Positions 1-64,000 of a stretch of 64,000 bases of DNA are shown here, piece by piece. The position numbers were made by a program, and so were the translations under genes. The notes under the pieces were generated by a model. The model saw only the letters and a program-made list of their open reading frames with translations, was not told the origin of the DNA and searched no databases. Source of the DNA: Candidatus Woesearchaeota archaeon (GTDB lineage: Archaea; Nanobdellota; Nanobdellia; Woesearchaeales; JABGUJ01); the NCBI GenBank assembly GCA_018646625.1, contig JABGUJ010000002.1:100843-164842 (forward strand). Reading direction: 5' to 3'. How positions within the stretch are numbered: the first letter of the stretch is position 1; the number at the start of each line of letters is the position of its first letter.

Positions 1-62
1 AACTACACTTTGATGTTCGGAAAGTTATTGAAGAAGAAAAAGATATCATATATATAATATAA

Positions 63-983
63 TTATCTCTTAGATTTCTTAGTAGCCTTAGGTTTTTTAA
101 TATCTTTCTTGTAAACTATAGTTCTGTAAGGGTAAGGTATCTCAATCCTTTCTTTGTCAAATGCTTTCTTAATTGACTCAGTAAGATCGCATTTCATAGA
201 AAACCCTGTTGGTTGATCAGGTGCCCAGAAATAAAGTGTTAACTCAATACCATTATCACTGCATTTTTTAACTCTGACTTTTCCTTTTCTCTCAACATCA
301 ATAACACGTCCTTGAGTATTGTGTTTCGCATAAGAATCAGGATGTTTCTCAACTTCACTCAACATTATGTTCCTTGCCAAGTCAATACTTGAATCATAAC
401 TTATAGTCATATCAATAGTATAAATAACTGTATCATCTTCTAATGAATAATTTGTAATCTTTGTTTCAGTTATTTGAGCATTAGGAACAACTAGTCTTTT
501 GTTATCCCATGTTTTTATTATGGTGTGCCGTAAAGTAATATCTTCGACATCACCTAACTCCCCTTCAAACTCTAATCTATCTCCGACATGAAATGGTTCT
601 GAAGTTGCTATGAATATGCCCGCAATAATATTAGAGAATGCTTTCTGTGTTGCGAAACCTATAACGATGGCAAAAATACCCGCTCCTGCAAATAATGAAT
701 ACGATAATGCTTTTAATCCTGGTATTGAAACAACAACAAAACCAAAACCGACTACATATATCGCAACCATGAAAAGTCTTCTAATAACTGCAAATCGGGT
801 CTTGTCCGCTTTTATTTCACGAGCAGTCTTGTAGTGACGATCGATCATAGCTCTCTGAGCTCTTTCAAATGATTTTCTTAATAAATTATTTAGAATGTGA
901 GCAACAAATACTGTTCCGATAAGAGTCACTACCGGAACTAATATTCTCATAACTAGGTCCCAAGTAATGTTCCACTCCACCAT
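63..983 (-). CDS. Small-conductance mechanosensitive channel (MscS family)
   Basis: N-terminal TM helices followed by the MscS beta-domain pattern (GIFIATSEPFHVGDRLEF, GELGDVEDITLRHTIIKTWDNKRLVVPN). Confidence 0.7.
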   Translation of the reverse strand: MVEWNITWDLVMRILVPVVTLIGTVFVAHILNNLLRKSFERAQRAMIDRHYKTAREIKADKTRFAVIRRLFMVAIYVVGFGFVVVSIPGLKALSYSLFAGAGIFAIVIGFATQKAFSNIIAGIFIATSEPFHVGDRLEFEGELGDVEDITLRHTIIKTWDNKRLVVPNAQITETKITNYSLEDDTVIYTIDMTISYDSSIDLARNIMLSEVEKHPDSYAKHNTQGRVIDVERKGKVRVKKCSDNGIELTLYFWAPDQPTGFSMKCDLTESIKKAFDKERIEIPYPYRTIVYKKDIKKPKATKKSKR

Positions 984-1028
984 GAGAATAGTTCTAGAAA
1001 ACTAGGTATATAAAGAATTATGAGTACT

Positions 1029-2240
1029 TTATAATGGGAATTCGCTTACTCTTAACGGAATCGCATATCGCCTCATAGTAACCAACTGTTCAATATCAAT
1101 ATCTCTTGTACACAATGCAATTTTAGGTCTGGCTTCATCAAGTATCATCCCATCAGGACCGTCATAAGTTAAAATCTCTCTTCTAATCATATGCTGAGGT
1201 AATCCAATCATAGAATCAGGATATCCTCCCCCCTCAATTTCTTTGCACCAATAAGCTACCGAACCAATAGTAGCAAGAGAATGAGCAAGCCTAACAACAC
1301 CCGCATCCGTACAACTATTATCATCCAGTTTTGCTTGGAAAATCCCGTTCATTTCCTCAGTAGAATGATCATATGCACATTCTGTCGCCAAGTTATCAAA
1401 CATAATCATAAATGCATTCCTCAAATTACCCTCTCTCAGTCTACTTTGTCTTCGTCCAGTTGGATCATAATTAATAGAATAAATACCACTATATTTTGAT
1501 CGCAATCCAGCCATTACTTGTCCGGATTCTCTAGATAAATCCCTCATTGTTCTATTCAATAATATTCTAAGTGATGCTATATGAACATGCGAAGTCTCAA
1601 CTCCTTCGCCTTCTCTTAAATTAATTAATTGTTCATGCGCAATAGAATTAACAACATCAGTTGCGATTTTTGCAGTAAGTAATGCCCTTTCTGCACCACC
1701 TTTATATTGCATTTCTTGATGCTCATAATGATTTGCAACCAAAATCCCGATGCTTTGATATACATCATCAAATTTACTACACACTGCTTGTAGAGCCATT
1801 CTTTTTGTTAAAACCTTACACAGATCATCAAGTAATCTTCCTTCGTGATCATCCTCATCAGCTTCAGGAATATCAAATAGTAGCTTCTCATTTCCAATAG
1901 CGAGTAGAAATCTTTCCGCAGTAGTTAGAAATTGAGAAAGATACCTAAACTTAGACCCTCTAACGCCATTTAGTTGATCAAACTCCCTTACAATACCAGT
2001 ACTAGTTGCAAATCTCATTCCATCGACTTGTAGTTCTACAAGTCTATCAAGAGTCTTTTGAGAATCAATAAATGATGAATCAATAACTGCAAAAGTCGGT
2101 CTGCCGTTTACAAGCGCAGAAATCTCACCACCATAAACAACTAATCCTGTATCAATATCTACAGGACTAACTACAGGTAAGTCTCTTGCGTTCCCCAAAA
2201 CTTTTTCAGCATTAAAAGGCATAATACTCACTATCTCCAA
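1029..2240 (-). CDS. Hypothetical protein (403 aa), with a weak actin/HSP70-fold-like N-terminal motif
   Basis: Long ORF with locally higher GC than its surroundings and no family motif I can assign. The N-terminal IDTGLVVYGGE stretch is only vaguely like a sugar-kinase/actin phosphate-1 loop. Confidence 0.3.
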   Translation of the reverse strand: MEIVSIMPFNAEKVLGNARDLPVVSPVDIDTGLVVYGGEISALVNGRPTFAVIDSSFIDSQKTLDRLVELQVDGMRFATSTGIVREFDQLNGVRGSKFRYLSQFLTTAERFLLAIGNEKLLFDIPEADEDDHEGRLLDDLCKVLTKRMALQAVCSKFDDVYQSIGILVANHYEHQEMQYKGGAERALLTAKIATDVVNSIAHEQLINLREGEGVETSHVHIASLRILLNRTMRDLSRESGQVMAGLRSKYSGIYSINYDPTGRRQSRLREGNLRNAFMIMFDNLATECAYDHSTEEMNGIFQAKLDDNSCTDAGVVRLAHSLATIGSVAYWCKEIEGGGYPDSMIGLPQHMIRREILTYDGPDGMILDEARPKIALCTRDIDIEQLVTMRRYAIPLRVSEFPL

Positions 2241-2437
2241 TCTGCGGCTAGCCTCCTGCGCGATAAGTAACGCCGTTATTTAAATATCTTCCTTATATTG
2301 TATTTATTCGGGAGAATTAGAGCTTGAGAGTAATAAAAACATTTAAAAATAGAGAATTAATCCAAAGAAACGGAGATGTGGGTAGTGGCTTACCTGAATC
2401 CAATAAGTAACAAATTATATCGAATGGAGGCCTAAAA

Positions 2438-3010
2438 ATGGGTTATTTGAAATACATTAAGGACCTATGGAAAAAACCGAAGGCAAATATGCCTGAGTTG
2501 ATGAAGGATCGTTTAATCGAATGGAGACAAGATCCGGTAACATTGAGAATTGAAAAGCCTACAAGGCTTGACAGAGCTCGTTCTTTAGGTTATAGAGCAA
2601 AACAAGGTTACATTGTTGTAAGACAAAAAGTAATCAGAGGATCGCATACTAGACCTGACATAAAACATGGTAGAAGATCGAAAAGATCTGGACAAAGAAA
2701 AGATTTGTCTATTAGCTATCAAGTTATTGCAGAACGAAGAGCGAATCTTAAATTTAAAAATTGCGAAGTTCTAAATTCTTACCTTGTTGCAAAGGATGGA
2801 AGATATGCTTGGTATGAAATTATCTTAGTTGATAGAGAGCATCCATCTATTAAAGCAGATAAAAGAATTTCTTGGGTATCTAAGAAGAAAGGTAGAGCTG
2901 TACGTGGTTTGACATCTGCAGGACGAAAGTCTAGAGGCCTTAGAAATAAAGGTAAAGGTGCAGAGAAAATTAGACCAAGTATGAGAGCTAATAAAAGAAC
3001 AGCAAAATAA
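2438..3010 (+). CDS. rpl15e: Ribosomal protein L15e
   Basis: Matches eL15 along its length (YIKDLWKKP...[14 protein letters not shown]...[17 protein letters not shown]). Confidence 0.85.
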
Positions 3011-3029
3011 TTTTGCTTCTTTTTCTTTT

Positions 3030-3287
3030 TTATTCTATTAATTTATAGACAGTATTACCTTCTTTAACTTCTTCTTTCACTTTCATGCCAATATCCTGTC
3101 CAGAACTTGCATTCTTAATCTCATTACGATCAATCTGCATAGAATTAACAGATTGTTCAAAAGTACTACCATCACTTCGTTCAATAAGAATATTATCTCC
3201 AACGTCAAGCGAGCCACTTAACATAACAACTGCGACATTTAGTTTGCTAAAGAAGTGAGTTATTTTTCCTATTTCTTTTTTCTCCAT
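3030..3287 (-). CDS. Small beta-barrel protein, EF-Tu domain-2-like (putative translation-associated factor)
   Basis: 85 aa with a GKITHFFSKLNVAVVMLSGSLDVGDNILI pattern typical of stand-alone EF-Tu domain-2-like proteins; lies next to rpl15e. Confidence 0.35.
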   Translation of the reverse strand: MEKKEIGKITHFFSKLNVAVVMLSGSLDVGDNILIERSDGSTFEQSVNSMQIDRNEIKNASSGQDIGMKVKEEVKEGNTVYKLIE

Positions 3288-3323
3288 TCATACCACCAGT
3301 ATGTAATATGTTCTTGAAGTTTA

Positions 3324-3878
3324 TTAAGATAATGGTTTTATGCCTAATGCTTCAATAATTTCTGAAACCACATCTTCCGGAACTCTTTCAGTTGTATCGA
3401 CCCTCAATACGTGATCAAATCTAGATAAATAATGGTCGTACATATCGCCAATCTTTTTTTGATGTTCAACATTTTCACGTTCAGCACGGCCAGGCCTTTG
3501 CTCAACATATCTTTTTTCAATCTCTTCCCAAGATGCAGTAACATGAATAATACAGTCTGGCTGAACTAGATCAGGAGGCATCTCTAAAACCTGATCTAAC
3601 AAAACAGAGTGCTCAGTCAAAGTAGAATAAACATACCTATCCACTACAACATCTCGTTCTTTAAGCAAGTCAGAAATTTCCGCAGAAGATAAGTGATTTC
3701 CTAACGTGTAGAACCCCAACCTAGATGTAGGTGATGAGAAATCGGCAAACTTGCGTAAAGATCTCATCGATTCGGGAGGGGATGCGTAATATACTGCACC
3801 TATCCTTTCCGCCAAACCTTCGGCCAGCGTAGTCTTTCCAGCACCATCCACGCCTTCAAATAAGTAAAATCGACCCAT
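3324..3878 (-). CDS. tmk: Thymidylate kinase
   Basis: P-loop FEGVDGAGKTT and dTMP kinase layout. The track ORF extends to 3932; the internal Met (MGRFYLFEG) is the likelier start. Confidence 0.75.
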   Translation of the reverse strand: MGRFYLFEGVDGAGKTTLAEGLAERIGAVYYASPPESMRSLRKFADFSSPTSRLGFYTLGNHLSSAEISDLLKERDVVVDRYVYSTLTEHSVLLDQVLEMPPDLVQPDCIIHVTASWEEIEKRYVEQRPGRAERENVEHQKKIGDMYDHYLSRFDHVLRVDTTERVPEDVVSEIIEALGIKPLS

Positions 3879-3918
3879 GGCGGTGTTGCCACTGCACAGT
3901 TTAAAAATCTTTCGAGAA

Positions 3919-4581
3919 TTAAAGCTGACCAATTACCTTGCGTATTGCATCAAACTCATCATCAAATATGTGCGCAGAAGGAGATAATGTAGTTAATTTA
4001 CCAATCTTTACTGCAAGTTTCTTAGCCACATATTTCTGCAGGGTATAAATCTGATAAACATTAGCAGGCCAACCAAAGAACATTTCATTACTTCTTACAA
4101 ATGCAAAAACATTTAGTCGATCATTTCTAAGTTTAAAATCAATTAAACACAAACTGGGGACCAATTTCCGTTCAGGATTAGCATCTTCTTGAGGATCCCA
4201 GAGAATACTCACCGCACGCCTAGATGTAGGATCTTTTTCAAGTACGGGTATAACATAATCATCAATTTGATTGATTTTTTTTCTAAAACTAAATAACGAA
4301 GGACCATAACTATATGTGTACACAGGAGATAATTTCTTAGTTAGTATGATGTTAGCAATCTCATCAAGAGGTGGATAAACCCATTTATTGAATCCATTCA
4401 ACATTTCAATAGGTCTTGTAACGTCAGGTGCCGGACTTCTAATTTCAACTAAAAGATTAAGCAACTCTCTACATTTTCGTTTATTTGTATCTTGAAAGTC
4501 ATCACCATTATCAAGTATGGCTTTAAGTGCAACTTTCCAAGCATCCGTTGTTGTTTCTGAGACTATTTCCATTTTATTCAA
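3919..4581 (-). CDS. thyA: Thymidylate synthase (short archaeal ThyA type)
   Basis: RRAVSILWDP matches ThyA RRIIVSAWNP. VPSLCL...VRSNEMFFGWPANVYQIYTL matches the PCH...QRSxDxxLGxPFNIASY catalytic-Cys region. Confidence 0.65.
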   Translation of the reverse strand: MNKMEIVSETTTDAWKVALKAILDNGDDFQDTNKRKCRELLNLLVEIRSPAPDVTRPIEMLNGFNKWVYPPLDEIANIILTKKLSPVYTYSYGPSLFSFRKKINQIDDYVIPVLEKDPTSRRAVSILWDPQEDANPERKLVPSLCLIDFKLRNDRLNVFAFVRSNEMFFGWPANVYQIYTLQKYVAKKLAVKIGKLTTLSPSAHIFDDEFDAIRKVIGQL

Positions 4582-6190
4582 TAAATGAGGTTAGTTTTAG
4601 ATTTGCACCTCTTATATCTCCAAAGTCATAACAATATAAAGGAATGTTATAGGAGTTTAGTAAAACTCCAAACTCTCTTATAATTTCATCAACTTCAATT
4701 GTACCAGAACGATAGATTCTTAGTCTATCTCCGCCATCAAATATCTGAAATATTTTCTCTTTAGCTTTAAGTGATTCTTTAAACGCAGGAAGATACATAT
4801 CTTCTAGACTTCTAACTTGTATCTTAGTAAATTTTTCTGAACTAAACTCTCGCTCATTAAACTCTTTGAACGCACAAGAAAACAATATTCTAAACCTAAT
4901 AGGCATACCACATGCAAGATAAATTGATTCTTGAGATCTACAGAAGGCATTAATTTCTTCAGAACAACTTTTAATCAAGTTAACAACAAGATCAGGATCT
5001 ACTTTCTCTTGTTTCCAACCATAGTTCCAGAATCTGATATAGTTTTTACTAAGATAGAAGAACTGCCTCTCAAAATCCTTATTCATGGATATAATGTTCT
5101 TGAAATATTCTTCACTCTTATTTCTCTGAAGAGAGTTTGCAAACAATAATGATTTAGCAACAGTTGTAACAAAAGGACGAAACTGATTCATACCAAGCTC
5201 TTTAAGAAACTTATCAACATCAATAGCGATAGTACTCTGAGAACAAGCTATACCTTTTGCCCTATCGCGATAACGCAATTCATAAGATGCCCATTCTTTA
5301 TCTTCAAAAGTATAAGGTCCTGCACGTCCAAGCATATATGGAGATTTATGAAGTTCAGTGTTTTGAATATACATTCTAATCTTTGAACGAGCAAACACTG
5401 CGATAACTTTTGAGAGAACTTTAGAGTTTTCTTGCAGATCTTTAAAATTCATTGCAAAAACGAAACTTATTTGGTCAATAGATATTCTTCTCGTCGACTC
5501 AAGATACTCAAGAACATTTATACTCTTAGGAGGTATTATATTCTTCATGTTAATTATGCAAGTTATTTCTTTTCCATAATCAACACATTCTGATTCAAGT
5601 TTATTGAAGAATGACAAGATATCCTCAGAAGATGAGTTCATTAAGAAAAATTCAAAATCATTCAAACCTACAACATCATTCACATTTGTAAAACAAAGCG
5701 ATATTGCCTGAAATAAATCATCCAGAGAACCATACGCACAACACTCAAGTAAAACTGCGTTAAGCCTATCGATCCAAGTTGCAGGCTCATACTTAAAACT
5801 AATACCTTTTCGTTCATAACCTTCAATGGGCATACCTGGAATAGAAGGTCTACTTATGATGAGTTTTTTTTTGTATTTTCCAATATGGACTTCTTCACCT
5901 TCGGCAATAGTGAGTGTAAAGTACTTTTCGCCCTTAACACCTTCTTTAGTTATACGAAGAACCTTTTCAGCTACAAGTTTGTTTAGATAATAGAGAGTTT
6001 TTCTATGAAGTTGCGCTTTGAGATGTTTAGCATTATTTATTCTATCATTGTCTTGTATGATATTATCAAAATCATCACGAATTTTTTGATATTCTTCAGG
6101 AAATATTGCTTTTACAATCTTAGTAGTAGATAACTCAGAAGAAGGACTTCCTTTAAACAAATTGAGTATGTCATACTCTGTTTTTCTCAT
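4574..6190 (-). CDS. Hypothetical protein (538 aa) with a possible N-terminal winged-helix domain
   Basis: Long ORF with consistent coding bias and no recognisable catalytic motif. Transcribed divergently from the Lrp regulator gene. Confidence 0.4.
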   Translation of the reverse strand: MRKTEYDILNLFKGSPSSELSTTKIVKAIFPEEYQKIRDDFDNIIQDNDRINNAKHLKAQLHRKTLYYLNKLVAEKVLRITKEGVKGEKYFTLTIAEGEEVHIGKYKKKLIISRPSIPGMPIEGYERKGISFKYEPATWIDRLNAVLLECCAYGSLDDLFQAISLCFTNVNDVVGLNDFEFFLMNSSSEDILSFFNKLESECVDYGKEITCIINMKNIIPPKSINVLEYLESTRRISIDQISFVFAMNFKDLQENSKVLSKVIAVFARSKIRMYIQNTELHKSPYMLGRAGPYTFEDKEWASYELRYRDRAKGIACSQSTIAIDVDKFLKELGMNQFRPFVTTVAKSLLFANSLQRNKSEEYFKNIISMNKDFERQFFYLSKNYIRFWNYGWKQEKVDPDLVVNLIKSCSEEINAFCRSQESIYLACGMPIRFRILFSCAFKEFNEREFSSEKFTKIQVRSLEDMYLPAFKESLKAKEKIFQIFDGGDRLRIYRSGTIEVDEIIREFGVLLNSYNIPLYCYDFGDIRGANLKLTSFIE

Positions 6191-6322
6191 GTTTCAGACT
6201 TTTCCGCCCTTTCGCCGGACAAGGCTTTCTTTAGGTTTATAAAGAGTATAAACTATATAAAATTTTCTGTTTCAGAGAATAGGCCGGAAAACCACCCGAA
6301 AATCTTCCAGTATTTAAATGAT

Positions 6323-6339
6323 TCAGAGAAACCCTGAAT
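6323..6339. promoter_or_regulatory. Palindrome TTCAG-N7-CTGAA upstream of the Lrp-family gene
   Basis: ttcagagaaaccctgaa read directly. Further TTTCAGA/TCTGAAA copies sit at 6271-6279 and 6341-6349. Confidence 0.45.
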
Positions 6340-6371
6340 CTTTCAGAAAATATTGCGAAATAAGGTTTATA

Positions 6372-6390
6372 TTTCAGGAAAACTCTGAAA
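6372..6390. promoter_or_regulatory. Palindrome TTTCAG-N7-CTGAAA overlapping a TATA-like box, ~30 nt upstream of the Lrp gene start
   Basis: tttcaggaaaactctgaaa, adjacent to ggtttatattt. A probable autoregulatory operator. Confidence 0.45.
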
Positions 6391-6420
6391 TACGTAAACC
6401 AGTCAGGGGGTGGATTCAAT

Positions 6421-6888
6421 ATGGGCTTTAATCAAAAAGAATTATTGATTATGTCTCATCTTAGGGAGAATTCTAGAAAGAATTTAACTAAGATAAGTAA
6501 AGAAACCAAAATAGCAGTTTCTACAATCTTTGATAAGATTAAGAAATATGAAGGCGGAATAATAAAGAAACATACCTGCATCTTGGATTTTACAAAGCTA
6601 GGATTTGATGTAAGAGTCAAAATGATCCTTAAGTGTCCTAGACCTAATAGAGATGAAATACAAGAATTTCTTGTAAGACATCCAAGAGTTAACTCAGTAT
6701 ACAAAATAAACAATGGCTACGACTTCTTGATTGAAGGGATCTTTAGACATATGAAAGATCTCAGCGAGTTTACTGAAAAATTGGATGGATACAAAGTGAA
6801 AGATAGACACGAGTATTTTGTACTAGAGGATCTAAAAATCGAGTCGTTCCTTAGCGATCCGTCTTATATTGAGATGGTAGGCATTTAG
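6421..6888 (+). CDS. Lrp/AsnC-family transcriptional regulator
   Basis: N-terminal HTH (LTKISKETKIAVSTIFDKIKK) plus a C-terminal RAM-like domain; size is typical of the family. Confidence 0.7.
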   Translation: MGFNQKELLIMSHLRENSRKNLTKISKETKIAVSTIFDKIKKYEGGIIKKHTCILDFTKLGFDVRVKMILKCPRPNRDEIQEFLVRHPRVNSVYKINNGYDFLIEGIFRHMKDLSEFTEKLDGYKVKDRHEYFVLEDLKIESFLSDPSYIEMVGI

Positions 6889-6892
6889 ATAT

Positions 6893-6904
6893 ATCTTCGA
6901 AGAT
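6893..6904. promoter_or_regulatory. Perfect 12 nt palindrome ATCTTCGAAGAT between the two Lrp genes
   Basis: Read directly. A related half-site ATCATCGAAAAGAT lies at about 6990-7003, and ATCTCCGA(T/A)A copies at 6911-6920 and 6931-6940. Confidence 0.35.
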
Positions 6905-7056
6905 AGGAATATCTCCGATAGGAGTTAGAATCTCTCCGAAAATGACCGAGTGAATCGAATAATCTCACAATATGTTCGGATTGCGTTCGAGATCATCGAA
7001 AAGATTTCAGAATTTTTGCAAGAACAGTTATTAAGGATAATGACCTATATGCTCGC

Positions 7057-7491
7057 ATGGGAAAAATAGTAATTGAAAAAAAAGACATCGACATCTTAGA
7101 CATATTAAGAATCAATGCAAGATCTAGTTTATCAGATATAAGCAGAGAGACAAATATTCCATTATCTACAGTATTTGATAGAGTTAGACGTGTGGAATCT
7201 AATCTTATTAAGAAATATACTTCTTTTATCGACTTCGGCAATATAGGTGTAAGAAACAAAAGAGGACTAATAATTACTGGAGAAATGCCCGAATTGAAGA
7301 GTCACAGCATAAACAAAATAATGCGATTAGATGAGGGTAGACTGTTTATTGAGCTTTGTCATAATTCCCAGAACTCAGTTAAAGAATTTGATGAAGAGAT
7401 GAAAAAGAGTAAATGTTCAATTCTGCATGATTTCGAATATGAACCTATTGTTGAAGAAAAAATAATACCCAGTACATTGTTTAATGAATAG
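7057..7491 (+). CDS. Lrp/AsnC-family transcriptional regulator (second tandem paralog)
   Basis: HTH LSDISRETNIPLSTVFDRVRR followed by a RAM-like C-terminus. Confidence 0.65.
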   Translation: MGKIVIEKKDIDILDILRINARSSLSDISRETNIPLSTVFDRVRRVESNLIKKYTSFIDFGNIGVRNKRGLIITGEMPELKSHSINKIMRLDEGRLFIELCHNSQNSVKEFDEEMKKSKCSILHDFEYEPIVEEKIIPSTLFNE

Positions 7492-7553
7492 AAATTCTTT
7501 GAAAACATTTAAATACGCACCCAACAGCAAGTACATTAAAAAGAGGTGTTAGT

Positions 7554-9041
7554 GTGCCAGGCAAGGAGTTAGTCGATTATATAGTAAATGAGCTTAATTC
7601 TGGATATTCTGCACCTCAATTAAGACAATATTTGATTTCTAAAGGTTACAACATAAGAGATGTAGATCAAGCAATTAGAGCTGCAGAATCTTACCTTATC
7701 AGACCACCCACACAACAAGGCCAGGATGCACTTCAGGATGTTGTTCAGCACTACTTAGAACAAGGTCAAGATGTTAATCTAATAAGAAACAGATTACAAT
7801 CACAAGGATACAATTCAGTAGATATTGATAGCGCACTAGGAGTCAAACAAGAAACTAAGAGAAAAATAAACATAATGCCAATTGCAGTTATTGTTATGTT
7901 TATAGCATTCGTTTCATTTGGAGGGTTTGTTTTATTTAAAATCAAGGGGATTGAAGAACCTGATGTTAAACCATGGATGCAGTTAGATGTTGAATCAGAA
8001 TTACTTTCAAAACATCCAGAACCGGGAAAGAAAGCAATATTCACAGTAAAAGCAAGTAACTTAGGTACACTAAAAGGGTATGATATTAGATTTACATATT
8101 TGTTGACAGAAGTTAAGACAAGAAAAGTAATTCTATTTGAAGAAGAAGATAAAGCCATACAAACAACATTGAGTTTTGTGAAAGACTTCGATCTACCTAC
8201 ATATGTAAAACCAGGAAATTATTTATTTGAAGTTAAAGCTACTTATGTTAACACAACTGCAAAATCATCACAAGCATTCAGAATATATTCCGATTCTACA
8301 GAGCAGGATGAACCAGAGTGTACAGTTAATAGTGACTGCGAGAATGATGAGAAATGCGATAAAGGATTATGCATCCTTAGAGAAGATTTTGATTGTAGAG
8401 AAGATAGAGATTGTGAATTAGGGGAAGTGTGTAATGGTGGACAGTGCACAACAACCGAAGACCAACCAGAATGTTTCTTTAATAGTGATTGTGAAGATAA
8501 GGAAGAGTGTAAAAATGGATTGTGCACTTCAGTAATGCCGGATGGTGCGGAATGTTTAGTAAATAATGATTGCGGTACGAATCAAGTTTGTCAGAATCTT
8601 CAATGCATCTCAGTAGAGAACTTAGCTAATGTTTCATTAGAAGATATGACTGCAACCGATGTTAAGCTTTTAATTATAAAGTCTGCAGAAAACGACCCAA
8701 TAAAAGCGAAAGAGATTTGCGATCAATACAAGGGAGATTATATTGGTAATCTGTGCTTTATTTATCTATCGGAAGCCGCAAACAATCCAGAGTATTGTGA
8801 GTTTATTGAAGATGTAGACTCAAAAGAAAGATGCTTTGCTAGTTTCTTATATCACCATAACGACTTTACTGTGTGTGATCGATTAACCAAACCACAGAAC
8901 ATTAATTTTTGTGAAATGGCAAAGAGATTAAGTTTATTGAGTCAGTTTGGTAATTTATCAGGAGAAGTTCCTACTCAAGTTCTTGATTATCAGCAAGAAT
9001 CTGAAGAGGAAGAAGAACCTGTTGTTTATCAAGGAAACTGA
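7554..9041 (+). CDS. Membrane-anchored extracellular protein with tandem Cys-rich (C-x5-C...G-x-C) modules
   Basis: A cytoplasmic N-terminus is followed by a TM helix (IMPIAVIVMFIAFVSFGGFVLF). After it come five or more repeats of the type ECTVNSDCENDEKCDKGLC, FDCREDRDCELGEVCNGGQC, ECFFNSDCEDKEECKNGLC and ECLVNNDCGTNQVCQNLQC. Confidence 0.55.
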   Translation: MPGKELVDYIVNELNSGYSAPQLRQYLISKGYNIRDVDQAIRAAESYLIRPPTQQGQDALQDVVQHYLEQGQDVNLIRNRLQSQGYNSVDIDSALGVKQETKRKINIMPIAVIVMFIAFVSFGGFVLFKIKGIEEPDVKPWMQLDVESELLSKHPEPGKKAIFTVKASNLGTLKGYDIRFTYLLTEVKTRKVILFEEEDKAIQTTLSFVKDFDLPTYVKPGNYLFEVKATYVNTTAKSSQAFRIYSDSTEQDEPECTVNSDCENDEKCDKGLCILREDFDCREDRDCELGEVCNGGQCTTTEDQPECFFNSDCEDKEECKNGLCTSVMPDGAECLVNNDCGTNQVCQNLQCISVENLANVSLEDMTATDVKLLIIKSAENDPIKAKEICDQYKGDYIGNLCFIYLSEAANNPEYCEFIEDVDSKERCFASFLYHHNDFTVCDRLTKPQNINFCEMAKRLSLLSQFGNLSGEVPTQVLDYQQESEEEEEPVVYQGN

Positions 9042-9044
9042 ATT

Positions 9045-11564
9045 CTACGAGAAATAAGGCCTCGAATAATGAGCATATGCACCATAGTTCTCAAACTTGC
9101 CGCGCATATTTAACATATCGATTTCATTATCATTCTCAGGTCTTGGGAAATCTACTATTTTAATAATTAAACCATTCCTGTGTGTGACGAGTGAATTATA
9201 GCTAACATTCCAATATACACTCCTATTTATACCCGTGAAATAAACACCACCAACCTCAGCGTTCGGACCCACATGAGTGAAATTAGCAACATAATCCTGA
9301 ACTACTTCACAATCTGCATAAGCGCTATCACTCCCATTCTCAAAGAACCAGAGTTTAGTATCTTTAACACCATCGCAAATGTCAAGGGCCTCCGAGTCCA
9401 CACTCCCATTAATATGTAAACACCCACACACTTTTACTGCCGCACCATCCTCCATAACAGTATCCACTTTACAATTCTCAGGCACACCTGTACGTAAGGT
9501 TTCCTTTTCACGCTCACAAATATCCATCATTTCATCATCGCTGCCGCAATCACATCTTCTCGTAGCATCAATATAATATCCAGCTTCATCAACTAAACTC
9601 CCTTCAACCTTCCATAAACCTGGAGCAAGAGGTAAACTCAAAATTGGTTGATCATTACGAATAATTAACGAAGTTGCCAAACGATCATCATCAGTATATT
9701 CAGTTACTCGCTGAAACTTAATAGAAATTAATTCATCATCTGCAAGTGCACGTTTTCCAGAAAAGTTCAAAGCAGGAATTATATCAATATCAACAATTTC
9801 AACATTAACAATAGGCGACATCTCAACATATTGAGTAAATGCATCATCAGGATAATCAACATTTACTTTGACTCTGTTTTTCACATATCCTTCCTTTGAA
9901 AAGACCATAAAGGCTTCCCCCCTACACATAGGGAGATTAGTTGTAGTTTCGGCCAAATTAGTAACTAGATCAAGCTCCGTGTTCAAATCATCCCACTTAC
10001 ATGTAACATATCTCCCACAAGTAAATTGAACATCTGCATTAGAGATAGGAGCATTAGTGTATTTATCATACACCACAAAAGTTCTTTCAGGACCAATTCT
10101 TTGCTCTTCATTACAGATAAGAGAGTCTTTTGCTTTATCGGTCATTAATTCAGAATCTAGTTCTTCTAGAAACTCCTCTTCACCGGATAACTCCATTTCA
10201 GTTCGTATCTGCTCTTCAACTAGTTCGGTACCCATTTCAACATCTCCAGGATTCAGAGGAACTCTTCCTTGACCATTCAAATAATCAAACAGATTCAGGT
10301 TTCTCCTTAAGCTAACTTCGTGTGCAAAGTAAAATGAATACGAATCTCGTCCATCTTTGAATGGAATGTCTTCTAATATCACCCTTATAAGAACAGGATA
10401 AGATAGATCATAAAAAAATCTATATTTATAAGTTTCATCACCAGTTATTATATCAAAAAAATCAGGACCTTTAATTGTCTTAGGTACGAGTTTATCGTCA
10501 TCCGCAGGCCAAATATTTGAGTAAACAGGCCAATCCAAATAAATAAATTCCACATTAATGTGATCTAAGATGTCAACATCTTGAAATAAATCAAATAAAA
10601 ATGGTTTTAATAAACCAGGAGAGCCCGGGACATCAATCAACTCAGAGTCTCGTAATCCTTCAACTTGAAACATGTTAACAGACAGCATAAGTACATCTTT
10701 GATCATTTTCTTTGATTTTTCCAGTGACCAAGTAACTTTATCTTCCCCATTAACTGAATCTGCAGAAAACGGAGGTAATTTATCAGAATCTAAACCAGAA
10801 TACAGAACTAAGGCATGCATAGTTGCATCTTCTAGCGATTGTGTTGCAGTAAGAGACTGCGACAATGCAAATGCAACCCCAAATACATCCATGAAATTAA
10901 ATGGCAACTCAGAACTAAATCGATCTATCCGAGTAACAAGCTCACCATCCTTTCCCCATCTTACTTCGAGAGGATAAATGAGATCTAGGAACATGACACT
11001 TTCAGCATAGTCAAATGATATAAATCTTCCAGGCAGCTCAGTAACATTGAAGCCCTGCAATCCAAATGCTTTGTACTGATCTAAGCACTCAGTCATATGA
11101 TTAAGAATATATCCTCGTACTTGGTTATTTACAAGATCAATCTCAGGAATATTCTCATTCGTAATTGTCAATGAACCACTTTCACTAGGTTCGGGGACAT
11201 AATACCAGTAAGGAACGGCATTTCGTTCATCAAATAAAGTAACACCACTACTTTCAACCGGATTGTCTAGATCAAAATAAAATGATCTTCCAGACAATTC
11301 TTCATTTAATGGATCAAGATAACCTCCATGTAAACCTATGTAATCAAATGCCTCATGACTAACTTTCCGTAAACAATCTTCCACAGCCTGCTTCACAGGT
11401 CTAATTTCTAAAGGAATATCCTCCGCAGTTGAATCAGGTTTCAAAGACTCAATCTGAATCTCACGAATATATAACATAAGTCCGACTAATATCAAGATAA
11501 TAAATCCCACCAAGATGTAGATAGATATTTGAGATCTTTGCGATCTATTATCCATTCTTAACAC
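9045..11564 (-). CDS. Large N-terminally anchored extracellular protein (839 aa)
   Basis: N-terminal TM (ISIYILVGFIILILVGLMLYI), a long ectodomain and a Cys-rich C-terminal region. Overlaps the upstream gene by 17 nt, indicating an operon. Confidence 0.5.
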   Translation of the reverse strand: MLRMDNRSQRSQISIYILVGFIILILVGLMLYIREIQIESLKPDSTAEDIPLEIRPVKQAVEDCLRKVSHEAFDYIGLHGGYLDPLNEELSGRSFYFDLDNPVESSGVTLFDERNAVPYWYYVPEPSESGSLTITNENIPEIDLVNNQVRGYILNHMTECLDQYKAFGLQGFNVTELPGRFISFDYAESVMFLDLIYPLEVRWGKDGELVTRIDRFSSELPFNFMDVFGVAFALSQSLTATQSLEDATMHALVLYSGLDSDKLPPFSADSVNGEDKVTWSLEKSKKMIKDVLMLSVNMFQVEGLRDSELIDVPGSPGLLKPFLFDLFQDVDILDHINVEFIYLDWPVYSNIWPADDDKLVPKTIKGPDFFDIITGDETYKYRFFYDLSYPVLIRVILEDIPFKDGRDSYSFYFAHEVSLRRNLNLFDYLNGQGRVPLNPGDVEMGTELVEEQIRTEMELSGEEEFLEELDSELMTDKAKDSLICNEEQRIGPERTFVVYDKYTNAPISNADVQFTCGRYVTCKWDDLNTELDLVTNLAETTTNLPMCRGEAFMVFSKEGYVKNRVKVNVDYPDDAFTQYVEMSPIVNVEIVDIDIIPALNFSGKRALADDELISIKFQRVTEYTDDDRLATSLIIRNDQPILSLPLAPGLWKVEGSLVDEAGYYIDATRRCDCGSDDEMMDICEREKETLRTGVPENCKVDTVMEDGAAVKVCGCLHINGSVDSEALDICDGVKDTKLWFFENGSDSAYADCEVVQDYVANFTHVGPNAEVGGVYFTGINRSVYWNVSYNSLVTHRNGLIIKIVDFPRPENDNEIDMLNMRGKFENYGAYAHYSRPYFS

Positions 11565-12396
11565 CTCTCGATTTAGCCAGGAATAAATAACAAAAGTATC
11601 TCCCCCATGAATGAAATAGCAAGATAACTAAAGTGAATATAAATGCCGCAACATAATTCGAAATATGAGAAATAATAGGCAAAGACAGCAATGATATTAA
11701 CGAAAGTAAAACCACTAAGATTAATGTTAAAACCACAAAAAGAAACATAGTAGTCGGTAGCATTTTCAGAGATAATATAGATAGTTTTCTTAGATTTTTA
11801 AATCGCCCTAATTTGCAGTTATAATATACATTTGATACAAAGATAAAATTAACAAACAAAAGAAGAAGAATTATAACAAACAATGATATATGAAGAACAT
11901 GAACACCTTCATTAGATAATAATATTGCAAATAACACAGAGAAAAATAAGAATATGTAACTTATAATCAAATTTTTTAGTAAGAAACTTAGAAAGAATGA
12001 TAACAATGATACCTTAATCCTTCTAATAGTGCGCCAGATAATTGCAGAGGCGAATGAAAATATAGAGAAAAATAATCCCCAGATTACTAAGAAAGATATT
12101 AAACATAAGCCCATAAAGACGAGTATACTTTTACTAGTATCAGTAGACTCGTTTAACCAACTAGAATAAATTTCTTCAGAATTAGCTAAAGCTTCAGTAC
12201 CATATTGAGAATAGATATTCTCAGATCTCTCCTTAAGATCATACTTATCTGCATAAAACAATACAGACGTGATAAACAAAGAAGACAATAATATAAAGAT
12301 AAGAACTAGTGCAATGTCACACGCTACAAGTTTAAAAAGATTAAATCTAAATGCACGTTTACTCTTACCGACACATTTAACTAACGATCTAATCAT
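11548..12396 (-). CDS. Polytopic membrane protein (about 6-7 TM)
   Basis: Multiple hydrophobic helices. Overlaps both neighbours by 4 nt and 17 nt (translational coupling). Confidence 0.5.
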   Translation of the reverse strand: MIRSLVKCVGKSKRAFRFNLFKLVACDIALVLIFILLSSLFITSVLFYADKYDLKERSENIYSQYGTEALANSEEIYSSWLNESTDTSKSILVFMGLCLISFLVIWGLFFSIFSFASAIIWRTIRRIKVSLLSFFLSFLLKNLIISYIFLFFSVLFAILLSNEGVHVLHISLFVIILLLLFVNFIFVSNVYYNCKLGRFKNLRKLSILSLKMLPTTMFLFVVLTLILVVLLSLISLLSLPIISHISNYVAAFIFTLVILLFHSWGRYFCYLFLAKSRGVKNG

Positions 12397-13052
12397 ATTT
12401 CTTTCTCCACAACTTCAACAGACCACTCATGGTCTTGGTAATTCTTATCTTGATAAGTAACACTAAAGTTCACATATCTTTTATGATCTGTATGATTAAT
12501 ATAAAAAACATCAAATCCAGATGCACCTTCATAATTAGTAATGTAGTTTGTTGCAGACTGATCTTGTATTATATTTATGAGTTGAGGCGTAACACCTGAC
12601 TCGCCAATCAAATACAATTCAAAAGGAATTACAATATCTTCAACAGCACCCTCGCTATCAGGTAATTCAGTAGAATAAGGCGCCTCCACGTACCAACTAG
12701 TTTGATACATATATTGAGACATGTTATCGTCTTGATATATCAAAGTACGGTCAGCCTGTATTGCAACCGTTAATTCAGATAAATAAGATCTATGTGCAGC
12801 CGTTGCTGCACTGCTTGCAGGAATATTGGGTCCACCGGTTAGCAAACAAACAAACTTCTCAGTATCGGTAACATCGTACCAAGGCATAAGTATTGCATCC
12901 ATTGGCTGTCCAAGATAAACCATAGAATCAAAATAACTCGCATCCTCATCAGCTAAAGCCGAAAACGACAATACAAACAAAGCTATAAAAATTATAGAAC
13001 CCAGTCTGTGCATCGCACTAATCATCATACTCAACTCCGTTGCAATTTTCAC
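12393..13052 (-). CDS. Secreted protein (signal peptide)
   Basis: N-terminal signal LGSIIFIALFVLSFSALA. Overlaps the giant upstream gene. Confidence 0.45.
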   Translation of the reverse strand: MKIATELSMMISAMHRLGSIIFIALFVLSFSALADEDASYFDSMVYLGQPMDAILMPWYDVTDTEKFVCLLTGGPNIPASSAATAAHRSYLSELTVAIQADRTLIYQDDNMSQYMYQTSWYVEAPYSTELPDSEGAVEDIVIPFELYLIGESGVTPQLINIIQDQSATNYITNYEGASGFDVFYINHTDHKRYVNFSVTYQDKNYQDHEWSVEVVEKEI

Positions 13053-16000
13053 TCATTGTACCCATAATTTTATCCATATATTCTGAACCTTCCATAGGTG
13101 TAGATAGTTCACCGTAATCATACATAAGCAATGCAGCATATTTCGCATATCCGTCATAAGATGGAACAGTGATCCACTCAGTTAAAGCAGATCCTTTCAT
13201 ATTCTTCAACGCAGGCAATTCCATTATTTTCTGAGTAATCCACTGTAACACTCTAGAAGTTAGATAAGAAGGAGGGAAAAGAAGTTTTAAGGCAGCCGCG
13301 AGTATTGTTTGAATAATTAACCACACAGATGGCAAACCAATCTCAACAATCGCACCATGATAATACAAACACTCCCTTATAGATCTCATTTCTGTACAAA
13401 CATTAGCTGGAAGAGTTCCATATCGTCCAATGTCTTGAAGGCATTTGTATTCTTTACAAAGAATTTGTTTTCGTTTTCTTTCTGCAGCCAACTGACCAGG
13501 GTAACAGAAACAACCTTCCGCCACTTCCCGACTTTTGTACGGATTCATCTCAAGATTATCATCTAGAGATAAGCCTCCTGCAACCATTCCGGCCTGAGCC
13601 CCCGCCATACCTGCAGCTGCCACAGTTCCAGTAGCCGCACCAGCAGCCACACCGGCACCACCGGTCAAAGCAGCAGTTCCTAACATAGCATTGAATCCAG
13701 GTTCAATATTTGTACCTGCATAAGCATCTGATGTTTCAATCGCACCTTGAATTGCAGACGCAATCCCGTTCGAAATAAGACTATCAACAAGAGTATTAGT
13801 ACTAGCAAGTGTATTTACTATTTCATTTGCAGCTTCTTCGCCGACCCAACCGCCGAGATCCATACTATCAGCTACAGATTCAGTCAAATCATAAGTATCA
13901 GCTCCGGCCATTTGTAAACCCGCAGTTAAACTAGCCATTATACCCATTGCTTTAAAGAAACCTTCAGGTTTTGAAGCACCACTACCGTCTCCAATTGAAC
14001 ATAAATGGCAAGTATTTATCAAGCAAGTTGCCCTTGCCAACCAACCAGTAATGTGATACAACTCTTCTTGTTCCGTAGGTAAGTAATTCCAAAGATAGGA
14101 TGAAACTTTTAGTGCTGAAGTAGATACTTCGGTAAATATATCTAAAAGCCCACTCAATGCCGTACCAATAAAAGCACACTGAGATGTTTTAGGACATGCT
14201 TTTATTATTGGACTAAATATTATGAATGCAACAGTTGTTAATATTGTTACAATAGTAGTCATAAGAATTGCATATTGAAGATATTCGCAAGCATATCTTA
14301 TATATTCAGCCCAAATAATTATTTGATCAATCTTCTCATCAACGCCACGTAAATCTGATTTTACTCCATCAACAAGTTCACCAAACGCCTCATCAAAATA
14401 TCCAATAGGTAAATTAGCGAGCGGTGCAGTAAAGTTGACAGTTTCAAGCTCAATCTTTTCATAAAATACTAATCCATCACGAACAACAAAGCCAATGTTA
14501 CAACTTAGTTTTGGTTTTACAGGATTAAAACAACTAGAAGTATCCGTCTCAGAATCCTCACAAGGTGGTAGATCAGAACTATTGACTGCTTCAGCACCCA
14601 TTCCACCAAGCCTGAGCGATAGTATAGGCACATCTGCTTTCCCATTCAGAATCTGTGCTTCAGTTACTGGAAATTCACTATTAAAACAAGAAGTTGTACC
14701 TTTATGTAACTCAACATCCGTTAGAATACCTGAATGCATCAATGAGTGGATTTTTATATCAGTAGCTAAAACAGTTTCATATATTTTACAATTAGGATCC
14801 AAAGATATAGGCATTAACTCAACATAAAGAGGAAATGGCTTAACAGATGCAGCACGCCAATCTACAACACTTGGAGTAACACGGCCCTTATTCAAATATA
14901 CACAATTCGGCACACCAGTATTATTAATACCGCAAATAGTTACTACCTTACGAATTGAATCAAAATTTCCTGCAGCATCATAAGCAGTAAGTTCAATCTC
15001 GGCAGAAGGAACTGGAAATGAAACAATGTTAGACAGATTTACATTGCACTCATATAAGCCATCATAATGCTTATATGGGCGACAAACTCCAACAAATGGT
15101 TCATTAACATCAACAATTCTGTTATGCTCATCAATTGCTCCATTGATCTCGATCTTTGTTACAGGAGAAGTGTCTTCAACAAGAACTCTATAAGTTACAA
15201 CATCATTCGATGTAGGACAATCTCTAAATGAATTAATAGTATAATTGGTTCTTTTAATTACCGGAGGTTCGTTATCAAAAGTGACTCTAAATTGCTGGTT
15301 GCTTATTCTATTCTGCGCATCATCAAAAGAACTATGTAGTCTAATTGTAACCACATCACTTGAAACAATATCAGGGCGATTAACCCAGATTGGTTCCCAA
15401 ATACAACTCCAAGTTGTTGATCCATTTGTTGTTTTACAGCTGTTTGCTTTTGTTTTCTGATGCCCTACACGAATAGAAGACATGTCAAGATAAACATCAC
15501 CATTATTCAATCCAGCACCACTCTCTTCAAGAATTAATTCAAACTTATTTTCTTTACCACCAACAAAGTTTTGAACATATCCGCCTTCAATTACAGGAGA
15601 ATTAGAAAGAAACTTCTTGACAATTGGCTTACTAGAATCCGCTTGAAAATTAACTTCATGAGTTTTGGTTACATAATTACCAGCACCATCACCCACCTTT
15701 ATTTTTGCAATCCTGGTAGAAGACGTTGATACAATCATCGGAAACTGCCAGATACAAGTAGCAGTATTATCACCAGAGAGAGAACAACTTTGCGGTTCTA
15801 AAGATGCAAATCGAGCATGATCACTTGGTGGTAAACCATCTTGAATAAATGAAACAACATCAATGACAGAATCACCTAAATTCACATTAGAAATACTAAG
15901 ATCCGAATAACTAACAGTGAGTTTAGCATTATAAGAATTTCCAGGATTCACAAATAGTTCTTCACCCAACACACCAGCAGTTTCAAAAAGTATATCTTTT

Positions 16001-16719
16001 ATCACAGGTTCTAAGTTATCAAGAGTGACAGTTAATGATGAAGAATCCACATAATTATCTAGCTTGTCAGATACACTAAGAATCGCATCGCCTATAAGTT
16101 CACCAGGAAATGATTTCATATCAAAATATCCAGTAGTAGTACAAGAAGTTTGAGATTTAATTGTAGGGGTTGCAGACACAAATAAATCCCCATAAAATAA
16201 TGATATCTGATTTATTCCCGAACAATATCCATTAACTCTCGAAGTATCTGATACTCTAAAATTCAATCGTTTAGCAGACTCATCCCATGAAAAATCTTCA
16301 ACAAGTGGTGAAACGTCATCAATAGTAATCGAAGCAGAAGCCTGAGCAACTACAGAATAATCCTCATTTTTGTATATTACTTCAAGATTACCTGAAGGAA
16401 TCTTAAATTCTATTTCGCACTTATAACGATCACTTCCAAAAGGATTACAAGAATCGGCAGGATAGCCATTAAAGAGAACTCTGTTTTCATCTAAAGACTG
16501 CTCATTTGTCTTCACTAATGCAGCAACAGAAACTTCATCAGTTGGTTTAGCATAACCATTAACGCCATTCTCGCCAGAAATATGCACAATTTCAACAGCA
16601 TAATCCGCAGGAGGAGAAACAGGTTGAGCAAATGAACGAGCAGAAGCGAACGATAGAGATATCACAAGAAAACACATGAATATAGCTAAGTTTTGCTTGT
16701 ACACCCCTTTTAAGTACAT
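13018..16719 (-). CDS. Giant cell-surface protein (1233 aa): signal peptide, beta-rich ectodomain, C-terminal membrane segments and a Gly/Ala-rich stretch
   Basis: Signal peptide FLVISLSFASARSFAQP. Long Thr/Ser/Asn/Val-rich region typical of Ig-like beta domains. C-terminal hydrophobic helices and the GGAGVAAGAATGTVAAAGMAGAQAGMVAGG tract. Confidence 0.55.
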   Translation of the reverse strand: MYLKGVYKQNLAIFMCFLVISLSFASARSFAQPVSPPADYAVEIVHISGENGVNGYAKPTDEVSVAALVKTNEQSLDENRVLFNGYPADSCNPFGSDRYKCEIEFKIPSGNLEVIYKNEDYSVVAQASASITIDDVSPLVEDFSWDESAKRLNFRVSDTSRVNGYCSGINQISLFYGDLFVSATPTIKSQTSCTTTGYFDMKSFPGELIGDAILSVSDKLDNYVDSSSLTVTLDNLEPVIKDILFETAGVLGEELFVNPGNSYNAKLTVSYSDLSISNVNLGDSVIDVVSFIQDGLPPSDHARFASLEPQSCSLSGDNTATCIWQFPMIVSTSSTRIAKIKVGDGAGNYVTKTHEVNFQADSSKPIVKKFLSNSPVIEGGYVQNFVGGKENKFELILEESGAGLNNGDVYLDMSSIRVGHQKTKANSCKTTNGSTTWSCIWEPIWVNRPDIVSSDVVTIRLHSSFDDAQNRISNQQFRVTFDNEPPVIKRTNYTINSFRDCPTSNDVVTYRVLVEDTSPVTKIEINGAIDEHNRIVDVNEPFVGVCRPYKHYDGLYECNVNLSNIVSFPVPSAEIELTAYDAAGNFDSIRKVVTICGINNTGVPNCVYLNKGRVTPSVVDWRAASVKPFPLYVELMPISLDPNCKIYETVLATDIKIHSLMHSGILTDVELHKGTTSCFNSEFPVTEAQILNGKADVPILSLRLGGMGAEAVNSSDLPPCEDSETDTSSCFNPVKPKLSCNIGFVVRDGLVFYEKIELETVNFTAPLANLPIGYFDEAFGELVDGVKSDLRGVDEKIDQIIIWAEYIRYACEYLQYAILMTTIVTILTTVAFIIFSPIIKACPKTSQCAFIGTALSGLLDIFTEVSTSALKVSSYLWNYLPTEQEELYHITGWLARATCLINTCHLCSIGDGSGASKPEGFFKAMGIMASLTAGLQMAGADTYDLTESVADSMDLGGWVGEEAANEIVNTLASTNTLVDSLISNGIASAIQGAIETSDAYAGTNIEPGFNAMLGTAALTGGAGVAAGAATGTVAAAGMAGAQAGMVAGGLSLDDNLEMNPYKSREVAEGCFCYPGQLAAERKRKQILCKEYKCLQDIGRYGTLPANVCTEMRSIRECLYYHGAIVEIGLPSVWLIIQTILAAALKLLFPPSYLTSRVLQWITQKIMELPALKNMKGSALTEWITVPSYDGYAKYAALLMYDYGELSTPMEGSEYMDKIMGTMSENCNGVEYDD

Positions 16720-16799
16720 AGCTAGATTGTGGATTAGACGCTTTTTAAAGGTTTCTAATCAAGAAGCAGTAAAATAAAGAAATAAAAAAGAAATAGAAC

Positions 16800-19700
16800 T
16801 TATTTCTTGTTGAATGCTACGTTAAAGATTTTACCTTTGACTTTCTCTTCAGATTTGGTTTCACAATCTGGCAGATCTTCAACACCAAGAATAATACTTT
16901 CTGCCCCCACCTTATCTTTAACTTGATCAGTCCAGGGTGCTAACATATCACTCATTTCAGCGTCAACCTTTACAAAGAGTTCAATTGTATTTTCTTTACT
17001 CAGTCCGGAGTTTTTCCTCATCATTTGAATTCTTCTAGTTAATTCTCTTGAGAAACCTTCAGAATCCAGCTCTTTGTTTCTAGTTTTATCTGCAAAAATA
17101 TCACCATGCTTTGATGAAGTCATGTGCAAGTGATCGGGCGCCGTTGTAGTAACTAAAAGATGATCTTTCTTAATTTCATACGTATTATCGTCAACAATCA
17201 CAACATATTTCCCCTCTTTCTCAATTCTATTAAGAATTGTTTCGGCACTAGTAGTTGAAAGATGAGCAATAATCTTTGCAATCCCTTCGGCACCAAATTC
17301 TGGAGCAAGCTTCTTGAAATCAGGTTTTACCGATCTAGTGACACCCTCAACAGAATCTTGTAAATTGATTACTTTCACATTAGTTTGGCTTTTGATTAAT
17401 TCAGCCATTTCTGTTGCATAAGCCCCGTAATCAGGATTCTTTGGTGTGAAGATAACTTGTTTAAGTGGCCATCTAACGCCAATCTGTATCTTTTCCCTCG
17501 CTGCAAGAATTGATTGAATAAGTCCTTGAGCAAAGTCCATCTTTTGCTCTAGCCCAGTATTAATCATAGATTCATCAAAACCAGGCCATGTTCTGTGATG
17601 TACACTTTCTTCTTCAAGATTAAACTCGGTTTTGAAGTTTTGATACATTGCTTCACACACAAAAGGAGTCACAGGTGCTTGAAGTTCAATTAATCTAATA
17701 AGGCAAGTATACAATGTATTAATTACTGTGTTTCTCTCAACCTCATCGCTACTTGAACTCTTGTCTCTTGTTAATTGAATATATGTTCTGCTTAACTCAA
17801 GCATAAACTTAGTTAGCTCAGGAATAGACTCGTCAATTCTATAACTGTCTAAATACTCATTTAGTGTTTTAAGAGTTGAATTTAATCTAGAGAGAATATA
17901 CTTTTCTTCAGTGCCTAAATTATCTTTAAACTTGCTGACATCGTCTGTAGGCGTCACGCTGTGTTGTCTACATAATTGCACGAGATATTTGTGCATATTC
18001 CAGAATACAGTTAAGTATCTCTGCCTCAACTTAGCTTCATCCCAGCTAAAGTTAATATCTTCACCGGCAGTTGTCTCACACATGTAATATCTCAATGCAT
18101 CCGCACCATGTTTATCGATCAATTCATAAGGTGAAATAACATTGCCGAGACTCTTACTCATCTTGACGCCTTCCACATCAGTTAACATGCCGTGCATATA
18201 GCAAGCTTTAAACGGAAAATTGTCATCTAATGCCATAATAGATGTCACCATAAGCATATTGAACCAGCCTCTGACTTGTTCTTTTGCTTCAAGTATAAAA
18301 TCTGCAGGCCAGAGTGATTCATACATATCTTTGTTTTTAGGAAAATCAAGTATGTTCCATGATAAAGTTCCCGCATCTATCCATACATCAAGAATATCAG
18401 GACATCTTTTTTTCATACCACCACAGTCGCAGCTAATTTCAACCTCATCAATCCAAGGTTTATGCAAATCATCAGGAACGTGTCCCGCTTTAGCATTTAG
18501 CTCGTCTGCACTCCCAATAACATCATACTCACCACACTTCTCACACTTCCAGATAGGAACTGGTGTTCCCCAGAATCTTTGTTTGGTTATGGAGTTGTCT
18601 CTTAAATTTTCTAACCAAGATCTAAATGCATTCTTGCCCGCTTCAGGAACCCAATGTATTTTTTCATTACCCTCAACCATTCGTTCTTTCAAATCTTCTA
18701 TTTTGAAGAACCATTGTTTTGTTGTTCTAAATATAACAGGATTACGGCAACGTTCACAATGCGCATACTCGTGTTCAACCGGAGTAACAGCAATAAGAAT
18801 GTCGGATTGTTTCATTTCTTCGATAAACTTTTTATCGTCTGCTTTAGCTATAAATCCTGCAAACTTGCCCATGTCTTCAGGAAATACTCCACTCTCGCTC
18901 AGATTATTAAATGGAGGAATATTGTTTACATGTCCAACTTCATAATCTTCAGGACCACAACCTGGAGCACAGTGTACCAAACCAGAACCTGCACTAAGAG
19001 AAACATACTCATCAGATAACAAAACAGTATGCGTCTTAGGATGCTTTTGTTTAATCTCCGCTAATTGTTTTATCTCACTAGTCCAAGGATGTTCATACTC
19101 TAAACCTTCCAGATCTTTTCCTGGAAACTCATCAAGAATGTTTAATTCTTTGTTTGCAACTGATTGTACAACTGGTGCAGAAAGGCCTTTTGCAAGTATC
19201 CATACTTCGTCATCAACCTTTGCTCTCACGTAATCAAGCTCAGGATGAACCATTATTGCTAAATTGTAACAAATAGTCCAAGGAGTGGTCGTCCAAATTA
19301 TCAAATACTCATTTTCCTTGCCTTTAACTGGGAACTTTACAAATACTGATTCTTCGTCTAGAGTTTTGTACTCGCATTCGTGTTTAGCCATAGCCGTTGC
19401 ACAGTCCGCACACCAACTCATAGTTCTCAATCCTTCATAGAGTCTTCCATTCTTGTGAGCTTGTTTTATTAGAAACCATACACCTTCTATGTAAGAATTA
19501 TCAACGGGAAGTCTGGCATTGTCAAAATCCATCCAGATTCCAACTCTTTTCAGATCTTCGTTCATCTTAAGTGCTTTATCTGTAGCATACTCTTTACACT
19601 CTTTGTTGAACTTTTCTAATCCATACTCCAGTATTTCGTGTTTATATTTGAAATTGTGTTCAGCCATAACTTTTCGTTCAGTTGGCAGTCCATGCATATC

Positions 19701-19982
19701 GTATGCTGCCCGGTCAAATACGTCTTGACCTTTCATTCTTCTATGTCTAAGTACAATATCTTTCAAAGAATTATTCCATGCGTGACCAATATGAATTGCC
19801 CCACTAGTATATGGAGGACCTTGAATAAAAAAGAATTTTTTATTTCCTTTGTTACGCTTAACGCTTTTTGAATAGATGCCCGAGTCTTTCCAAAACTTAA
19901 GTACACCTTCTTCAACTTCCTTATAGTTGTAATTACCAATAGTATTATCGTTGTTTTTGCTCTCTTTCTCGTTTTCAGCCAT
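16800..19982 (-). CDS. ileS: Isoleucyl-tRNA synthetase
   Basis: HIGH motif (GAIHIGHAWN), KMSKS (KMSKSLGN), class I editing-type size of 1060 aa. Confidence 0.9.
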   Translation of the reverse strand: MAENEKESKNNDNTIGNYNYKEVEEGVLKFWKDSGIYSKSVKRNKGNKKFFFIQGPPYTSGAIHIGHAWNNSLKDIVLRHRRMKGQDVFDRAAYDMHGLPTERKVMAEHNFKYKHEILEYGLEKFNKECKEYATDKALKMNEDLKRVGIWMDFDNARLPVDNSYIEGVWFLIKQAHKNGRLYEGLRTMSWCADCATAMAKHECEYKTLDEESVFVKFPVKGKENEYLIIWTTTPWTICYNLAIMVHPELDYVRAKVDDEVWILAKGLSAPVVQSVANKELNILDEFPGKDLEGLEYEHPWTSEIKQLAEIKQKHPKTHTVLLSDEYVSLSAGSGLVHCAPGCGPEDYEVGHVNNIPPFNNLSESGVFPEDMGKFAGFIAKADDKKFIEEMKQSDILIAVTPVEHEYAHCERCRNPVIFRTTKQWFFKIEDLKERMVEGNEKIHWVPEAGKNAFRSWLENLRDNSITKQRFWGTPVPIWKCEKCGEYDVIGSADELNAKAGHVPDDLHKPWIDEVEISCDCGGMKKRCPDILDVWIDAGTLSWNILDFPKNKDMYESLWPADFILEAKEQVRGWFNMLMVTSIMALDDNFPFKACYMHGMLTDVEGVKMSKSLGNVISPYELIDKHGADALRYYMCETTAGEDINFSWDEAKLRQRYLTVFWNMHKYLVQLCRQHSVTPTDDVSKFKDNLGTEEKYILSRLNSTLKTLNEYLDSYRIDESIPELTKFMLELSRTYIQLTRDKSSSSDEVERNTVINTLYTCLIRLIELQAPVTPFVCEAMYQNFKTEFNLEEESVHHRTWPGFDESMINTGLEQKMDFAQGLIQSILAAREKIQIGVRWPLKQVIFTPKNPDYGAYATEMAELIKSQTNVKVINLQDSVEGVTRSVKPDFKKLAPEFGAEGIAKIIAHLSTTSAETILNRIEKEGKYVVIVDDNTYEIKKDHLLVTTTAPDHLHMTSSKHGDIFADKTRNKELDSEGFSRELTRRIQMMRKNSGLSKENTIELFVKVDAEMSDMLAPWTDQVKDKVGAESIILGVEDLPDCETKSEEKVKGKIFNVAFNKK

Positions 19983-20070
19983 TTTAGCCTTTGGGGTGAA
20001 TATGTTATTTAAAAAGCTTTCTCAATAGAATTAAATCTAACTCATTGCATTTTACATATAGAATCAATTA

Positions 20071-20250
20071 ATCTACAGGAACTTTACACTCTTTACAAAC
20101 GTGACCTTCGTGTTTATCGCTCCATTCTGTTGAGACGTCATAAATGACTTTAATTCCACAACCAGGACACCTAGGCTCTAGGTAACTCGTATTATTAAAA
20201 AAGTCTTCTCCCTTCTCGAATGAATTATTGTTCAAAATTTTGGCCACCCT
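20071..20250 (-). CDS. Candidate small zinc-ribbon protein (~58 aa, non-ATG start)
   Basis: My own reverse-strand translation gives ...NNTSYLEPRCPGCGIKVIYDVSTEWSDKHEGHVCKECKVPVD*, a CxxC...CxxC pattern. It would start at GTG or TTG and is absent from the ATG-only track. Confidence 0.3.
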
Positions 20251-20516
20251 TCTTAGCTTATTGACTTACAAATGTTCGCACGTTTTGGAATAATGCATAT
20301 AGCGTTTGTTCTGCGTACACCCCTTTCAAATCAAAGCCCGCATTTTCCCCTTAACGTTGCTCAGAATTTATTACAAATTATATGTCAGGAGAGTATTTAA
20401 ATTTTTCGAAGAATTTGGCGATTTATAACACTTTTATCTCGAAGATATGCGTTGTATCGTTAAGATTCGGAGATATTAGCACAATCTATATAAATAGAGT
20501 ATGATCCACTTTTCTG

Positions 20517-22688
20517 ATGAGTCGATTCAATAAAGATAATGATAAAATTCTGATTACTAGTGCTTTACCTTACGTTAATAATGTTCCACACCTAGGTAAC
20601 ATTATAGGTTGCGTGTTAAGCGCAGATGTCTTTGCCAGGTTTTGTAGACTTAAAGGATTAGATACAATATATGTTTGCGGTACTGATGAACATGGTACTG
20701 CTACCGAAACTAAAGCACTCGAAGAAGGATTAACTCCTAAAGAGATTTGCGATAAATATTTTAAGATTCATAAAAAGATTTACGAATGGTTTGGATGCAG
20801 TTTTGATTGTTTCGGAAGAACATCCACAGAAACTCATAAAGAAATAACTCAAGAATTATTTAAATCGCTAGATGAAAAAGGCTTTGTAACTCAAAACATT
20901 GTTGAACAATTATATTGTAAAAGTTGTGATAAATTCTTAGCGGATAGATTTGTTGAAGGAGATTGTCCTCACTGCGAATATGAAAAAGCAAGAGGAGATC
21001 AATGTGATGAATGCGGGAAACTGTTAAATGCCGTCGATCTTATTAAACCAAAATGTAAAGTATGTGGTGCAAGTCCAAAGATTGTTGAGAGTGAACATTT
21101 ATTTCTAGATCTTCCGAAGATAGGCCCAAAGTTAGAAAAGTGGGTAAATAAACAAAGTGCAGATGGCTACTGGCCACAGAATGCGCGAACTATTACAAAA
21201 GCATGGTTTACTGAAGGATTAAAGAACAGATGCATTTCTAGAGATTTAAAATGGGGAGTACCAATACCTAAAGAAGGATTTACTAACAAAGTATTCTATG
21301 TTTGGTTCGACGCACCCATCGGATATATTTCAATCACAAAACATGCAAGAGAAGATTGGAAAGAATGGTGGTTTAATCAAAAAGGAAAAGTTAAACTGTA
21401 TCAATTCATGGCTAAAGATAATATACCATTCCACACAATAATATTCCCATCAACATTATTAGGCGTAGATGAAGGTCACACTTTATTGCACCACATAAAT
21501 TCTACCGAGTATCTTAATTATGAGAATGGAAAGTTTTCTAAGAGTAATAATCAAGGAGTTTTTGGTGACAACGCAATAGATTCAGGCATACCACCTGATG
21601 TGTGGAGATATTATTTACTAGCTAATCGTCCAGAAAACTCAGACACCGAGTTTAGTTGGAAAGATTTCCAAGAAAAAACTAACAATGAATTAATAGCAAA
21701 TCTAGGTAATTTTGTTAACAGAGCATTATCCTTTACTAAAAAATCTTTTGAGGGATGCGTTCCAGGAAGAAAATTAAATATGTTAGATGAGAAGTTCATT
21801 TCTGATGTTAATGATACACTTGCTAAAATAAATTCCTTAATGGAAGAAGTAAAGATAAGAGAAACTGTTAAACAAATAATGCATTTAACTAAATTAGGAA
21901 ATCAGTACTTCCAAGAAAACGAACCTTGGAAAGCTATTAAAACAGATCATGAAAGAGCTGAAACATGTTTAAACATGTGTCTTAATCTCGTTAATACCTT
22001 ATCAGCAGTGGTTTATCCCATTTTACCATTTAGTTCAGATAAAATCAGAGCACAACTCGGAGTGCAATCTGAGTTGAAATGGATAGAAAAATTCGATTTA
22101 TCATTAGATAAAGGACATATGATCGGATTACCAGAAGTACTATTCAATAAACTAGAAGACGATGAGATTAAAGAATATAGAACGAAATACTCAGGTAAGC
22201 AGGAAATAGTTATAGAAGAAGATGTATTTAGCAAAGTCGATCTTCGCGTTGCAGAAATTATTAGCGTAGAGGATCATCCTGACGCAGATAAACTGTATGT
22301 TTTACAAATAGATTTAGGTAGTGAAAAAAGACAATTAGTTGCAGGACTTAAACCTTACATGACAAAAGAAAGTATGGTTGGCAAAAAAATTGTGGTTGTT
22401 GCAAATCTAAAACCTGCCAAACTAAAAGGAATTGAAAGTAATGGTATGTTGTTGGCTGCAGATAAAAATGACAAAGTAATCTTGTTAGAGGCAAAATCTT
22501 CAGATTTAGGTGAGAGGGTAACTGTTGAAGGCATTGATTCATATACATCCAAACAAATTGATTTCAAAGAGTTCATGAAGATAGAGTTGGTTACAAAAGA
22601 TTCAAAAGTATTATATAACGATAAAACTCTTAAAACACAAAAAGAGGAGATTTGTGCATCAATTGAAGATGGTGCGAAAGTCAGATAA
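20517..22688 (+). CDS. metG: Methionyl-tRNA synthetase with a C-terminal tRNA-binding (Trbp111/EMAP-like) domain
   Basis: PYVNNVPHLGNIIG (HIGH-like), KFSKSNN (KMSKS), zinc knuckle CPHCEYEKARGDQCDECGK, C-terminal OB-fold region VAEIISVEDHPDADKLYVLQIDLG. Confidence 0.9.
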   Translation: MSRFNKDNDKILITSALPYVNNVPHLGNIIGCVLSADVFARFCRLKGLDTIYVCGTDEHGTATETKALEEGLTPKEICDKYFKIHKKIYEWFGCSFDCFGRTSTETHKEITQELFKSLDEKGFVTQNIVEQLYCKSCDKFLADRFVEGDCPHCEYEKARGDQCDECGKLLNAVDLIKPKCKVCGASPKIVESEHLFLDLPKIGPKLEKWVNKQSADGYWPQNARTITKAWFTEGLKNRCISRDLKWGVPIPKEGFTNKVFYVWFDAPIGYISITKHAREDWKEWWFNQKGKVKLYQFMAKDNIPFHTIIFPSTLLGVDEGHTLLHHINSTEYLNYENGKFSKSNNQGVFGDNAIDSGIPPDVWRYYLLANRPENSDTEFSWKDFQEKTNNELIANLGNFVNRALSFTKKSFEGCVPGRKLNMLDEKFISDVNDTLAKINSLMEEVKIRETVKQIMHLTKLGNQYFQENEPWKAIKTDHERAETCLNMCLNLVNTLSAVVYPILPFSSDKIRAQLGVQSELKWIEKFDLSLDKGHMIGLPEVLFNKLEDDEIKEYRTKYSGKQEIVIEEDVFSKVDLRVAEIISVEDHPDADKLYVLQIDLGSEKRQLVAGLKPYMTKESMVGKKIVVVANLKPAKLKGIESNGMLLAADKNDKVILLEAKSSDLGERVTVEGIDSYTSKQIDFKEFMKIELVTKDSKVLYNDKTLKTQKEEICASIEDGAKVR

Positions 22689-22689
22689 A

Positions 22690-23121
22690 ATGCGAAGTAA
22701 ATTTATTGGACTGTTTGTTGTTTTCTTATTCATCATTAGTATTTGTTCTTCATTTGCTTTCGCGGAAAATGATAATGAAACAAAATCAAGTTTTCAAGAT
22801 TACGTATCAGGATTCTTTGATAAAATAAAAAGTATTTTTGCAAAGAATGTAGAAAAGAACACTAAAGAAGCAGTCGATGAAACTGTGGACGAAGTCGTCG
22901 ATGAACAAACATCGTCTACCGAAGAATCATCTAAAACGTCATTATTAGATAAAGTAATGAATCTGGTAAAAGGCGGTAGCTTTATTTATATCATAATAGG
23001 GATTGCAATATTCATCATATTGGCGAAGTTAATATCGACAGCATCAGAAATGTTTGGAAAATTATTATTAGTTGTATTAATTATTTTACTAATACTCGCA
23101 TTATATAGATATTTATTCTAA
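22690..23121 (+). CDS. Small membrane protein (N- and C-terminal TM helices)
   Basis: Hydrophobic FIGLFVVFLFIISICSSFAFA and FIYIIIGIAIFIILAKL...LLVVLIILLILALY. The start is placed at the in-frame ATG just after the metG stop. Confidence 0.4.
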   Translation: MRSKFIGLFVVFLFIISICSSFAFAENDNETKSSFQDYVSGFFDKIKSIFAKNVEKNTKEAVDETVDEVVDEQTSSTEESSKTSLLDKVMNLVKGGSFIYIIIGIAIFIILAKLISTASEMFGKLLLVVLIILLILALYRYLF

Positions 23122-24092
23122 AGATTTTTTCTACAAATTTTAAGAAGTTCTTTTTGAAGATCTTCAATCTCCAAATAAACAGGAATCTTTCTTCTTGAAT
23201 CTAAGAAGTGGTCAACAGCCTCTTCTTTAGCAATATCTGTTTTACTAACATAAATTAGAATATCTTTACCTAATTTCTTTATTGTTTCAAGAAGTTTTAC
23301 TTGATCTTTGTAAGAATAAGTTTCAGTAGGATCAAAAACATAAACAATCAAATCAGCACAATACTTTAGCGCCAAATCAGCTTGCACCTCAACTACATTC
23401 ATTTTATCAGCCCTATTCAACGTTCCAGGTGTATCAATAAATTGAATTTTCAAGTATGCTTTTTTCAAGTAACCAGTGTTTAAACCTTTAGTTGTAAATG
23501 CATAATTTTTTATCTCAGGTTTAGCGGAAGTCATTTTTGCAAGCAATGTAGATTTACCCACATTAGGAAAACCTGCAATGCACACTGTAAACATCGACTT
23601 AATGGAAGGAAACTGCCTCATAGTTTTTCTAGCTTCTTCCAAAAACTTAAGATCAGATTCAATTCTGTGTATTAACGATGATGCTCGCCCATAGTATTCT
23701 TTTCTATATCTATTAATGGCAGGCAAATCTTCGCATCGTCTTATCTTTTTAATATAATCATTACCGAACAAAACTATTTTTTCTCTTAACCAATTTAATC
23801 CACCAAGAGATAGTTTCATTTGTTTCATATCAATAAATACTCTAAATAATTTTTTGTAGAACTCAGTCATTCCATCTAAATCAGGATATGATTGTATTAG
23901 CTTCATCATTGCCGAAGATATGGTATCAGAAATAGCCATTATCTTTGTGATTTCAATTTTTTTGGATTTTTCTTCTCTCGTACCTTTAAGTTTGGCAGAA
24001 CGAACATCATTAGCTTCTTTTGTTGCATGTCTAAAAGCCAAGTCTATGTAAAAGTCGGCCGATTCGATCTTCTTTACACCGTCTAAGTCCAT
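23118..24092 (-). CDS. Nog1-type GTPase (Obg/HflX-related, archaeal NOG1 homolog)
   Basis: G1 GFPNVGKSTL and a NOG1-like N-terminal helical domain; ~320 aa as in archaeal Nog1. Confidence 0.7.
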   Translation of the reverse strand: MDLDGVKKIESADFYIDLAFRHATKEANDVRSAKLKGTREEKSKKIEITKIMAISDTISSAMMKLIQSYPDLDGMTEFYKKLFRVFIDMKQMKLSLGGLNWLREKIVLFGNDYIKKIRRCEDLPAINRYRKEYYGRASSLIHRIESDLKFLEEARKTMRQFPSIKSMFTVCIAGFPNVGKSTLLAKMTSAKPEIKNYAFTTKGLNTGYLKKAYLKIQFIDTPGTLNRADKMNVVEVQADLALKYCADLIVYVFDPTETYSYKDQVKLLETIKKLGKDILIYVSKTDIAKEEAVDHFLDSRRKIPVYLEIEDLQKELLKICRKNL

Positions 24093-24179
24093 ATTATCTC
24101 CAATTAAGTATCTGTTTAACTAATTTTTGAATAAAGATGCAGCTACATCTATTGTTTATGCAAGAAATAATATCAAGAA

Positions 24180-24368
24180 TCAGAAAGTAACACGAAATTT
24201 ACCTGTTTTGGATTCAGGAGATTTTAGATTTAAGATTGTGTAACTATCAGTATCTTGCTTCTTAGCCCACGCCTCAGCAGCATCCTTTGTAATAAAGGTC
24301 TTAGGCCTAGCTTGTCTATTTCTGCCGTTTTTTATTACTCGTTCCCTTTTCTTAATGTGTACGCTCAT
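24180..24368 (-). CDS. Small basic hypothetical protein (~62 aa)
   Basis: Internal Met MSVHIKKRERVIKNGRNRQARPK...; the track's longer N-terminal extension looks like non-coding read-through. Confidence 0.3.
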   Translation of the reverse strand: MSVHIKKRERVIKNGRNRQARPKTFITKDAAEAWAKKQDTDSYTILNLKSPESKTGKFRVTF

Positions 24369-24470
24369 TGTTGTGTATCCAAAATCTATGGGTCCTATAT
24401 AAAGATTTTGGGAGAATGGCCAAGCATAACATTTAAATACTAGATTACTTCGTTTTTTTAGGTAGGTGAT

Positions 24471-25931
24471 TTGATGAATAGGTGGGTATGTACAAAGAAA
24501 GGACATTTAAAGCTCTTTGCACTGTTTTTTATGGTGGTTATGTTATCTGTTTCTGCAAGTGCTTTCAAGCTGTATGTTAACGATATGGACAAGAAAGTTA
24601 GCGTAGATGAAGTAGCAACCTATAATTTATCCTTATTCAATGATGATGTATATACCGAACACTACACATTCTCAGTACCAGATATTAGATGGAGCGCATA
24701 CACTGACCCAGTTGTATACATGCACCACGGATTAACATTATTACCAGATGGACAGCAATACATTCCATTTTACGTTAAAGCACGGAAAGATACGCCAGTA
24801 GGCAAATATCAATTCTTATTGGAAATTGAATCAGATAGAGGTCAAAAAGAAAGCAGAGTGATTGGAATAGATATTATCCCTACACCTCCTGTGATTATTG
24901 AAAAGATCTACGACGTAGATGTTGATGTAGGGGTAATTATTCCCTCCAAAGTCGATCCTAGAGATGTTCTAAATATTCAAGTTGTTTTGACTAATAAGAA
25001 TCCGAGATCTTATAAAAATGTTGAAATTGTGTTAGAAAGTGAATTGTTTGAAAGATCACTGAAGACAGATTTAGAAGGTAATAGAACAAAGAAAACAGAT
25101 TTCTCCGTTAACTTAGATCAACAACAAGATCCGGGCAAACATAAAGTTACAGTTACCGTTTTACTGAATGATAAAGAACATTCTGGAGCATACAAAGACT
25201 TTGAAGTTGTAGAATACCTACCACCATTTACACAAACAGAAACTATAAGCGAAATGTTTCTGAAAACTGTTAGAAGATTGAATCTTAGAAACGATGCTAA
25301 TGTTGTAAAGAACAGAAGCGTACAATCAAAAGTTGTAGGTTGGAAATCCCTATTCGTCAAGTCAGATCCAAAATACTATGTAGAGAATATTGACGGAGAC
25401 AAGTATCTATCCTGGGACATTCATTTAGAACCTGGAGACGAGACTGCGATATTAATTACTTATGATTATAGACCACTCTTTATTGCACTAGTTGTTTTAA
25501 TAATTGGAATTGTATTGTATCAACTATTGAAAAGTCCGGTTGTTGTTAGTAAACAAATATCTCAGATTGAGACTAAAGAAGGTTCTCTATCAGAAATGAA
25601 AGTAGTTTTAACAATCAAGAACCGACGAGATAAGAGTGCAAAACATATTAGAATTATAGAAAAGATACCTAAGTTTGTCCAAATTGTTAATGATTTTAAT
25701 CACACATTATCTCCAACTAAAAAATACAATTACAATAACGGATCAGTAATACAATGGGAATTAGAAAACTTCGATCCAAGAGAAGAGAGAATTATCAGTT
25801 ACAGAATCAGAACAAAGCTTAGCTTTGTTGGTAGCTTTAAACTTCTACCAACTATTGTTGAGTATACGACAGAGGGATCTAAGAATAAGATGATTTCCAT
25901 TTCTAACAGCTTAGATGTTGTTAGCGAATAA
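24471..25931 (+). CDS. Secreted/surface protein with a C-proximal TM anchor
   Basis: Signal peptide LFALFFMVVMLSVSASA, a beta-rich body, a late TM helix (LFIALVVLIIGIVLYQLL), then ~130 aa. Confidence 0.45.
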   Translation: MMNRWVCTKKGHLKLFALFFMVVMLSVSASAFKLYVNDMDKKVSVDEVATYNLSLFNDDVYTEHYTFSVPDIRWSAYTDPVVYMHHGLTLLPDGQQYIPFYVKARKDTPVGKYQFLLEIESDRGQKESRVIGIDIIPTPPVIIEKIYDVDVDVGVIIPSKVDPRDVLNIQVVLTNKNPRSYKNVEIVLESELFERSLKTDLEGNRTKKTDFSVNLDQQQDPGKHKVTVTVLLNDKEHSGAYKDFEVVEYLPPFTQTETISEMFLKTVRRLNLRNDANVVKNRSVQSKVVGWKSLFVKSDPKYYVENIDGDKYLSWDIHLEPGDETAILITYDYRPLFIALVVLIIGIVLYQLLKSPVVVSKQISQIETKEGSLSEMKVVLTIKNRRDKSAKHIRIIEKIPKFVQIVNDFNHTLSPTKKYNYNNGSVIQWELENFDPREERIISYRIRTKLSFVGSFKLLPTIVEYTTEGSKNKMISISNSLDVVSE

Positions 25932-25983
25932 TACAATCATTTAGAAAAGATTTATAAATCACTTATTTTTGCTCTTCTCATAT

Positions 25984-26105
25984 CCCTACCTAGCTCAATG
26001 GCTAGAGCGTTCGGCTGTAGATGTTGCATGACTTTGCATTAAGCTTGGAATGAAGTGCAACCAGCTGTTACCGAAAGGTTCCTGGTTCAAATCCGGGGGT
26101 GGGGA
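25984..26105 (+). tRNA. tRNA-Tyr(GTA) with a ~49 nt intron at the canonical 37/38 position
   Basis: Hand-folded. Acceptor ccctacc/ggtgggg with a C1-G72 pair (archaeal Tyr identity element), D stem gctc/gagc, anticodon stem ttcgg/ccgaa with loop ctgtag|a, T arm cctgg-ttcaaat-ccggg. Exon order matches M. jannaschii tRNA-Tyr. Confidence 0.6.
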
Positions 26106-26166
26106 TTTGGATTTTTTTAATTTCTGTTTCGCATTACTAAAAAAATGAAATAGGGGGTGCTATAAG

Positions 26167-28119
26167 ATGGAATTAACCTTGGCTCTAATAGCGAGCGTGG
26201 TTGCACTTCTATTCGCTTTATTCGTGTCTTGGCGAATAGTTAGGATTAAAGTTAAAGACAAAAAGGTGTTGGAGATTTCTGATGCTATACACAAAGGTGC
26301 TATGGCGTTCTTGAAAACAGAATATAAGATATTGTTTGTATTTGTTATTGTTGTAGCAATACTTTTGACATTGTTTATTGATTGGCAAACAGGTTTTTCA
26401 TTTGTATTTGGGGCAGTTTGTTCTGCAATTGCAGGCTATGTTGGTATGAAAGTTGCGACAAAAGCTAATGCAAGAACTACAATGGCTGCACAAAAGAATT
26501 TGTGTACTGCACTAAGAGTAGCGTTCTCTTCAGGAGCAGTCATGGGTTTATGTGTTGTTGGCCTGGGATTGATGGGAGTTACTGTTCTCATTTGGTTCTT
26601 TAAAGTTCCAGAATTAATATATGGATTTAGTTTTGGAGCATCGTCGATTGCATTATTTGCAAGAGTTGGCGGAGGAATCTTTACTAAAGCAGCAGATGTT
26701 GGTGCTGACTTGGTAGGAAAAGTAGAAAAGAACATACCTGAAGATGATCCTAGGAATCCTGCAGTTATCGCAGACAATGTTGGAGACAACGTTGGAGATG
26801 TAGCTGGAATGGGTGCAGACTTATTCGAAAGTTATGTTGGTAGTTTAATTGCAGCAATGGCTTTAGGATTTGCAGTGTTTGGAACAAAAGGTATCTTTAC
26901 ACCTTTGTTAATTGCAGCACTAGGAATTATCGCATCAATTATAGGTACTTTCTTCGTTAGAACAAACAATGAAAAGAAACTACATAGTGCATTAAGAAAT
27001 GGACTACTGGTTGCATCAGGTTTAGTGATTATCGGATCATTCTTTATAACCACATTATATCTCGGAAATATCAATGTATTCTGGGCAATAATTGTTGGAC
27101 TTGTTGCTGGTGTGTTGATTGGTTTAATAACAGAGTACTATACATCATATGACTATGGCCCTGTTAAAAAAATAGCCAAATCATCATTGACTGGATCGGC
27201 GACCAACCTAATATCAGGACTTGCGATTGGCATGAGATCTACAACTTTACCAGTATTGGTTATTGTTGTAAGTATTTTCTTGGCTTATTGGTTTGCAGGT
27301 TTGTACGGTATAGCCATAGCAGCAGTAGGTATGTTAAGTACATTAGGTATATCTTTAGCAATAGATGCGTATGGCCCTGTTGCAGATAATGCGGGCGGCA
27401 TAGCGGAAATGGCAGCGTTAGGTAAAAAGATAAGAAGTAAAACAGATGCACTTGATTCTGTGGGTAATACTACAGCAGCAATGGGCAAAGGTTTTGCTAT
27501 TGGTTCTGCAGCACTAACTGCACTCGGTTTATTTTCAGCTTATGCGATTGCGGCAAAACTCGAGTCAATATCTATACTTAATCCACTAGTTTTGATAGGA
27601 TTGTTCTTAGGCGGAATATTGCCATTCTTGTTTTCATCTATGACTATGAATGCGGTTGGAGAAGCTGCGTTCGCCATGATAGAAGAAGTAAGAAGACAAT
27701 TCAAATCAATTAAAGGATTAATGCAAGGTAAAGCTAAACCTAACTACGAAAGATGTGTTGAGATCTCAACCAAATCTGCGCTTAAGATGATGATCATGCC
27801 AGGTTTGATTGCAATACTATCTCCAATAGTTGTTGGACTGTTATTAGGTCCAGAAGCACTTGGAGGTATGTTGGCAGGATCGCTAGTCACTGGCGTATTG
27901 TTAGCTATTACAATGGCTAATGCAGGCGGTGCATGGGATAACGCCAAAAAGTACATAGAAATGGGTAAACATGGTGGAAAAGGCTCTGATGCTCACAAGG
28001 CAGCAATAGTAGGCGATACCGTAGGTGATCCATTCAAAGACACATCCGGTCCAAGCTTAAACATTTTAATTAAGCTCATGACCATTGTAGCGTTAGTTTG
28101 TGTTCCTCTATTGGTTTAG
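26167..28119 (+). CDS. hppA: Membrane-bound H+/Na+-translocating pyrophosphatase
   Basis: Diagnostic [24 protein letters not shown] and DNAGGIAEM motifs; polytopic, 650 aa. Confidence 0.9.
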
Positions 28120-28125
28120 AGGGCT

Positions 28126-28150
28126 ATTTTTTCTTTTTTTTCTTGATTTT
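28126..28150 (+). terminator. Oligo-T tract after the hppA stop (archaeal intrinsic terminator candidate)
   Basis: ctattttttcttttttttcttgatttt immediately after the stop. Confidence 0.4.
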
Positions 28151-28305
28151 GAGTATATTTCTGTGTTTAAGGGGCCCTAAAGAGAAAGCTTTATAAAGGG
28201 ATTAAATTTCTTGCCTGCATGGCGAGTTCACCCTTCTATGCCTAAAAAGAGCGATAAAATCGTAGCTATGGCTCTGAAAAGGCGGCAGAGAGGGCTGTTG
28301 ATCTT

Positions 28306-28380
28306 GCCCTGGTAGTGTAGCCTGGTCTATCATGATGGACTGTCGCTCCGTCGACTCGGGTTCGAATCCCGACCAGGGCG
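28306..28380 (+). tRNA. tRNA-Asp(GTC)
   Basis: Acceptor gccctgg/ccagggc, anticodon stem atgga/tccgt with loop ctGTCgc, T arm tcggg-ttcgaat-cccga. Aligns base for base with M. jannaschii tRNA-Asp. Confidence 0.8.
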
Positions 28381-28429
28381 TTTAATTCAAGCCATATGGC
28401 GGTCAAAAAAGGGTTTGATTGCGATTCAA

Positions 28430-28520
28430 AGGCCGGTAGCTCAGCCTGGAGTTTAATTACGGGCAATAGAGCACTCGACTTTTAATCGAGTGGTCGCGGG
28501 TTCGAATCCCGTCCGGCCTA
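28430..28520 (+). tRNA. tRNA-Lys(TTT) with a ~17 nt insertion (non-canonical intron) in the D-loop
   Basis: Acceptor aggccgg/ccggcct, D stem gctc/gagc, D-loop agcctgg[agtttaattacgggcaa]ta, anticodon stem ctcga/tcgag with loop ctTTTaa, T arm gcggg-ttcgaat-cccgt. Confidence 0.6.
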
Positions 28521-28560
28521 TCATAATCAATAAGTAGGGCCATCCTACGGAGGGAAAAAA

Positions 28561-28818
28561 TTGGCAAAGGAAGCAAAACTATCGAAATTTGATGTATCCA
28601 AACACACCCTCGTTCCGAAGCACACAAAACTAAGCGAGTCGGAGAAGAAAACACTTCTTAAAAAATACAATATAACAGTAAAAGAATTACCTAAAATCTT
28701 GATCAATGATCCTGCGATCATTCGTTTCGACCCAAAGGTAAATGACGTTATTAAAATCGAAAGAGGAAGCCACACAGCACGTAGCTCAGTCTTTTACAGA
28801 GGTGTTGTAAATGCGTAA
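28561..28818 (+). CDS. rpoH: DNA-directed RNA polymerase subunit H (Rpb5 homolog)
   Basis: HTLVPKHTKLSESEKKTLLKKYNITVKELPKILINDPAI...GDVIKIERGSHTA matches RpoH; first gene of the rpo operon. Confidence 0.85.
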   Translation: MAKEAKLSKFDVSKHTLVPKHTKLSESEKKTLLKKYNITVKELPKILINDPAIIRFDPKVNDVIKIERGSHTARSSVFYRGVVNA

Positions 28819-30295
28819 AAGTAACTTGCTTGTTAAAAAGTTCTTCGAAGATAACTCTTTTGTTGAGTCCGACATAAAATCATTTAACAATTTTATCGAT
28901 AATGGACTACAAATTATTATTGACGAGAATAAATACGTTGAACCTACAATCATACCTCATAATGTTGATGAGTTTAAGATCAGGTTAGATAAAATTTGGG
29001 TTGAAAAACCTATGATTACTGAAGCTGACGGTTCTAAAAGAAAAGTATTCCCGATCGAAGCAAGATTGAGAAAGATTTCATATTCTGCTCCAGTGTTTAT
29101 AGAGATTAGTGCACACATTAACGGCGTGCAAAGAGAATCCTTCGTTACTCAAATAGGGGACATTCCAATTATGCTTCATTCTAAGTATTGTCATCTATAC
29201 AAGATGTCAAGAGACCAGTTGATTGAACAAGGAGAAGATCCAGATGATCCTGGTAACTATTTCATAATCAACGGAACTGAAAAAGTTCTAATTAACATTG
29301 AAGATCTTGGAGCTGACAAAATGTTGATCTCCAAAAACACAACAGGTGTTAGTGCATACTCAGGACAATTGTTCAGTGAGCACGGATCATACAAGATTCT
29401 TCATAATATCGAACGACTTAAAGATGGAATATTTTATTTCTCATTTACAAGAGTAAAAAGAATTCCATTAGTTGTATTGATCAAAGCCTTAGGCATAACT
29501 AAAGACGAAGATATAATGAGATTAGTTTCATCAGATAAGCAATATGATGAGATTATAATCAACTTATACGAGTTTGTTAACATCAAAACAGCAGAAGATG
29601 CTCAAGATTATCTTGCAAAGAAATCAGGTATAACTCAATCTAAAGAACAAAGAGTTGAAAGAATGCAAGAAATAATGGATAAGTATCTTTTACCTCACAT
29701 TGGAACTACTACAGAAGATAGATCAATGAAGGCATATAACTTATGCAAATTCATAAAGAAATTCATACAAGTTTCCACTGGCGAGATACCGATAGATGAT
29801 AAAGACCATTATGCAAACAAGAGACTAAAATTGTCAGGCGACCTATTGGCCGACTTGTTTAGAGTAAACATAAAGGTTTTGATAGGGGATCTTCTTTACA
29901 ATTTCCAAAGAATTGTTAAGAGAGGTAAATTACCTTCAATCAAAGTTATAATCAGAGAGAAACTCTTAACTTCCAGAATATACAGTTCAATGGCCACAGG
30001 TAATTGGGTTGGCGGAAGAAAAGGTATTAGTCAGAGAATTCAAAGACTAAATTTCTTAGACACTATGAGTCATTTGCAAAGAGTTGTTAGTCCTCTTAGC
30101 GCAAGTCAAGAGAACTTCGAAGCAAGAGCTTTGCACAGCACTCACCTAGGAAGACTTTGTCCTAACGAAACTCCGGAAGGTACTAATATCGGATTAAGAA
30201 AGAACTTAGCTTTAATGGCGACAATCTCAGAGAATTCTGATTCAGAGGATGTCATGAAACAACTAAAAAGCTATGGCCTTAAGGAGGTTAGGTGA
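28811..30295 (+). CDS. rpoB2: RNA polymerase subunit B'' (N-terminal half of the Rpb2 homolog)
   Basis: Rpb2 N-terminal protrusion/lobe/fork regions. Overlaps rpoH and rpoB' by 8 nt and 4 nt. Confidence 0.85.
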   Translation: MRKSNLLVKKFFEDNSFVESDIKSFNNFIDNGLQIIIDENKYVEPTIIPHNVDEFKIRLDKIWVEKPMITEADGSKRKVFPIEARLRKISYSAPVFIEISAHINGVQRESFVTQIGDIPIMLHSKYCHLYKMSRDQLIEQGEDPDDPGNYFIINGTEKVLINIEDLGADKMLISKNTTGVSAYSGQLFSEHGSYKILHNIERLKDGIFYFSFTRVKRIPLVVLIKALGITKDEDIMRLVSSDKQYDEIIINLYEFVNIKTAEDAQDYLAKKSGITQSKEQRVERMQEIMDKYLLPHIGTTTEDRSMKAYNLCKFIKKFIQVSTGEIPIDDKDHYANKRLKLSGDLLADLFRVNIKVLIGDLLYNFQRIVKRGKLPSIKVIIREKLLTSRIYSSMATGNWVGGRKGISQRIQRLNFLDTMSHLQRVVSPLSASQENFEARALHSTHLGRLCPNETPEGTNIGLRKNLALMATISENSDSEDVMKQLKSYGLKEVR

Positions 30296-32103
30296 TTACA
30301 ATGACTGACTTATACTTAAATTCAAAATTTGTTGGAACTGTTCCCGAAGGTAAGGATTTTGTTTCAAAAATAATTGATGACAGAAGAAAGGGTAATGTTT
30401 CAGGTAATCTAAACCTATCATTCAATAAAGATTTAGATGAAATTCATGTAGAGATTGGAAAAGGTAGAGTAAGAAGACCTTTGATTATAGTAAAGAATGG
30501 AAAATCTCTTTTCACTGATGACCTATCTAAACAATTGGAGAAAGGCGAAATCAAATGGTCTGACTTGGTTAAACAAGGAGTCATTGAATATCTTGATACT
30601 CTTGAAGAAGAAAATGCATTCGTTGCATTCTTTGAAGAAGACATTACTCATAAACATACACATTTGGAAGTAAATCCAATAGACATGTTTGGTTTGTGTA
30701 CTTCACTAGTACCATTCGCTAACTTCAGCCCCGGTGCAAGAGTTAGTATGGGTTCTAAAAATCAAAAACAAGCTATTGGTATGTACATTGCAAACTATGC
30801 ATTGAGAATGGATATGGATGTAAACATCTTACATTCACCTCAAGTTCCAATTGTACAAACAATCATGGCAGATGTTTCTAAGTTTGATAAACACCCTCTA
30901 GGACAAAATATCGTTGTAGCTGTAATGAGTTACAAAGGATATAACATGGAGGACGCAATCATAATTAACAAAGGTTCTATAGACAGAGGCTTTGGAAGAA
31001 GTACTTACTATCGTCCTGCAATTGCAGAAGAGTTGAGATATTCTGGTGGTTTGACTGACGAAATTTGTGTACCCGATAAAGAAGTTAAAGGATACAAGTC
31101 AGAAAGAGATTACAGATTGCTAGACGAAGAAGGAATCATACATCCAGAAGCAAATGTTGCTGAAGGAGATGTTATAATTGGAAAAACTTCACCTCCAAGA
31201 TTCTTAAGTAGCATGGACGAGTATAATCTTGCAACTAATGTAAGAAGAGAAAGTTCTGTCGATCTTAAACATGGAGAAGAAGGTGTTGTTGACTTCGTAC
31301 TTGTTACAGAGAACGGAGAAGGTAACAAACTAGTTCAAGTTAGATTAAGAGATCAAAGAATTCCAGAAATTGGTGATAAGTTCACTTCAAGATTTGGTCA
31401 GAAAGGTGTAATTGGTTTAATTGTACCTAGTACAGACATGCCATTCAGCACAGCAGGCATTGTACCAGATTTGATTTTCTCATCGCATGGTATTCCGTCG
31501 AGAATGACCATTTCTCATTTAATTGAGTTAATTGGTGGTAAGGTTGGTGCTTTATCAGGAAGATATATCGACGGTACAACATTCTTATCAGAAAAGGAAT
31601 ATGATCTTAGAGATGAATTAAATTCTCTTGGTTTTAGAGAGGATGGAACTGAAACATTCTATGATGGTATGAATGGAACACAAATGGAAGCTAAGATATT
31701 TGTTGGAAATATGTACTATTTGAAACTTAAGCACATGGTTGCGAATAAAATTCATTCAAGAGCACGTGGTCCTATCCAATTGCTAACTAGACAACCTACT
31801 GAAGGTAGAGCTAAAGAAGGTGGTCTGAGATTAGGAGAGATGGAGAAGGATACATTCATTGCTCATGGAGCATCTCTATTATTGAAAGAGAGATTTGATT
31901 CCGATAAAACATTAATTCCAGTTTGTGAAGAGTGTGGACATATGGGATTCCATCACGCATTAAGAGACAACTATGTTTGTCCAGTGTGTGAGTCTGCAGC
32001 ACAGATGAGTGATGTAGAAATGTCTTACGCGTTCAAACTTATGTTAGACGAGTTTAAGTCATTAGGCGTTATTCCTAAACTAGCTTTAGAGAATAAGTAC
32101 TAA
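30292..32103 (+). CDS. rpoB1: RNA polymerase subunit B' (C-terminal half of the Rpb2 homolog)
   Basis: GDKFTSRFGQKGVIG, the hybrid-binding region and a C-terminal Zn ribbon CEECGHMG...CPVCES. Confidence 0.9.
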   Translation: MITMTDLYLNSKFVGTVPEGKDFVSKIIDDRRKGNVSGNLNLSFNKDLDEIHVEIGKGRVRRPLIIVKNGKSLFTDDLSKQLEKGEIKWSDLVKQGVIEYLDTLEEENAFVAFFEEDITHKHTHLEVNPIDMFGLCTSLVPFANFSPGARVSMGSKNQKQAIGMYIANYALRMDMDVNILHSPQVPIVQTIMADVSKFDKHPLGQNIVVAVMSYKGYNMEDAIIINKGSIDRGFGRSTYYRPAIAEELRYSGGLTDEICVPDKEVKGYKSERDYRLLDEEGIIHPEANVAEGDVIIGKTSPPRFLSSMDEYNLATNVRRESSVDLKHGEEGVVDFVLVTENGEGNKLVQVRLRDQRIPEIGDKFTSRFGQKGVIGLIVPSTDMPFSTAGIVPDLIFSSHGIPSRMTISHLIELIGGKVGALSGRYIDGTTFLSEKEYDLRDELNSLGFREDGTETFYDGMNGTQMEAKIFVGNMYYLKLKHMVANKIHSRARGPIQLLTRQPTEGRAKEGGLRLGEMEKDTFIAHGASLLLKERFDSDKTLIPVCEECGHMGFHHALRDNYVCPVCESAAQMSDVEMSYAFKLMLDEFKSLGVIPKLALENKY

Positions 32104-32123
32104 AAGGTCGTGGTGAAAAGAAG

Positions 32124-34706
32124 ATGCAAGATTCCGTATTCAAGCAAATAAAAAGCATTCAATTTGGAGTTTTATCTCCTAAAGAAATCAAAAAGGTAGC
32201 TGCTGCTAAAGTAGTTACTCCTGAACTATATGATAAAGAAGGTTATCCGGTAGACGGAGGACTGATGGACATTAGGTTAGGTGTTATTGATCCCGGACTA
32301 AGATGTAAAACTTGTGGTTACAAGTTGAAAGAATGTCCTGGTCACTTTGGATACATCGAACTTGCAAGACCCATCATCCACATTCATTTTGTAGCTATGG
32401 TTCTCAATATATTGAGATGTAGTTGTAGAGAATGCGGCAGAATACTTCTTTCTCAAGACAAGATTGACTTGTATAAAGAACAACTAGATGCACTTGAAGA
32501 AGAGAATGGTATTGAAGCACGAAGAGATTACATTAAAAGCATATTATCTTCATTGAAAACCACAATGAAATGCCCTCACTGTACTGCAAGGCAACAAAAA
32601 ATCGCATTAGAAAAACCAACTACTTACATGGAGAATGAAAAAAGAATATCTCCTATTGAGATTAGAACAAGATTGGAAAAGATCAATGATGATGATTGTA
32701 TCGTCTTTGGAATTAATCCAAAAGTAATGAGACCTGAATGGATTGTTCTTACATTATTATCAATTCCTCCAGTAACTATGAGACCTTCCATCACTTTAGA
32801 AAGTGGTGAAAGAAGTGAAGATGACTTGACTCATAAGTTAGGGGATATTGTTAGAATTAATCAAAGATTATTTGAAAATATTAACGCAGGTGCACCTGAA
32901 ATTATTATTGAAGACTTGTGGGATTTGTTACAGTACCACGTTACAACTTTCTTCGATAATGCAGTAGCACAGCTTCCACCAGCAAGGCACAGAAGTGGTC
33001 AACCTCTTAAAACAATCTCTGAAAGAATCAAGAGTAAAGAGGGTAGAATCCGACACAATCTTGCAGGTAAGAGAACTAACTTTAGTGCGAGAACAGTAAT
33101 TAGCCCAGATCCTATGATTGAGCTAAATGAAGTTGGCGTCCCTAAAGAGATTGCAATGAAACTTACAGTTCCTGAAAGAGTAACTGAATGGAACATGGAA
33201 TACTTGAAAAAGTTTGTTGAGAAAGGAGCTAAAGAATATCCTGGAGCAAACTACATTATTAGACCTGACGGTAAAAAGAAAAAGATAACTGAGGAAACTC
33301 AAGAGCAATTATTAGAAGAAGTTCAACCAGGTTATTTAGTTGAAAGACATTTGCTTGACGGCGACGTTGCTTTGTTTAACAGACAACCTAGTTTGCACAG
33401 AATGTCTATGATGTGTCACAAAGTCAGAGTTCTTCCTGGCAGGACTTTTAGAATAAGTCCCGCAGTATGTCACCCTTATAACGCAGACTTTGATGGAGAT
33501 GAGATGAACTTGCACATACCTCAAACAGAGGAAGCAAGATCTGAAGCTGAGATCCTTATGCAGGTTCAAACACAGTTAATTTCTCCAAGATATGGTTTAA
33601 GCGTAATGGGTTGTATGCAGGATTCCATTGGTGGATTGTACATATTAACAAAAGAGATTGAGTCCTTGACTAAAGGAGAAGCAATCGATTTATTGTACGG
33701 TGCAGAAATTACTGATACTTCAAGAGTTCCTGATAAAAAAGTTCTAACTGGTAAAGATGTATTTTCAGCAATCTTACCTGCAGACTTTAATTACGAAGGT
33801 TCTGCAAAATCAGGAGCTGAAGAAGATCACGTTATCATTAAAAATGGCATATTAGAGCAAGGTGTTATTGACTCTGCAAACATGGGTTCTGGGAAAGGTT
33901 TCTTGTTAAGAAACATTAGAAAGAAATACGGTGCAGATTATACTTTAGGATTCTTAGGTAATTCATTGAGATTAGGTATCCAAGTTCTTTTGAAAAAAGG
34001 ATTCTCAGCTAAATCAGCAGATGAAGATATGCCAAAAGAAGCTAATGATCAAATTAAAAAGATTATTGACGAATCATACGTAAAAGCAGATGAGTTAATT
34101 GCAGTGTTTAGAGAAAACAAACTTGAAACTTTCCCTGGAAAGACTCAAGCTGAAACAATGGAGCTTAAAATGCTTGAGCTACTAAACAAGGCAAGAAATG
34201 AAACTGGTAAGATTGTAAGTCAGTACGCTAACAAAAAAACCGCTACAATGAAAATGGTATTGAGCGGAGCAAGAGGTAACTTAATCAACCTAGCTCAGAT
34301 GGCGGCGTGTGTAGGACAGCAAGCTTTGCGTGGTAGTCGAATCAATAAAGGTTACAAAGATAGAACACTATCATGTTTTGATAAAGATGATATTAGACCT
34401 GATGCAAGAGGATTTATTGCTAACAGCTTCAAGTCAGGAATGAAACCTCACGAATTGTTTTTTATGTCAATGACAGGTAGAGATTCTCTGATGGATACTG
34501 CTCTTAGAACACCTAAATCGGGTTATCTATACAGAAGACTTGCAAATGCATTGCAAGATGTAAAAGTAGAATATGACGGAACTGTAAGAGAAGCGTCTGG
34601 AAAGATTATTCAGTTTGAATATGGAGAAGACGGAATTGATGTATCCAGAAGTGAAGGTGGTCGTATCGATGTTAAAAGAATTGTCAATAAGGTAATCGGT
34701 GAATAA
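32124..34706 (+). CDS. rpoA1: RNA polymerase subunit A' (Rpb1 N-terminal part)
   Basis: Zn-binding [16 protein letters not shown] and the catalytic [12 protein letters not shown] motif. Confidence 0.9.
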
Positions 34707-34708
34707 AA

Positions 34709-35842
34709 ATGGAAGAACTATTCAAAGAATTCGCAAGTAAATTTCCTGCATACCTAGTCGAAGAAGTTAAAGAAAACCTTCCTCCAAAGGTAACTAAAGC
34801 TCAAGTTAAGAAAATACTTGAGACAGTTGAAGAGAATTATATTTATGCAAAAGTAGATGCTGGCGAGTCAGTTGGCCTAGTTGCAGCAGAATCTATAGGT
34901 GAGCCAGGTACTCAGATGACTCTAAACACATTCCACTTTGCAGGCGTAGCAGAGATGAATGTTACTGTTGGTCTTCCGAGAATCATCGAGATCTTAGATG
35001 CTAGACTTACAATTAAAACTCCTATGATGGAAGTTTATCTTGTTCCTCCATATAACAAAGGTAAGGACATTAGAAGTATTGCAATGAAGATTAAAGAAAC
35101 TAAATTGTTCGAATTAGCATCAGAGTTTCAGATTGATATTGTAGAATCTCAAATAAGAGTTGTTCTTAATATGAAAAAGCTTGAAGAAATTGGATTAACT
35201 TCTAAAGATGTTTCAAAAGTAATAGCTAAAGGAGCAAAGACTTCATCTGTTAAGAACGATGGAGATGACATTATTGTTAAGTTAAACTCGAAAGATGAAG
35301 GACTTAATGAAGTATACAAACTTAAAGAAAAAATCAGAGTTATGTATATATCAGGTGTGAAGGGTGTGTCCCAAGTTCTTCCAGTTAAGAGAGGAGAAGA
35401 GTTTTTAATTGTAACCGCAGGAACAAACTTGAAAGAAATGCTCAACTTAGACTATGTTGATCCAACAAGAACAACTTCGAACGACATTAGAGAAATGGGT
35501 AAGTTACTAGGTGTTGAAGCAGCTAGATCAACCGTCATTAATGAAGTTTTCAAAGTTATTGAGAACCAAGGTTTGAATGTTGACGTTAGACATATCATGT
35601 TAGTAGCAGATACTATGTGTAATGGTGGATCTGTGAAAGGAATCACAAGATATGGTATTGTTAGTGAGAAATCGTCAGTGCTTGCAAGAGCATCTTTCGA
35701 AACTCCAATCAAACACATTATCAATGCAGCAGTAATTGGTGAAGAAGATTTACTAAACTCAGTTGTTGAAAATGTTATGATCAATCAACCAGTTCCAACA
35801 GGTACTGGTCTTGCAAAACTTAAAACAAAGGTTATAGATTAG
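34709..35842 (+). CDS. rpoA2: RNA polymerase subunit A'' (Rpb1 C-terminal part)
   Basis: Trigger-loop/jaw region [28 protein letters not shown]. Confidence 0.9.
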
Positions 35843-36112
35843 GTGAAGATAATGAGTGTTACAGAAGAAATTAAAAAATTGTCAAGAGAAGATGGGTTTT
35901 TTATCGGTACTGATCAAACTGCTAAATACTTAAGAGTTGGTAAGGTTAAGAAGGTTTACGTTGCATCTAACTGCAAAGAAGAAACTAAAGTTGACCTAGA
36001 GCATTATGCTAAGTTAGCCAATGTTGAGTTAATTCAGTTAGATGAGAATAACGAAGAACTAGGTGTTCTTTGTAAAAAACCATTTAGAATCTCAGTCTTG
36101 GGTCTTAAATAA
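35843..36112 (+). CDS. rpl30e: Ribosomal protein L30e
   Basis: 89 aa eL30 fold (TDQTAKYLRVGKVKKVYVASNC...VELIQLDENNEELG), in the conserved position after rpoA''. Confidence 0.85.
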   Translation: MKIMSVTEEIKKLSREDGFFIGTDQTAKYLRVGKVKKVYVASNCKEETKVDLEHYAKLANVELIQLDENNEELGVLCKKPFRISVLGLK

Positions 36113-36537
36113 TGGCTAAGATAGTATACGACATTACTCTAATGAAGTACATGAGCTTGTTTGAGAAAATAACTCGAGCAAGACTCAAAGACTGCTTCTC
36201 TGATTCAGTTACTAATCAGTTAGTTTTTGTTGTATCGCCTGGCGAACTAGGTAAAGCTGTTGGTAAAAAAGCAGTAAATGTAAAAAAGCTTGAAAACCTT
36301 TTCAAGAAAAATATCAAAATCATCGAGTATGCTGATGATCTTATGATCTTCATCACTAAAGCAATATATCCTTTGAAGCTTGCCGACATTAAAGAAGAAG
36401 ATGGCATTGTTACAATGGAAGGTCCTGACACAAAGACTAAAGGACTCTTGATTGGCAGAAACGCTGCAAATCTTAGAAATTTAGAGACTGTCGTTAAACG
36501 ATATTATCCTCAATTAAAGGAGATAAAGGTTATTTGA
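36112..36537 (+). CDS. nusA: Archaeal NusA-like transcription termination factor (KH domains)
   Basis: Two KH-type GxxG regions (GELGKAVGKKAVNVKKL; KGLLIGRNAANLRNL); canonical rpo-operon position. Confidence 0.8.
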   Translation: MAKIVYDITLMKYMSLFEKITRARLKDCFSDSVTNQLVFVVSPGELGKAVGKKAVNVKKLENLFKKNIKIIEYADDLMIFITKAIYPLKLADIKEEDGIVTMEGPDTKTKGLLIGRNAANLRNLETVVKRYYPQLKEIKVI

Positions 36538-36566
36538 GAGTTTAAATAAAAACAAAATGTTTATAA

Positions 36567-36590
36567 ATGAACCCCAAATTTTGGGTTCTA
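36567..36590 (+). other. Near-perfect inverted repeat (hairpin) between nusA and rps12
   Basis: gaaccccaaattttgggttc, preceded by the TATA-like tttataaatg. A possible processing site or internal promoter element. Confidence 0.3.
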
Positions 36591-36600
36591 TTGGTATAAA

Positions 36601-37038
36601 ATGGGAAAAAAAGCATCAGGAATAAACGCAGGAACTAAGCTAATTAAAAGGAGAATTAAATCTCTTTGGCAAAGTACTAAGTACAAGAAAAGAGTTCTAG
36701 GTTTGAGAAAGAAGGCAGATCCTTTAGGAGGCGCATCTCAGGCTAAAGGAATTGTTCTAGAAAAAGTTCAGTTAGAAGCTAAACAGCCTAACTCCGCAAT
36801 GAGAAAATGTGTTAGAGTGCAACTTGTTAAGAATGGAAAACAAATCACTGCATTTTTACCAGGAGATGGTGCAACAAAGCTTGTAGATGAGCATGATGAA
36901 GTAATGATCGAATGTATCGGTGGTAAAATGGGAAGATCTAAAGGAGATATTCCTGGAGTCCGATGGGTTGTTATGAAAGTTAATGATCAATGTATTCACG
37001 CACTAAGAAGTGGAAAAGCAGAGAAGGCAAGAAAATAA
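36601..37038 (+). CDS. rps12: Ribosomal protein S12 (uS12)
   Basis: [13 protein letters not shown] and [16 protein letters not shown] motifs. Confidence 0.9.
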
Positions 37039-37039
37039 A

Positions 37040-37639
37040 ATGGCAGAAATACTAGCATTCAATAGATGGACAACAAAAGACATTATCGTAACTGATATGG
37101 GTCTTAAAAACTATATAACTTTAGAACCAAGAGTTGTTCCGAAGACTGGTGCAAGGTATGCAGGTAACAGATTCCACAAATCAAGAACATTTATTGTTGA
37201 AAGATTGATCAATAAGTTGATGAATCCAGGTCATAAATCTAAGAAACACTTCAAGACCAGCGGTCACTGTACCGGTAAAGGTCAAACAGCTTACAAGCTT
37301 GTTGAAGATGCTTTAGAAATAGTAGAAAAGAAAACAAACGAGAATCCAGTTGCTGTATTTGTTAAAGCAGTAGAAAATGCAGCACCAAGAGAAGAAATAA
37401 TCACAATTGAATATGGTGGAGCAAGATACCCAAAAGCGGTTGAATGTGCGCCTCAAAGAAGAATCGATATTGCTTTAAGGTTACTTTCTCAAGGAACGTA
37501 CCATAAAAGCTTTAATTCTGCTAAAAATGCGTCAGGTATCCTAGCACAGGGCATAATTGATGCATATAATGCAAGTTCTAACAGTTTGGCTATCTCCAAG
37601 AAGCACGAAATGGAGAGACAGGCAGATAGTAGTAGATAA
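37040..37639 (+). CDS. rps7: Ribosomal protein S7 (uS7)
   Basis: uS7 fold. The start is placed at MAEILAF, directly after the S12 stop; the track's 37010 start overlaps S12 in another frame. Confidence 0.85.
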   Translation: MAEILAFNRWTTKDIIVTDMGLKNYITLEPRVVPKTGARYAGNRFHKSRTFIVERLINKLMNPGHKSKKHFKTSGHCTGKGQTAYKLVEDALEIVEKKTNENPVAVFVKAVENAAPREEIITIEYGGARYPKAVECAPQRRIDIALRLLSQGTYHKSFNSAKNASGILAQGIIDAYNASSNSLAISKKHEMERQADSSR

Positions 37640-37716
37640 AACTACTAGGGAACATTTAAATAGACGCTCTGCTTATAGCTTCTAAGAGGTGATTTGGGGA
37701 AGGTAGAAATTATAAG

Positions 37717-37842
37717 ATGGTACCAAAATTTTTAAAATTAGTAGATGATCCTTGTTTCGGTGAAGAGCACGAAGAAAGAGATCAATGTTCGTTCTGTTGG
37801 ATAAAAGAAGCATGTTTAGTGAGATTTAGAAACCGGAAGTGA
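37717..37842 (+). CDS. Candidate 41 aa Cys-containing small ORF
   Basis: My translation is MVPKFLKLVDDPCFGEEHEERDQCSFCWIKEACLVRFRNRK* (C-x10-C-x2-C-x5-C). It is below the track's size cutoff. Confidence 0.2.
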   Translation: MVPKFLKLVDDPCFGEEHEERDQCSFCWIKEACLVRFRNRK

Positions 37843-37854
37843 ATGTCACCGGCT

Positions 37855-37885
37855 AGTAGTAATATATACAAACCTTTATATACTA
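37855..37885 (+). promoter_or_regulatory. Conserved ~31 nt promoter/operator element (copy 1), upstream of the LysM-M15 gene
   Basis: agtagtaatatatacaaacctttatatacta includes a TATA-like tttatata. It is 28/31 identical to copy 2 at 39935-39965. Confidence 0.55.
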
Positions 37886-37922
37886 TCTCCACACTACATT
37901 ATTACGTATTCTAAGAGTACAT

Positions 37923-39062
37923 TTGGAGGAAAGTAGAGTGTATCAACCAAGAAGGTCATTGTTCTATGCTTTAGCGGCAGCTTACTTATTATTAGCACCT
38001 GCAACGGCTTCTGCTCAACGATATCATAGAGTGAAAGGAGGCCAGAGCGTTAGCGCAATCGCAGAGAAAACAGGCGTACCCTTAGATGAAATTCTATCAT
38101 GCAATCCAAGCATAAGAGAAGATCCTCAGCATAGAATCTATGTGGGTCAGAAACTAAGATTGTATGAGACTTACAGAGTAAAGAAAGGAGATACTCTTTC
38201 AGAGATTGCAGAAAGCTATTGGACAACTGTTGAAGAGCTTATGTCTTATAATGGAATTAGAGATCAGAACAAGATTCATGTAAGACAAAAACTAAGAATA
38301 CCTTGTAGAGAACAACATGTTGTTGAAAGTGGCGAAAGTCTAGAAGAAATTGCAAAAAGAGAAGGACTTAGTGTTGAAGATCTACTAAAAAGAAATCCCG
38401 AACTAAAAAGAAATCCCGGTCTTATTTATCCAGGTCAAAGAATTTATGTTGATGAAAGAGAACCTGAACCGACAGCTGATGAGATGCGAAAAACTCGAGC
38501 TAAAGCAGAGACTAGAAAGAAGGGAAGAACAGTAAGATTTCAATCTGGATTAGAGTTAAGAGTAAGTTCGGATAAGCGATTAATTGGAAGAGGAAAACAC
38601 TTCTGGGATTCGGTCGGTAGCGGATTACCTTTACTTAAAGTTGAAGCAAGAGATTTGTATAGAGAAGTATCACCCCATTTCAATCTAGAAGAGTTTGCAA
38701 GAGTTGAACCTAATGAAGAAAGATTTGCAGATTCACGTTACACCTTTAGACATGGCGGGCACATGTATCATAGTTATGTTAGAATAGATAAGTTACTACT
38801 TAGAAAACTAGAGAGAGTTAGAGGAAGATATGGTGAACCTATAAAGATCGACTGCGCCTACAGACCATATAAACATAATATGAAAGTTACGTCAGCCAGG
38901 AAGAGTAGACATATTTCAGGACAAGCAGTTGATATAGTTGCACACAAACGTGGGAAATTGCGAAGACTACTTAGAAGAGAGTTTCGTTCTGGCGGAATAG
39001 GTGAAGGTCCAACTACAATTCATGTAGATGTACGTCCACAAAGAAAGCGTTGGGGATATTAG
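37923..39062 (+). CDS. Secreted peptidoglycan hydrolase: signal peptide + 3 LysM domains + C-terminal M15 (YcbK/MepK-like, DUF882) zinc peptidase domain
   Basis: Signal peptide LFYALAAAYLLLAPATASAQ. LysM repeats: YHRVKGGQSVSAIAEKTGVPLDEILSCNP, YRVKKGDTLSEIAESYWTTVEELMSYNGI and HVVESGESLEEIAKREGLSVEDLLKRNPEL. C-terminal IDCAYRPYKHNMKVTSARKSRHISGQAVDI...GGIGEGPTTIHVDV matches the SGYRxxxxN...SxHxxGxAxD...HVD zinc-binding pattern of peptidase M15A/DUF882. Confidence 0.7.
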   Translation: MEESRVYQPRRSLFYALAAAYLLLAPATASAQRYHRVKGGQSVSAIAEKTGVPLDEILSCNPSIREDPQHRIYVGQKLRLYETYRVKKGDTLSEIAESYWTTVEELMSYNGIRDQNKIHVRQKLRIPCREQHVVESGESLEEIAKREGLSVEDLLKRNPELKRNPGLIYPGQRIYVDEREPEPTADEMRKTRAKAETRKKGRTVRFQSGLELRVSSDKRLIGRGKHFWDSVGSGLPLLKVEARDLYREVSPHFNLEEFARVEPNEERFADSRYTFRHGGHMYHSYVRIDKLLLRKLERVRGRYGEPIKIDCAYRPYKHNMKVTSARKSRHISGQAVDIVAHKRGKLRRLLRREFRSGGIGEGPTTIHVDVRPQRKRWGY

Positions 39063-39097
39063 TTAAACTTAAATAGTTTCTAAAAGTAATTGATAAT

Positions 39098-39631
39098 ATG
39101 AAACATACTTTTTGGTATATTGACCATTTGATGGAAGTGTTAAGTGAACGAGTCTTAGATTTTACTGATGGAAAAGCTTGGGGACCAGGTGAAGATAGAT
39201 CAAGAGGAACACTACGATCTGATTCTGAAAAAAGAAAAGCAAGAAAACTGCTTGACAAGATAAAAGAGTATGATAAAAAGCTTAGAAAACTAATTGATAA
39301 TCATAGAAACGAAGAACACTTGAGAACTCTCCACAACTGTCATGTTGATAGCATACCCAACTGGGCAGACAGAGTTAAGGCAATGTTTAAGAAATTTGAT
39401 GCGCTTCTAAAAGTACTAGAAGAAGACATTCCAAAACTAGAAGCCGCAATTGAATCGGAGCACCACATGTGGGGTGACAGACATCAGGATATGGTTATGG
39501 GTTTTCTTATGGCGGGGTTTCATGATGCTGAGCAAGACATGGAAGAGTTTCGTAAGGCATCCATATTCGAAAGAAAGCACTTGCAAGAAATTCTTGGCGA
39601 TTTAAAAGATCTTGAAGAAGTTCTAGAGTAG
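39098..39631 (+). CDS. Hypothetical cytoplasmic alpha-helical protein (177 aa)
   Basis: Charged helical protein with consistent coding bias and no recognisable motif. Confidence 0.35.
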   Translation: MKHTFWYIDHLMEVLSERVLDFTDGKAWGPGEDRSRGTLRSDSEKRKARKLLDKIKEYDKKLRKLIDNHRNEEHLRTLHNCHVDSIPNWADRVKAMFKKFDALLKVLEEDIPKLEAAIESEHHMWGDRHQDMVMGFLMAGFHDAEQDMEEFRKASIFERKHLQEILGDLKDLEEVLE

Positions 39632-39680
39632 ATGATCACCACACAAATAATTATAAACCTTACCAACTAATATCAATCAG

Positions 39681-39932
39681 ATGTATAAAAAAATAAAAGA
39701 ATATTTTGAGAAAAAATATACTCTCAGATATTTTGAAATTAAGAGTATGATTATCATCACATTGCTTTCTACGCTGTTTTTAGTAAACGTTTGGCCAAGA
39801 TTCAGAAATGATGTGCTTGAATTCCCGTGGTATGGATATGTTATACTGATAGCTATCCTTGCGATCATATGGATAATATGGAGAAATCATGCATCAAATA
39901 AGCAAGTCTCCAAGGAACAACATCGTCACTAA
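39681..39932 (+). CDS. Small two-TM membrane protein
   Basis: Hydrophobic segments MIIITLLSTLFLVNVW and YVILIAILAIIWIIW. Confidence 0.35.
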   Translation: MYKKIKEYFEKKYTLRYFEIKSMIIITLLSTLFLVNVWPRFRNDVLEFPWYGYVILIAILAIIWIIWRNHASNKQVSKEQHRH

Positions 39933-39934
39933 CA

Positions 39935-39965
39935 AGTAGTAATATATACATACATTTATATACTA
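39935..39965 (+). promoter_or_regulatory. Conserved ~31 nt promoter/operator element (copy 2), upstream of the SPOR/beta-lactamase-fold gene
   Basis: agtagtaatatatacatacatttatatacta, ~54 nt upstream of the ATG at 40019. Confidence 0.55.
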
Positions 39966-40018
39966 GTTCTGCCTTATACAATATCTAATTCTAGGCATAA
40001 TGCCTCAGAAATACAAAA

Positions 40019-41626
40019 ATGAGCGATAGAGACCTTGATGGAATAGTAGGAGCAGATCTTAGTAGAAGAGATTTTCTCAAATTTGGAAGAAATCTAACAG
40101 GTGGTGCAGTAGCTGCAGATGTAGCTATGAAAACAGGTATTGCTACAGCTGTTTTAAAATGGCTTTTTTCACCTAGAGAAGCTCATGCTCAAACAGGTTC
40201 TGGAAGATATGATGTATCTTACATTTGGCATCCTAAATTAGATGCAGCTCTAGATTATATGGATCAAGTAGAAAAAGTTCTTGGAAAAACATTAGGTAAA
40301 GAGTTAAGAGTTGTAAGAGGTAGGAGTGGAAACTTCGGTATAGTTTATGATAGAGATGCTTCTACAAGAGAAAAAGCAGAGAAGACTGCAAGAAGTCATA
40401 CTAACACGCTAAAAAAGGCAGACCTAGATGATGCGGGAGTTGTTAAAGATGAAGGTTATGGTTTAGTTTACAACATAAGTTACGGAAGAGGTCCAAATTT
40501 AGGTGCTTTGAAAAAAGCTTTTGATATTGTATACAAACAACTAGGTAGCGGGCTAGGTAAAAGATTAGTTATTGAAGAAAAAGATAATGGAGATTATGCA
40601 TTAGTTTACAAAAGATATGGTGATAAAGAATTAGGTAGAGTTTCTGCTGCAAGACATCACGATGTTCTGAAAAGAACGGATCTTAGAAAAGTTCTAGGTA
40701 TGCGTAGAGGTGCAGAGCTTGCTTCAGTTATTGAAGAAAGAAATGATAATGCAATATTTGGTGAAGGTAGTCATTTAGATGATGTCGTAGAAACACCAAA
40801 ACCTGAAAAGATTGTCAAACCCAGAAAACCTAAACCAGAAATAACCACAGATTTAGAGGCAGCAATCGAAAGACATGTTGGTCAACTAAGAAGAAGAGGA
40901 CTTATCTCTGGCGACGAGAGAACAGCATGGTCTGTGTATGATTTCGATACAGGTGATAAGGTAGTTAGCATAAATGAAGATGTGCCTATGCAAGCTGCAA
41001 GTATGATTAAACCATTTATAGCATTAGCATATTTCCACGAAGTAAAGCAGGGAAGAAAAGTTTATGGTCCCAAATCAAAAAGAAATATGCAAAGAATGAT
41101 TCAAAAAAGTAGCAACAGCGCTACTAACTGGTTCATTAAAACACTAGGAGGACCATCAAAGGTTCAAGAAATATTAAGAAGGAATTATAGCGAAATCTGC
41201 AAACAAGTTAGAATTAGAGAATATATTCCATCCGGCGGAAGAACATACAGAAACTTAGCTTCAGCTCACGATTATAGTAGATTATTATATTCTTTATGGA
41301 AAGGTCAGTTACCAAGTTCTAGAGAACTAAGAAGAGTTATGGCTTTACCAGGAAGAGATAGAATTTATAACGGAGTTCCAGAAATACCGAACGGAACTTT
41401 AGTTTACAACAAAACTGGAACTACTGCAAGATGTGTTGGTGACTTTGGTATTTTGTATGCTAAAGACAAAAGAGGTAAAAGACATGCATACACAATGGTT
41501 GGAATTGTAGATAAGCCAAGAAGAACAAGTCATTATGGTAGTTGGGCATCAAGAAGAGCTAGCGCAATAAGAAGCGTCTCTGGAGAAGTCTATAAACATA
41601 TGAAAAGGCGCCACAATTTAGTGTAG
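40019..41626 (+). CDS. Tat-secreted protein: 2 SPOR-like repeats + serine beta-lactamase/DD-peptidase (class A-like) domain
   Basis: Twin-arginine motif SRRDFLKFG. Two ~70 aa repeats (…LRVVRGRSGNFGIVYDRDASTREKAEKTARSH…; …KRLVIEEKDNGDYALVYKRYGDKELGRVSAARHH…) resemble SPOR domains. The C-terminal domain has SxxK (ASMIKP), SxN (SSNSATN) and KTG (NKTGTT) active-site motifs in the correct order and spacing. Confidence 0.6.
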   Translation: MSDRDLDGIVGADLSRRDFLKFGRNLTGGAVAADVAMKTGIATAVLKWLFSPREAHAQTGSGRYDVSYIWHPKLDAALDYMDQVEKVLGKTLGKELRVVRGRSGNFGIVYDRDASTREKAEKTARSHTNTLKKADLDDAGVVKDEGYGLVYNISYGRGPNLGALKKAFDIVYKQLGSGLGKRLVIEEKDNGDYALVYKRYGDKELGRVSAARHHDVLKRTDLRKVLGMRRGAELASVIEERNDNAIFGEGSHLDDVVETPKPEKIVKPRKPKPEITTDLEAAIERHVGQLRRRGLISGDERTAWSVYDFDTGDKVVSINEDVPMQAASMIKPFIALAYFHEVKQGRKVYGPKSKRNMQRMIQKSSNSATNWFIKTLGGPSKVQEILRRNYSEICKQVRIREYIPSGGRTYRNLASAHDYSRLLYSLWKGQLPSSRELRRVMALPGRDRIYNGVPEIPNGTLVYNKTGTTARCVGDFGILYAKDKRGKRHAYTMVGIVDKPRRTSHYGSWASRRASAIRSVSGEVYKHMKRRHNLV

Positions 41627-41715
41627 GTCAATATACTATTCTCTATACTACATAAGTAACCTATTTATAGTCTCATACCATATATAGTGTTAAGTAGGTG
41701 GGGGAGGCGCAACAT

Positions 41716-42075
41716 ATGCCAAAGAAAGTTTTATTGGTGGATGATGAAGAGAATATTCTTAGATTGTTAGAGATGAGTGTGCAGGGTTCTTACAAACCTA
41801 TTCTAGCACGCAATGGTATAGAAGCTGTGAAGAGAGCAAAAGAAGATAATCCAGATACAATTGTATTGGATTTAATGATGCCAGGCATGGATGGTTTTGA
41901 AGTTATTAAAGAACTAAAGAAACTGAAAGAAACAAAAGACATACCTATTATTGTCTTGAGTGCCTTGCATAGCAGAGAAGTTAGAGAAAGAGTGATGAAT
42001 GAAGGAGTTTGCGATTACATGATCAAACCATTTGCTCCAGACGACTTGAGATTTAAGTTACAATTATTCAGTTAG
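41716..42075 (+). CDS. Stand-alone response-regulator receiver domain (CheY-like)
   Basis: VLLVDDEENILRLL...DLMMPGMDGFEVIKELK...PIIVLSA. It has the phospho-acceptor Asp context and no output domain. Confidence 0.7.
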   Translation: MPKKVLLVDDEENILRLLEMSVQGSYKPILARNGIEAVKRAKEDNPDTIVLDLMMPGMDGFEVIKELKKLKETKDIPIIVLSALHSREVRERVMNEGVCDYMIKPFAPDDLRFKLQLFS

Positions 42076-42154
42076 AGTGTTTCTTTGTTTTATTCTTTGA
42101 TTTAATTAGATTATCTAAGAAAGTTTTAAAAAGCCAGGTTATAGATTTTAGAGT

Positions 42155-42787
42155 ATGAAGCAATTATTTTTACATGCAAAAGTTGATGTTGATTTAATCA
42201 AAATTGTAGAAAAAGTAGTATCCAGATTAAAAGGAAAAGTAGCAGTTTATACCACAATACAACATCTGGGCATGATTAAACCAGTTCTAGAATATCTTAA
42301 AAAAGAGAAAGTTAATGTAGTAAGTAGCGGACAGATTCTGGGTTGTATTGTTCCTAAAGATAAAGTTGATACATTCTTATATTTAGGACAAGGTAAATTC
42401 CACCCTATAGCAATATTGCTCAAACATGATACTAAAGTTATATGTGCAGACCCAATAAGTTGCAAAGTAACAGAAATAAGCAAATCAGATGTTGAAAGAG
42501 TTGTAAAGAAACAAAAAGGCGCAATGTTAAAATTTCTAACATCAAATAAAATCGGTGTTCTGGTTAGCATGAAGAAAGGTCAAGAACACTATAACGAAGC
42601 TAAAAAACTTGAGAAAAAATATCCCGATAAAACATTTTATTATTTTGTGATGGATACTCTAGACTTCAATGAGATCGAGAATTTCCCTAAAGTCGAATGT
42701 TATGTTAATAGTATGTGTCCAAGAATAGGTTTTGACGATACAATCAGAGTAGGTAAAAGTATAATCAACTTGGAGGAAGTACTATGA
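42155..42787 (+). CDS. dph2: Dph2-like protein lacking the first of Dph2's three domains
   Basis: Aligns to P. horikoshii Dph2 residues ~110-320. QILGCIVPKD aligns to QVLGCNYS, FLYLGQGKFHPIAILL to ILFIGSGIFHPLGLAV, and NKIGVLVSMKKGQ...ECYVNSMCPRIGFDD to KKFGVIVSIKKGQ...VVVACPRVPLDD. There is an in-frame stop 3 codons upstream, so no domain-1 equivalent. Confidence 0.55.
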   Translation: MKQLFLHAKVDVDLIKIVEKVVSRLKGKVAVYTTIQHLGMIKPVLEYLKKEKVNVVSSGQILGCIVPKDKVDTFLYLGQGKFHPIAILLKHDTKVICADPISCKVTEISKSDVERVVKKQKGAMLKFLTSNKIGVLVSMKKGQEHYNEAKKLEKKYPDKTFYYFVMDTLDFNEIENFPKVECYVNSMCPRIGFDDTIRVGKSIINLEEVL

Positions 42788-43251
42788 GCATAGAAAAAGG
42801 CGCAGTATTTGATTTATCTCTCACATTAGTTTTAATGGTATTAGTACTTAGTTCTTGTACAGCAATAACTGGAAACTATGTAGTGGTTGATACGGGAGAA
42901 GAAGAACACACTTTTCAAGTTGAAATTGCAGATGAAGATCGTGAAAGATATCAAGGATTAAAATACAGAACTCAGATATCAGAACAAGGGGGAATGTTTT
43001 TTGTATTTCCTGATAAAAGCACAAAATCATTCTGGATGAAAGACACATACGTACCTTTAGATATTATCTTCATAAACGAAGAATTAAAGGTAGTTAACAT
43101 AGAAAATGCAGAACCCTGCGAAGTTAAAGATTGCCCATCATATGAGTCTAAAAGGCCTGTAAAGTATGTTTTAGAGATCAAAGGCGGCTTGGCCGAAGAG
43201 TTAGGTATTGAGAAGAACGATAAGATAACAGTCTCTGGAATAGATATTTAA
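42784..43251 (+). CDS. DUF192 (COG1430) family protein with an N-terminal membrane anchor/signal
   Basis: GGMFFVFPD...FWMKDTYVPLDIIFINEE matches the DUF192 core. Confidence 0.6.
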   Translation: MSIEKGAVFDLSLTLVLMVLVLSSCTAITGNYVVVDTGEEEHTFQVEIADEDRERYQGLKYRTQISEQGGMFFVFPDKSTKSFWMKDTYVPLDIIFINEELKVVNIENAEPCEVKDCPSYESKRPVKYVLEIKGGLAEELGIEKNDKITVSGIDI

Positions 43252-43275
43252 ATCATTAACTTCATTTCTTCTGGT

Positions 43276-44475
43276 ATGAACAAGCCAGAACTATTAAGCC
43301 CAGTAGCAGATTTTACTATGTTAGAGGCAGCCATAGAAGGTGGATGCGATGCAGTTTATTTTGGTGCTAAAACTTTGAATATGCGAGCTGCTGCTAAGAA
43401 TTTCGAATTATCGGAATTAAAAAAAGTTGTTGAAAGATGTCATTCTGCAAATGTTAGAGCATTCCTTACAATCAATACAATTGTCTATGAAGATGAATTA
43501 GAGAAAGTTAATCAGGTATTAGAATATGCAAAAGATGCAAAGATAGATGCAATAATTGCTTGGGATATGGCGGTTGTATCATTAGCATTAGAGATGGGTC
43601 TTGAAACACATCTAAGCACACAAGCATCTGTGTCTAACTCAACCGCTGCAGAATATTATGCAAAGTTGGGAATCAAAAGAGTAATTCTTGCAAGAGAATG
43701 TACTTTAGATCAAGTTAAAGATATTGTCGCAAACAGCAAAGTAGAAGTTGAAATGTTTGTTCATGGAGCTCGTTGCATCTCAGTATCTGGAAGATGTTAC
43801 ATTAGTCAAGATTTATTTAACAAATCAGCCAATAGAGGAGAATGCATACAACCATGTAGAAGACAGTACCAAGTAAAAGATATTGAAACGGGCGATGAAC
43901 TGAAAGTTGATAATAAGTTCATACTATCTCCTAAAGATTTGTGTTCTTTACCGTTTTTAGAGAAGATGATTGAAACAGGCATATGTTGTCTTAAGATCGA
44001 AGGTCGCAATAGAAGTCCAGAATATGTTAAAGTAGTTACCTCAGTCTATCGACGTGCAATTGATGCAATATCCAAAAGAACGTTTGATGATTCACTTCGC
44101 GATTCATTGTTAAAAGAATTAAAAACAGTATACAATCGAGATCTTTCGCCTGGATTTTATCTAGGCATCCCTACATCCGATGATCATACGGATGCATACG
44201 GCAGTAAAGCAACAGAAACAAAGATATATGTAGGATTTGTGAAAAACTTTTATCAAAAGGTAGACGCAGCAGAAATAAAATTAGAAAGCTCAAATTTAAC
44301 TATTGGGGATAATATGATGATACAAGGTCCAACTACAGGAGTGTATAAACAGAAAGTAGAGTCAATGCAAATTAATAAAGAAAAAGTCAAGACTGCTGAA
44401 AAAGGTAAAAGTGTAGCAGTTAAAGTCGAGCGTACAGTAAGACCTAATGATAAAGTATTTATTTTGAAAGAATGA
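43276..44475 (+). CDS. Peptidase U32 family protein (collagenase-like, RlhA/TrhP-like)
   Basis: The PELLSPVADFTMLEAAIEGGCDAVYFG...NMRA N-terminus and a Cys-rich CISVSGRCYISQ...CIQPCRR region typical of U32. Confidence 0.7.
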   Translation: MNKPELLSPVADFTMLEAAIEGGCDAVYFGAKTLNMRAAAKNFELSELKKVVERCHSANVRAFLTINTIVYEDELEKVNQVLEYAKDAKIDAIIAWDMAVVSLALEMGLETHLSTQASVSNSTAAEYYAKLGIKRVILARECTLDQVKDIVANSKVEVEMFVHGARCISVSGRCYISQDLFNKSANRGECIQPCRRQYQVKDIETGDELKVDNKFILSPKDLCSLPFLEKMIETGICCLKIEGRNRSPEYVKVVTSVYRRAIDAISKRTFDDSLRDSLLKELKTVYNRDLSPGFYLGIPTSDDHTDAYGSKATETKIYVGFVKNFYQKVDAAEIKLESSNLTIGDNMMIQGPTTGVYKQKVESMQINKEKVKTAEKGKSVAVKVERTVRPNDKVFILKE

Positions 44476-44906
44476 AAAAAGTAATGGTATTCGGCACATT
44501 TGATCTTCTCCACAAAGGACATAAAAGTTTTCTAAAGCAAGCTAGAAAGAATGGAGATTATCTTGTCGCATTAGTTGCTCGAGATGTAAATGTTATTAAA
44601 CTAAAAAAAAGAGAGTTACATGAAAGTGAAAGCATTCGATTAGAAAAGGTTTCTAAATTAAGTTATGTTGATGAAGCAACATTAGGTAATAAACGTATTA
44701 ACATGGGTCCGATTAAAAGAATTAATCCCAACATTATTTGTCTAGGTTATGATCAAACATACTTTCTAGATAAATTAAAAAAATTTCTTGAGGAGAGTAA
44801 ATTAGATATCAAAGTGATAAGATTAAAGCCACACAAGCCATATAAGTATAAATCTCAAATTAAACGAGCCAAGAAGAAAGTTATTAATTCTCAAAGAAAG
44901 ATTTAA
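44472..44906 (+). CDS. ribL: Cytidylyltransferase-like nucleotidyltransferase (archaeal FAD synthase RibL-like)
   Basis: The GTFDLLHKGH (HxGH) motif and ~145 aa length are typical of RibL/CTP-transferase-like proteins. Confidence 0.55.
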   Translation: MKKVMVFGTFDLLHKGHKSFLKQARKNGDYLVALVARDVNVIKLKKRELHESESIRLEKVSKLSYVDEATLGNKRINMGPIKRINPNIICLGYDQTYFLDKLKKFLEESKLDIKVIRLKPHKPYKYKSQIKRAKKKVINSQRKI

Positions 44907-44977
44907 ATATATTATACACTTAACATTATGTAGTAAGAGCGTAGTTCTATAGAGCAAAAGTAGTTAGCTTGCGGTAG

Positions 44978-45280
44978 GTGATTAAACTTAAGCTATCCAA
45001 ACATGACCGATACTTAATGAAACTCTATGAAGAGATAAAACATCGGTACGATGACATTATTCTAAATTATCGAATCAAAGGTAGAAAGTGTAGTCTAGGA
45101 GAAATTGATTTACTCGCAAGAAAAGGTGAAGTACTAGACTTGTATGAAGTGAAATGTTCGCACAGAATTGTTAAAGCGAGAAAACAACTTTACAAAGCTA
45201 GAAAAAATATGAAATTAAACTCCAGTAATTCTAACTTATTCTTTTACTGCGGTAGTTCTGATTCTATTATGAGTATCTAG
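44978..45280 (+). CDS. YraN/UPF0102-like small PD-(D/E)xK endonuclease-fold protein
   Basis: GEIDLLARKGEVLDLYEVK matches the D...E-x-K core, as in YraN (GEIDLI...VFVEVK). Confidence 0.45.
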   Translation: MIKLKLSKHDRYLMKLYEEIKHRYDDIILNYRIKGRKCSLGEIDLLARKGEVLDLYEVKCSHRIVKARKQLYKARKNMKLNSSNSNLFFYCGSSDSIMSI

Positions 45281-45290
45281 AAATAAATAT

Positions 45291-45704
45291 TTATTTTAGA
45301 AGTGGAAGATCTCCACAAAATTTCTGTACGGCATTATCATCACCTAAAACACCAATACCAATAACACCAACATCCTCAATTGCTTTTCCTTTAACACGTT
45401 CAACATATTCATCATAACTTGTTGTGGACTGTCCTTCTCGTGTAAATACCATGTACTTCATATCATTCTTTTTCGCGCGCTTTAGTAACTCCCTCCAATC
45501 TTTATTGTGTTTCTTAACAATAAGAATGGGAATTTTTGTAATCGGAATGTATGTAAAATAATCAGCATCTATACCAGGCCCAAGAATATCTTTTTCCTGA
45601 TTAAAGAGACCTGAAGCAATACAAGCAGAAGCATTCGCTAAAAAGCCAGGCCCAATAGTCTCATCCAAAGCCATTGCAATTCTCATAAGATGATTACATT
45701 GCAA
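45291..45704 (-). CDS. Hypothetical protein (137 aa)
   Basis: ORF with consistent bias and no motif assignable. Confidence 0.3.
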   Translation of the reverse strand: MQCNHLMRIAMALDETIGPGFLANASACIASGLFNQEKDILGPGIDADYFTYIPITKIPILIVKKHNKDWRELLKRAKKNDMKYMVFTREGQSTTSYDEYVERVKGKAIEDVGVIGIGVLGDDNAVQKFCGDLPLLK

Positions 45705-45782
45705 AAAGATATATTAACTTAATGTTAAATATTTAACAAATATTTAGAAAATTATTTAAATGATCCAATTATTAGTTTAGCC

Positions 45783-46448
45783 ATGGTTACCGTTCAGCAT
45801 CTGATAAAAAAGGAAATGGAGAATAATCCCATTTTAGTCGATATTCTTCAACAAGAGCTGGTAAACATATCTGCCCTTGCTTTAAAGCTTCAGCCAGCAA
45901 TTACGAAAGAAATGGGCAAAGATGTGAAAGCTTCCGCGATAGGTATGGCCTTGAGGCGTTATGCATCCGAAACATCAGGAAATCCAATCTATCAATGGAA
46001 ATTCCCAAAAAATCTTGAGATCTCAACTAAATCACAAATATACGAAGTTGCGATTGAGAAATCATTAGGAATAAAGAAGATTCTTGACCACTTATTCGAT
46101 TCAATTAAAAGACAGAAAGGCGAATTCATATCATTTGTTGAAGGTACATATGAGATTGTTATATTTACAAATCAAAGAAACAAAAAACATGTTAGAGAAG
46201 CTATAAAAGAATATACAATAACATCTGAATGCGATAATCTAGCATACGTTACTGTTAATTGGGCAAAAATAACTAAAGATATTCCAGGAATATATTATAG
46301 ACTTACAAGAGCACTCGCGTTCAAGAATATTTCTATTCAATCCTTTCACACCGTCGGCGCAGAAATGATTATTCTATTCAAAGAAGAAGTTCTGGTTGAT
46401 GCGTACCAAGTTTTGGGTAATTTATTGCACAACAAAACAGAACTCTAA
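45783..46448 (+). CDS. Hypothetical protein with a possible C-terminal ACT-like ligand-binding domain
   Basis: C-terminal ...IPGIYYRLTRALAFKNISIQSFHTVGAEMIILFKEE resembles an ACT beta-alpha-beta-beta-alpha-beta unit. Confidence 0.3.
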   Translation: MVTVQHLIKKEMENNPILVDILQQELVNISALALKLQPAITKEMGKDVKASAIGMALRRYASETSGNPIYQWKFPKNLEISTKSQIYEVAIEKSLGIKKILDHLFDSIKRQKGEFISFVEGTYEIVIFTNQRNKKHVREAIKEYTITSECDNLAYVTVNWAKITKDIPGIYYRLTRALAFKNISIQSFHTVGAEMIILFKEEVLVDAYQVLGNLLHNKTEL

Positions 46449-47227
46449 AAGTCGCAAAGCTCAGCAATAATCTTAGCACCCAACATGGAAGTAATATCCT
46501 TAACATCTTTGTCTGGATTAATTTCAACAACATCACACATAGCTATTTTTCCTGTTAATTTTAATTGTTGTAAGGCATATAATAATTCTCTAGACGATAA
46601 TCCGCCGTGTTCAGTATACCCCGTACCAATTGCCTCAACGGGATCCACACAATCAATATCAATTGAAAGATAGATTGGTTTATCACACTCTACAACAATC
46701 TCCGACATGACACTCTTAATGCCTTTTTCAAATATTTGTTTGCAAGTAAAATGTTTGATTTTCTTTTCCTCTAAATATGTAATCTCTTTTTCATCCCAGT
46801 TTCTAACTCCAACAATAATTACATCTTCAGCAGCCACAATCTCCTCTTCAATCAGAACTCTCAAGTAATCTTCCTGAGAAGGTGGCACAAAATTATCCAT
46901 CAGATCTGGATGTGCATCGAAAACAATTAATTTAAAATCTTTAACGTTCTTAGAGAAACCTTTTACAGCAGGATAAGTAATAGAGTGATCTCCACCAATA
47001 ATAATTGCCTTTTCAGAATGTGATCTGAGTTTATCAAAGATCTTATTGTGACTTTCTTCAATATTTGCCTCATCAAGAACAAGATCCTCAACTTCAAACT
47101 TACATTCAACTTTGTCTTCATTAGAGAATATATCTTTAAGTTTATCGACTACAACATCAGGCGCTTTGTTCGCACCATTACCATGTCCAAGCCCACCACC
47201 GCTAAACGGTGCTTTAATTATATTCAT
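46445..47227 (-). CDS. speB: Agmatinase/arginase-family ureohydrolase
   Basis: Mn-binding motifs GGDHSITYP, VFDAHPDL, SIDIDCVDP. Context: PLP decarboxylase and DHS. Confidence 0.75.
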   Translation of the reverse strand: MNIIKAPFSGGGLGHGNGANKAPDVVVDKLKDIFSNEDKVECKFEVEDLVLDEANIEESHNKIFDKLRSHSEKAIIIGGDHSITYPAVKGFSKNVKDFKLIVFDAHPDLMDNFVPPSQEDYLRVLIEEEIVAAEDVIIVGVRNWDEKEITYLEEKKIKHFTCKQIFEKGIKSVMSEIVVECDKPIYLSIDIDCVDPVEAIGTGYTEHGGLSSRELLYALQQLKLTGKIAMCDVVEINPDKDVKDITSMLGAKIIAELCDF

Positions 47228-48258
47228 TCTACAATCTCCGTTTCAATTCTTTCTAAATCACAAAAATCAGATCCAAAGTTATACGCACCTGCGTTCAAAA
47301 AGACAAGCTCTTGACCAACCTTAACTTCATTCAGATAAACTCGGTATCTAAATAGATCCATAGAGCAAGGAGTGCATCCTTTTACAACATAAGGTTGACC
47401 TTCACCTCTGGGCAACTCACCATCAATTAAAAGTTTTACAGGAACGAGTATTGCATCCATATCAGAATTATAAACTGACGCATTAACAATAACATTATTC
47501 TCATAAACCGCAGTCACAAAAGTAACCAACTTGCCCGCAGGAGCAGAAATAAATCTGCCTGGTTCAACCATCAAGTTAATATTTTTATCATTTAACCAAG
47601 TTTTCAATTCATTTATGCGTTTAATAATCGAAGGCATAACATCTAGATTGGTGTTAGCATATTCCGAAGGCAAACCACCGCCAATGTTTAATGTACCAAT
47701 GGATTCTAACGTGGATTCATTAAGCATATTAGATACTTCATATACAAGATTCCACTCAGCCATATTCTGAGTTTTACGATGAAAATGCACCCCTAGAGAG
47801 GAAATATTATCAATATTCTTCAGTTCAGAAATTCTCGCATTTACAGTTTCAGAAGACATACCAAAAACAAAGTAACGCTCAGTTCTTAATGTATTTTCCT
47901 TTAACTTTATTCTCAACATTAATTCTATTATTTTATCAGAATTTTTAAGATAATTAAGCAAAGTATCTAGATCCGCTTCATTATCAACAGCAAATCTAAA
48001 GATCCCTTTTTGCAACAAGTCTTCAATAAGAGTATTGTCCCAACCTTGCGCTAAGAAAAGTACTCGCGACAAATCATCAATATGTTGAAGTTCATTACAC
48101 ATATGAATACTGAATAAACAATCAGTATTCTTCTCCAACATCCCAGTTACAAGAGAATTAGTTTTAGAACTGTATGAAACAACATCTGCAACTTCTTCAA
48201 CAATCTTGTACTGTTCAAGTACTTTACTTTTCGATAATAAAAATCTAGGAGTTTTCAT
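47224..48258 (-). CDS. PLP-dependent Orn/Arg/DAP decarboxylase (alanine-racemase-fold family)
   Basis: The YSSKTN (PLP Lys) and GGG loop NIGGGLPSEY of group IV decarboxylases. Overlaps both neighbours by 4 nt and 14 nt. Confidence 0.65.
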   Translation of the reverse strand: MKTPRFLLSKSKVLEQYKIVEEVADVVSYSSKTNSLVTGMLEKNTDCLFSIHMCNELQHIDDLSRVLFLAQGWDNTLIEDLLQKGIFRFAVDNEADLDTLLNYLKNSDKIIELMLRIKLKENTLRTERYFVFGMSSETVNARISELKNIDNISSLGVHFHRKTQNMAEWNLVYEVSNMLNESTLESIGTLNIGGGLPSEYANTNLDVMPSIIKRINELKTWLNDKNINLMVEPGRFISAPAGKLVTFVTAVYENNVIVNASVYNSDMDAILVPVKLLIDGELPRGEGQPYVVKGCTPCSMDLFRYRVYLNEVKVGQELVFLNAGAYNFGSDFCDLERIETEIVE

Positions 48259-49213
48259 TTTTCAATAACCCATCTGCATGCAATTCTTCCATCGCCTTCA
48301 TCATTGCTAAAGGAAACATAATAGTTACATCGCCATTCACAGTAGCAATATCACTATCATCCTTAACTTTACCCCAAGACTTGGCTTCATTAGTTGTTGC
48401 ACCAGACATAGAACCAGATGTTTTGTGAGCAGTTGTCATATAAACTGCATATTCAGCGCCGCCGTTTAACAAAGTACAAAGTATGGCGTGATGTTTAGAT
48501 ATACTACCGCCAAGAGCAATAACACCTTTCTTATCGTCGTGAGACGTAGTGAATAATATGTTCCCGAAATCTTTTACAACATCAACAATGAAGTCAGGAT
48601 GTTTCTGTTGGAATAAGTAAAGGTGAAATCCAAATGCACCATCTGTAATTGCAGGACAAAATATAGGGATTTTATTCTTTGCAGCTTGACAAAGTATAGA
48701 ATTATTATCATCAAGCATCAAACCTATTTCGCGCAACATCTCAGATACAGCCCAACGTTTTTGTTTCTCGTAAAGCTTCGCAAGTATAGGAAGAATTCTG
48801 TCTTCAAAATTCATGTAACTCTCATTCTTTATTAACAAATTACCTACGCGGTTGATACCTTGTTCGTGAAGTTCAACATCATCTGATTCAAACTTCCCAA
48901 TCGCAAACTTTTCACCCTTTGCTTTCATTATATCTTCTTCCAAACCGCCTACAGTGGTTACAATAATGTCAGCAATACCTAATTTGATAATTTGTGCAAA
49001 AAAACCTCTCAAACCGGATGTGACCATATTAGAAGTAAAAGTTAGAAAGATTTTTGCTCCTTCTTTTTTCATCTTAACAATAACATTACTTGCTTTGCTA
49101 AGCTCTACACTTTGATAGCCAATTGTCTTAAAATTATCAACTAACTCTTTCACAGTTATTCCAGGCTTCCATATTAAATCCGTGACATATTCCATTATAG
49201 GTCCTCCAAGCAA
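48245..49213 (-). CDS. dys: Deoxyhypusine synthase
   Basis: DHS NAD/spermidine-binding pattern (TFTSNMVTSGLRG...VTTVGGLEEDI...GGSISKHH). Confidence 0.75.
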   Translation of the reverse strand: MLGGPIMEYVTDLIWKPGITVKELVDNFKTIGYQSVELSKASNVIVKMKKEGAKIFLTFTSNMVTSGLRGFFAQIIKLGIADIIVTTVGGLEEDIMKAKGEKFAIGKFESDDVELHEQGINRVGNLLIKNESYMNFEDRILPILAKLYEKQKRWAVSEMLREIGLMLDDNNSILCQAAKNKIPIFCPAITDGAFGFHLYLFQQKHPDFIVDVVKDFGNILFTTSHDDKKGVIALGGSISKHHAILCTLLNGGAEYAVYMTTAHKTSGSMSGATTNEAKSWGKVKDDSDIATVNGDVTIMFPLAMMKAMEELHADGLLKNENS

Positions 49214-49364
49214 GGTAAATGAATCTAAGTAGAACTAATTTAGCTATGTTGTTTTATGTAGTTGTGATAGCTAATACTCATAATATCAATAGAATCGAAG
49301 TTATTTATAAAGCTTATTAATAAACAAAAACACAAGAAAAAAGAAGAAAGAGGCGCTATAACGC

Positions 49365-50531
49365 CTAATTTCCTACAGATTGCTTAAGCACATCCACTTT
49401 GTCAGTCGCTTCCCAAGTAAAGTCAGGATCGTCTCTTCCAAAGTGACCAAATGCTGCAGTTTTTTTGTAGATCGGTCTTTTAAGTTTCAGATGAGAAATT
49501 ATATCCGCAGGTCTTAGTGGAAAATTATCTCTAACTAATTGTTCAATCTTTTCTTCAGGAATTTTATTAGTGCCAAAAGTATTAACTAAAATACTAACAG
49601 GTTCCGCAACACCAATACAATATGCAAGTTGTACTTCACATCTCTCTGCAATTTCTGCAGCAACAATGTTTTTTGCAATATATCTTGAAATGTATGCACC
49701 ACTTCTGTCAACTTTAGATGGATCTTTACCAGAAAAGCAGCCACCACCATGAGCACCATGTCCACCATATGTGTCTACAATAATTTTTCGCCCAGTAAGT
49801 CCAGCATCAGCAACAGGACCGCCTAAAACAAATTTACCAGTCCCATTAATGAACAATCTTGTTTCATCATCAAGATAATCTCCGCAAACAGGTTTGATAA
49901 CTTTTTCTTTTATCTCTGCTCGAAGTTGTTCAAGATCTGCATCTTCGTCATGCTGTGCAGCAATGACAACAGTATGTGCTCTGACAGGTTTACCATCTTC
50001 ATATTCAACAGTCACTTGACTTTTTGCGTCAGGTCGAAGCTTTTGTATCTCTTTAGTTCTTCGAACGTCATCATATTTAGCCATCAACTTGTGCGCCAAA
50101 TCAATTGGTAAAGGCATCAAGTTCTTTGTTTCATTTGTTGCATACCCGAACATTAAACCTTGGTCTCCTGCACCTTGTTCTTTAAAGTCCCCTTCACCCT
50201 CTGTAACTCCTTGACTAATATCAGGACTCTGCTCAGATAAAGCTACGAGCACTCCACAAGTATTACCATCAAATCCATAATGTGGATTATCAAAACCAAT
50301 TTCTTTTATTGTTTCTCTCGTTACATTTTGAATATCAACATAAGTAGATGTTGTTAATTCTCCACCTACAACTACAAATCCAGTTTTAGTAAAACACTCA
50401 ACCGCAACTCTAGCATCAGGATCTTCTTTAAACACGGCATCAAGAATTGCATCGCTGATCTTATCACACATTTTATCAGGATGTCCTGGACTTACACTTT
50501 CACTACTAAACAAATATTTTCCTTTTTTCAT
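49365..50531 (-). CDS. metK: S-adenosylmethionine synthetase, bacterial/eukaryotic type (MetK)
   Basis: Hallmark [17 protein letters not shown] and [19 protein letters not shown] motifs of the bacterial-type enzyme, not the archaeal-type fold. Confidence 0.9.
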
Positions 50532-50665
50532 GCTATTACACCTCTAAACTTTAGTAAGTTTGATAGTCTCAAGTCAAGGCTAGAAGTATATAAGTATTCT
50601 TGAGATAATTATTCCAATAGGAATAAAACAAAAGATATTTAAGCTTAAACGGCGTTAACAGCGGC

Positions 50666-51157
50666 ATGTCTGAAGTTGAATTAAGATTACAAAGGCTGTC
50701 AGATGCCAAACGATTCTTCAAAATACTGAGCAACCCTAACTTTGTATTTTTTGGGGCAAAACCTAAGAGTATAGAAGCAGAAAAAGAATGGTTGAAGAAA
50801 GGTTTTGAAAAACGTAAAAAAAATCTAGAACACAATTATGCAATAACTTATGATGGAAAATTAATTGGCGGATGTGGAATTAAAATTAATCAACATAGAA
50901 CATTCATTGGAGAAATCGGATACTTTGTTGATGAAGAATATTGGGGTAAAGGGGTTGCAACAAAAGCAACAAAACTACTCGAGAAAATTGCATTCAAAAT
51001 GGGTATAATACGAATAGAAATAGTAATGCAACCAGCAAACAAAGGAAGCGTTAAAGTCGCAAAGAAGTGTGGTTATGTCAAAGAAGGTAAACTACGCAAA
51101 GCCATATCTCACTTAGGCAAGTATGAAGATGTATATCTTTATTCTAAAGTAAAGTAA
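50666..51157 (+). CDS. GNAT-family N-acetyltransferase (RimL-like)
   Basis: GCGIKINQHRTFIGEIGYFVDEEYWGKGVATKA is an acetyl-CoA-binding Q/RxxGxG/A motif. Confidence 0.7.
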   Translation: MSEVELRLQRLSDAKRFFKILSNPNFVFFGAKPKSIEAEKEWLKKGFEKRKKNLEHNYAITYDGKLIGGCGIKINQHRTFIGEIGYFVDEEYWGKGVATKATKLLEKIAFKMGIIRIEIVMQPANKGSVKVAKKCGYVKEGKLRKAISHLGKYEDVYLYSKVK

Positions 51158-51178
51158 AAAGAAAAAATAAATCAGATA

Positions 51179-52666
51179 TTATAATCTGATCTTAGTTCTA
51201 GCAGGTCTAAATGCTAAGATTGCGGCGACTACTAGCGGTATGACAACAGTTAACCAACCAATTCCAATAGCCCAAGTTGGGTATCCTTCATAGTTTGCTC
51301 CGATCTCTTTAATGAACTGAACTACTACAAGGATTGTTAGAATTATTGGAATTACATACTTAATAGCAACACTCCACCAAGGTCCAACCTTCCACTCACT
51401 TACTTTGTTGATGTAAGTTCTTAGCCTCTCTGCACCATATATCCAACCTATTGCAAGGCATTCGAATATTCCCGCAAGTACAAGTCCAAAGTTCGTGATG
51501 AAGTGATCAACTACATCAAGAAAATACAGACCAGCATTTGTGGTGAATATTATACCCAACAAAAAGGATACAAGACAGACTACAAATGCAATCTTGTGCT
51601 TCACTGCGTTTTTGGCCTTATCCGCAATAACAGTATTTACAGACTCTACTAGAGAGAATGCACTGTCTATTCCTAACATAAGCAATGTTAAGAAGAATAG
51701 TGACGCAAAGAACCATGCCCAAGGCATTAATGCTAATGCTTGAGGAAACACAACAAAAACTAAGCCAGGTCCAGAAGCAACAACATCAGGAACACCAACA
51801 CCAGTTGAGAATGCCATGTAACCTAGAACCGCAAATACAACAAATCCTGAAAAAATACTTATAGCAGAATTCGCAAATGCAGTAACGTATGCATCTTTGG
51901 CAATATCTTGTGTTTCTTTCTTGTAGCTAGAATAGGCAATCATAATCCCAAACCCTAAACTAAGAGTAAAGAATATCTGTGATGCCGCAGCCAACCAGAT
52001 CTCAGTACTTAACAATGCAGCAAAGTTAGGTTTTAGATAATAGAAAATACCCGTTAGTGCACCGTCGAGTGTTATACCTCTAATGAATAAAGCTATAAGA
52101 AGTATAATAGGTAGAGGCATAGTTATCATAACAACTTTACCCGCACTTTTCACTCCTTTCCATACACAGAAGTAAATTAATATCCAAACAACTGCTAAAG
52201 CCGCAAGTAACATCCAGTTTATCCCACCAACTTGACCTATTCCATCAGATAACTGTAAAACATTTCCAAAGAAATATCCTTTAGCATCTTCTGCCCAAGG
52301 CAACCTAGCAGAGAATGATCTCAAAAAATAAACTAATGCCCACGCCATTACAGCAGCATAGTATATTACAACCATGAAGCCAGAAGCAATTGCCATAAAG
52401 CCAACTCCTCTGAGTCTACCATGAACTGATTTGAAAGCATCAATAGCCCCCTTCTGAAGTTTTTGACCAATAGCAAACTCCAAAATGAGCAAAGGGATTC
52501 CTAATACAAATAATGCAATTAAATAAGGAATTAAGAAAGCCCCACCACCAAATTCATACGTTAGATATGGAAAACGCCAAACGTTTCCAAGACCAACAGC
52601 AGAACCAATCGCTGCAAACAAAAACATCGTTCTTGTTGCCCATCTGTCACGCATTTGTGCATGCAC
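51179..52666 (-). CDS. Sodium:neurotransmitter symporter (NSS/SNF) family transporter
   Basis: N-terminal AAIGSAVGLGNVWRFPYL and a 12-TM architecture. Confidence 0.85.
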   Translation of the reverse strand: MHAQMRDRWATRTMFLFAAIGSAVGLGNVWRFPYLTYEFGGGAFLIPYLIALFVLGIPLLILEFAIGQKLQKGAIDAFKSVHGRLRGVGFMAIASGFMVVIYYAAVMAWALVYFLRSFSARLPWAEDAKGYFFGNVLQLSDGIGQVGGINWMLLAALAVVWILIYFCVWKGVKSAGKVVMITMPLPIILLIALFIRGITLDGALTGIFYYLKPNFAALLSTEIWLAAASQIFFTLSLGFGIMIAYSSYKKETQDIAKDAYVTAFANSAISIFSGFVVFAVLGYMAFSTGVGVPDVVASGPGLVFVVFPQALALMPWAWFFASLFFLTLLMLGIDSAFSLVESVNTVIADKAKNAVKHKIAFVVCLVSFLLGIIFTTNAGLYFLDVVDHFITNFGLVLAGIFECLAIGWIYGAERLRTYINKVSEWKVGPWWSVAIKYVIPIILTILVVVQFIKEIGANYEGYPTWAIGIGWLTVVIPLVVAAILAFRPARTKIRL

Positions 52667-52789
52667 CTCCGTTTTGTGAAAATTAAAATAATCCCCAATT
52701 GATGTTCTGTATTTAGATATTATAAATATATTTTGATTCTTGAGTTTCTGATCAACAACTATAAATACTAAAAATTTAGATTTAGTGTC

Positions 52790-52993
52790 ATGGTAAAAAA
52801 GAGGGCTAAGAAGAAAGAAATGGGTGCTATGAAAATCTTCACAGGAGTAATTATTGCAGCAACAATTGTAGCACTAGCTTATGCACTATATAGGCTGTTT
52901 AGAAGCCCTAAAGCCCGTGATTTTCTAAAAACACAATTTGAAGAGAATAAAGAGTTGATTTCTGAGCTAATAGCCAATGCATCCTTTAAATAG
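52790..52993 (+). CDS. Small single-TM protein
   Basis: IFTGVIIAATIVALAYALY helix. Confidence 0.25.
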   Translation: MVKKRAKKKEMGAMKIFTGVIIAATIVALAYALYRLFRSPKARDFLKTQFEENKELISELIANASFK

Positions 52994-53079
52994 ATATATC
53001 TGGAGCCTTGAAGTGTTGTTTTACACAGTAGAAACCTTTATATACCCCCAATATTAGATTGGTTCGTAGGGGATTAACT

Positions 53080-53274
53080 ATGGGAAGAATAAAAACTAAG
53101 ATGACAAAGAGAATCAGCAATCAGCTGATTACAGATCACGGTAGAGAATTTACTGACAAGTTTGACGAAAACAAAACCAAAGTTACAGAGTTGACCGATT
53201 TGGAATCGAAGAAGCTTAGAAACATTATTGCAGGTTATGTTACTAGACTTGTTAAAGGTAAAGAAGAGCTTTAA
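53080..53274 (+). CDS. rps17e: Ribosomal protein S17e
   Basis: MGRIKTKMTKRISNQLI...KKLRNIIAGYVTRLVK matches eS17 (MGRVRTKTVKKAAR...KKLRNKIAGYVTHLMK). The start is at the internal Met of the track ORF. Confidence 0.8.
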   Translation: MGRIKTKMTKRISNQLITDHGREFTDKFDENKTKVTELTDLESKKLRNIIAGYVTRLVKGKEEL

Positions 53275-53308
53275 GTTGTTTTAACCTTTCAAGTCGGGGG
53301 GTAAAGAA

Positions 53309-53593
53309 ATGACAGCTGACAACTCGATGTTTATTGGTGGTAAGCCGTTTATGAACTACGTTACAGGCGTGGTTATGCAGTTTACAACTAAGGGGGCAGA
53401 TGAGGTTATTGTGAAAGCCAGAGGGAAGTTTATCTCTAGGGCAGTAGACGTCGTCGAAGTGGTAAGAAAAAGATTCCTGAAAGATTCTGTTGAAATAAAA
53501 ACAATCAACATCGATTCCGAGGAATTTAAAAATAAAGAAGGTAAAGACGTAAGAGTCTCGACCGTCGAAATTACTCTTTCAAAAATAAAGTAA
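53309..53593 (+). CDS. albA: Alba (Sac10b) DNA/RNA-binding protein
   Basis: FIGGKPFMNYVTGVVMQF...EVIVKARGKFISRAVDVVEVVRKRF matches the Alba core. Confidence 0.85.
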   Translation: MTADNSMFIGGKPFMNYVTGVVMQFTTKGADEVIVKARGKFISRAVDVVEVVRKRFLKDSVEIKTINIDSEEFKNKEGKDVRVSTVEITLSKIK

Positions 53594-53609
53594 GAGGGGG
53601 ATTGAATAT

Positions 53610-53885
53610 ATGTATGAAGCGATAGTTTTTTTAGGAATTATAGGCTCACTTTATTGGGTTTATAGAAAAATAAGTGACTATCAAGAAACTTCTTCTGAAC
53701 CAATTGAATTTATTTGGATGGGTAAAGGTCCCGCTCCTCGCGTATATGATTATGAAAACGAAGAAGATGAAGAGTTGTTAGAAGCGTTTTCCGATTTTCC
53801 TCCTGAGAAAGAAGAAGAGAAATCTTCAGAGGAAGAAGAACCCTACGATATGGATTACATCGCAGAAGATGATGAAGAAGAGTAA
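53610..53885 (+). CDS. Small membrane protein with an acidic C-terminal tail
   Basis: One TM helix (AIVFLGIIGSLYWVY), then an E/D-rich tail. Confidence 0.3.
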   Translation: MYEAIVFLGIIGSLYWVYRKISDYQETSSEPIEFIWMGKGPAPRVYDYENEEDEELLEAFSDFPPEKEEEKSSEEEEPYDMDYIAEDDEEE

Positions 53886-54034
53886 ATTTATTTCATTCTA
53901 TGTTTAGTTCTTGCGATTTTTATTGGATAAGACTTATTAAAAATTAATTCTTGTTGTCTTTTATGAAATCTAAGCAATCTCTAGTTATTGGAAAACACAA
54001 ATATTTATATAATATAGCGAGTTATATACCTGCT

Positions 54035-54256
54035 ATGGCTACTACGACTATTCAAATTAGCAAGAATTTACTCGAAGAGTTAAAGTCTCGTAAAATGTAT
54101 GATAAAGAAAGTTATGAGGATATAATACGAGATTTACTGGAGGATTCTATGGAACTATCTAAGGAGACTCTCAATAATATAAAGAAATCCGAAGCAGATA
54201 TCAAAGCTGGAAAGATTAAGACTTTAGCAGAAGTTGAGGCAAGACTGAAAAGATGA
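54035..54256 (+). CDS. relB: Type II antitoxin (RelB/RHH-like)
   Basis: Small acidic protein directly upstream of RelE-like toxin, overlapping it by 4 nt. The start is at the internal Met MATTTIQISKNLLEELK. Confidence 0.5.
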   Translation: MATTTIQISKNLLEELKSRKMYDKESYEDIIRDLLEDSMELSKETLNNIKKSEADIKAGKIKTLAEVEARLKR

Positions 54257-54513
54257 GCTATAAAGTGATCTTTTCAGATCTGGCAGATAAACAGCTCAAT
54301 AAGCTTTCTTCAGATGTTCAGAGAAGAATAATTTCCACCTTGAAAAGATGTCGAATCAGGCCCCATACACACGTGAAGAAATTAGTTGGCTCAGAATATT
54401 ATAGATTGAGAGTTGGAGATTATAGGGTGATTATGAATATAGTTGATAATAGACTGGTTATTCATGTAATAGAAATGGGTCATAGGAAGAACATTTACAA
54501 AAAAGCAGCGTAG
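54253..54513 (+). CDS. relE: RelE/ParE-family type II toxin
   Basis: YRLRVGDYRVIMNIVDNRLVIHVIEMGHRKNIY matches the RelE/ParE C-terminal core. Confidence 0.75.
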   Translation: MSYKVIFSDLADKQLNKLSSDVQRRIISTLKRCRIRPHTHVKKLVGSEYYRLRVGDYRVIMNIVDNRLVIHVIEMGHRKNIYKKAA

Positions 54514-54562
54514 ATTCTGTTTAAGATATATTTAAATAATACTTCTAAGACAATTGTGTTAT

Positions 54563-54655
54563 GGGCCTATAGCATAGCCTGGATAGTGCGTCCGGCTTCG
54601 GAAGACTTATGTCTGTAGATACCGGTTGACGGGGGTTCGAATCCTCCTAGGCTCA
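54563..54655 (+). tRNA. tRNA-Arg(TCG) with a 19 nt intron at the canonical 37/38 position
   Basis: Acceptor gggccta/taggctc, D stem gcat/gtgc, anticodon stem tccgg/ccggt with loop ctTCGg|[aagacttatgtctgtagat]|a, variable tgac, T arm ggggg-ttcgaat-cctcc. An Arg anticodon is the most parsimonious reading; Pro(CGG) is the alternative. Confidence 0.55.
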
Positions 54656-55507
54656 TCCAATTCTTTTAATTCTGTTGATAGAAGTTCTTATTCTAAAGAT
54701 GATGAAAATAAACAGAGTTTTGATACATACTTTTACTTCTCAGAGACCGAAGAATTCCTTGAATGGATTAAGTTGAAGGTAGGTTCTGAACATTTTATCC
54801 ACATGAAGTGTTATTTTATGAAACATCTTGCAGGTAAGAAGTTCAAAGGACCATTAGAGTTGTATAAGTATATTTCAGAACAGAAAGGCATCAATAATCT
54901 AGTCAAAGCAGCAAGAGGTTATTTGAACTATTGTGAAGCCACAGATAAACTTTCAGCTGAGACTATCGACAAATATAGAAAGATACTGAAACTTAAGAGA
55001 ACTAAGATAGACTATCATGTTCCAGATGATAAAGAGATCGTTAAGAATTATAATCTGATTAAAGGTAACAAAAACCTTGAGTTGGTTTATTTGGTCCTAG
55101 CTTGCTCAGGTCTTAGGTATATAGAAGTTCTTCGCTTTCTGAAGAACTATGATAAGACCAAGTTTGTTGATCACGGAACCTTTGTCTCGTATAATATATC
55201 CGAGATTCGTGGTTCGAAAAGTGTTAACAATCTCTACCTACCCCGGTTTGTTTATGATAAACTAAACCATGTAGACAATACTTATAATTCTCTTAGACAA
55301 AGATTCAAAGAGAAAGGATGTACATTTACTTTGAAATACTTACGTAAATGGAATTACAATTTCTTAATCTACAACGGAGTTCCTGAGTCTGTAGCAGATT
55401 TTATTCAAGGAAGATCAAGTAATTCAGTTAGTGCTAATCATTATTTAGCTAAGAGTCAGCAGGCTAATCATTGGTATGGGATGATTACTCAAAAATTAAT
55501 ATTATAG
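54626..55507 (+). mobile_element. int: Tyrosine recombinase/integrase abutting the tRNA-Arg 3' end (true start uncertain, probably 54660-54803)
   Basis: C-terminal catalytic region LACSGLRYIEVLRF (Arg) ... LRKWNYNFL ... GRSSNSVSANHYLA (R/H...Y nucleophile region). The reading frame runs into the tRNA 3' end, as in pNOB8-type tRNA-targeting archaeal integrases. Confidence 0.6.
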
Positions 55508-55923
55508 TGTCTTAAAACGCGTGCAATCAATTCAATGAATAGAAAAAAACAAAGCATAAAGGGGATCGCTATATTTGCACCAAGACACACTATTGCCAAT
55601 AAATATGTTGATTCTAATAATAAATAAGGGTGCATTACACACGTTATAAACAACGCACTCAAAAAGGTGTTAAAAACCATTATGTGAGTATATGTGGATA
55701 TGTGCCAGGCTTCAATATGATCTTTAGTGAAATAAAACAGAACATATAGCAAGATTAAGAAAATAATAGATGAACCATAATATTCTGAGAACATCGAAGA
55801 CAAAATGTTTGCGATCTGTGCATTATCCTGATTTGTATTCATTATATAAGATGTTGCTGTCGTGAGTAGAATACTTATTGTAGCACAAAATGTTACGGTG
55901 TTTTCAAAGCTCTGAGATGTCAT
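55489..55923 (-). CDS. Polytopic membrane protein (4 TM)
   Basis: Hydrophobic helices throughout; convergent with the integrase gene. Confidence 0.35.
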   Translation of the reverse strand: MTSQSFENTVTFCATISILLTTATSYIMNTNQDNAQIANILSSMFSEYYGSSIIFLILLYVLFYFTKDHIEAWHISTYTHIMVFNTFLSALFITCVMHPYLLLESTYLLAIVCLGANIAIPFMLCFFLFIELIARVLRHYNINF

Positions 55924-56059
55924 AGTATTAACTAGTCCGTGCTAATTTATATTTTTATCTTATTCAACCACTAATAGACTATATAGTCTGTTATAGAGGT
56001 ATATGTAGTTGATTACGGGTAGAAAAAGAGAATGTTTGGCTTGATTACTCTGAATTAGT

Positions 56060-57025
56060 TTAGTAATCCCACTCATATTGAATAGTTCCAGTATTATCAG
56101 TATTATGGCCCCAATCATAATACTCATCAGGCAGATATTCAGCGTATTGGCATACTTCACTCGTATATTTACTTAGTTTTTCTTCAATCTCACTCGGCTT
56201 TAAAGTAGATAGTTTACCTCCACCCGAGTCATGAAAAATCTCACCTTTAGATTCCAGTTCTTTTTTAAGTTCCAAATATGATGTACAGCGTTTAGAGTTA
56301 TCTAGTGCTTTTAATCGACTATGTGTTTTTTGTGTTACTAAATCAAACTCTTTTAAGATTTGTCTATTTTTTATAAGGCTAATACGATCTAGAATAAATC
56401 TCATTTCTTGAGGTGAATCTTTTAATTCTTTCCAAATCTTAGAGAACTTGTCTTGTAATTTATGTATATCTTTTATAATCAAGAGAGTTGTATGCCATAT
56501 TTCGTCTCTGTAAAGCCGACATTTAATTCCTTTTACAGAATTCAAATGTGTTTCAATCTCTCTTTTAAGATCAATTAGCGATTGCGGTGGCCTTACGGCA
56601 AATGCCAAAACTCTACCTCCTGTCTGCGTAGGAAAAGTAATATATTTTCCACTACCAATTAAATTTCCAGGTTCATGAAACAAAGGTGCGTTCTTAAAAA
56701 TCACTTTTTCAAGTTCTTTAATGAGCTTTCGTTCATTAGAAGCAATCATAGGTCCTGCAATGGTTATGTGAGGAACGTAATGATATTTGGGATGCCCCAA
56801 ACCATACGATCTCTGTAAATCATCATAACGATCCTTAATATATTTTCTTGGATATCCTGAATAACGATATTCTAGAATAATAGAGTCAGAGACTTCTTTT
56901 ATCTTATCTTCAGGTTCATCATCATAATCATCTTCTATTTCATCTTCAGGTTCATCATCAGACTCATCACTCGATAAGTCTTCATCTGAATCAAAATATG
57001 CCAAGAACCTTTCAAACAAACCCAT
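56060..57025 (-). CDS. 2H phosphoesterase superfamily protein (LigT/CPDase-like) with a poly-acidic N-terminal extension
   Basis: Two H-x-T/S-x motifs, VPHITIAGP and WHTTLLII, correctly spaced. Acidic N-terminal tract DSDEDLSSDESDDEPEDEIEDDYDDEPED. Confidence 0.6.
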   Translation of the reverse strand: MGLFERFLAYFDSDEDLSSDESDDEPEDEIEDDYDDEPEDKIKEVSDSIILEYRYSGYPRKYIKDRYDDLQRSYGLGHPKYHYVPHITIAGPMIASNERKLIKELEKVIFKNAPLFHEPGNLIGSGKYITFPTQTGGRVLAFAVRPPQSLIDLKREIETHLNSVKGIKCRLYRDEIWHTTLLIIKDIHKLQDKFSKIWKELKDSPQEMRFILDRISLIKNRQILKEFDLVTQKTHSRLKALDNSKRCTSYLELKKELESKGEIFHDSGGGKLSTLKPSEIEEKLSKYTSEVCQYAEYLPDEYYDWGHNTDNTGTIQYEWDY

Positions 57026-57120
57026 TTTAGAGTGATTTAGAGCTAATTACTATAATAAATTATTGGCTTGAAAGGTGCGGATCCGCTCAAGCCATTACCA
57101 GTTCAAGTTATGGAATCAAC

Positions 57121-57306
57121 TCAATGATCGGTTTTTAAGAAATATGCTCCAGCCAATGCACTAACTAATGCTATTAAACCTAGTATAATATAGGTTATTT
57201 TGTTCAGTGATCCCATTGATAGACTCATTACAGCCACAGTAGAGAATGCAAAAAGTAGAAGACCCAGAGATAACAATCGATGCGTGATAAAACTTATTAC
57301 TCCCAT
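57121..57306 (-). CDS. Small two-TM membrane protein
   Basis: 61 aa, almost entirely hydrophobic. Confidence 0.25.
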   Translation of the reverse strand: MGVISFITHRLLSLGLLLFAFSTVAVMSLSMGSLNKITYIILGLIALVSALAGAYFLKTDH

Positions 57307-57370
57307 ACCCTTGCTAGAATTAAGCTAAATATATATAATTTGCGAATTTAGCAGAAAATCACTAAAACCA

Positions 57371-57589
57371 TTATCGAAATAAACACTTTTTCTTTTTATG
57401 CCTATAATACTCTTCCTTCAACTGTGTACAATATTCAAAGATCCACCTATCGGGCAAATGCATAGGGTAATGATCAGAACTATAGTTCACTCTAGGACCT
57501 AGATAATCTTCCATTTGTTTAATCTTGGTTTTCAACTGTGTAAGAGATTGAACCTTCTTCTTCTTTGGAAATAGTTTATGCCAGATCAT
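57371..57589 (-). CDS. Small basic hypothetical protein
   Basis: 72 aa. Overlaps the upstream gene by 4 nt. Confidence 0.25.
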   Translation of the reverse strand: MIWHKLFPKKKKVQSLTQLKTKIKQMEDYLGPRVNYSSDHYPMHLPDRWIFEYCTQLKEEYYRHKKKKCLFR

Positions 57590-58086
57590 TTATGTTTAGT
57601 AAGCAGTTTCTTCTTACGCAAATACTCTTTCTCAGTTATTTTGCCTTCGGCTAATTTAACATCGAGTATCTTAAGGGGATCTGAGGAGCTCTTATCTGAT
57701 GTTGGGGTTTTATAGAAAGATAACTTATGTTTTAGATCTGTTATTCTATTCTTTCTTGATCTTCCAACTAACGCCGCAATAGCAAACAAAACTAATCCAG
57801 GAATAATATAATAGAATAAACCAATGACTCCTGCTATTATCAATACTATCTCGGCACCACTACATGAATCGAGTTCACTAATTTCATCATGAATGGCTTT
57901 ATCTACAGAAGAAATACTACCTAAATCTGAACCGTCAATTTGAATCTCGTTGTTGCACTCAAGACAGTAAACTAAAATAGTCTCTCCAGACTTTAGTTGC
58001 GTAACTTCTTCAGAACTTAGTTCGGATTCATGACTTGCAGAACATTTGGGGCAGATTATGTCTATAGTTTTGGTTGATTTAGTCAT
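57586..58086 (-). CDS. Zinc-ribbon + TM + SHOCT-domain protein
   Basis: N-terminal CPKCSAS...CLECNN zinc ribbon, a TM helix (VLIIAGVIGLFYYIIPGLVLFAIAALV) and C-terminal KLAEGKITEKEYLRKKKLL matching the SHOCT consensus. Confidence 0.5.
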   Translation of the reverse strand: MTKSTKTIDIICPKCSASHESELSSEEVTQLKSGETILVYCLECNNEIQIDGSDLGSISSVDKAIHDEISELDSCSGAEIVLIIAGVIGLFYYIIPGLVLFAIAALVGRSRKNRITDLKHKLSFYKTPTSDKSSSDPLKILDVKLAEGKITEKEYLRKKKLLTKHK

Positions 58087-58326
58087 ACAGGGCTGATATG
58101 TAATTAGCTATATAAATTTTGGCTTAAAAGATGCGAGCTCGCTAAGCCTTGCTGTCAGGTTGTGGGTCCCCTCAAAATGCGCAGTGATTATAGAGCTTTA
58201 TTCCTTTATTTATCTTGCGGGGTAGAAATGCGCCTTATTCCGGCCAGACAAAGATAATCTACGGAATTCTCGAAAACATTATATACCGTTAAGATAATCT
58301 GTAGACATGAACGGGGGTTTTAAACT

Positions 58327-59610
58327 ATGATTAAGCAAGTATTAATTTTACTAGTATTCACATTTCTAATAGCAGGCTGCGGAGCTCCGGACCAAGAGAT
58401 TCTTGATGATTCCGTTGAGCCCACAGCCATGATAGCTGATGAGCCTATTCAAGACATACCAATTGAAGAGCCAGATCCTGTTGCTGAAGTAATAGAAAAA
58501 AGCTGCCCCGACAGTTGTGAAGATGATAATGAATGTACTGAAGATGTATGTTCCGATGAAACTAACTTTGAATGCGTTCACACTGAAATTGTTCCTTGTT
58601 GTGGTGATGGCGTTTGTGATGAAGAAGAAGAGTGCGAAGAAGATTGTAAAACTGAAATAGATACAGAACTAATTTTTGTTAATATATCTAATCTGTTTGG
58701 CGATATAGATTATTACGAGTTAGGTGGAGTATTCAAGAAGCTGTTCTTTGAAATTGAGAATACAAATGATGTGCCCGTAGTGATTGAACAAATAAATCTT
58801 AAAGTCCAGAATGTCAAAGGAGATCAATACGATAAAAAGCAAGAGATCTACTCACATACAATCACTGAAAAAATAAATGTTAACTCTCATGCACTTATTT
58901 ACTTTGAAAGTGAAATTGAGCCTATGGTTTTAGAGCTAAAGAGTCCAAAGAATGTATTGGAGAAATTTGACATAGAAATTGAGCTAGAGTTGCAAAGTGG
59001 AGATGTTATAAAGAAAACTGAAACATTGCTCCTTGATGATTTTTACTTCTATACTCACCTGTTCCATGGTGGAAGTGGTACCACATACTATAATGACCTT
59101 AGTTTTTGGCCACTAAGTCACGAGTATAGAGGATATTTACAAGGCAGTTCATTAGTTGCAAGTCAAATAAATCAAGACAACTGGATAACGGGTCTTGGCA
59201 TTCCCGTCTCTACAGGAAGCCTCATACTTGAGTTCAAAGAAGATTGGGTAGAAACTGAAAAGGAAGTTGACGGTAAAACTAGAACATACATCACTTCGTT
59301 CCCTTTAGAGTTCAGAACGAATAACTTAGAGTCATTACCTAGCTTTGATAATTTGGTGCTTGATCTGTTCTTATTTTCGCACGATAACAGATACTTTTAC
59401 AGTTTTTCAAGTGAAGATCTGGCTACGCTCGAGTTCAAAACAGAAGGCCTAACCTCCAGGGCCACTTTAAATTTAACTACTGATTTCAAGAAGACCTTTA
59501 CTACATATACAAATATTTTGGTATCATATGCTGAACTTAGAGAAAAGAATCATCTTGAGAAAGTGGCGACTGCATATCGAAGAGAGGTTATGAGAGATAC
59601 TGATGATTAA
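58327..59610 (+). CDS. Secreted lipoprotein with an acidic Cys-rich N-terminal module
   Basis: Lipobox-like LIAGCGA, then CPDSCEDDNECTEDVCSDETNFECVHTEIVPCCGDGVCDEEEECEEDCK. Confidence 0.45.
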   Translation: MIKQVLILLVFTFLIAGCGAPDQEILDDSVEPTAMIADEPIQDIPIEEPDPVAEVIEKSCPDSCEDDNECTEDVCSDETNFECVHTEIVPCCGDGVCDEEEECEEDCKTEIDTELIFVNISNLFGDIDYYELGGVFKKLFFEIENTNDVPVVIEQINLKVQNVKGDQYDKKQEIYSHTITEKINVNSHALIYFESEIEPMVLELKSPKNVLEKFDIEIELELQSGDVIKKTETLLLDDFYFYTHLFHGGSGTTYYNDLSFWPLSHEYRGYLQGSSLVASQINQDNWITGLGIPVSTGSLILEFKEDWVETEKEVDGKTRTYITSFPLEFRTNNLESLPSFDNLVLDLFLFSHDNRYFYSFSSEDLATLEFKTEGLTSRATLNLTTDFKKTFTTYTNILVSYAELREKNHLEKVATAYRREVMRDTDD

Positions 59611-59637
59611 TTCCAATATTTGGCAGGGGTTTAAAAG

Positions 59638-60789
59638 ATGAAAAAACTATACTTTTTATTGCTTATAACAATCATAGCCGCTATTGGCTGTTCTACCGTT
59701 GAAGAACCTAAACAATTATGCAATGCACCATATATTGAGTTTATGGCTGGTGAGTGTTGTTTGGATGCAGACAATAATTCTATTTGCGATTCGGATGAGA
59801 TATCTGAAGATTTAAGTACCTCTCAACCTATCGAGGTATTAGTGGAAGAAACAGATAATTTGTTAATTGAAGAATCACTATTAATAGTTCCTGCGGACGA
59901 CTTAATATCATTTATTGACTCTGTTATTAATATCGCCTTAGAGTTTAGGGAGAATGATTGGGGATTTAGACTAAACAAATTCGGTCTTCATAATTATGAT
60001 GTTCCAGTCGAGTCAAAGTATGATTTCTATGACAGTCCCTATGCAACTATATTCATCTTTGATCATAATATTACTGACAAAGCGATAACAAGTGCAGTTA
60101 ATGCCAGGTACGCTGATTTTAAATTGTTTATGGAATACAAATATAACACAAGTCAGTATAAAATTAAGTTTGGCCGTTATCCGGAATATACTACTTCAGA
60201 CTTTAAGATAGAATTTGTTTTCGAGACCGAAGACCTTCTCGAGGATAACAACTTATTTACGTTCAAGAGAGGCGCTATAGTTACCAATGTAGTTCAAGGA
60301 GACCAGTTTGATGGAGATGACTTTTATGGCGCTTGGGGACTTACAAGATTTTATGTTCCATGCGGAGCAAATGCATTTGTTGAAATATATCCTAGTGCTT
60401 ATGCAGATTCGGGTGAATGGGACTGGTCGATGGATGAACTAAAAGAAGCATTAGAAAATGATGATGTTAATAACAGAGATGTTGCTTTGCAAATATCAAA
60501 TTACTGTTCACAGGTAGATCTAGTTGAATATAACTCGAAAAGGGCGACGGTAAAAGACTCCCCCACTTTGGAAATTCTCAAGGGGATAACGTCAGTTAGT
60601 TGCGAAGGAAGACAACTAACATTTGTATGCGATAAGAAATCTATGAAATGTTATGGCGGTGGTTGTACAAATACTTTCAAGAAATGGCGTGATGAAGAGA
60701 AAGAATGTTTCGATAATGAAGATTATGCCCTCTTCAAACATTATCGCGTAACCAAAGGTTGTCAAGATCTTCCCAATTGGTTAGGTTAA
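59638..60789 (+). CDS. Secreted lipoprotein (hypothetical)
   Basis: Lipobox-like AAIGCST; Cys-containing N-terminal region. Confidence 0.4.
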   Translation: MKKLYFLLLITIIAAIGCSTVEEPKQLCNAPYIEFMAGECCLDADNNSICDSDEISEDLSTSQPIEVLVEETDNLLIEESLLIVPADDLISFIDSVINIALEFRENDWGFRLNKFGLHNYDVPVESKYDFYDSPYATIFIFDHNITDKAITSAVNARYADFKLFMEYKYNTSQYKIKFGRYPEYTTSDFKIEFVFETEDLLEDNNLFTFKRGAIVTNVVQGDQFDGDDFYGAWGLTRFYVPCGANAFVEIYPSAYADSGEWDWSMDELKEALENDDVNNRDVALQISNYCSQVDLVEYNSKRATVKDSPTLEILKGITSVSCEGRQLTFVCDKKSMKCYGGGCTNTFKKWRDEEKECFDNEDYALFKHYRVTKGCQDLPNWLG

Positions 60790-60794
60790 CGAAA

Positions 60795-61415
60795 ATGGTA
60801 ACGAAGAAACCAACTACTAAACATATTACTCGCTCTGCAACAGTTGTTACAGCCATCTTCATAGTAATTCTGGCAGTTCTTACTGTTCTAATTTTCAAAA
60901 CATACACATTAACTTCAGAGTGCGGTGAACAGACTGAACTGCAGGCCCAGATTGAAGAGATGAATGAAGCAAATGAGAAATTGAATACGCGGGTTATCAA
61001 GCTTGAGAAAGAGATTACAGATGCTGTTAAAGATGAATATGATCTTAGACAAGAGAAAGAAAGTCTAGAATCAACTAAAATATCTTTGGAAAAGCAGTTA
61101 AGAAATACCCGAGAAGAATTGACAAGAGCTATGAAGACACTACAAGATATATATTCACAAAGCGATGCTGAGTTCAGCGCATATGTACGACAATATTCTG
61201 GAAATTTGGTAGTCATAAGTAAAAGTGCTCCTGATGTTCATGAGTGCGTATTCACATTGAATGGAAACCGTAAGATGGGTGGAATCTACGATCTTGAAAT
61301 GGGGCAAGAAGTTGAGTTTGAAAAAGGTAAGAATTTCCCTGACGATATCAATGTAATGAGAGTAGATATTGCTTGCGTAGAAGGAGCTTACTCTTTGACT
61401 TTCGATCTAAAATAA
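60795..61415 (+). CDS. N-terminally anchored coiled-coil membrane protein
   Basis: TM helix VVTAIFIVILAVLTVLIF, then a heptad-rich segment (QAQIEEMNEANEKLNTRVIKLEKEI...). The start is placed at the ATG just after the upstream stop. Confidence 0.4.
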   Translation: MVTKKPTTKHITRSATVVTAIFIVILAVLTVLIFKTYTLTSECGEQTELQAQIEEMNEANEKLNTRVIKLEKEITDAVKDEYDLRQEKESLESTKISLEKQLRNTREELTRAMKTLQDIYSQSDAEFSAYVRQYSGNLVVISKSAPDVHECVFTLNGNRKMGGIYDLEMGQEVEFEKGKNFPDDINVMRVDIACVEGAYSLTFDLK

Positions 61416-61416
61416 A

Positions 61417-62700
61417 ATGACATCATACCTTATTGAATTCAGATTTCAGTCAGTACGGACAAAGCAATACTTAAAGCGAATGGTCTATGAAGTTAATAAA
61501 CGATTCAATGTTGGTAAAGGAAAACACGTACCACATATTTCTTTGGCAGGACCGTTGACTACAAATAACGAGAGAAAACTTATTTCTGATTTTGCAAAAG
61601 TATGTTCTAAAACTAAAGTTATGAAGTTTAAAATGCAAGGATTTGGGACCTTCAGTAATAGTGATGGCAAGAATGTTGTTCATGTGAAGATCGGTGCCAA
61701 TGAACGTCTAAATGACTTCAGGGTTAATATCAGAGATGCCATAAAGACATACTGCACTCTAAAATCTCATGATGAAAAAGACCATAAGGATCATTTCGGG
61801 TATCATAGCACAATTGCAATGAAGTTGAGCGATCATAAATTTCAGCAGATTAAAAGATATATCAATAGCAAACCAAGACCTGACTATTCACAAATTGTTA
61901 TGCGTATGACTCTCATCAAAGGTGGAAAGATTCTGAGAGAGTACGACTTTATGCAAAGAAGACTGCTAACACGAGGTCAAGCTTTGCACAGGAATGAACT
62001 TAGAAAGAGTAAAGAGTTGCTTAGAAGGTTTATGGAGGGCACTTATAATCCTAACAAGGGATTATCTGGAGAATCTAAAACAAAAGTTGAACCCGCAAAA
62101 GTGACAGATTGGGTAGAATGTCCCACCACATCCGATAATTTAACCCAGTGTGATTCTGTACCAAAGACTGGTTTGATCAAACGCTTCACTAATTTATTCT
62201 CAGGTCCCAAAACATATCTTACTTCAGACTTACATCTAGATCACGCAAATATAATCAGATACTGTAATCGCCCTTTTAAGGATAAACGTGAAATGAACAA
62301 AGTTCTAGTAAAGAATTGGAATAATACCATCAGACCTAAAGATAAAGTATACTTTCTAGGAGATTTAGCTTATGGTAGAGGCAGTCATAAAACAGATTGG
62401 TGGTTAAAAAAACTAAACGGAGATATAACGTTTATTGATGGAAATCACGATAATCTTAAGAGAACTCGCGTGCATAAGAAGCTGATAATTCAATACAAGA
62501 GTAAGCAGTTTATGTTGGTACACAATCCTAGAGATATTCCCTCTGACTGGAAAGGGTGGGTGATCTGTGGACACCATCATAACAATCACCCTAATACATT
62601 CCCGTTAGTGAATATGAAAGATAAGATAATCAATGTTTCAACTGAGTTAACTGACTATAAACCAATACTATTTGATGAAATACTAGAGATGATGGAATAA
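61417..62700 (+). CDS. Fusion protein: N-terminal 2H phosphoesterase domain + C-terminal calcineurin-like metallophosphoesterase domain
   Basis: 2H motifs VPHISLAGP and YHSTIAM, paralogous to 56060-57025. Metallophosphoesterase motifs in order: SDLHLDH, GDLAYG, GNHD, LVHNP, GHHH. Confidence 0.6.
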   Translation: MTSYLIEFRFQSVRTKQYLKRMVYEVNKRFNVGKGKHVPHISLAGPLTTNNERKLISDFAKVCSKTKVMKFKMQGFGTFSNSDGKNVVHVKIGANERLNDFRVNIRDAIKTYCTLKSHDEKDHKDHFGYHSTIAMKLSDHKFQQIKRYINSKPRPDYSQIVMRMTLIKGGKILREYDFMQRRLLTRGQALHRNELRKSKELLRRFMEGTYNPNKGLSGESKTKVEPAKVTDWVECPTTSDNLTQCDSVPKTGLIKRFTNLFSGPKTYLTSDLHLDHANIIRYCNRPFKDKREMNKVLVKNWNNTIRPKDKVYFLGDLAYGRGSHKTDWWLKKLNGDITFIDGNHDNLKRTRVHKKLIIQYKSKQFMLVHNPRDIPSDWKGWVICGHHHNNHPNTFPLVNMKDKIINVSTELTDYKPILFDEILEMME

Positions 62701-64000
62701 TGGCGAAAGTTGTAATTCAAACAGGAGGATCGATGGAGTTTCATCCCGTAGATAGTAGTGAACTGGAAGATACTGCATCTACCCTTGCATTCAAAGAGGC
62801 ATTGAGAAAAGAGAGAGAGAGAACTAAACGATTAAGAAAGAGAAGACGAACCCTGTTTACTTCGTTTATAGTTGTAATTGTCGCAGTCATTCTGTTATTG
62901 AATTATTATGGATTAGAAGATAATGAAGATGTTTCTGAAGTTGCGGTTGTTTTGGATAGTCCTGTTATGAATGAAGAAAATGATAATGTTGTGCTGCAGA
63001 ATGAAATGAGAGCAAATCCGCAATCTGAATTTGTGCCTGAAGAGATTAGTTACAAAGAGCAATTTGTGTATCCTGAAGCCTATCACAATAAGTTGGTTGA
63101 GCTAAAAGGTTATGCGACTACAAGATCGGCTACGAGAGTGGGCAAAACATATGTTGATACCTATATTCTAGATGATTTTGGTCGAGAATTAAGATTAGTA
63201 GGGGCAGAAGGTAATGAGATTGTTAATGATCAGTTATATTTAGCTAAAGGCACATTCAAGAATTGGAATACAGGTTTAGGCATAGATGTGAAAACAATTA
63301 AGACAGCTGAGCGTGAACAAATTGAGAAAGTAAAAGAGTTAGAGAATATTATTCCCGAGCTGGATCCCGAGACATATGAGAATACTAGCGAGACTTGGAG
63401 TGCAATCTATTGGTTACGGCAGAAAGCATGTTCAATAACTGACTTAATAACTACCAAATACAATGATATCAAAGAAGTTGCTGCGCAGAAAGTAGAAGAC
63501 GCAAAAGCTAAAGCTGAGCTTGAACTTGAGAAAGCTGAAGCTAAAGCCGAGTGGGAAGAAAAGAAGCGTAAAGAGAAAGAAGTGAAGATCAATGAAGAGC
63601 TAACAAGACGTCAGAGTACTTCTCAAGATAGTAGTGATGGATCAGGAATGAATACAAATCTGATTGAAGCCGAAATCCTAAGATTGGTCAATGAAGAACG
63701 AAGTAGGAATAAGGTATTCTCCTTGAGGGCATCTTCTCATCTAGATGATTTCTCAAAACGTTGGTCAAACAAAATGCTTACAGGAAATTTCTTAGAGCAC
63801 AGCAATTTAGGATTCCCTTATAGTTCCCAAGCGGCAGAGAATATTGCTTATACACCAATCCACTATTCAGTTATTGGTTGTGGTTCGACCTATGGTGAAG
63901 AAAACATGGCTGATTGCTTTGTTAGCGGCTGGATCGAAAGCTCGGGTCATCACACAAATATGATAAATTCGCGTTACTCCAGTACAGGCATTGGTGTTGC
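62700..64000 (+). CDS. Membrane-anchored CAP/SCP/PR-1-domain protein, 3' end truncated by the window
   Basis: My translation from the ATG at 62700 gives an N-terminal TM (LFTSFIVVIVAVILLLNYY) and a coiled-coil KAKAELELEKAEAKAEWEEKKRKEKE. The C-terminal region ...LRASSHLDDFSKRWSNKML...AENIAYT...GHHTNMINSRYSSTGIGV matches CAP-domain motifs. No stop codon falls before position 64000. Confidence 0.45.
   Translation, partial: MAKVVIQTGGSMEFHPVDSSELEDTASTLAFKEALRKERERTKRLRKRRRTLFTSFIVVIVAVILLLNYYGLEDNEDVSEVAVVLDSPVMNEENDNVVLQNEMRANPQSEFVPEEISYKEQFVYPEAYHNKLVELKGYATTRSATRVGKTYVDTYILDDFGRELRLVGAEGNEIVNDQLYLAKGTFKNWNTGLGIDVKTIKTAEREQIEKVKELENIIPELDPETYENTSETWSAIYWLRQKACSITDLITTKYNDIKEVAAQKVEDAKAKAELELEKAEAKAEWEEKKRKEKEVKINEELTRRQSTSQDSSDGSGMNTNLIEAEILRLVNEERSRNKVFSLRASSHLDDFSKRWSNKMLTGNFLEHSNLGFPYSSQAAENIAYTPIHYSVIGCGSTYGEENMADCFVSGWIESSGHHTNMINSRYSSTGIGV

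What the first reader, a model, noticed from the sequence alone, without database searches (positions are those of the whole stretch)
61417..62700. 2H phosphoesterase fused to a calcineurin-like metallophosphoesterase
The N-terminal half carries the two H-x-T/S-x motifs of the 2H (LigT/CPDase) fold. The C-terminal half carries the ordered D-x-H...GD...GNHD...GHHH metal-binding motifs of the calcineurin-like phosphoesterase superfamily. Together the domains could process 2',3'-cyclic phosphate ends (CPDase then phosphatase), or destroy cyclic or 2'-5'-linked nucleotide signals. A free-standing paralog (56060-57025) with a poly-Asp/Glu N-terminal tail is encoded nearby.
Basis: partly seen in the sequence, partly recalled or inferred. 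Interest (0 to 1): 0.65.

Follow-up and report, generated by a model that had tools for sequence, protein, structure and literature searches.

The report
Archaeal two-domain phosphoesterase on mobile element
The gene really encodes one protein joining a two-histidine (2H) phosphoesterase to a metal-dependent phosphoesterase; it belongs to a widespread but untested archaeal enzyme family that probably strips cyclic phosphate groups from RNA ends or nucleotides, and here it sits on a 15-kb integrated mobile element.

Summary
Confirmed. ORF 61417-62700 (+, 427 aa) has an N-terminal 2H phosphoesterase domain (Pfam PF13563, 52.8 bits against a cut-off of 27). A disordered linker joins it to a C-terminal binuclear metallophosphoesterase (MPP) domain (PHROG 547, E 6e-41; closest solved structure Aquifex aq_1665, function unknown). 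Every catalytic residue of both domains is kept in 119-120 of 120 full-length homologues. The paralogue at 56060-57025 is a real stand-alone 2H protein.

The fusion is not unique. At least 390 relatives were found and 293 species genomes encode one. The 80 best loci are almost all Archaea (DPANN, Methanosarcinales, Methanoregulaceae, Nitrosopumilaceae). They are auto-annotated as "2'-5' RNA ligase family", and I found no characterisation.

It is not a ThpR/LigT, PdeM or Acb1 orthologue.

Most likely mechanism (inferred, confidence 0.45): the 2H domain opens a 2',3'-cyclic phosphate and the MPP domain removes the resulting monoester.

New context:
- The gene lies inside a 15.4-kb element integrated into tRNA-Glu by an SSV-type split integrase.
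- Across several archaeal phyla the 2H(-MPP) gene recurrently sits beside a specific Nudix hydrolase.
- It also recurrently sits beside single-pass membrane proteins with an AN1 zinc finger and/or an extracellular CAP domain. This link is unexplained.

Moderately interesting: a new variant of a known kind.

The parts
61417..62700 (+). Complete ORF of the 2H-MPP fusion protein (427 aa plus TAA stop). An identical protein is on record as NCBI hypothetical protein HOB76_06165, Candidatus Woesearchaeota archaeon.
   Evidence: (P0001, 100% identity)
61417..62061 (+). 2H phosphoesterase domain, residues 1-215. It comprises the core fold and two C-terminal helices, and includes the family-specific invariant segment I172..E175-Y176-D177-F178..R186..A189.
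   Evidence: Pfam PF13563 52.8 bits; PDB 2d4g YjcG E 5.8e-8; AF2 pLDDT above 90 over most of the domain; Foldseek; invariant columns
61534..61542 (+). 2H motif 1: H40-I-S42 (HxS/T). His is present in 120/120 homologues; position 42 is T in 82 and S in 38.
   Evidence: aligns with 'PHLT' of YjcG
61804..61812 (+). 2H motif 2: H130-S-T132 (HxT). His is present in 120/120 homologues and Thr in 118/120.
   Evidence: aligns with 'PHVT' of YjcG
62062..62184 (+). Interdomain linker, residues 216-256. It is predicted disordered (pLDDT below 50 for residues 219-256). Its length ranges from 8 to 68 residues in the family and is 15 in most members.
62185..62697 (+). Binuclear metallophosphoesterase domain (aq_1665 / COG4186 / PHROG 547 type), residues 257-427.
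   Evidence: PHROG 547 E 5.7e-41; PDB 1xm7 E 6.9e-15; Foldseek 1xm7 E 8.4e-10; stand-alone homologues in 1755 phage records
62227..62235 (+). MPP motif I: D271-L-H273. Asp and His are each present in 120/120 homologues.
62359..62364 (+). MPP motif II: G315-D316. Asp is present in 120/120 homologues.
62440..62451 (+). MPP motif III: G342-N343-H344-D345. His is present in 119/120 homologues. Asn343 varies in the family (N 67, Q 24, S 18, others 9).
62521..62523 (+). MPP motif IV: H369, present in 120/120 homologues.
62569..62580 (+). MPP motif V: G385-H386-H387-H388. H386 is present in 119/120 homologues and H388 in 120/120.
56060..57025 (-). Free-standing 2H paralogue (321 aa). Its HxT motifs are at H86 (56762-56770) and H178 (56486-56494), and it keeps the 'ILKEFD' segment. 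The acidic N-terminal tail (residues 12-40, 56906-56992) is partly encoded by a 36-nt tandem duplication.
   Evidence: (repeat D3)
54616..54656 (+). attL: a 41-nt perfect direct repeat formed by the 3' part of tRNA-Glu (tRNA at 54562-54659). The identical attR lies 15,414 nt downstream, outside the window at L001:18614-18654. The two repeats bound the integrated element that carries both 2H genes.
54626..55507 (+). C-terminal part of an SSV-type integrase (Pfam Phage_integr_3, E 1.3e-37). Joining the sequence upstream of attR to att and to the sequence downstream of attL restores one continuous 374-codon reading frame.
58327..61415 (+). Three tightly packed upstream genes on the same strand. 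They encode two Cys-rich proteins with lipoprotein-like signal sequences (427 and 383 aa) and a transmembrane coiled-coil protein (206/218 aa). The last one stops 1 nt before the fusion's ATG, so these genes probably form one operon with the fusion.
62701..64000 (+). Downstream gene whose ATG overlaps the fusion's stop (TAATG). It encodes a single-pass membrane protein with an extracellular CAP (PF00188) domain. It is 448 aa in full and runs off the window. The next gene (L001:12681-14345, outside the window) encodes a zincin-like/AN1-finger membrane protein.

Best explanation
The ORF encodes a cytosolic, bifunctional phosphoesterase made of two independently folding catalytic modules on a flexible tether.

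Shown:
- Both modules have intact, family-wide conserved active sites.
- Each module also exists as a stand-alone protein.

Inferred, step 1: the metal-independent 2H domain uses His40 and His130 as general acid and base to open a 2',3'-cyclic phosphodiester. The substrate would be an RNA 3' end or a 2',3'-cNMP. The product is a 2'- or 3'-phosphomonoester.

Inferred, step 2: the binuclear-metal MPP domain hydrolyses that monoester, or a residual diester. The net conversion is >p to a 2',3'-diol plus Pi.

I favour RNA ends over free nucleotides as the physiological substrate, but weakly.

The protein belongs to a conserved archaeal family with no characterised member that I could find. This copy and a stand-alone 2H paralogue are cargo of a 15.4-kb element integrated into tRNA-Glu of a Woesearchaeon.
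For: Domain identity and fold.

Both active sites appear to be under purifying selection. H40, H130, D271, H273, D316, H369 and H388 are present in 120/120 full-length homologues, and H344 and H386 in 119/120.

The modules are separable. Stand-alone 2H forms at 61-64% identity end exactly where the MPP domain would begin (L039 and L044). A stand-alone MPP at 54% identity exists in L089.

Chemistry precedents from the literature:
- The 2H enzyme ThpR converts RNA>p to RNA-2'p (PMC4201822).
- The MPP domain of Clostridium thermocellum Pnkp is a 2',3'-cyclic phosphodiesterase and monoesterase used in RNA end healing (PMC2190708).

Hints that the substrate is a polyanion or RNA:
- Both domains are strongly basic across the family. 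The median net charge is +12.6 for the 2H domain and +6.4 for the MPP domain.
- A specific Nudix subfamily lies adjacent on the same strand in 9 loci from three phyla. Its best matches, all below threshold, are the RNA pyrophosphohydrolases YtkD and RppH.
- A phage member of the same MPP family (hhalign probability 98.4% over the N-terminal 83 columns) lies beside RNA ligase 1, Sir2, a MazG-like pyrophosphohydrolase and a tRNA cluster in phage FV3. PMC9503650 describes that neighbourhood as RNA repair.
Against: There is no biochemical evidence for any member of either subfamily. YjcG is 'of indeterminate activity' (PMC4201822), and aq_1665 is deposited as a protein of unknown function.

No recurrent RNA ligase or polynucleotide kinase family emerged from neighbour clustering. 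Contexts range from housekeeping to variable regions.

The small MPPs that are closest by fold or profile (Vps29; YfcE; MJ0936, from my own knowledge) are, where characterised, diesterases rather than monoesterases. That last point also rests on my own knowledge.

An MPP alone can carry out both steps (PMC2190708), so the need for a 2H partner is not self-evident.

This model does not predict the recurrent linkage to AN1/CAP membrane proteins.

The basic charge could partly reflect Lys-rich, AT-rich genomes.
Confidence: 0.45

Rival explanations
1. Degradation of a nucleotide signal. The two phosphodiesterase domains would jointly destroy a nucleotide second messenger or immune signal. Candidates are cyclic oligoadenylates from type III CRISPR, cyclic di- or trinucleotides, 2'-5'-linked oligonucleotides and c-di-AMP. 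The role would be either counter-defence cargo of the mobile element or a housekeeping signal-turnover enzyme acting at the membrane.
For: - This copy lies on an integrated element with a second 2H gene.
- Other copies lie near integrases (7 of 80 loci; L006) or between restriction-modification systems.
- The 2H fold includes the viral signal-degrading enzymes Acb1 and the poxvirus cGAMP PDE, which appear among the fold hits (PMC9117128).
- Fusion or adjacency to membrane proteins with extracellular domains resembles a receptor coupled to a phosphodiesterase.
Against: - Many copies sit in ordinary chromosomal contexts in Nitrosopumilaceae, Methanosarcina and others.
- There are no PADLOC defence matches in the neighbourhood.
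- Similarity to Acb1 is at fold level only (7% identity, E 1e-4).
- The 2H domain has no detectable phage homologue.
- No cyclase or CRISPR genes were seen next to it in the annotated contexts.
Confidence: 0.15
2. Processing of ADP-ribose-derived cyclic phosphates. [quoted passage not shown] The MPP domain (or the neighbouring Nudix where MPP is absent) would then cleave the pyrophosphate or the terminal phosphate.
For: - The Nudix gene is directly adjacent in 9 loci. In 5 of the 8 GTDB loci with a stand-alone 2H form (and in L099) it occupies the position directly downstream of the 2H gene, where the fusion has its MPP domain.
- Arabidopsis Appr>p CPDase is among the top fold hits (1jh6, E 8e-6).
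- PMC9503650 lists 2H, Nudix and calcineurin-like enzymes together as candidate processors of ADPr>p.
Against: - No Tpt1/KptA, sirtuin, macro or ART genes were seen nearby in the annotated contexts.
- Nudix also occurs upstream of full-length fusions (L027, L054, L082), so it is not simply a substitute for MPP.
- The Nudix subfamily's best (sub-threshold) matches are RNA pyrophosphohydrolases rather than ADP-ribose pyrophosphatases.
Confidence: 0.1
3. Two unrelated activities. The MPP domain would be a nuclease or diesterase acting on DNA or RNA backbones (as PdeM/MPE or Mre11 do). The 2H domain would act as a transesterase, ligase or RNase (as Usb1 or 2'-5' ligases do). The protein would then be a nucleic-acid processing nuclease rather than a sequential cyclic-phosphate remover.
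For: - The best NCBIfam match of the C-terminal half is PdeM, although far below threshold (37 against 150 bits).
- Usb1 is a strong fold hit for the N-terminal half (E 6e-6).
- In Herelleviridae phages the stand-alone MPP lies among helicase, SbcCD and primase genes.
- One paralogue-type 2H gene sits next to an ATP-dependent DNA ligase.
Against: - No ligase or Lhr partner occurs next to the fusion in the annotated contexts, and neighbour clustering of the 80 loci gave no such recurrent family.
- The PdeM score is a quarter of the cut-off.
- A flexible tether joining two sites of 119-120/120 conservation is more simply explained by coupled steps on one substrate.
Confidence: 0.15
4. Decaying or non-functional cargo gene on a mobile element.
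For: It lies on an integrated element, and its closest relatives have lost the MPP domain.
Against: - The ORF is intact.
- All catalytic residues are retained.
- The identical protein was recovered on 17 contigs from several samples.
- Its start and stop are tightly coupled to the flanking genes.
Confidence: 0.02

Closest known systems
Bacillus subtilis YjcG (PDB 2D4G), YjcG-like branch of the 2H phosphoesterase superfamily
   Same: It is the best solved-structure match for residues 1-~170 (profile E 5.8e-8; Foldseek E 4e-6, target TM-score 0.71). Both HxT motifs align. Like YjcG, it lacks the extended ThpR motifs.
   Different: About 19% identity. The NCBIfam YjcG-type model NF010223 scores 25.5 against a cut-off of 129. 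The archaeal family has an extra invariant 'ILREYDF...R..A' segment and C-terminal helices. YjcG is stand-alone and its activity is unknown (PMC4201822).
E. coli ThpR/LigT and Pyrococcus PH0099 (RNA 2',3'-cyclic phosphodiesterases)
   Same: Same fold and the same two catalytic histidines. These enzymes are the chemical precedent for step 1, RNA>p to RNA-2'p (PMC4201822).
   Different: The extended motifs HxTxxF and HxTxxR that define the subfamily are absent here (HISLAG and HSTIAM). TIGR02258 scores 24.7 against 65.7. ThpR has no phosphatase partner domain.
Aquifex aeolicus aq_1665 (PDB 1XM7) and the stand-alone phage 'phosphoesterases' (PHROG 547; a BFVD viral fold hit is labelled COG4186)
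   Same: Best match of the C-terminal domain (profile E 6.9e-15; Foldseek E 8.4e-10; PHROG E 5.7e-41). It shares all five MPP motifs and the DxHxxHxNI...RPF...MN...WN signature. Stand-alone homologues occur in 1755 phage records.
   Different: Those proteins are single-domain (about 165-200 aa) and uncharacterised. None of the matches examined carries a 2H domain, and the 2H half finds nothing in phages.
Clostridium thermocellum Pnkp (kinase - MPP phosphatase - ligase) and T4 Pnkp
   Same: These are multi-domain RNA end-healing enzymes. The CthPnkp MPP domain hydrolyses 2',3'-cyclic phosphates and phosphomonoesters (PMC2190708). This is the closest functional analogy for the proposed net reaction.
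   Different: The fusion has no kinase or ligase domain. The CthPnkp MPP belongs to the lambda-phosphatase branch. T4 Pnkp uses a HAD-type phosphatase (PMC3592404). Here the opening of the cyclic phosphate is assigned to a separate 2H domain.
Fungal/plant tRNA ligase Trl1 (ligase-kinase-2H CPDase) and periplasmic CpdB (MPP + 5'-nucleotidase C domain)
   Same: Both are bifunctional proteins that deal with 2',3'-cyclic phosphates. Trl1 uses a 2H CPDase module. CpdB converts 2',3'-cNMP to nucleoside in two steps. (This rests on my own knowledge of these families.)
   Different: The partner domains are different. Trl1 keeps the 2'-phosphate for Tpt1. CpdB is secreted and contains no 2H domain.
Phage Acb1 (anti-CBASS 2H nuclease) and poxvirus cGAMP phosphodiesterase
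   Same: They have the 2H fold and are carried by mobile or viral genomes (PMC9117128).
   Different: The similarity is at fold level only (7-13% identity, E 1e-4 to 1e-3). They have no MPP domain. Most copies of the archaeal family are chromosomal.

Membership tests
2H phosphoesterase superfamily | Two HxT/S motifs supplying the catalytic histidines | tested here: met
   H40-I-S42 and H130-S-T132. Both His are present in 120/120 homologues and align with the HLT and HVT motifs of YjcG.
2H phosphoesterase superfamily | Profile match above the curated threshold | tested here: met
   PF13563 scores 52.8 bits against a gathering score of 27, E 5.8e-14.
2H phosphoesterase superfamily | Bilobed alpha+beta 2H fold | tested here: met
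   The AF2 domain has pLDDT mostly above 90. Foldseek hits include YjcG, Usb1, CPDase, PH0099, AKAP18 and LigT at E 4e-6 to 1e-3.
2H phosphoesterase superfamily | Metal-independent phosphodiesterase or transesterase activity | not testable with these tools
   Needs an enzyme assay.
ThpR/LigT RNA 2',3'-cyclic phosphodiesterase (TIGR02258) | Extended motifs HxTxxF and HxTxxR (PMC4201822) and a score above the equivalog cut-off | tested here: not met
   The motifs here are HISLAG and HSTIAM. TIGR02258 scores 24.7 against 65.7 bits.
YjcG-type 2H protein (NF010223) | Score above the equivalog cut-off | tested here: not met
   25.5 against 129 bits. It is the closest structure but not an orthologue.
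Calcineurin-like binuclear metallophosphoesterase superfamily | Ordered motifs DxH / GD / GNH[DE] / H / GHxH | tested here: met
   D271-H273, G315-D316, G342-N-H-D345, H369 and G385-H-H-H388. They are conserved in 119-120/120 homologues, except Asn343.
Calcineurin-like binuclear metallophosphoesterase superfamily | Profile match above the curated Pfam threshold | tested here: inconclusive
   Metallophos_2 scores 22.7 against 27 bits for this sequence. However, PHROG 547 gives E 5.7e-41, the family profile hits 1xm7 at E 6.9e-15, and most of the listed homologues carry precomputed PF12850/PF00149 hits.
Calcineurin-like binuclear metallophosphoesterase superfamily | MPP beta-sandwich fold | tested here: met
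   Foldseek hits 1xm7 at E 8.4e-10 with target TM-score 0.68, followed by Vps29 structures. Phage metallophosphatases are hit in BFVD at E down to 6e-13.
PdeM / MPE ligase-associated endonuclease (TIGR04123) | Score above the cut-off, and a neighbourhood containing ATP-dependent ligase and Lhr helicase | tested here: not met
   37 against 150 bits. No ligase or Lhr lies next to the fusion in the annotated contexts, and neighbour clustering of 80 further loci gave no such recurrent family.
Pnkp-type RNA end-healing enzymes | 5'-kinase domain (and a ligase/Hen1 partner) alongside the phosphatase | tested here: not met
   Only the two phosphoesterase domains are detected. A uridine-kinase-like gene is adjacent only to stand-alone 2H forms in four Woesearchaeota loci.
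Acb1-type anti-CBASS nucleases | Sequence-level membership and a phage context | tested here: not met
   Fold hit only (E 1.4e-4, 7% identity). The 2H half has no phage tblastn match, and PADLOC gives none.
SSV-type integrase integrated element (context) | att direct repeats in a tRNA gene, and an integrase gene split by integration | tested here: met
   41-nt perfect repeats 15,414 nt apart. Phage_integr_3 at E 1.3e-37. The joined att junction restores one 374-codon frame.

The most novel reading that the evidence does not exclude
The 2H-MPP enzyme is the catalytic arm of a previously undescribed, membrane-associated archaeal module. Its partners are single-pass proteins with a cytoplasmic AN1 zinc finger (sometimes with a zincin-like domain) and extracellular CAP or Cys-rich domains, often together with a dedicated Nudix hydrolase. 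The module would turn over a nucleotide-based signal or nucleotide-modified molecule at the membrane. Mobile elements such as the one in this window would carry it as host-interaction or counter-defence cargo.
Probability: 0.15. Interest if true: 0.75.

Novelty: new variant of a known kind. Interest (0 to 1): 0.5.

Why it matters
Archaea cut tRNA introns and many other RNAs in a way that leaves 2',3'-cyclic phosphate ends. Their main ligase, RtcB, needs those ends. An enzyme that converts >p to a diol would instead divert RNA toward 3'-OH-dependent ligases, tailing or decay, or toward nucleoside salvage. Salvage is especially relevant in DPANN archaea, which have reduced nucleotide biosynthesis. 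These statements rest on my own knowledge of the pathways.

No archaeal enzyme with this combination of domains has been characterised, as far as the searchable literature shows. Relatives of the family are encoded in at least 293 species genomes, including the genetically tractable genus Methanosarcina and the ecologically dominant Nitrosopumilaceae. One assay series would therefore annotate hundreds of genes.

The unexpected, statistically strong linkage to Nudix and to AN1/CAP membrane proteins hints at a larger uncharacterised system.

Tried and rejected
1. A third 2H paralogue in the element. A 41-nt 71% repeat linked the fusion to the ORF at L001:17933-18472. Its translation has no HxT motifs and does not resemble the 2H proteins, so I treated the repeat as a chance match.
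2. Single-sequence phmmer against the PDB found nothing. A family profile was needed.
3. PADLOC defence models gave no hit for the fusion, the paralogue or the neighbours tested, apart from generic TPR matches.
4. PHROGs on ten other genes of the element found no virion or replication hallmark, so I could not decide between provirus and integrative plasmid.
5. tblastn of the 2H half against 50,697 phage records gave no match.
6. A conserved RNA ligase, kinase or CRISPR partner was sought in 9 Pfam-annotated contexts and by clustering all neighbours in 80 loci. None was found.
7. Other fusion partners of the 2H subfamily (DnaJ, an acyltransferase-like membrane region) were not informative.
9. 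Mazumder et al. 2002 and Burroughs & Aravind 2016 are not in the held library. I therefore cannot exclude that the architecture is mentioned there.
10. Literature searches for the fusion, for COG4186, for YjcG function and for AN1+CAP in archaea returned nothing relevant.
Full report
OBSERVATION

The window holds an ATG-to-TAA ORF at exactly 61417-62700 on the + strand (427 aa).
- 2H motifs: H40-I-S42 and H130-S-T132.
- MPP motifs: D271-L-H273, G315-D316, G342-N-H-D345, H369 and G385-H-H-H388.

Two HxS/T motifs in 215 residues is not significant by itself, since shuffles give 1.0 on average. The case therefore rests on profiles and fold:
- Pfam 2_5_RNA_ligase2 scores 52.8 bits against a gathering score of 27 (E 5.8e-14, residues 34-168).
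- The C-terminal half matches PHROG 547 'phosphoesterase' at E 5.7e-41 (residues 255-426).
- Pfam Metallophos_2 falls just below threshold (22.7 against 27).

A profile of 36 full-length homologues hits two solved structures:
- Aquifex aq_1665 (1XM7, a metallophosphoesterase of unknown function) at E 6.9e-15.
- B. subtilis YjcG (2D4G, a 2H protein) at E 5.8e-8.

In these alignments the family's two histidine motifs align with YjcG's HLT and HVT. All five MPP motifs align with those of aq_1665.

An AlphaFold model built on that alignment has mean pLDDT 84.6. It has a disordered linker at residues 219-256 between two confidently folded domains, which I delimit as 1-215 and 257-427. Foldseek against the PDB returns the same two entries first. 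Usb1, plant CPDase, PH0099, AKAP18 and LigT follow for the N-terminal half, and Vps29 for the C-terminal half.

THE PARALOGUE

The ORF at 56060-57025 (- strand, 321 aa) is a genuine stand-alone 2H protein:
- Pfam LigT_PEase scores 26.0 against 23.3.
- It has 25% identity over 243 residues to the N-terminal half of the fusion, E 6e-17. The match includes the family-specific 'ILKEFD' segment.
- Its HxT motifs are at H86 and H178.
- Its acidic tail (residues 12-40) is partly encoded by a 36-nt tandem duplication (repeat D3).

It belongs to a small family of stand-alone proteins (19 hits).

A suspected third paralogue (L001:17933-18472) was rejected, because its translation has no HxT motif.

THE FAMILY

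The fusion is not a one-off. A search of the 5.8-billion-protein collection gave 390 hits. The best 120 are all near full-length, at 39-50% identity. They come from Woesearchaeota, Nanoarchaeota, other DPANN, Methanosarcina and Methanoregulaceae. Sources name them '2'-5' RNA ligase family protein' or 'calcineurin-like phosphoesterase family protein/2'-5' RNA ligase'. The identical protein is NCBI HOB76_06165 from a Candidatus Woesearchaeota archaeon.

Among GTDB species genomes, 293 encode a relative. The 80 best are almost all archaeal. They include Woese-, Nano-, Aenigm-, Iain-, Micr-, Had- and Hydrothermarchaeota, Methanosarcinales, Methanoregulaceae, Nitrosopumilaceae, Archaeoglobaceae and Thermoplasmatota. 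A few sit in bacterial bins that may be mis-binned.

In all 120 homologues H40, H130, D271, H273, D316, H369 and H388 are invariant. H344 and H386 are present in 119. Both active sites are thus maintained together. Only Asn343 of the GNH motif varies.

An additional invariant segment (I172, E175-Y176-D177-F178, R186, A189) marks this 2H subfamily.

The 2H subfamily itself is modest in size: 328 clusters at 50% identity with E<=0.001. Most of the listed representatives are 200-250 aa stand-alone proteins, and about twenty are fusion-length, by my reading of the listed lengths.

The closest relatives of the window's N-terminal half are stand-alone forms in Woesearchaeota (56-64% identity). The two examined, L039 and L044 (61-64%), end exactly at the short helix that precedes the MPP domain in the fusion. 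A stand-alone MPP at 54% identity exists in a Methanomicrobiales genome.

The MPP domain has stand-alone homologues of about 30-36% identity in 1755 phage records. The 2H domain has none.

WHAT IT IS NOT

- Not ThpR/LigT. That subfamily is defined by HxTxxF and HxTxxR (PMC4201822). Here the motifs are HISLAG and HSTIAM, and TIGR02258 scores 24.7 against 65.7.
- Not a YjcG orthologue (25.5 against 129 bits).
- Not PdeM (37 against 150 bits, and no ligase/Lhr neighbours).
- Not Acb1-like beyond fold (7% identity).
- Not matched by any PADLOC defence model.

GENOMIC SETTING

The window is archaeal chromosome. It carries split RpoB, RpoA', IleRS, MetRS and H+-PPase, and unusually long tRNA-Pro and tRNA-Glu genes (91 and 98 nt) that probably contain introns.

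The 3' 41 nt of tRNA-Glu (54616-54656) recur perfectly 15,414 nt downstream, beyond the window end, as seen on the longer contig L001. Directly after attL lies the C-terminal part of an SSV-type integrase (Phage_integr_3, E 1.3e-37). Joining the sequence upstream of attR to att and to the sequence downstream of attL restores one 374-codon frame. That is the signature of an integrase gene split by integration.

The fusion, the 2H paralogue and about 15 other genes are therefore cargo of a 15.4-kb integrated element. Most of the other genes are unassigned, and no viral hallmark was found.

Within the element the fusion sits in a tight same-strand gene string:
- Two Cys-rich lipoprotein-like genes.
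- A TM coiled-coil gene that stops 1 nt before the fusion's ATG.
- The fusion.
- A CAP-domain membrane protein whose ATG overlaps the fusion's stop.
- A zincin-like/AN1-finger membrane protein.
- A TPR protein.

Elsewhere the contexts are mixed. Some lie between type I restriction-modification systems or near integrases. Some lie in variable regions. Some lie among housekeeping genes such as ProRS, NMD3 and GatD.

RECURRENT NEIGHBOURS (NEW)

I clustered all ORFs within 4 kb of the gene in the 80 GTDB loci and then ran HMM searches. Two associations emerged that cross phyla.

1. A specific small Nudix subfamily.
- It lies immediately adjacent on the same strand in 9 loci: L027, L047, L049, L051, L054, L058, L082, L083 and L099.
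- These come from Woese-/Nanoarchaeota, Methanosarcinales and Nitrososphaerales/Thaumarchaeota.
- In 5 of the 8 GTDB stand-alone-2H loci, and in L099, it directly follows the 2H gene.
- Its best NCBIfam matches, all sub-threshold, are the RNA pyrophosphohydrolases YtkD and RppH.

2. Single-pass membrane proteins with an AN1 zinc finger and/or an extracellular CAP domain.
- The AN1 finger is cytoplasmic by predicted topology. Pfam zf-AN1 is above threshold in L042 and L038. It is sometimes preceded by a YgjP/SprT-like HExxH region.
- The extracellular part carries a CAP domain, Cys-rich repeats or other domains.
- Every one of the 11 ORFs matching an AN1-like pattern, among 5830 ORFs in about 1 Mb of loci, lies within 1.4 kb of the 2H gene. 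These represent 9 independent loci.
- Ten of the 14 CAP-HMM hits in the 80 loci lie within 1 kb.
- L038 combines AN1 and CAP in one protein.
- Three family members (P0063, P0086, P0103) carry a precomputed zf-AN1 hit. In the two I read, P0063 and P0103, the finger and a membrane anchor follow the MPP domain. P0150 joins MPP and 2H to a membrane protein.
- A paralogue-type 2H gene (P0283) also has CAP and Nudix genes within 3 kb.

I have no mechanistic explanation for the second link.

A uridine-kinase-like gene precedes the stand-alone 2H only in four Woesearchaeota loci. Tyrosine integrases lie within 3.3 kb in 7 of 80 loci.

MECHANISM

Shown: two intact, co-conserved catalytic centres of known chemistry on a flexible tether, each also viable alone.

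Inferred: a sequential reaction.
- The 2H domain opens a 2',3'-cyclic phosphodiester without metal. The precedent is ThpR, which converts RNA>p to RNA-2'p (PMC4201822).
- The binuclear MPP domain then removes the monoester. The precedent is the MPP domain of C. thermocellum Pnkp, a 2',3'-cyclic phosphodiesterase and monoesterase in RNA end healing (PMC2190708).

Weak pointers toward RNA as the substrate:
- Strongly basic domains across the family, with median net charges of +12.6 and +6.4.
- The RppH/YtkD-like Nudix neighbour.
- A phage member of the MPP family next to RNA ligase 1, Sir2 and MazG in phage FV3. PMC9503650 interprets that neighbourhood as RNA repair.

Against this model:
- No member of either subfamily has been assayed.
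- No ligase or kinase partner is conserved.
- The nearest small MPPs are diesterases.
- The membrane-protein link is not predicted.

I give this model 0.45. The rivals are degradation of a nucleotide signal (0.15), processing of ADP-ribose cyclic phosphate (0.10), two unrelated nuclease or transesterase activities (0.15), and a decaying gene (0.02).

NOVELTY AND VERDICT

The domains are known, and the architecture is already auto-annotated in public databases. I found no description or characterisation of it in the searchable literature.

As an end-processing enzyme, 2H+MPP would be a new combination alongside Pnkp, Trl1 and CpdB. I therefore rate it a new variant of a known kind. Interest is moderate at 0.5. 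What raises it above routine is the breadth of the family in Archaea, its presence on a cleanly delimited mobile element with a second 2H gene, and the unexplained Nudix and AN1/CAP associations.

Noticed in passing
window 54616-54656 (attL) to L001:18614-18654 (attR, about 6 kb beyond the window end): A 15.4-kb element is integrated into tRNA-Glu. It is bounded by perfect 41-nt direct repeats. Its SSV-type integrase gene is split by integration, and joining the ends restores one 374-codon frame with an N-terminal part that looks ribbon-helix-helix-like by eye. No virion hallmark genes were detected.
   Followed up: yes
window 62701-64000 and loci L019, L031, L038, L056, L057, L062, L067, L075, L078, L095: A CAP (PF00188) domain membrane protein lies next to the 2H-MPP gene in several archaeal phyla. 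Ten of 14 CAP hits in 80 loci are within 1 kb of it. In the 64-kb window the only CAP ORF is the one overlapping the fusion's stop codon.
   Followed up: partly
L001:12681-14345 (just beyond the window end); L013:6992-7999; L091:4776-5993; L032:7211-8101; L042:7280-8644; L038:7180-8820; L043:7698-9497; L057:7428-7784: Membrane proteins with an AN1 zinc finger, sometimes preceded by a YgjP/SprT-like HExxH region, always lie within 1.4 kb of the 2H gene (all 11 pattern matches among 5830 ORFs). Family members P0063 and P0103 carry the AN1 finger and a C-terminal membrane anchor fused to the MPP domain. The functional link is unexplained.
   Followed up: partly
L027:4745-5158, L047:1927-2322, L049:2601-2996, L051:6720-7112, L054:5389-5997, L058:806-1261, L082:5532-5894, L083:5649-6020, L099:3088-3483: A distinct small Nudix subfamily lies directly adjacent, on the same strand, to the 2H or 2H-MPP gene in three archaeal phyla. 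In most stand-alone-2H loci it directly follows the 2H gene, where the fusion has its MPP domain.
   Followed up: partly
L039:6001-6708, L044:6001-6705; also L047, L049, L051, L058, L083, L091: The closest relatives of the N-terminal half (45-64% identity across these loci, 56-64% in the Woesearchaeota ones) are stand-alone 2H proteins. The two read in full (L039, L044) stop right after the short helix that precedes the MPP domain in the fusion. This suggests recent domain loss, or that the helix belongs to the 2H module.
   Followed up: partly
L039:5242-5808, L047:645-1238, L049:1002-1652, L099:1778-2368: A uridine-kinase-like P-loop kinase (NCBIfam udk 82-87 bits, below the cut-off) lies directly upstream of the stand-alone 2H gene in four Woesearchaeota loci. 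A LemA-like gene is often nearby.
   Followed up: partly
window 28430-28520 and 54562-54659: tRNA-Pro (91 nt) and tRNA-Glu (98 nt) are longer than standard tRNAs. This is consistent with archaeal tRNA introns, whose excision produces 2',3'-cyclic phosphate ends.
   Followed up: no
window 53951-54256 and the ORF after it (L001:2547-3097): A putative antitoxin-like ORF (VAPB_antitox / DUF7557, sub-threshold) is followed by a ParE-toxin gene immediately upstream of the tRNA-Glu integration site.
   Followed up: no
window 56897-56992 (L001:5470-5541): A 36-nt tandem duplication (81% identity) encodes the repeated DDEPED acidic tail of the 2H paralogue.
   Followed up: no
L001:16784-17218 (inside the element, beyond the window end): The integrated element also carries a small ERCC4-type nuclease gene. 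The 179-aa ORF just before attR looks AbrB/SpoVT-like by eye.
   Followed up: no
window 49365-50531: The S-adenosylmethionine synthetase has all three bacterial/eukaryotic-type MetK domains (PF00438/02772/02773), rather than the archaeal-type enzyme, in an archaeal genome.
   Followed up: no
window 13018-16719, 9045-11564, 4574-6190 (all - strand): Three large ORFs (1233, 839 and 538 aa) have no Pfam match at E<=1e-5.
   Followed up: no
L097:5580-6552 (Escherichia phage FV3): The phage stand-alone MPP homologue sits next to a small ATPase, RNA ligase 1, Sir2, a MazG-like pyrophosphohydrolase, a DNA ligase and a tRNA cluster.
   Followed up: partly
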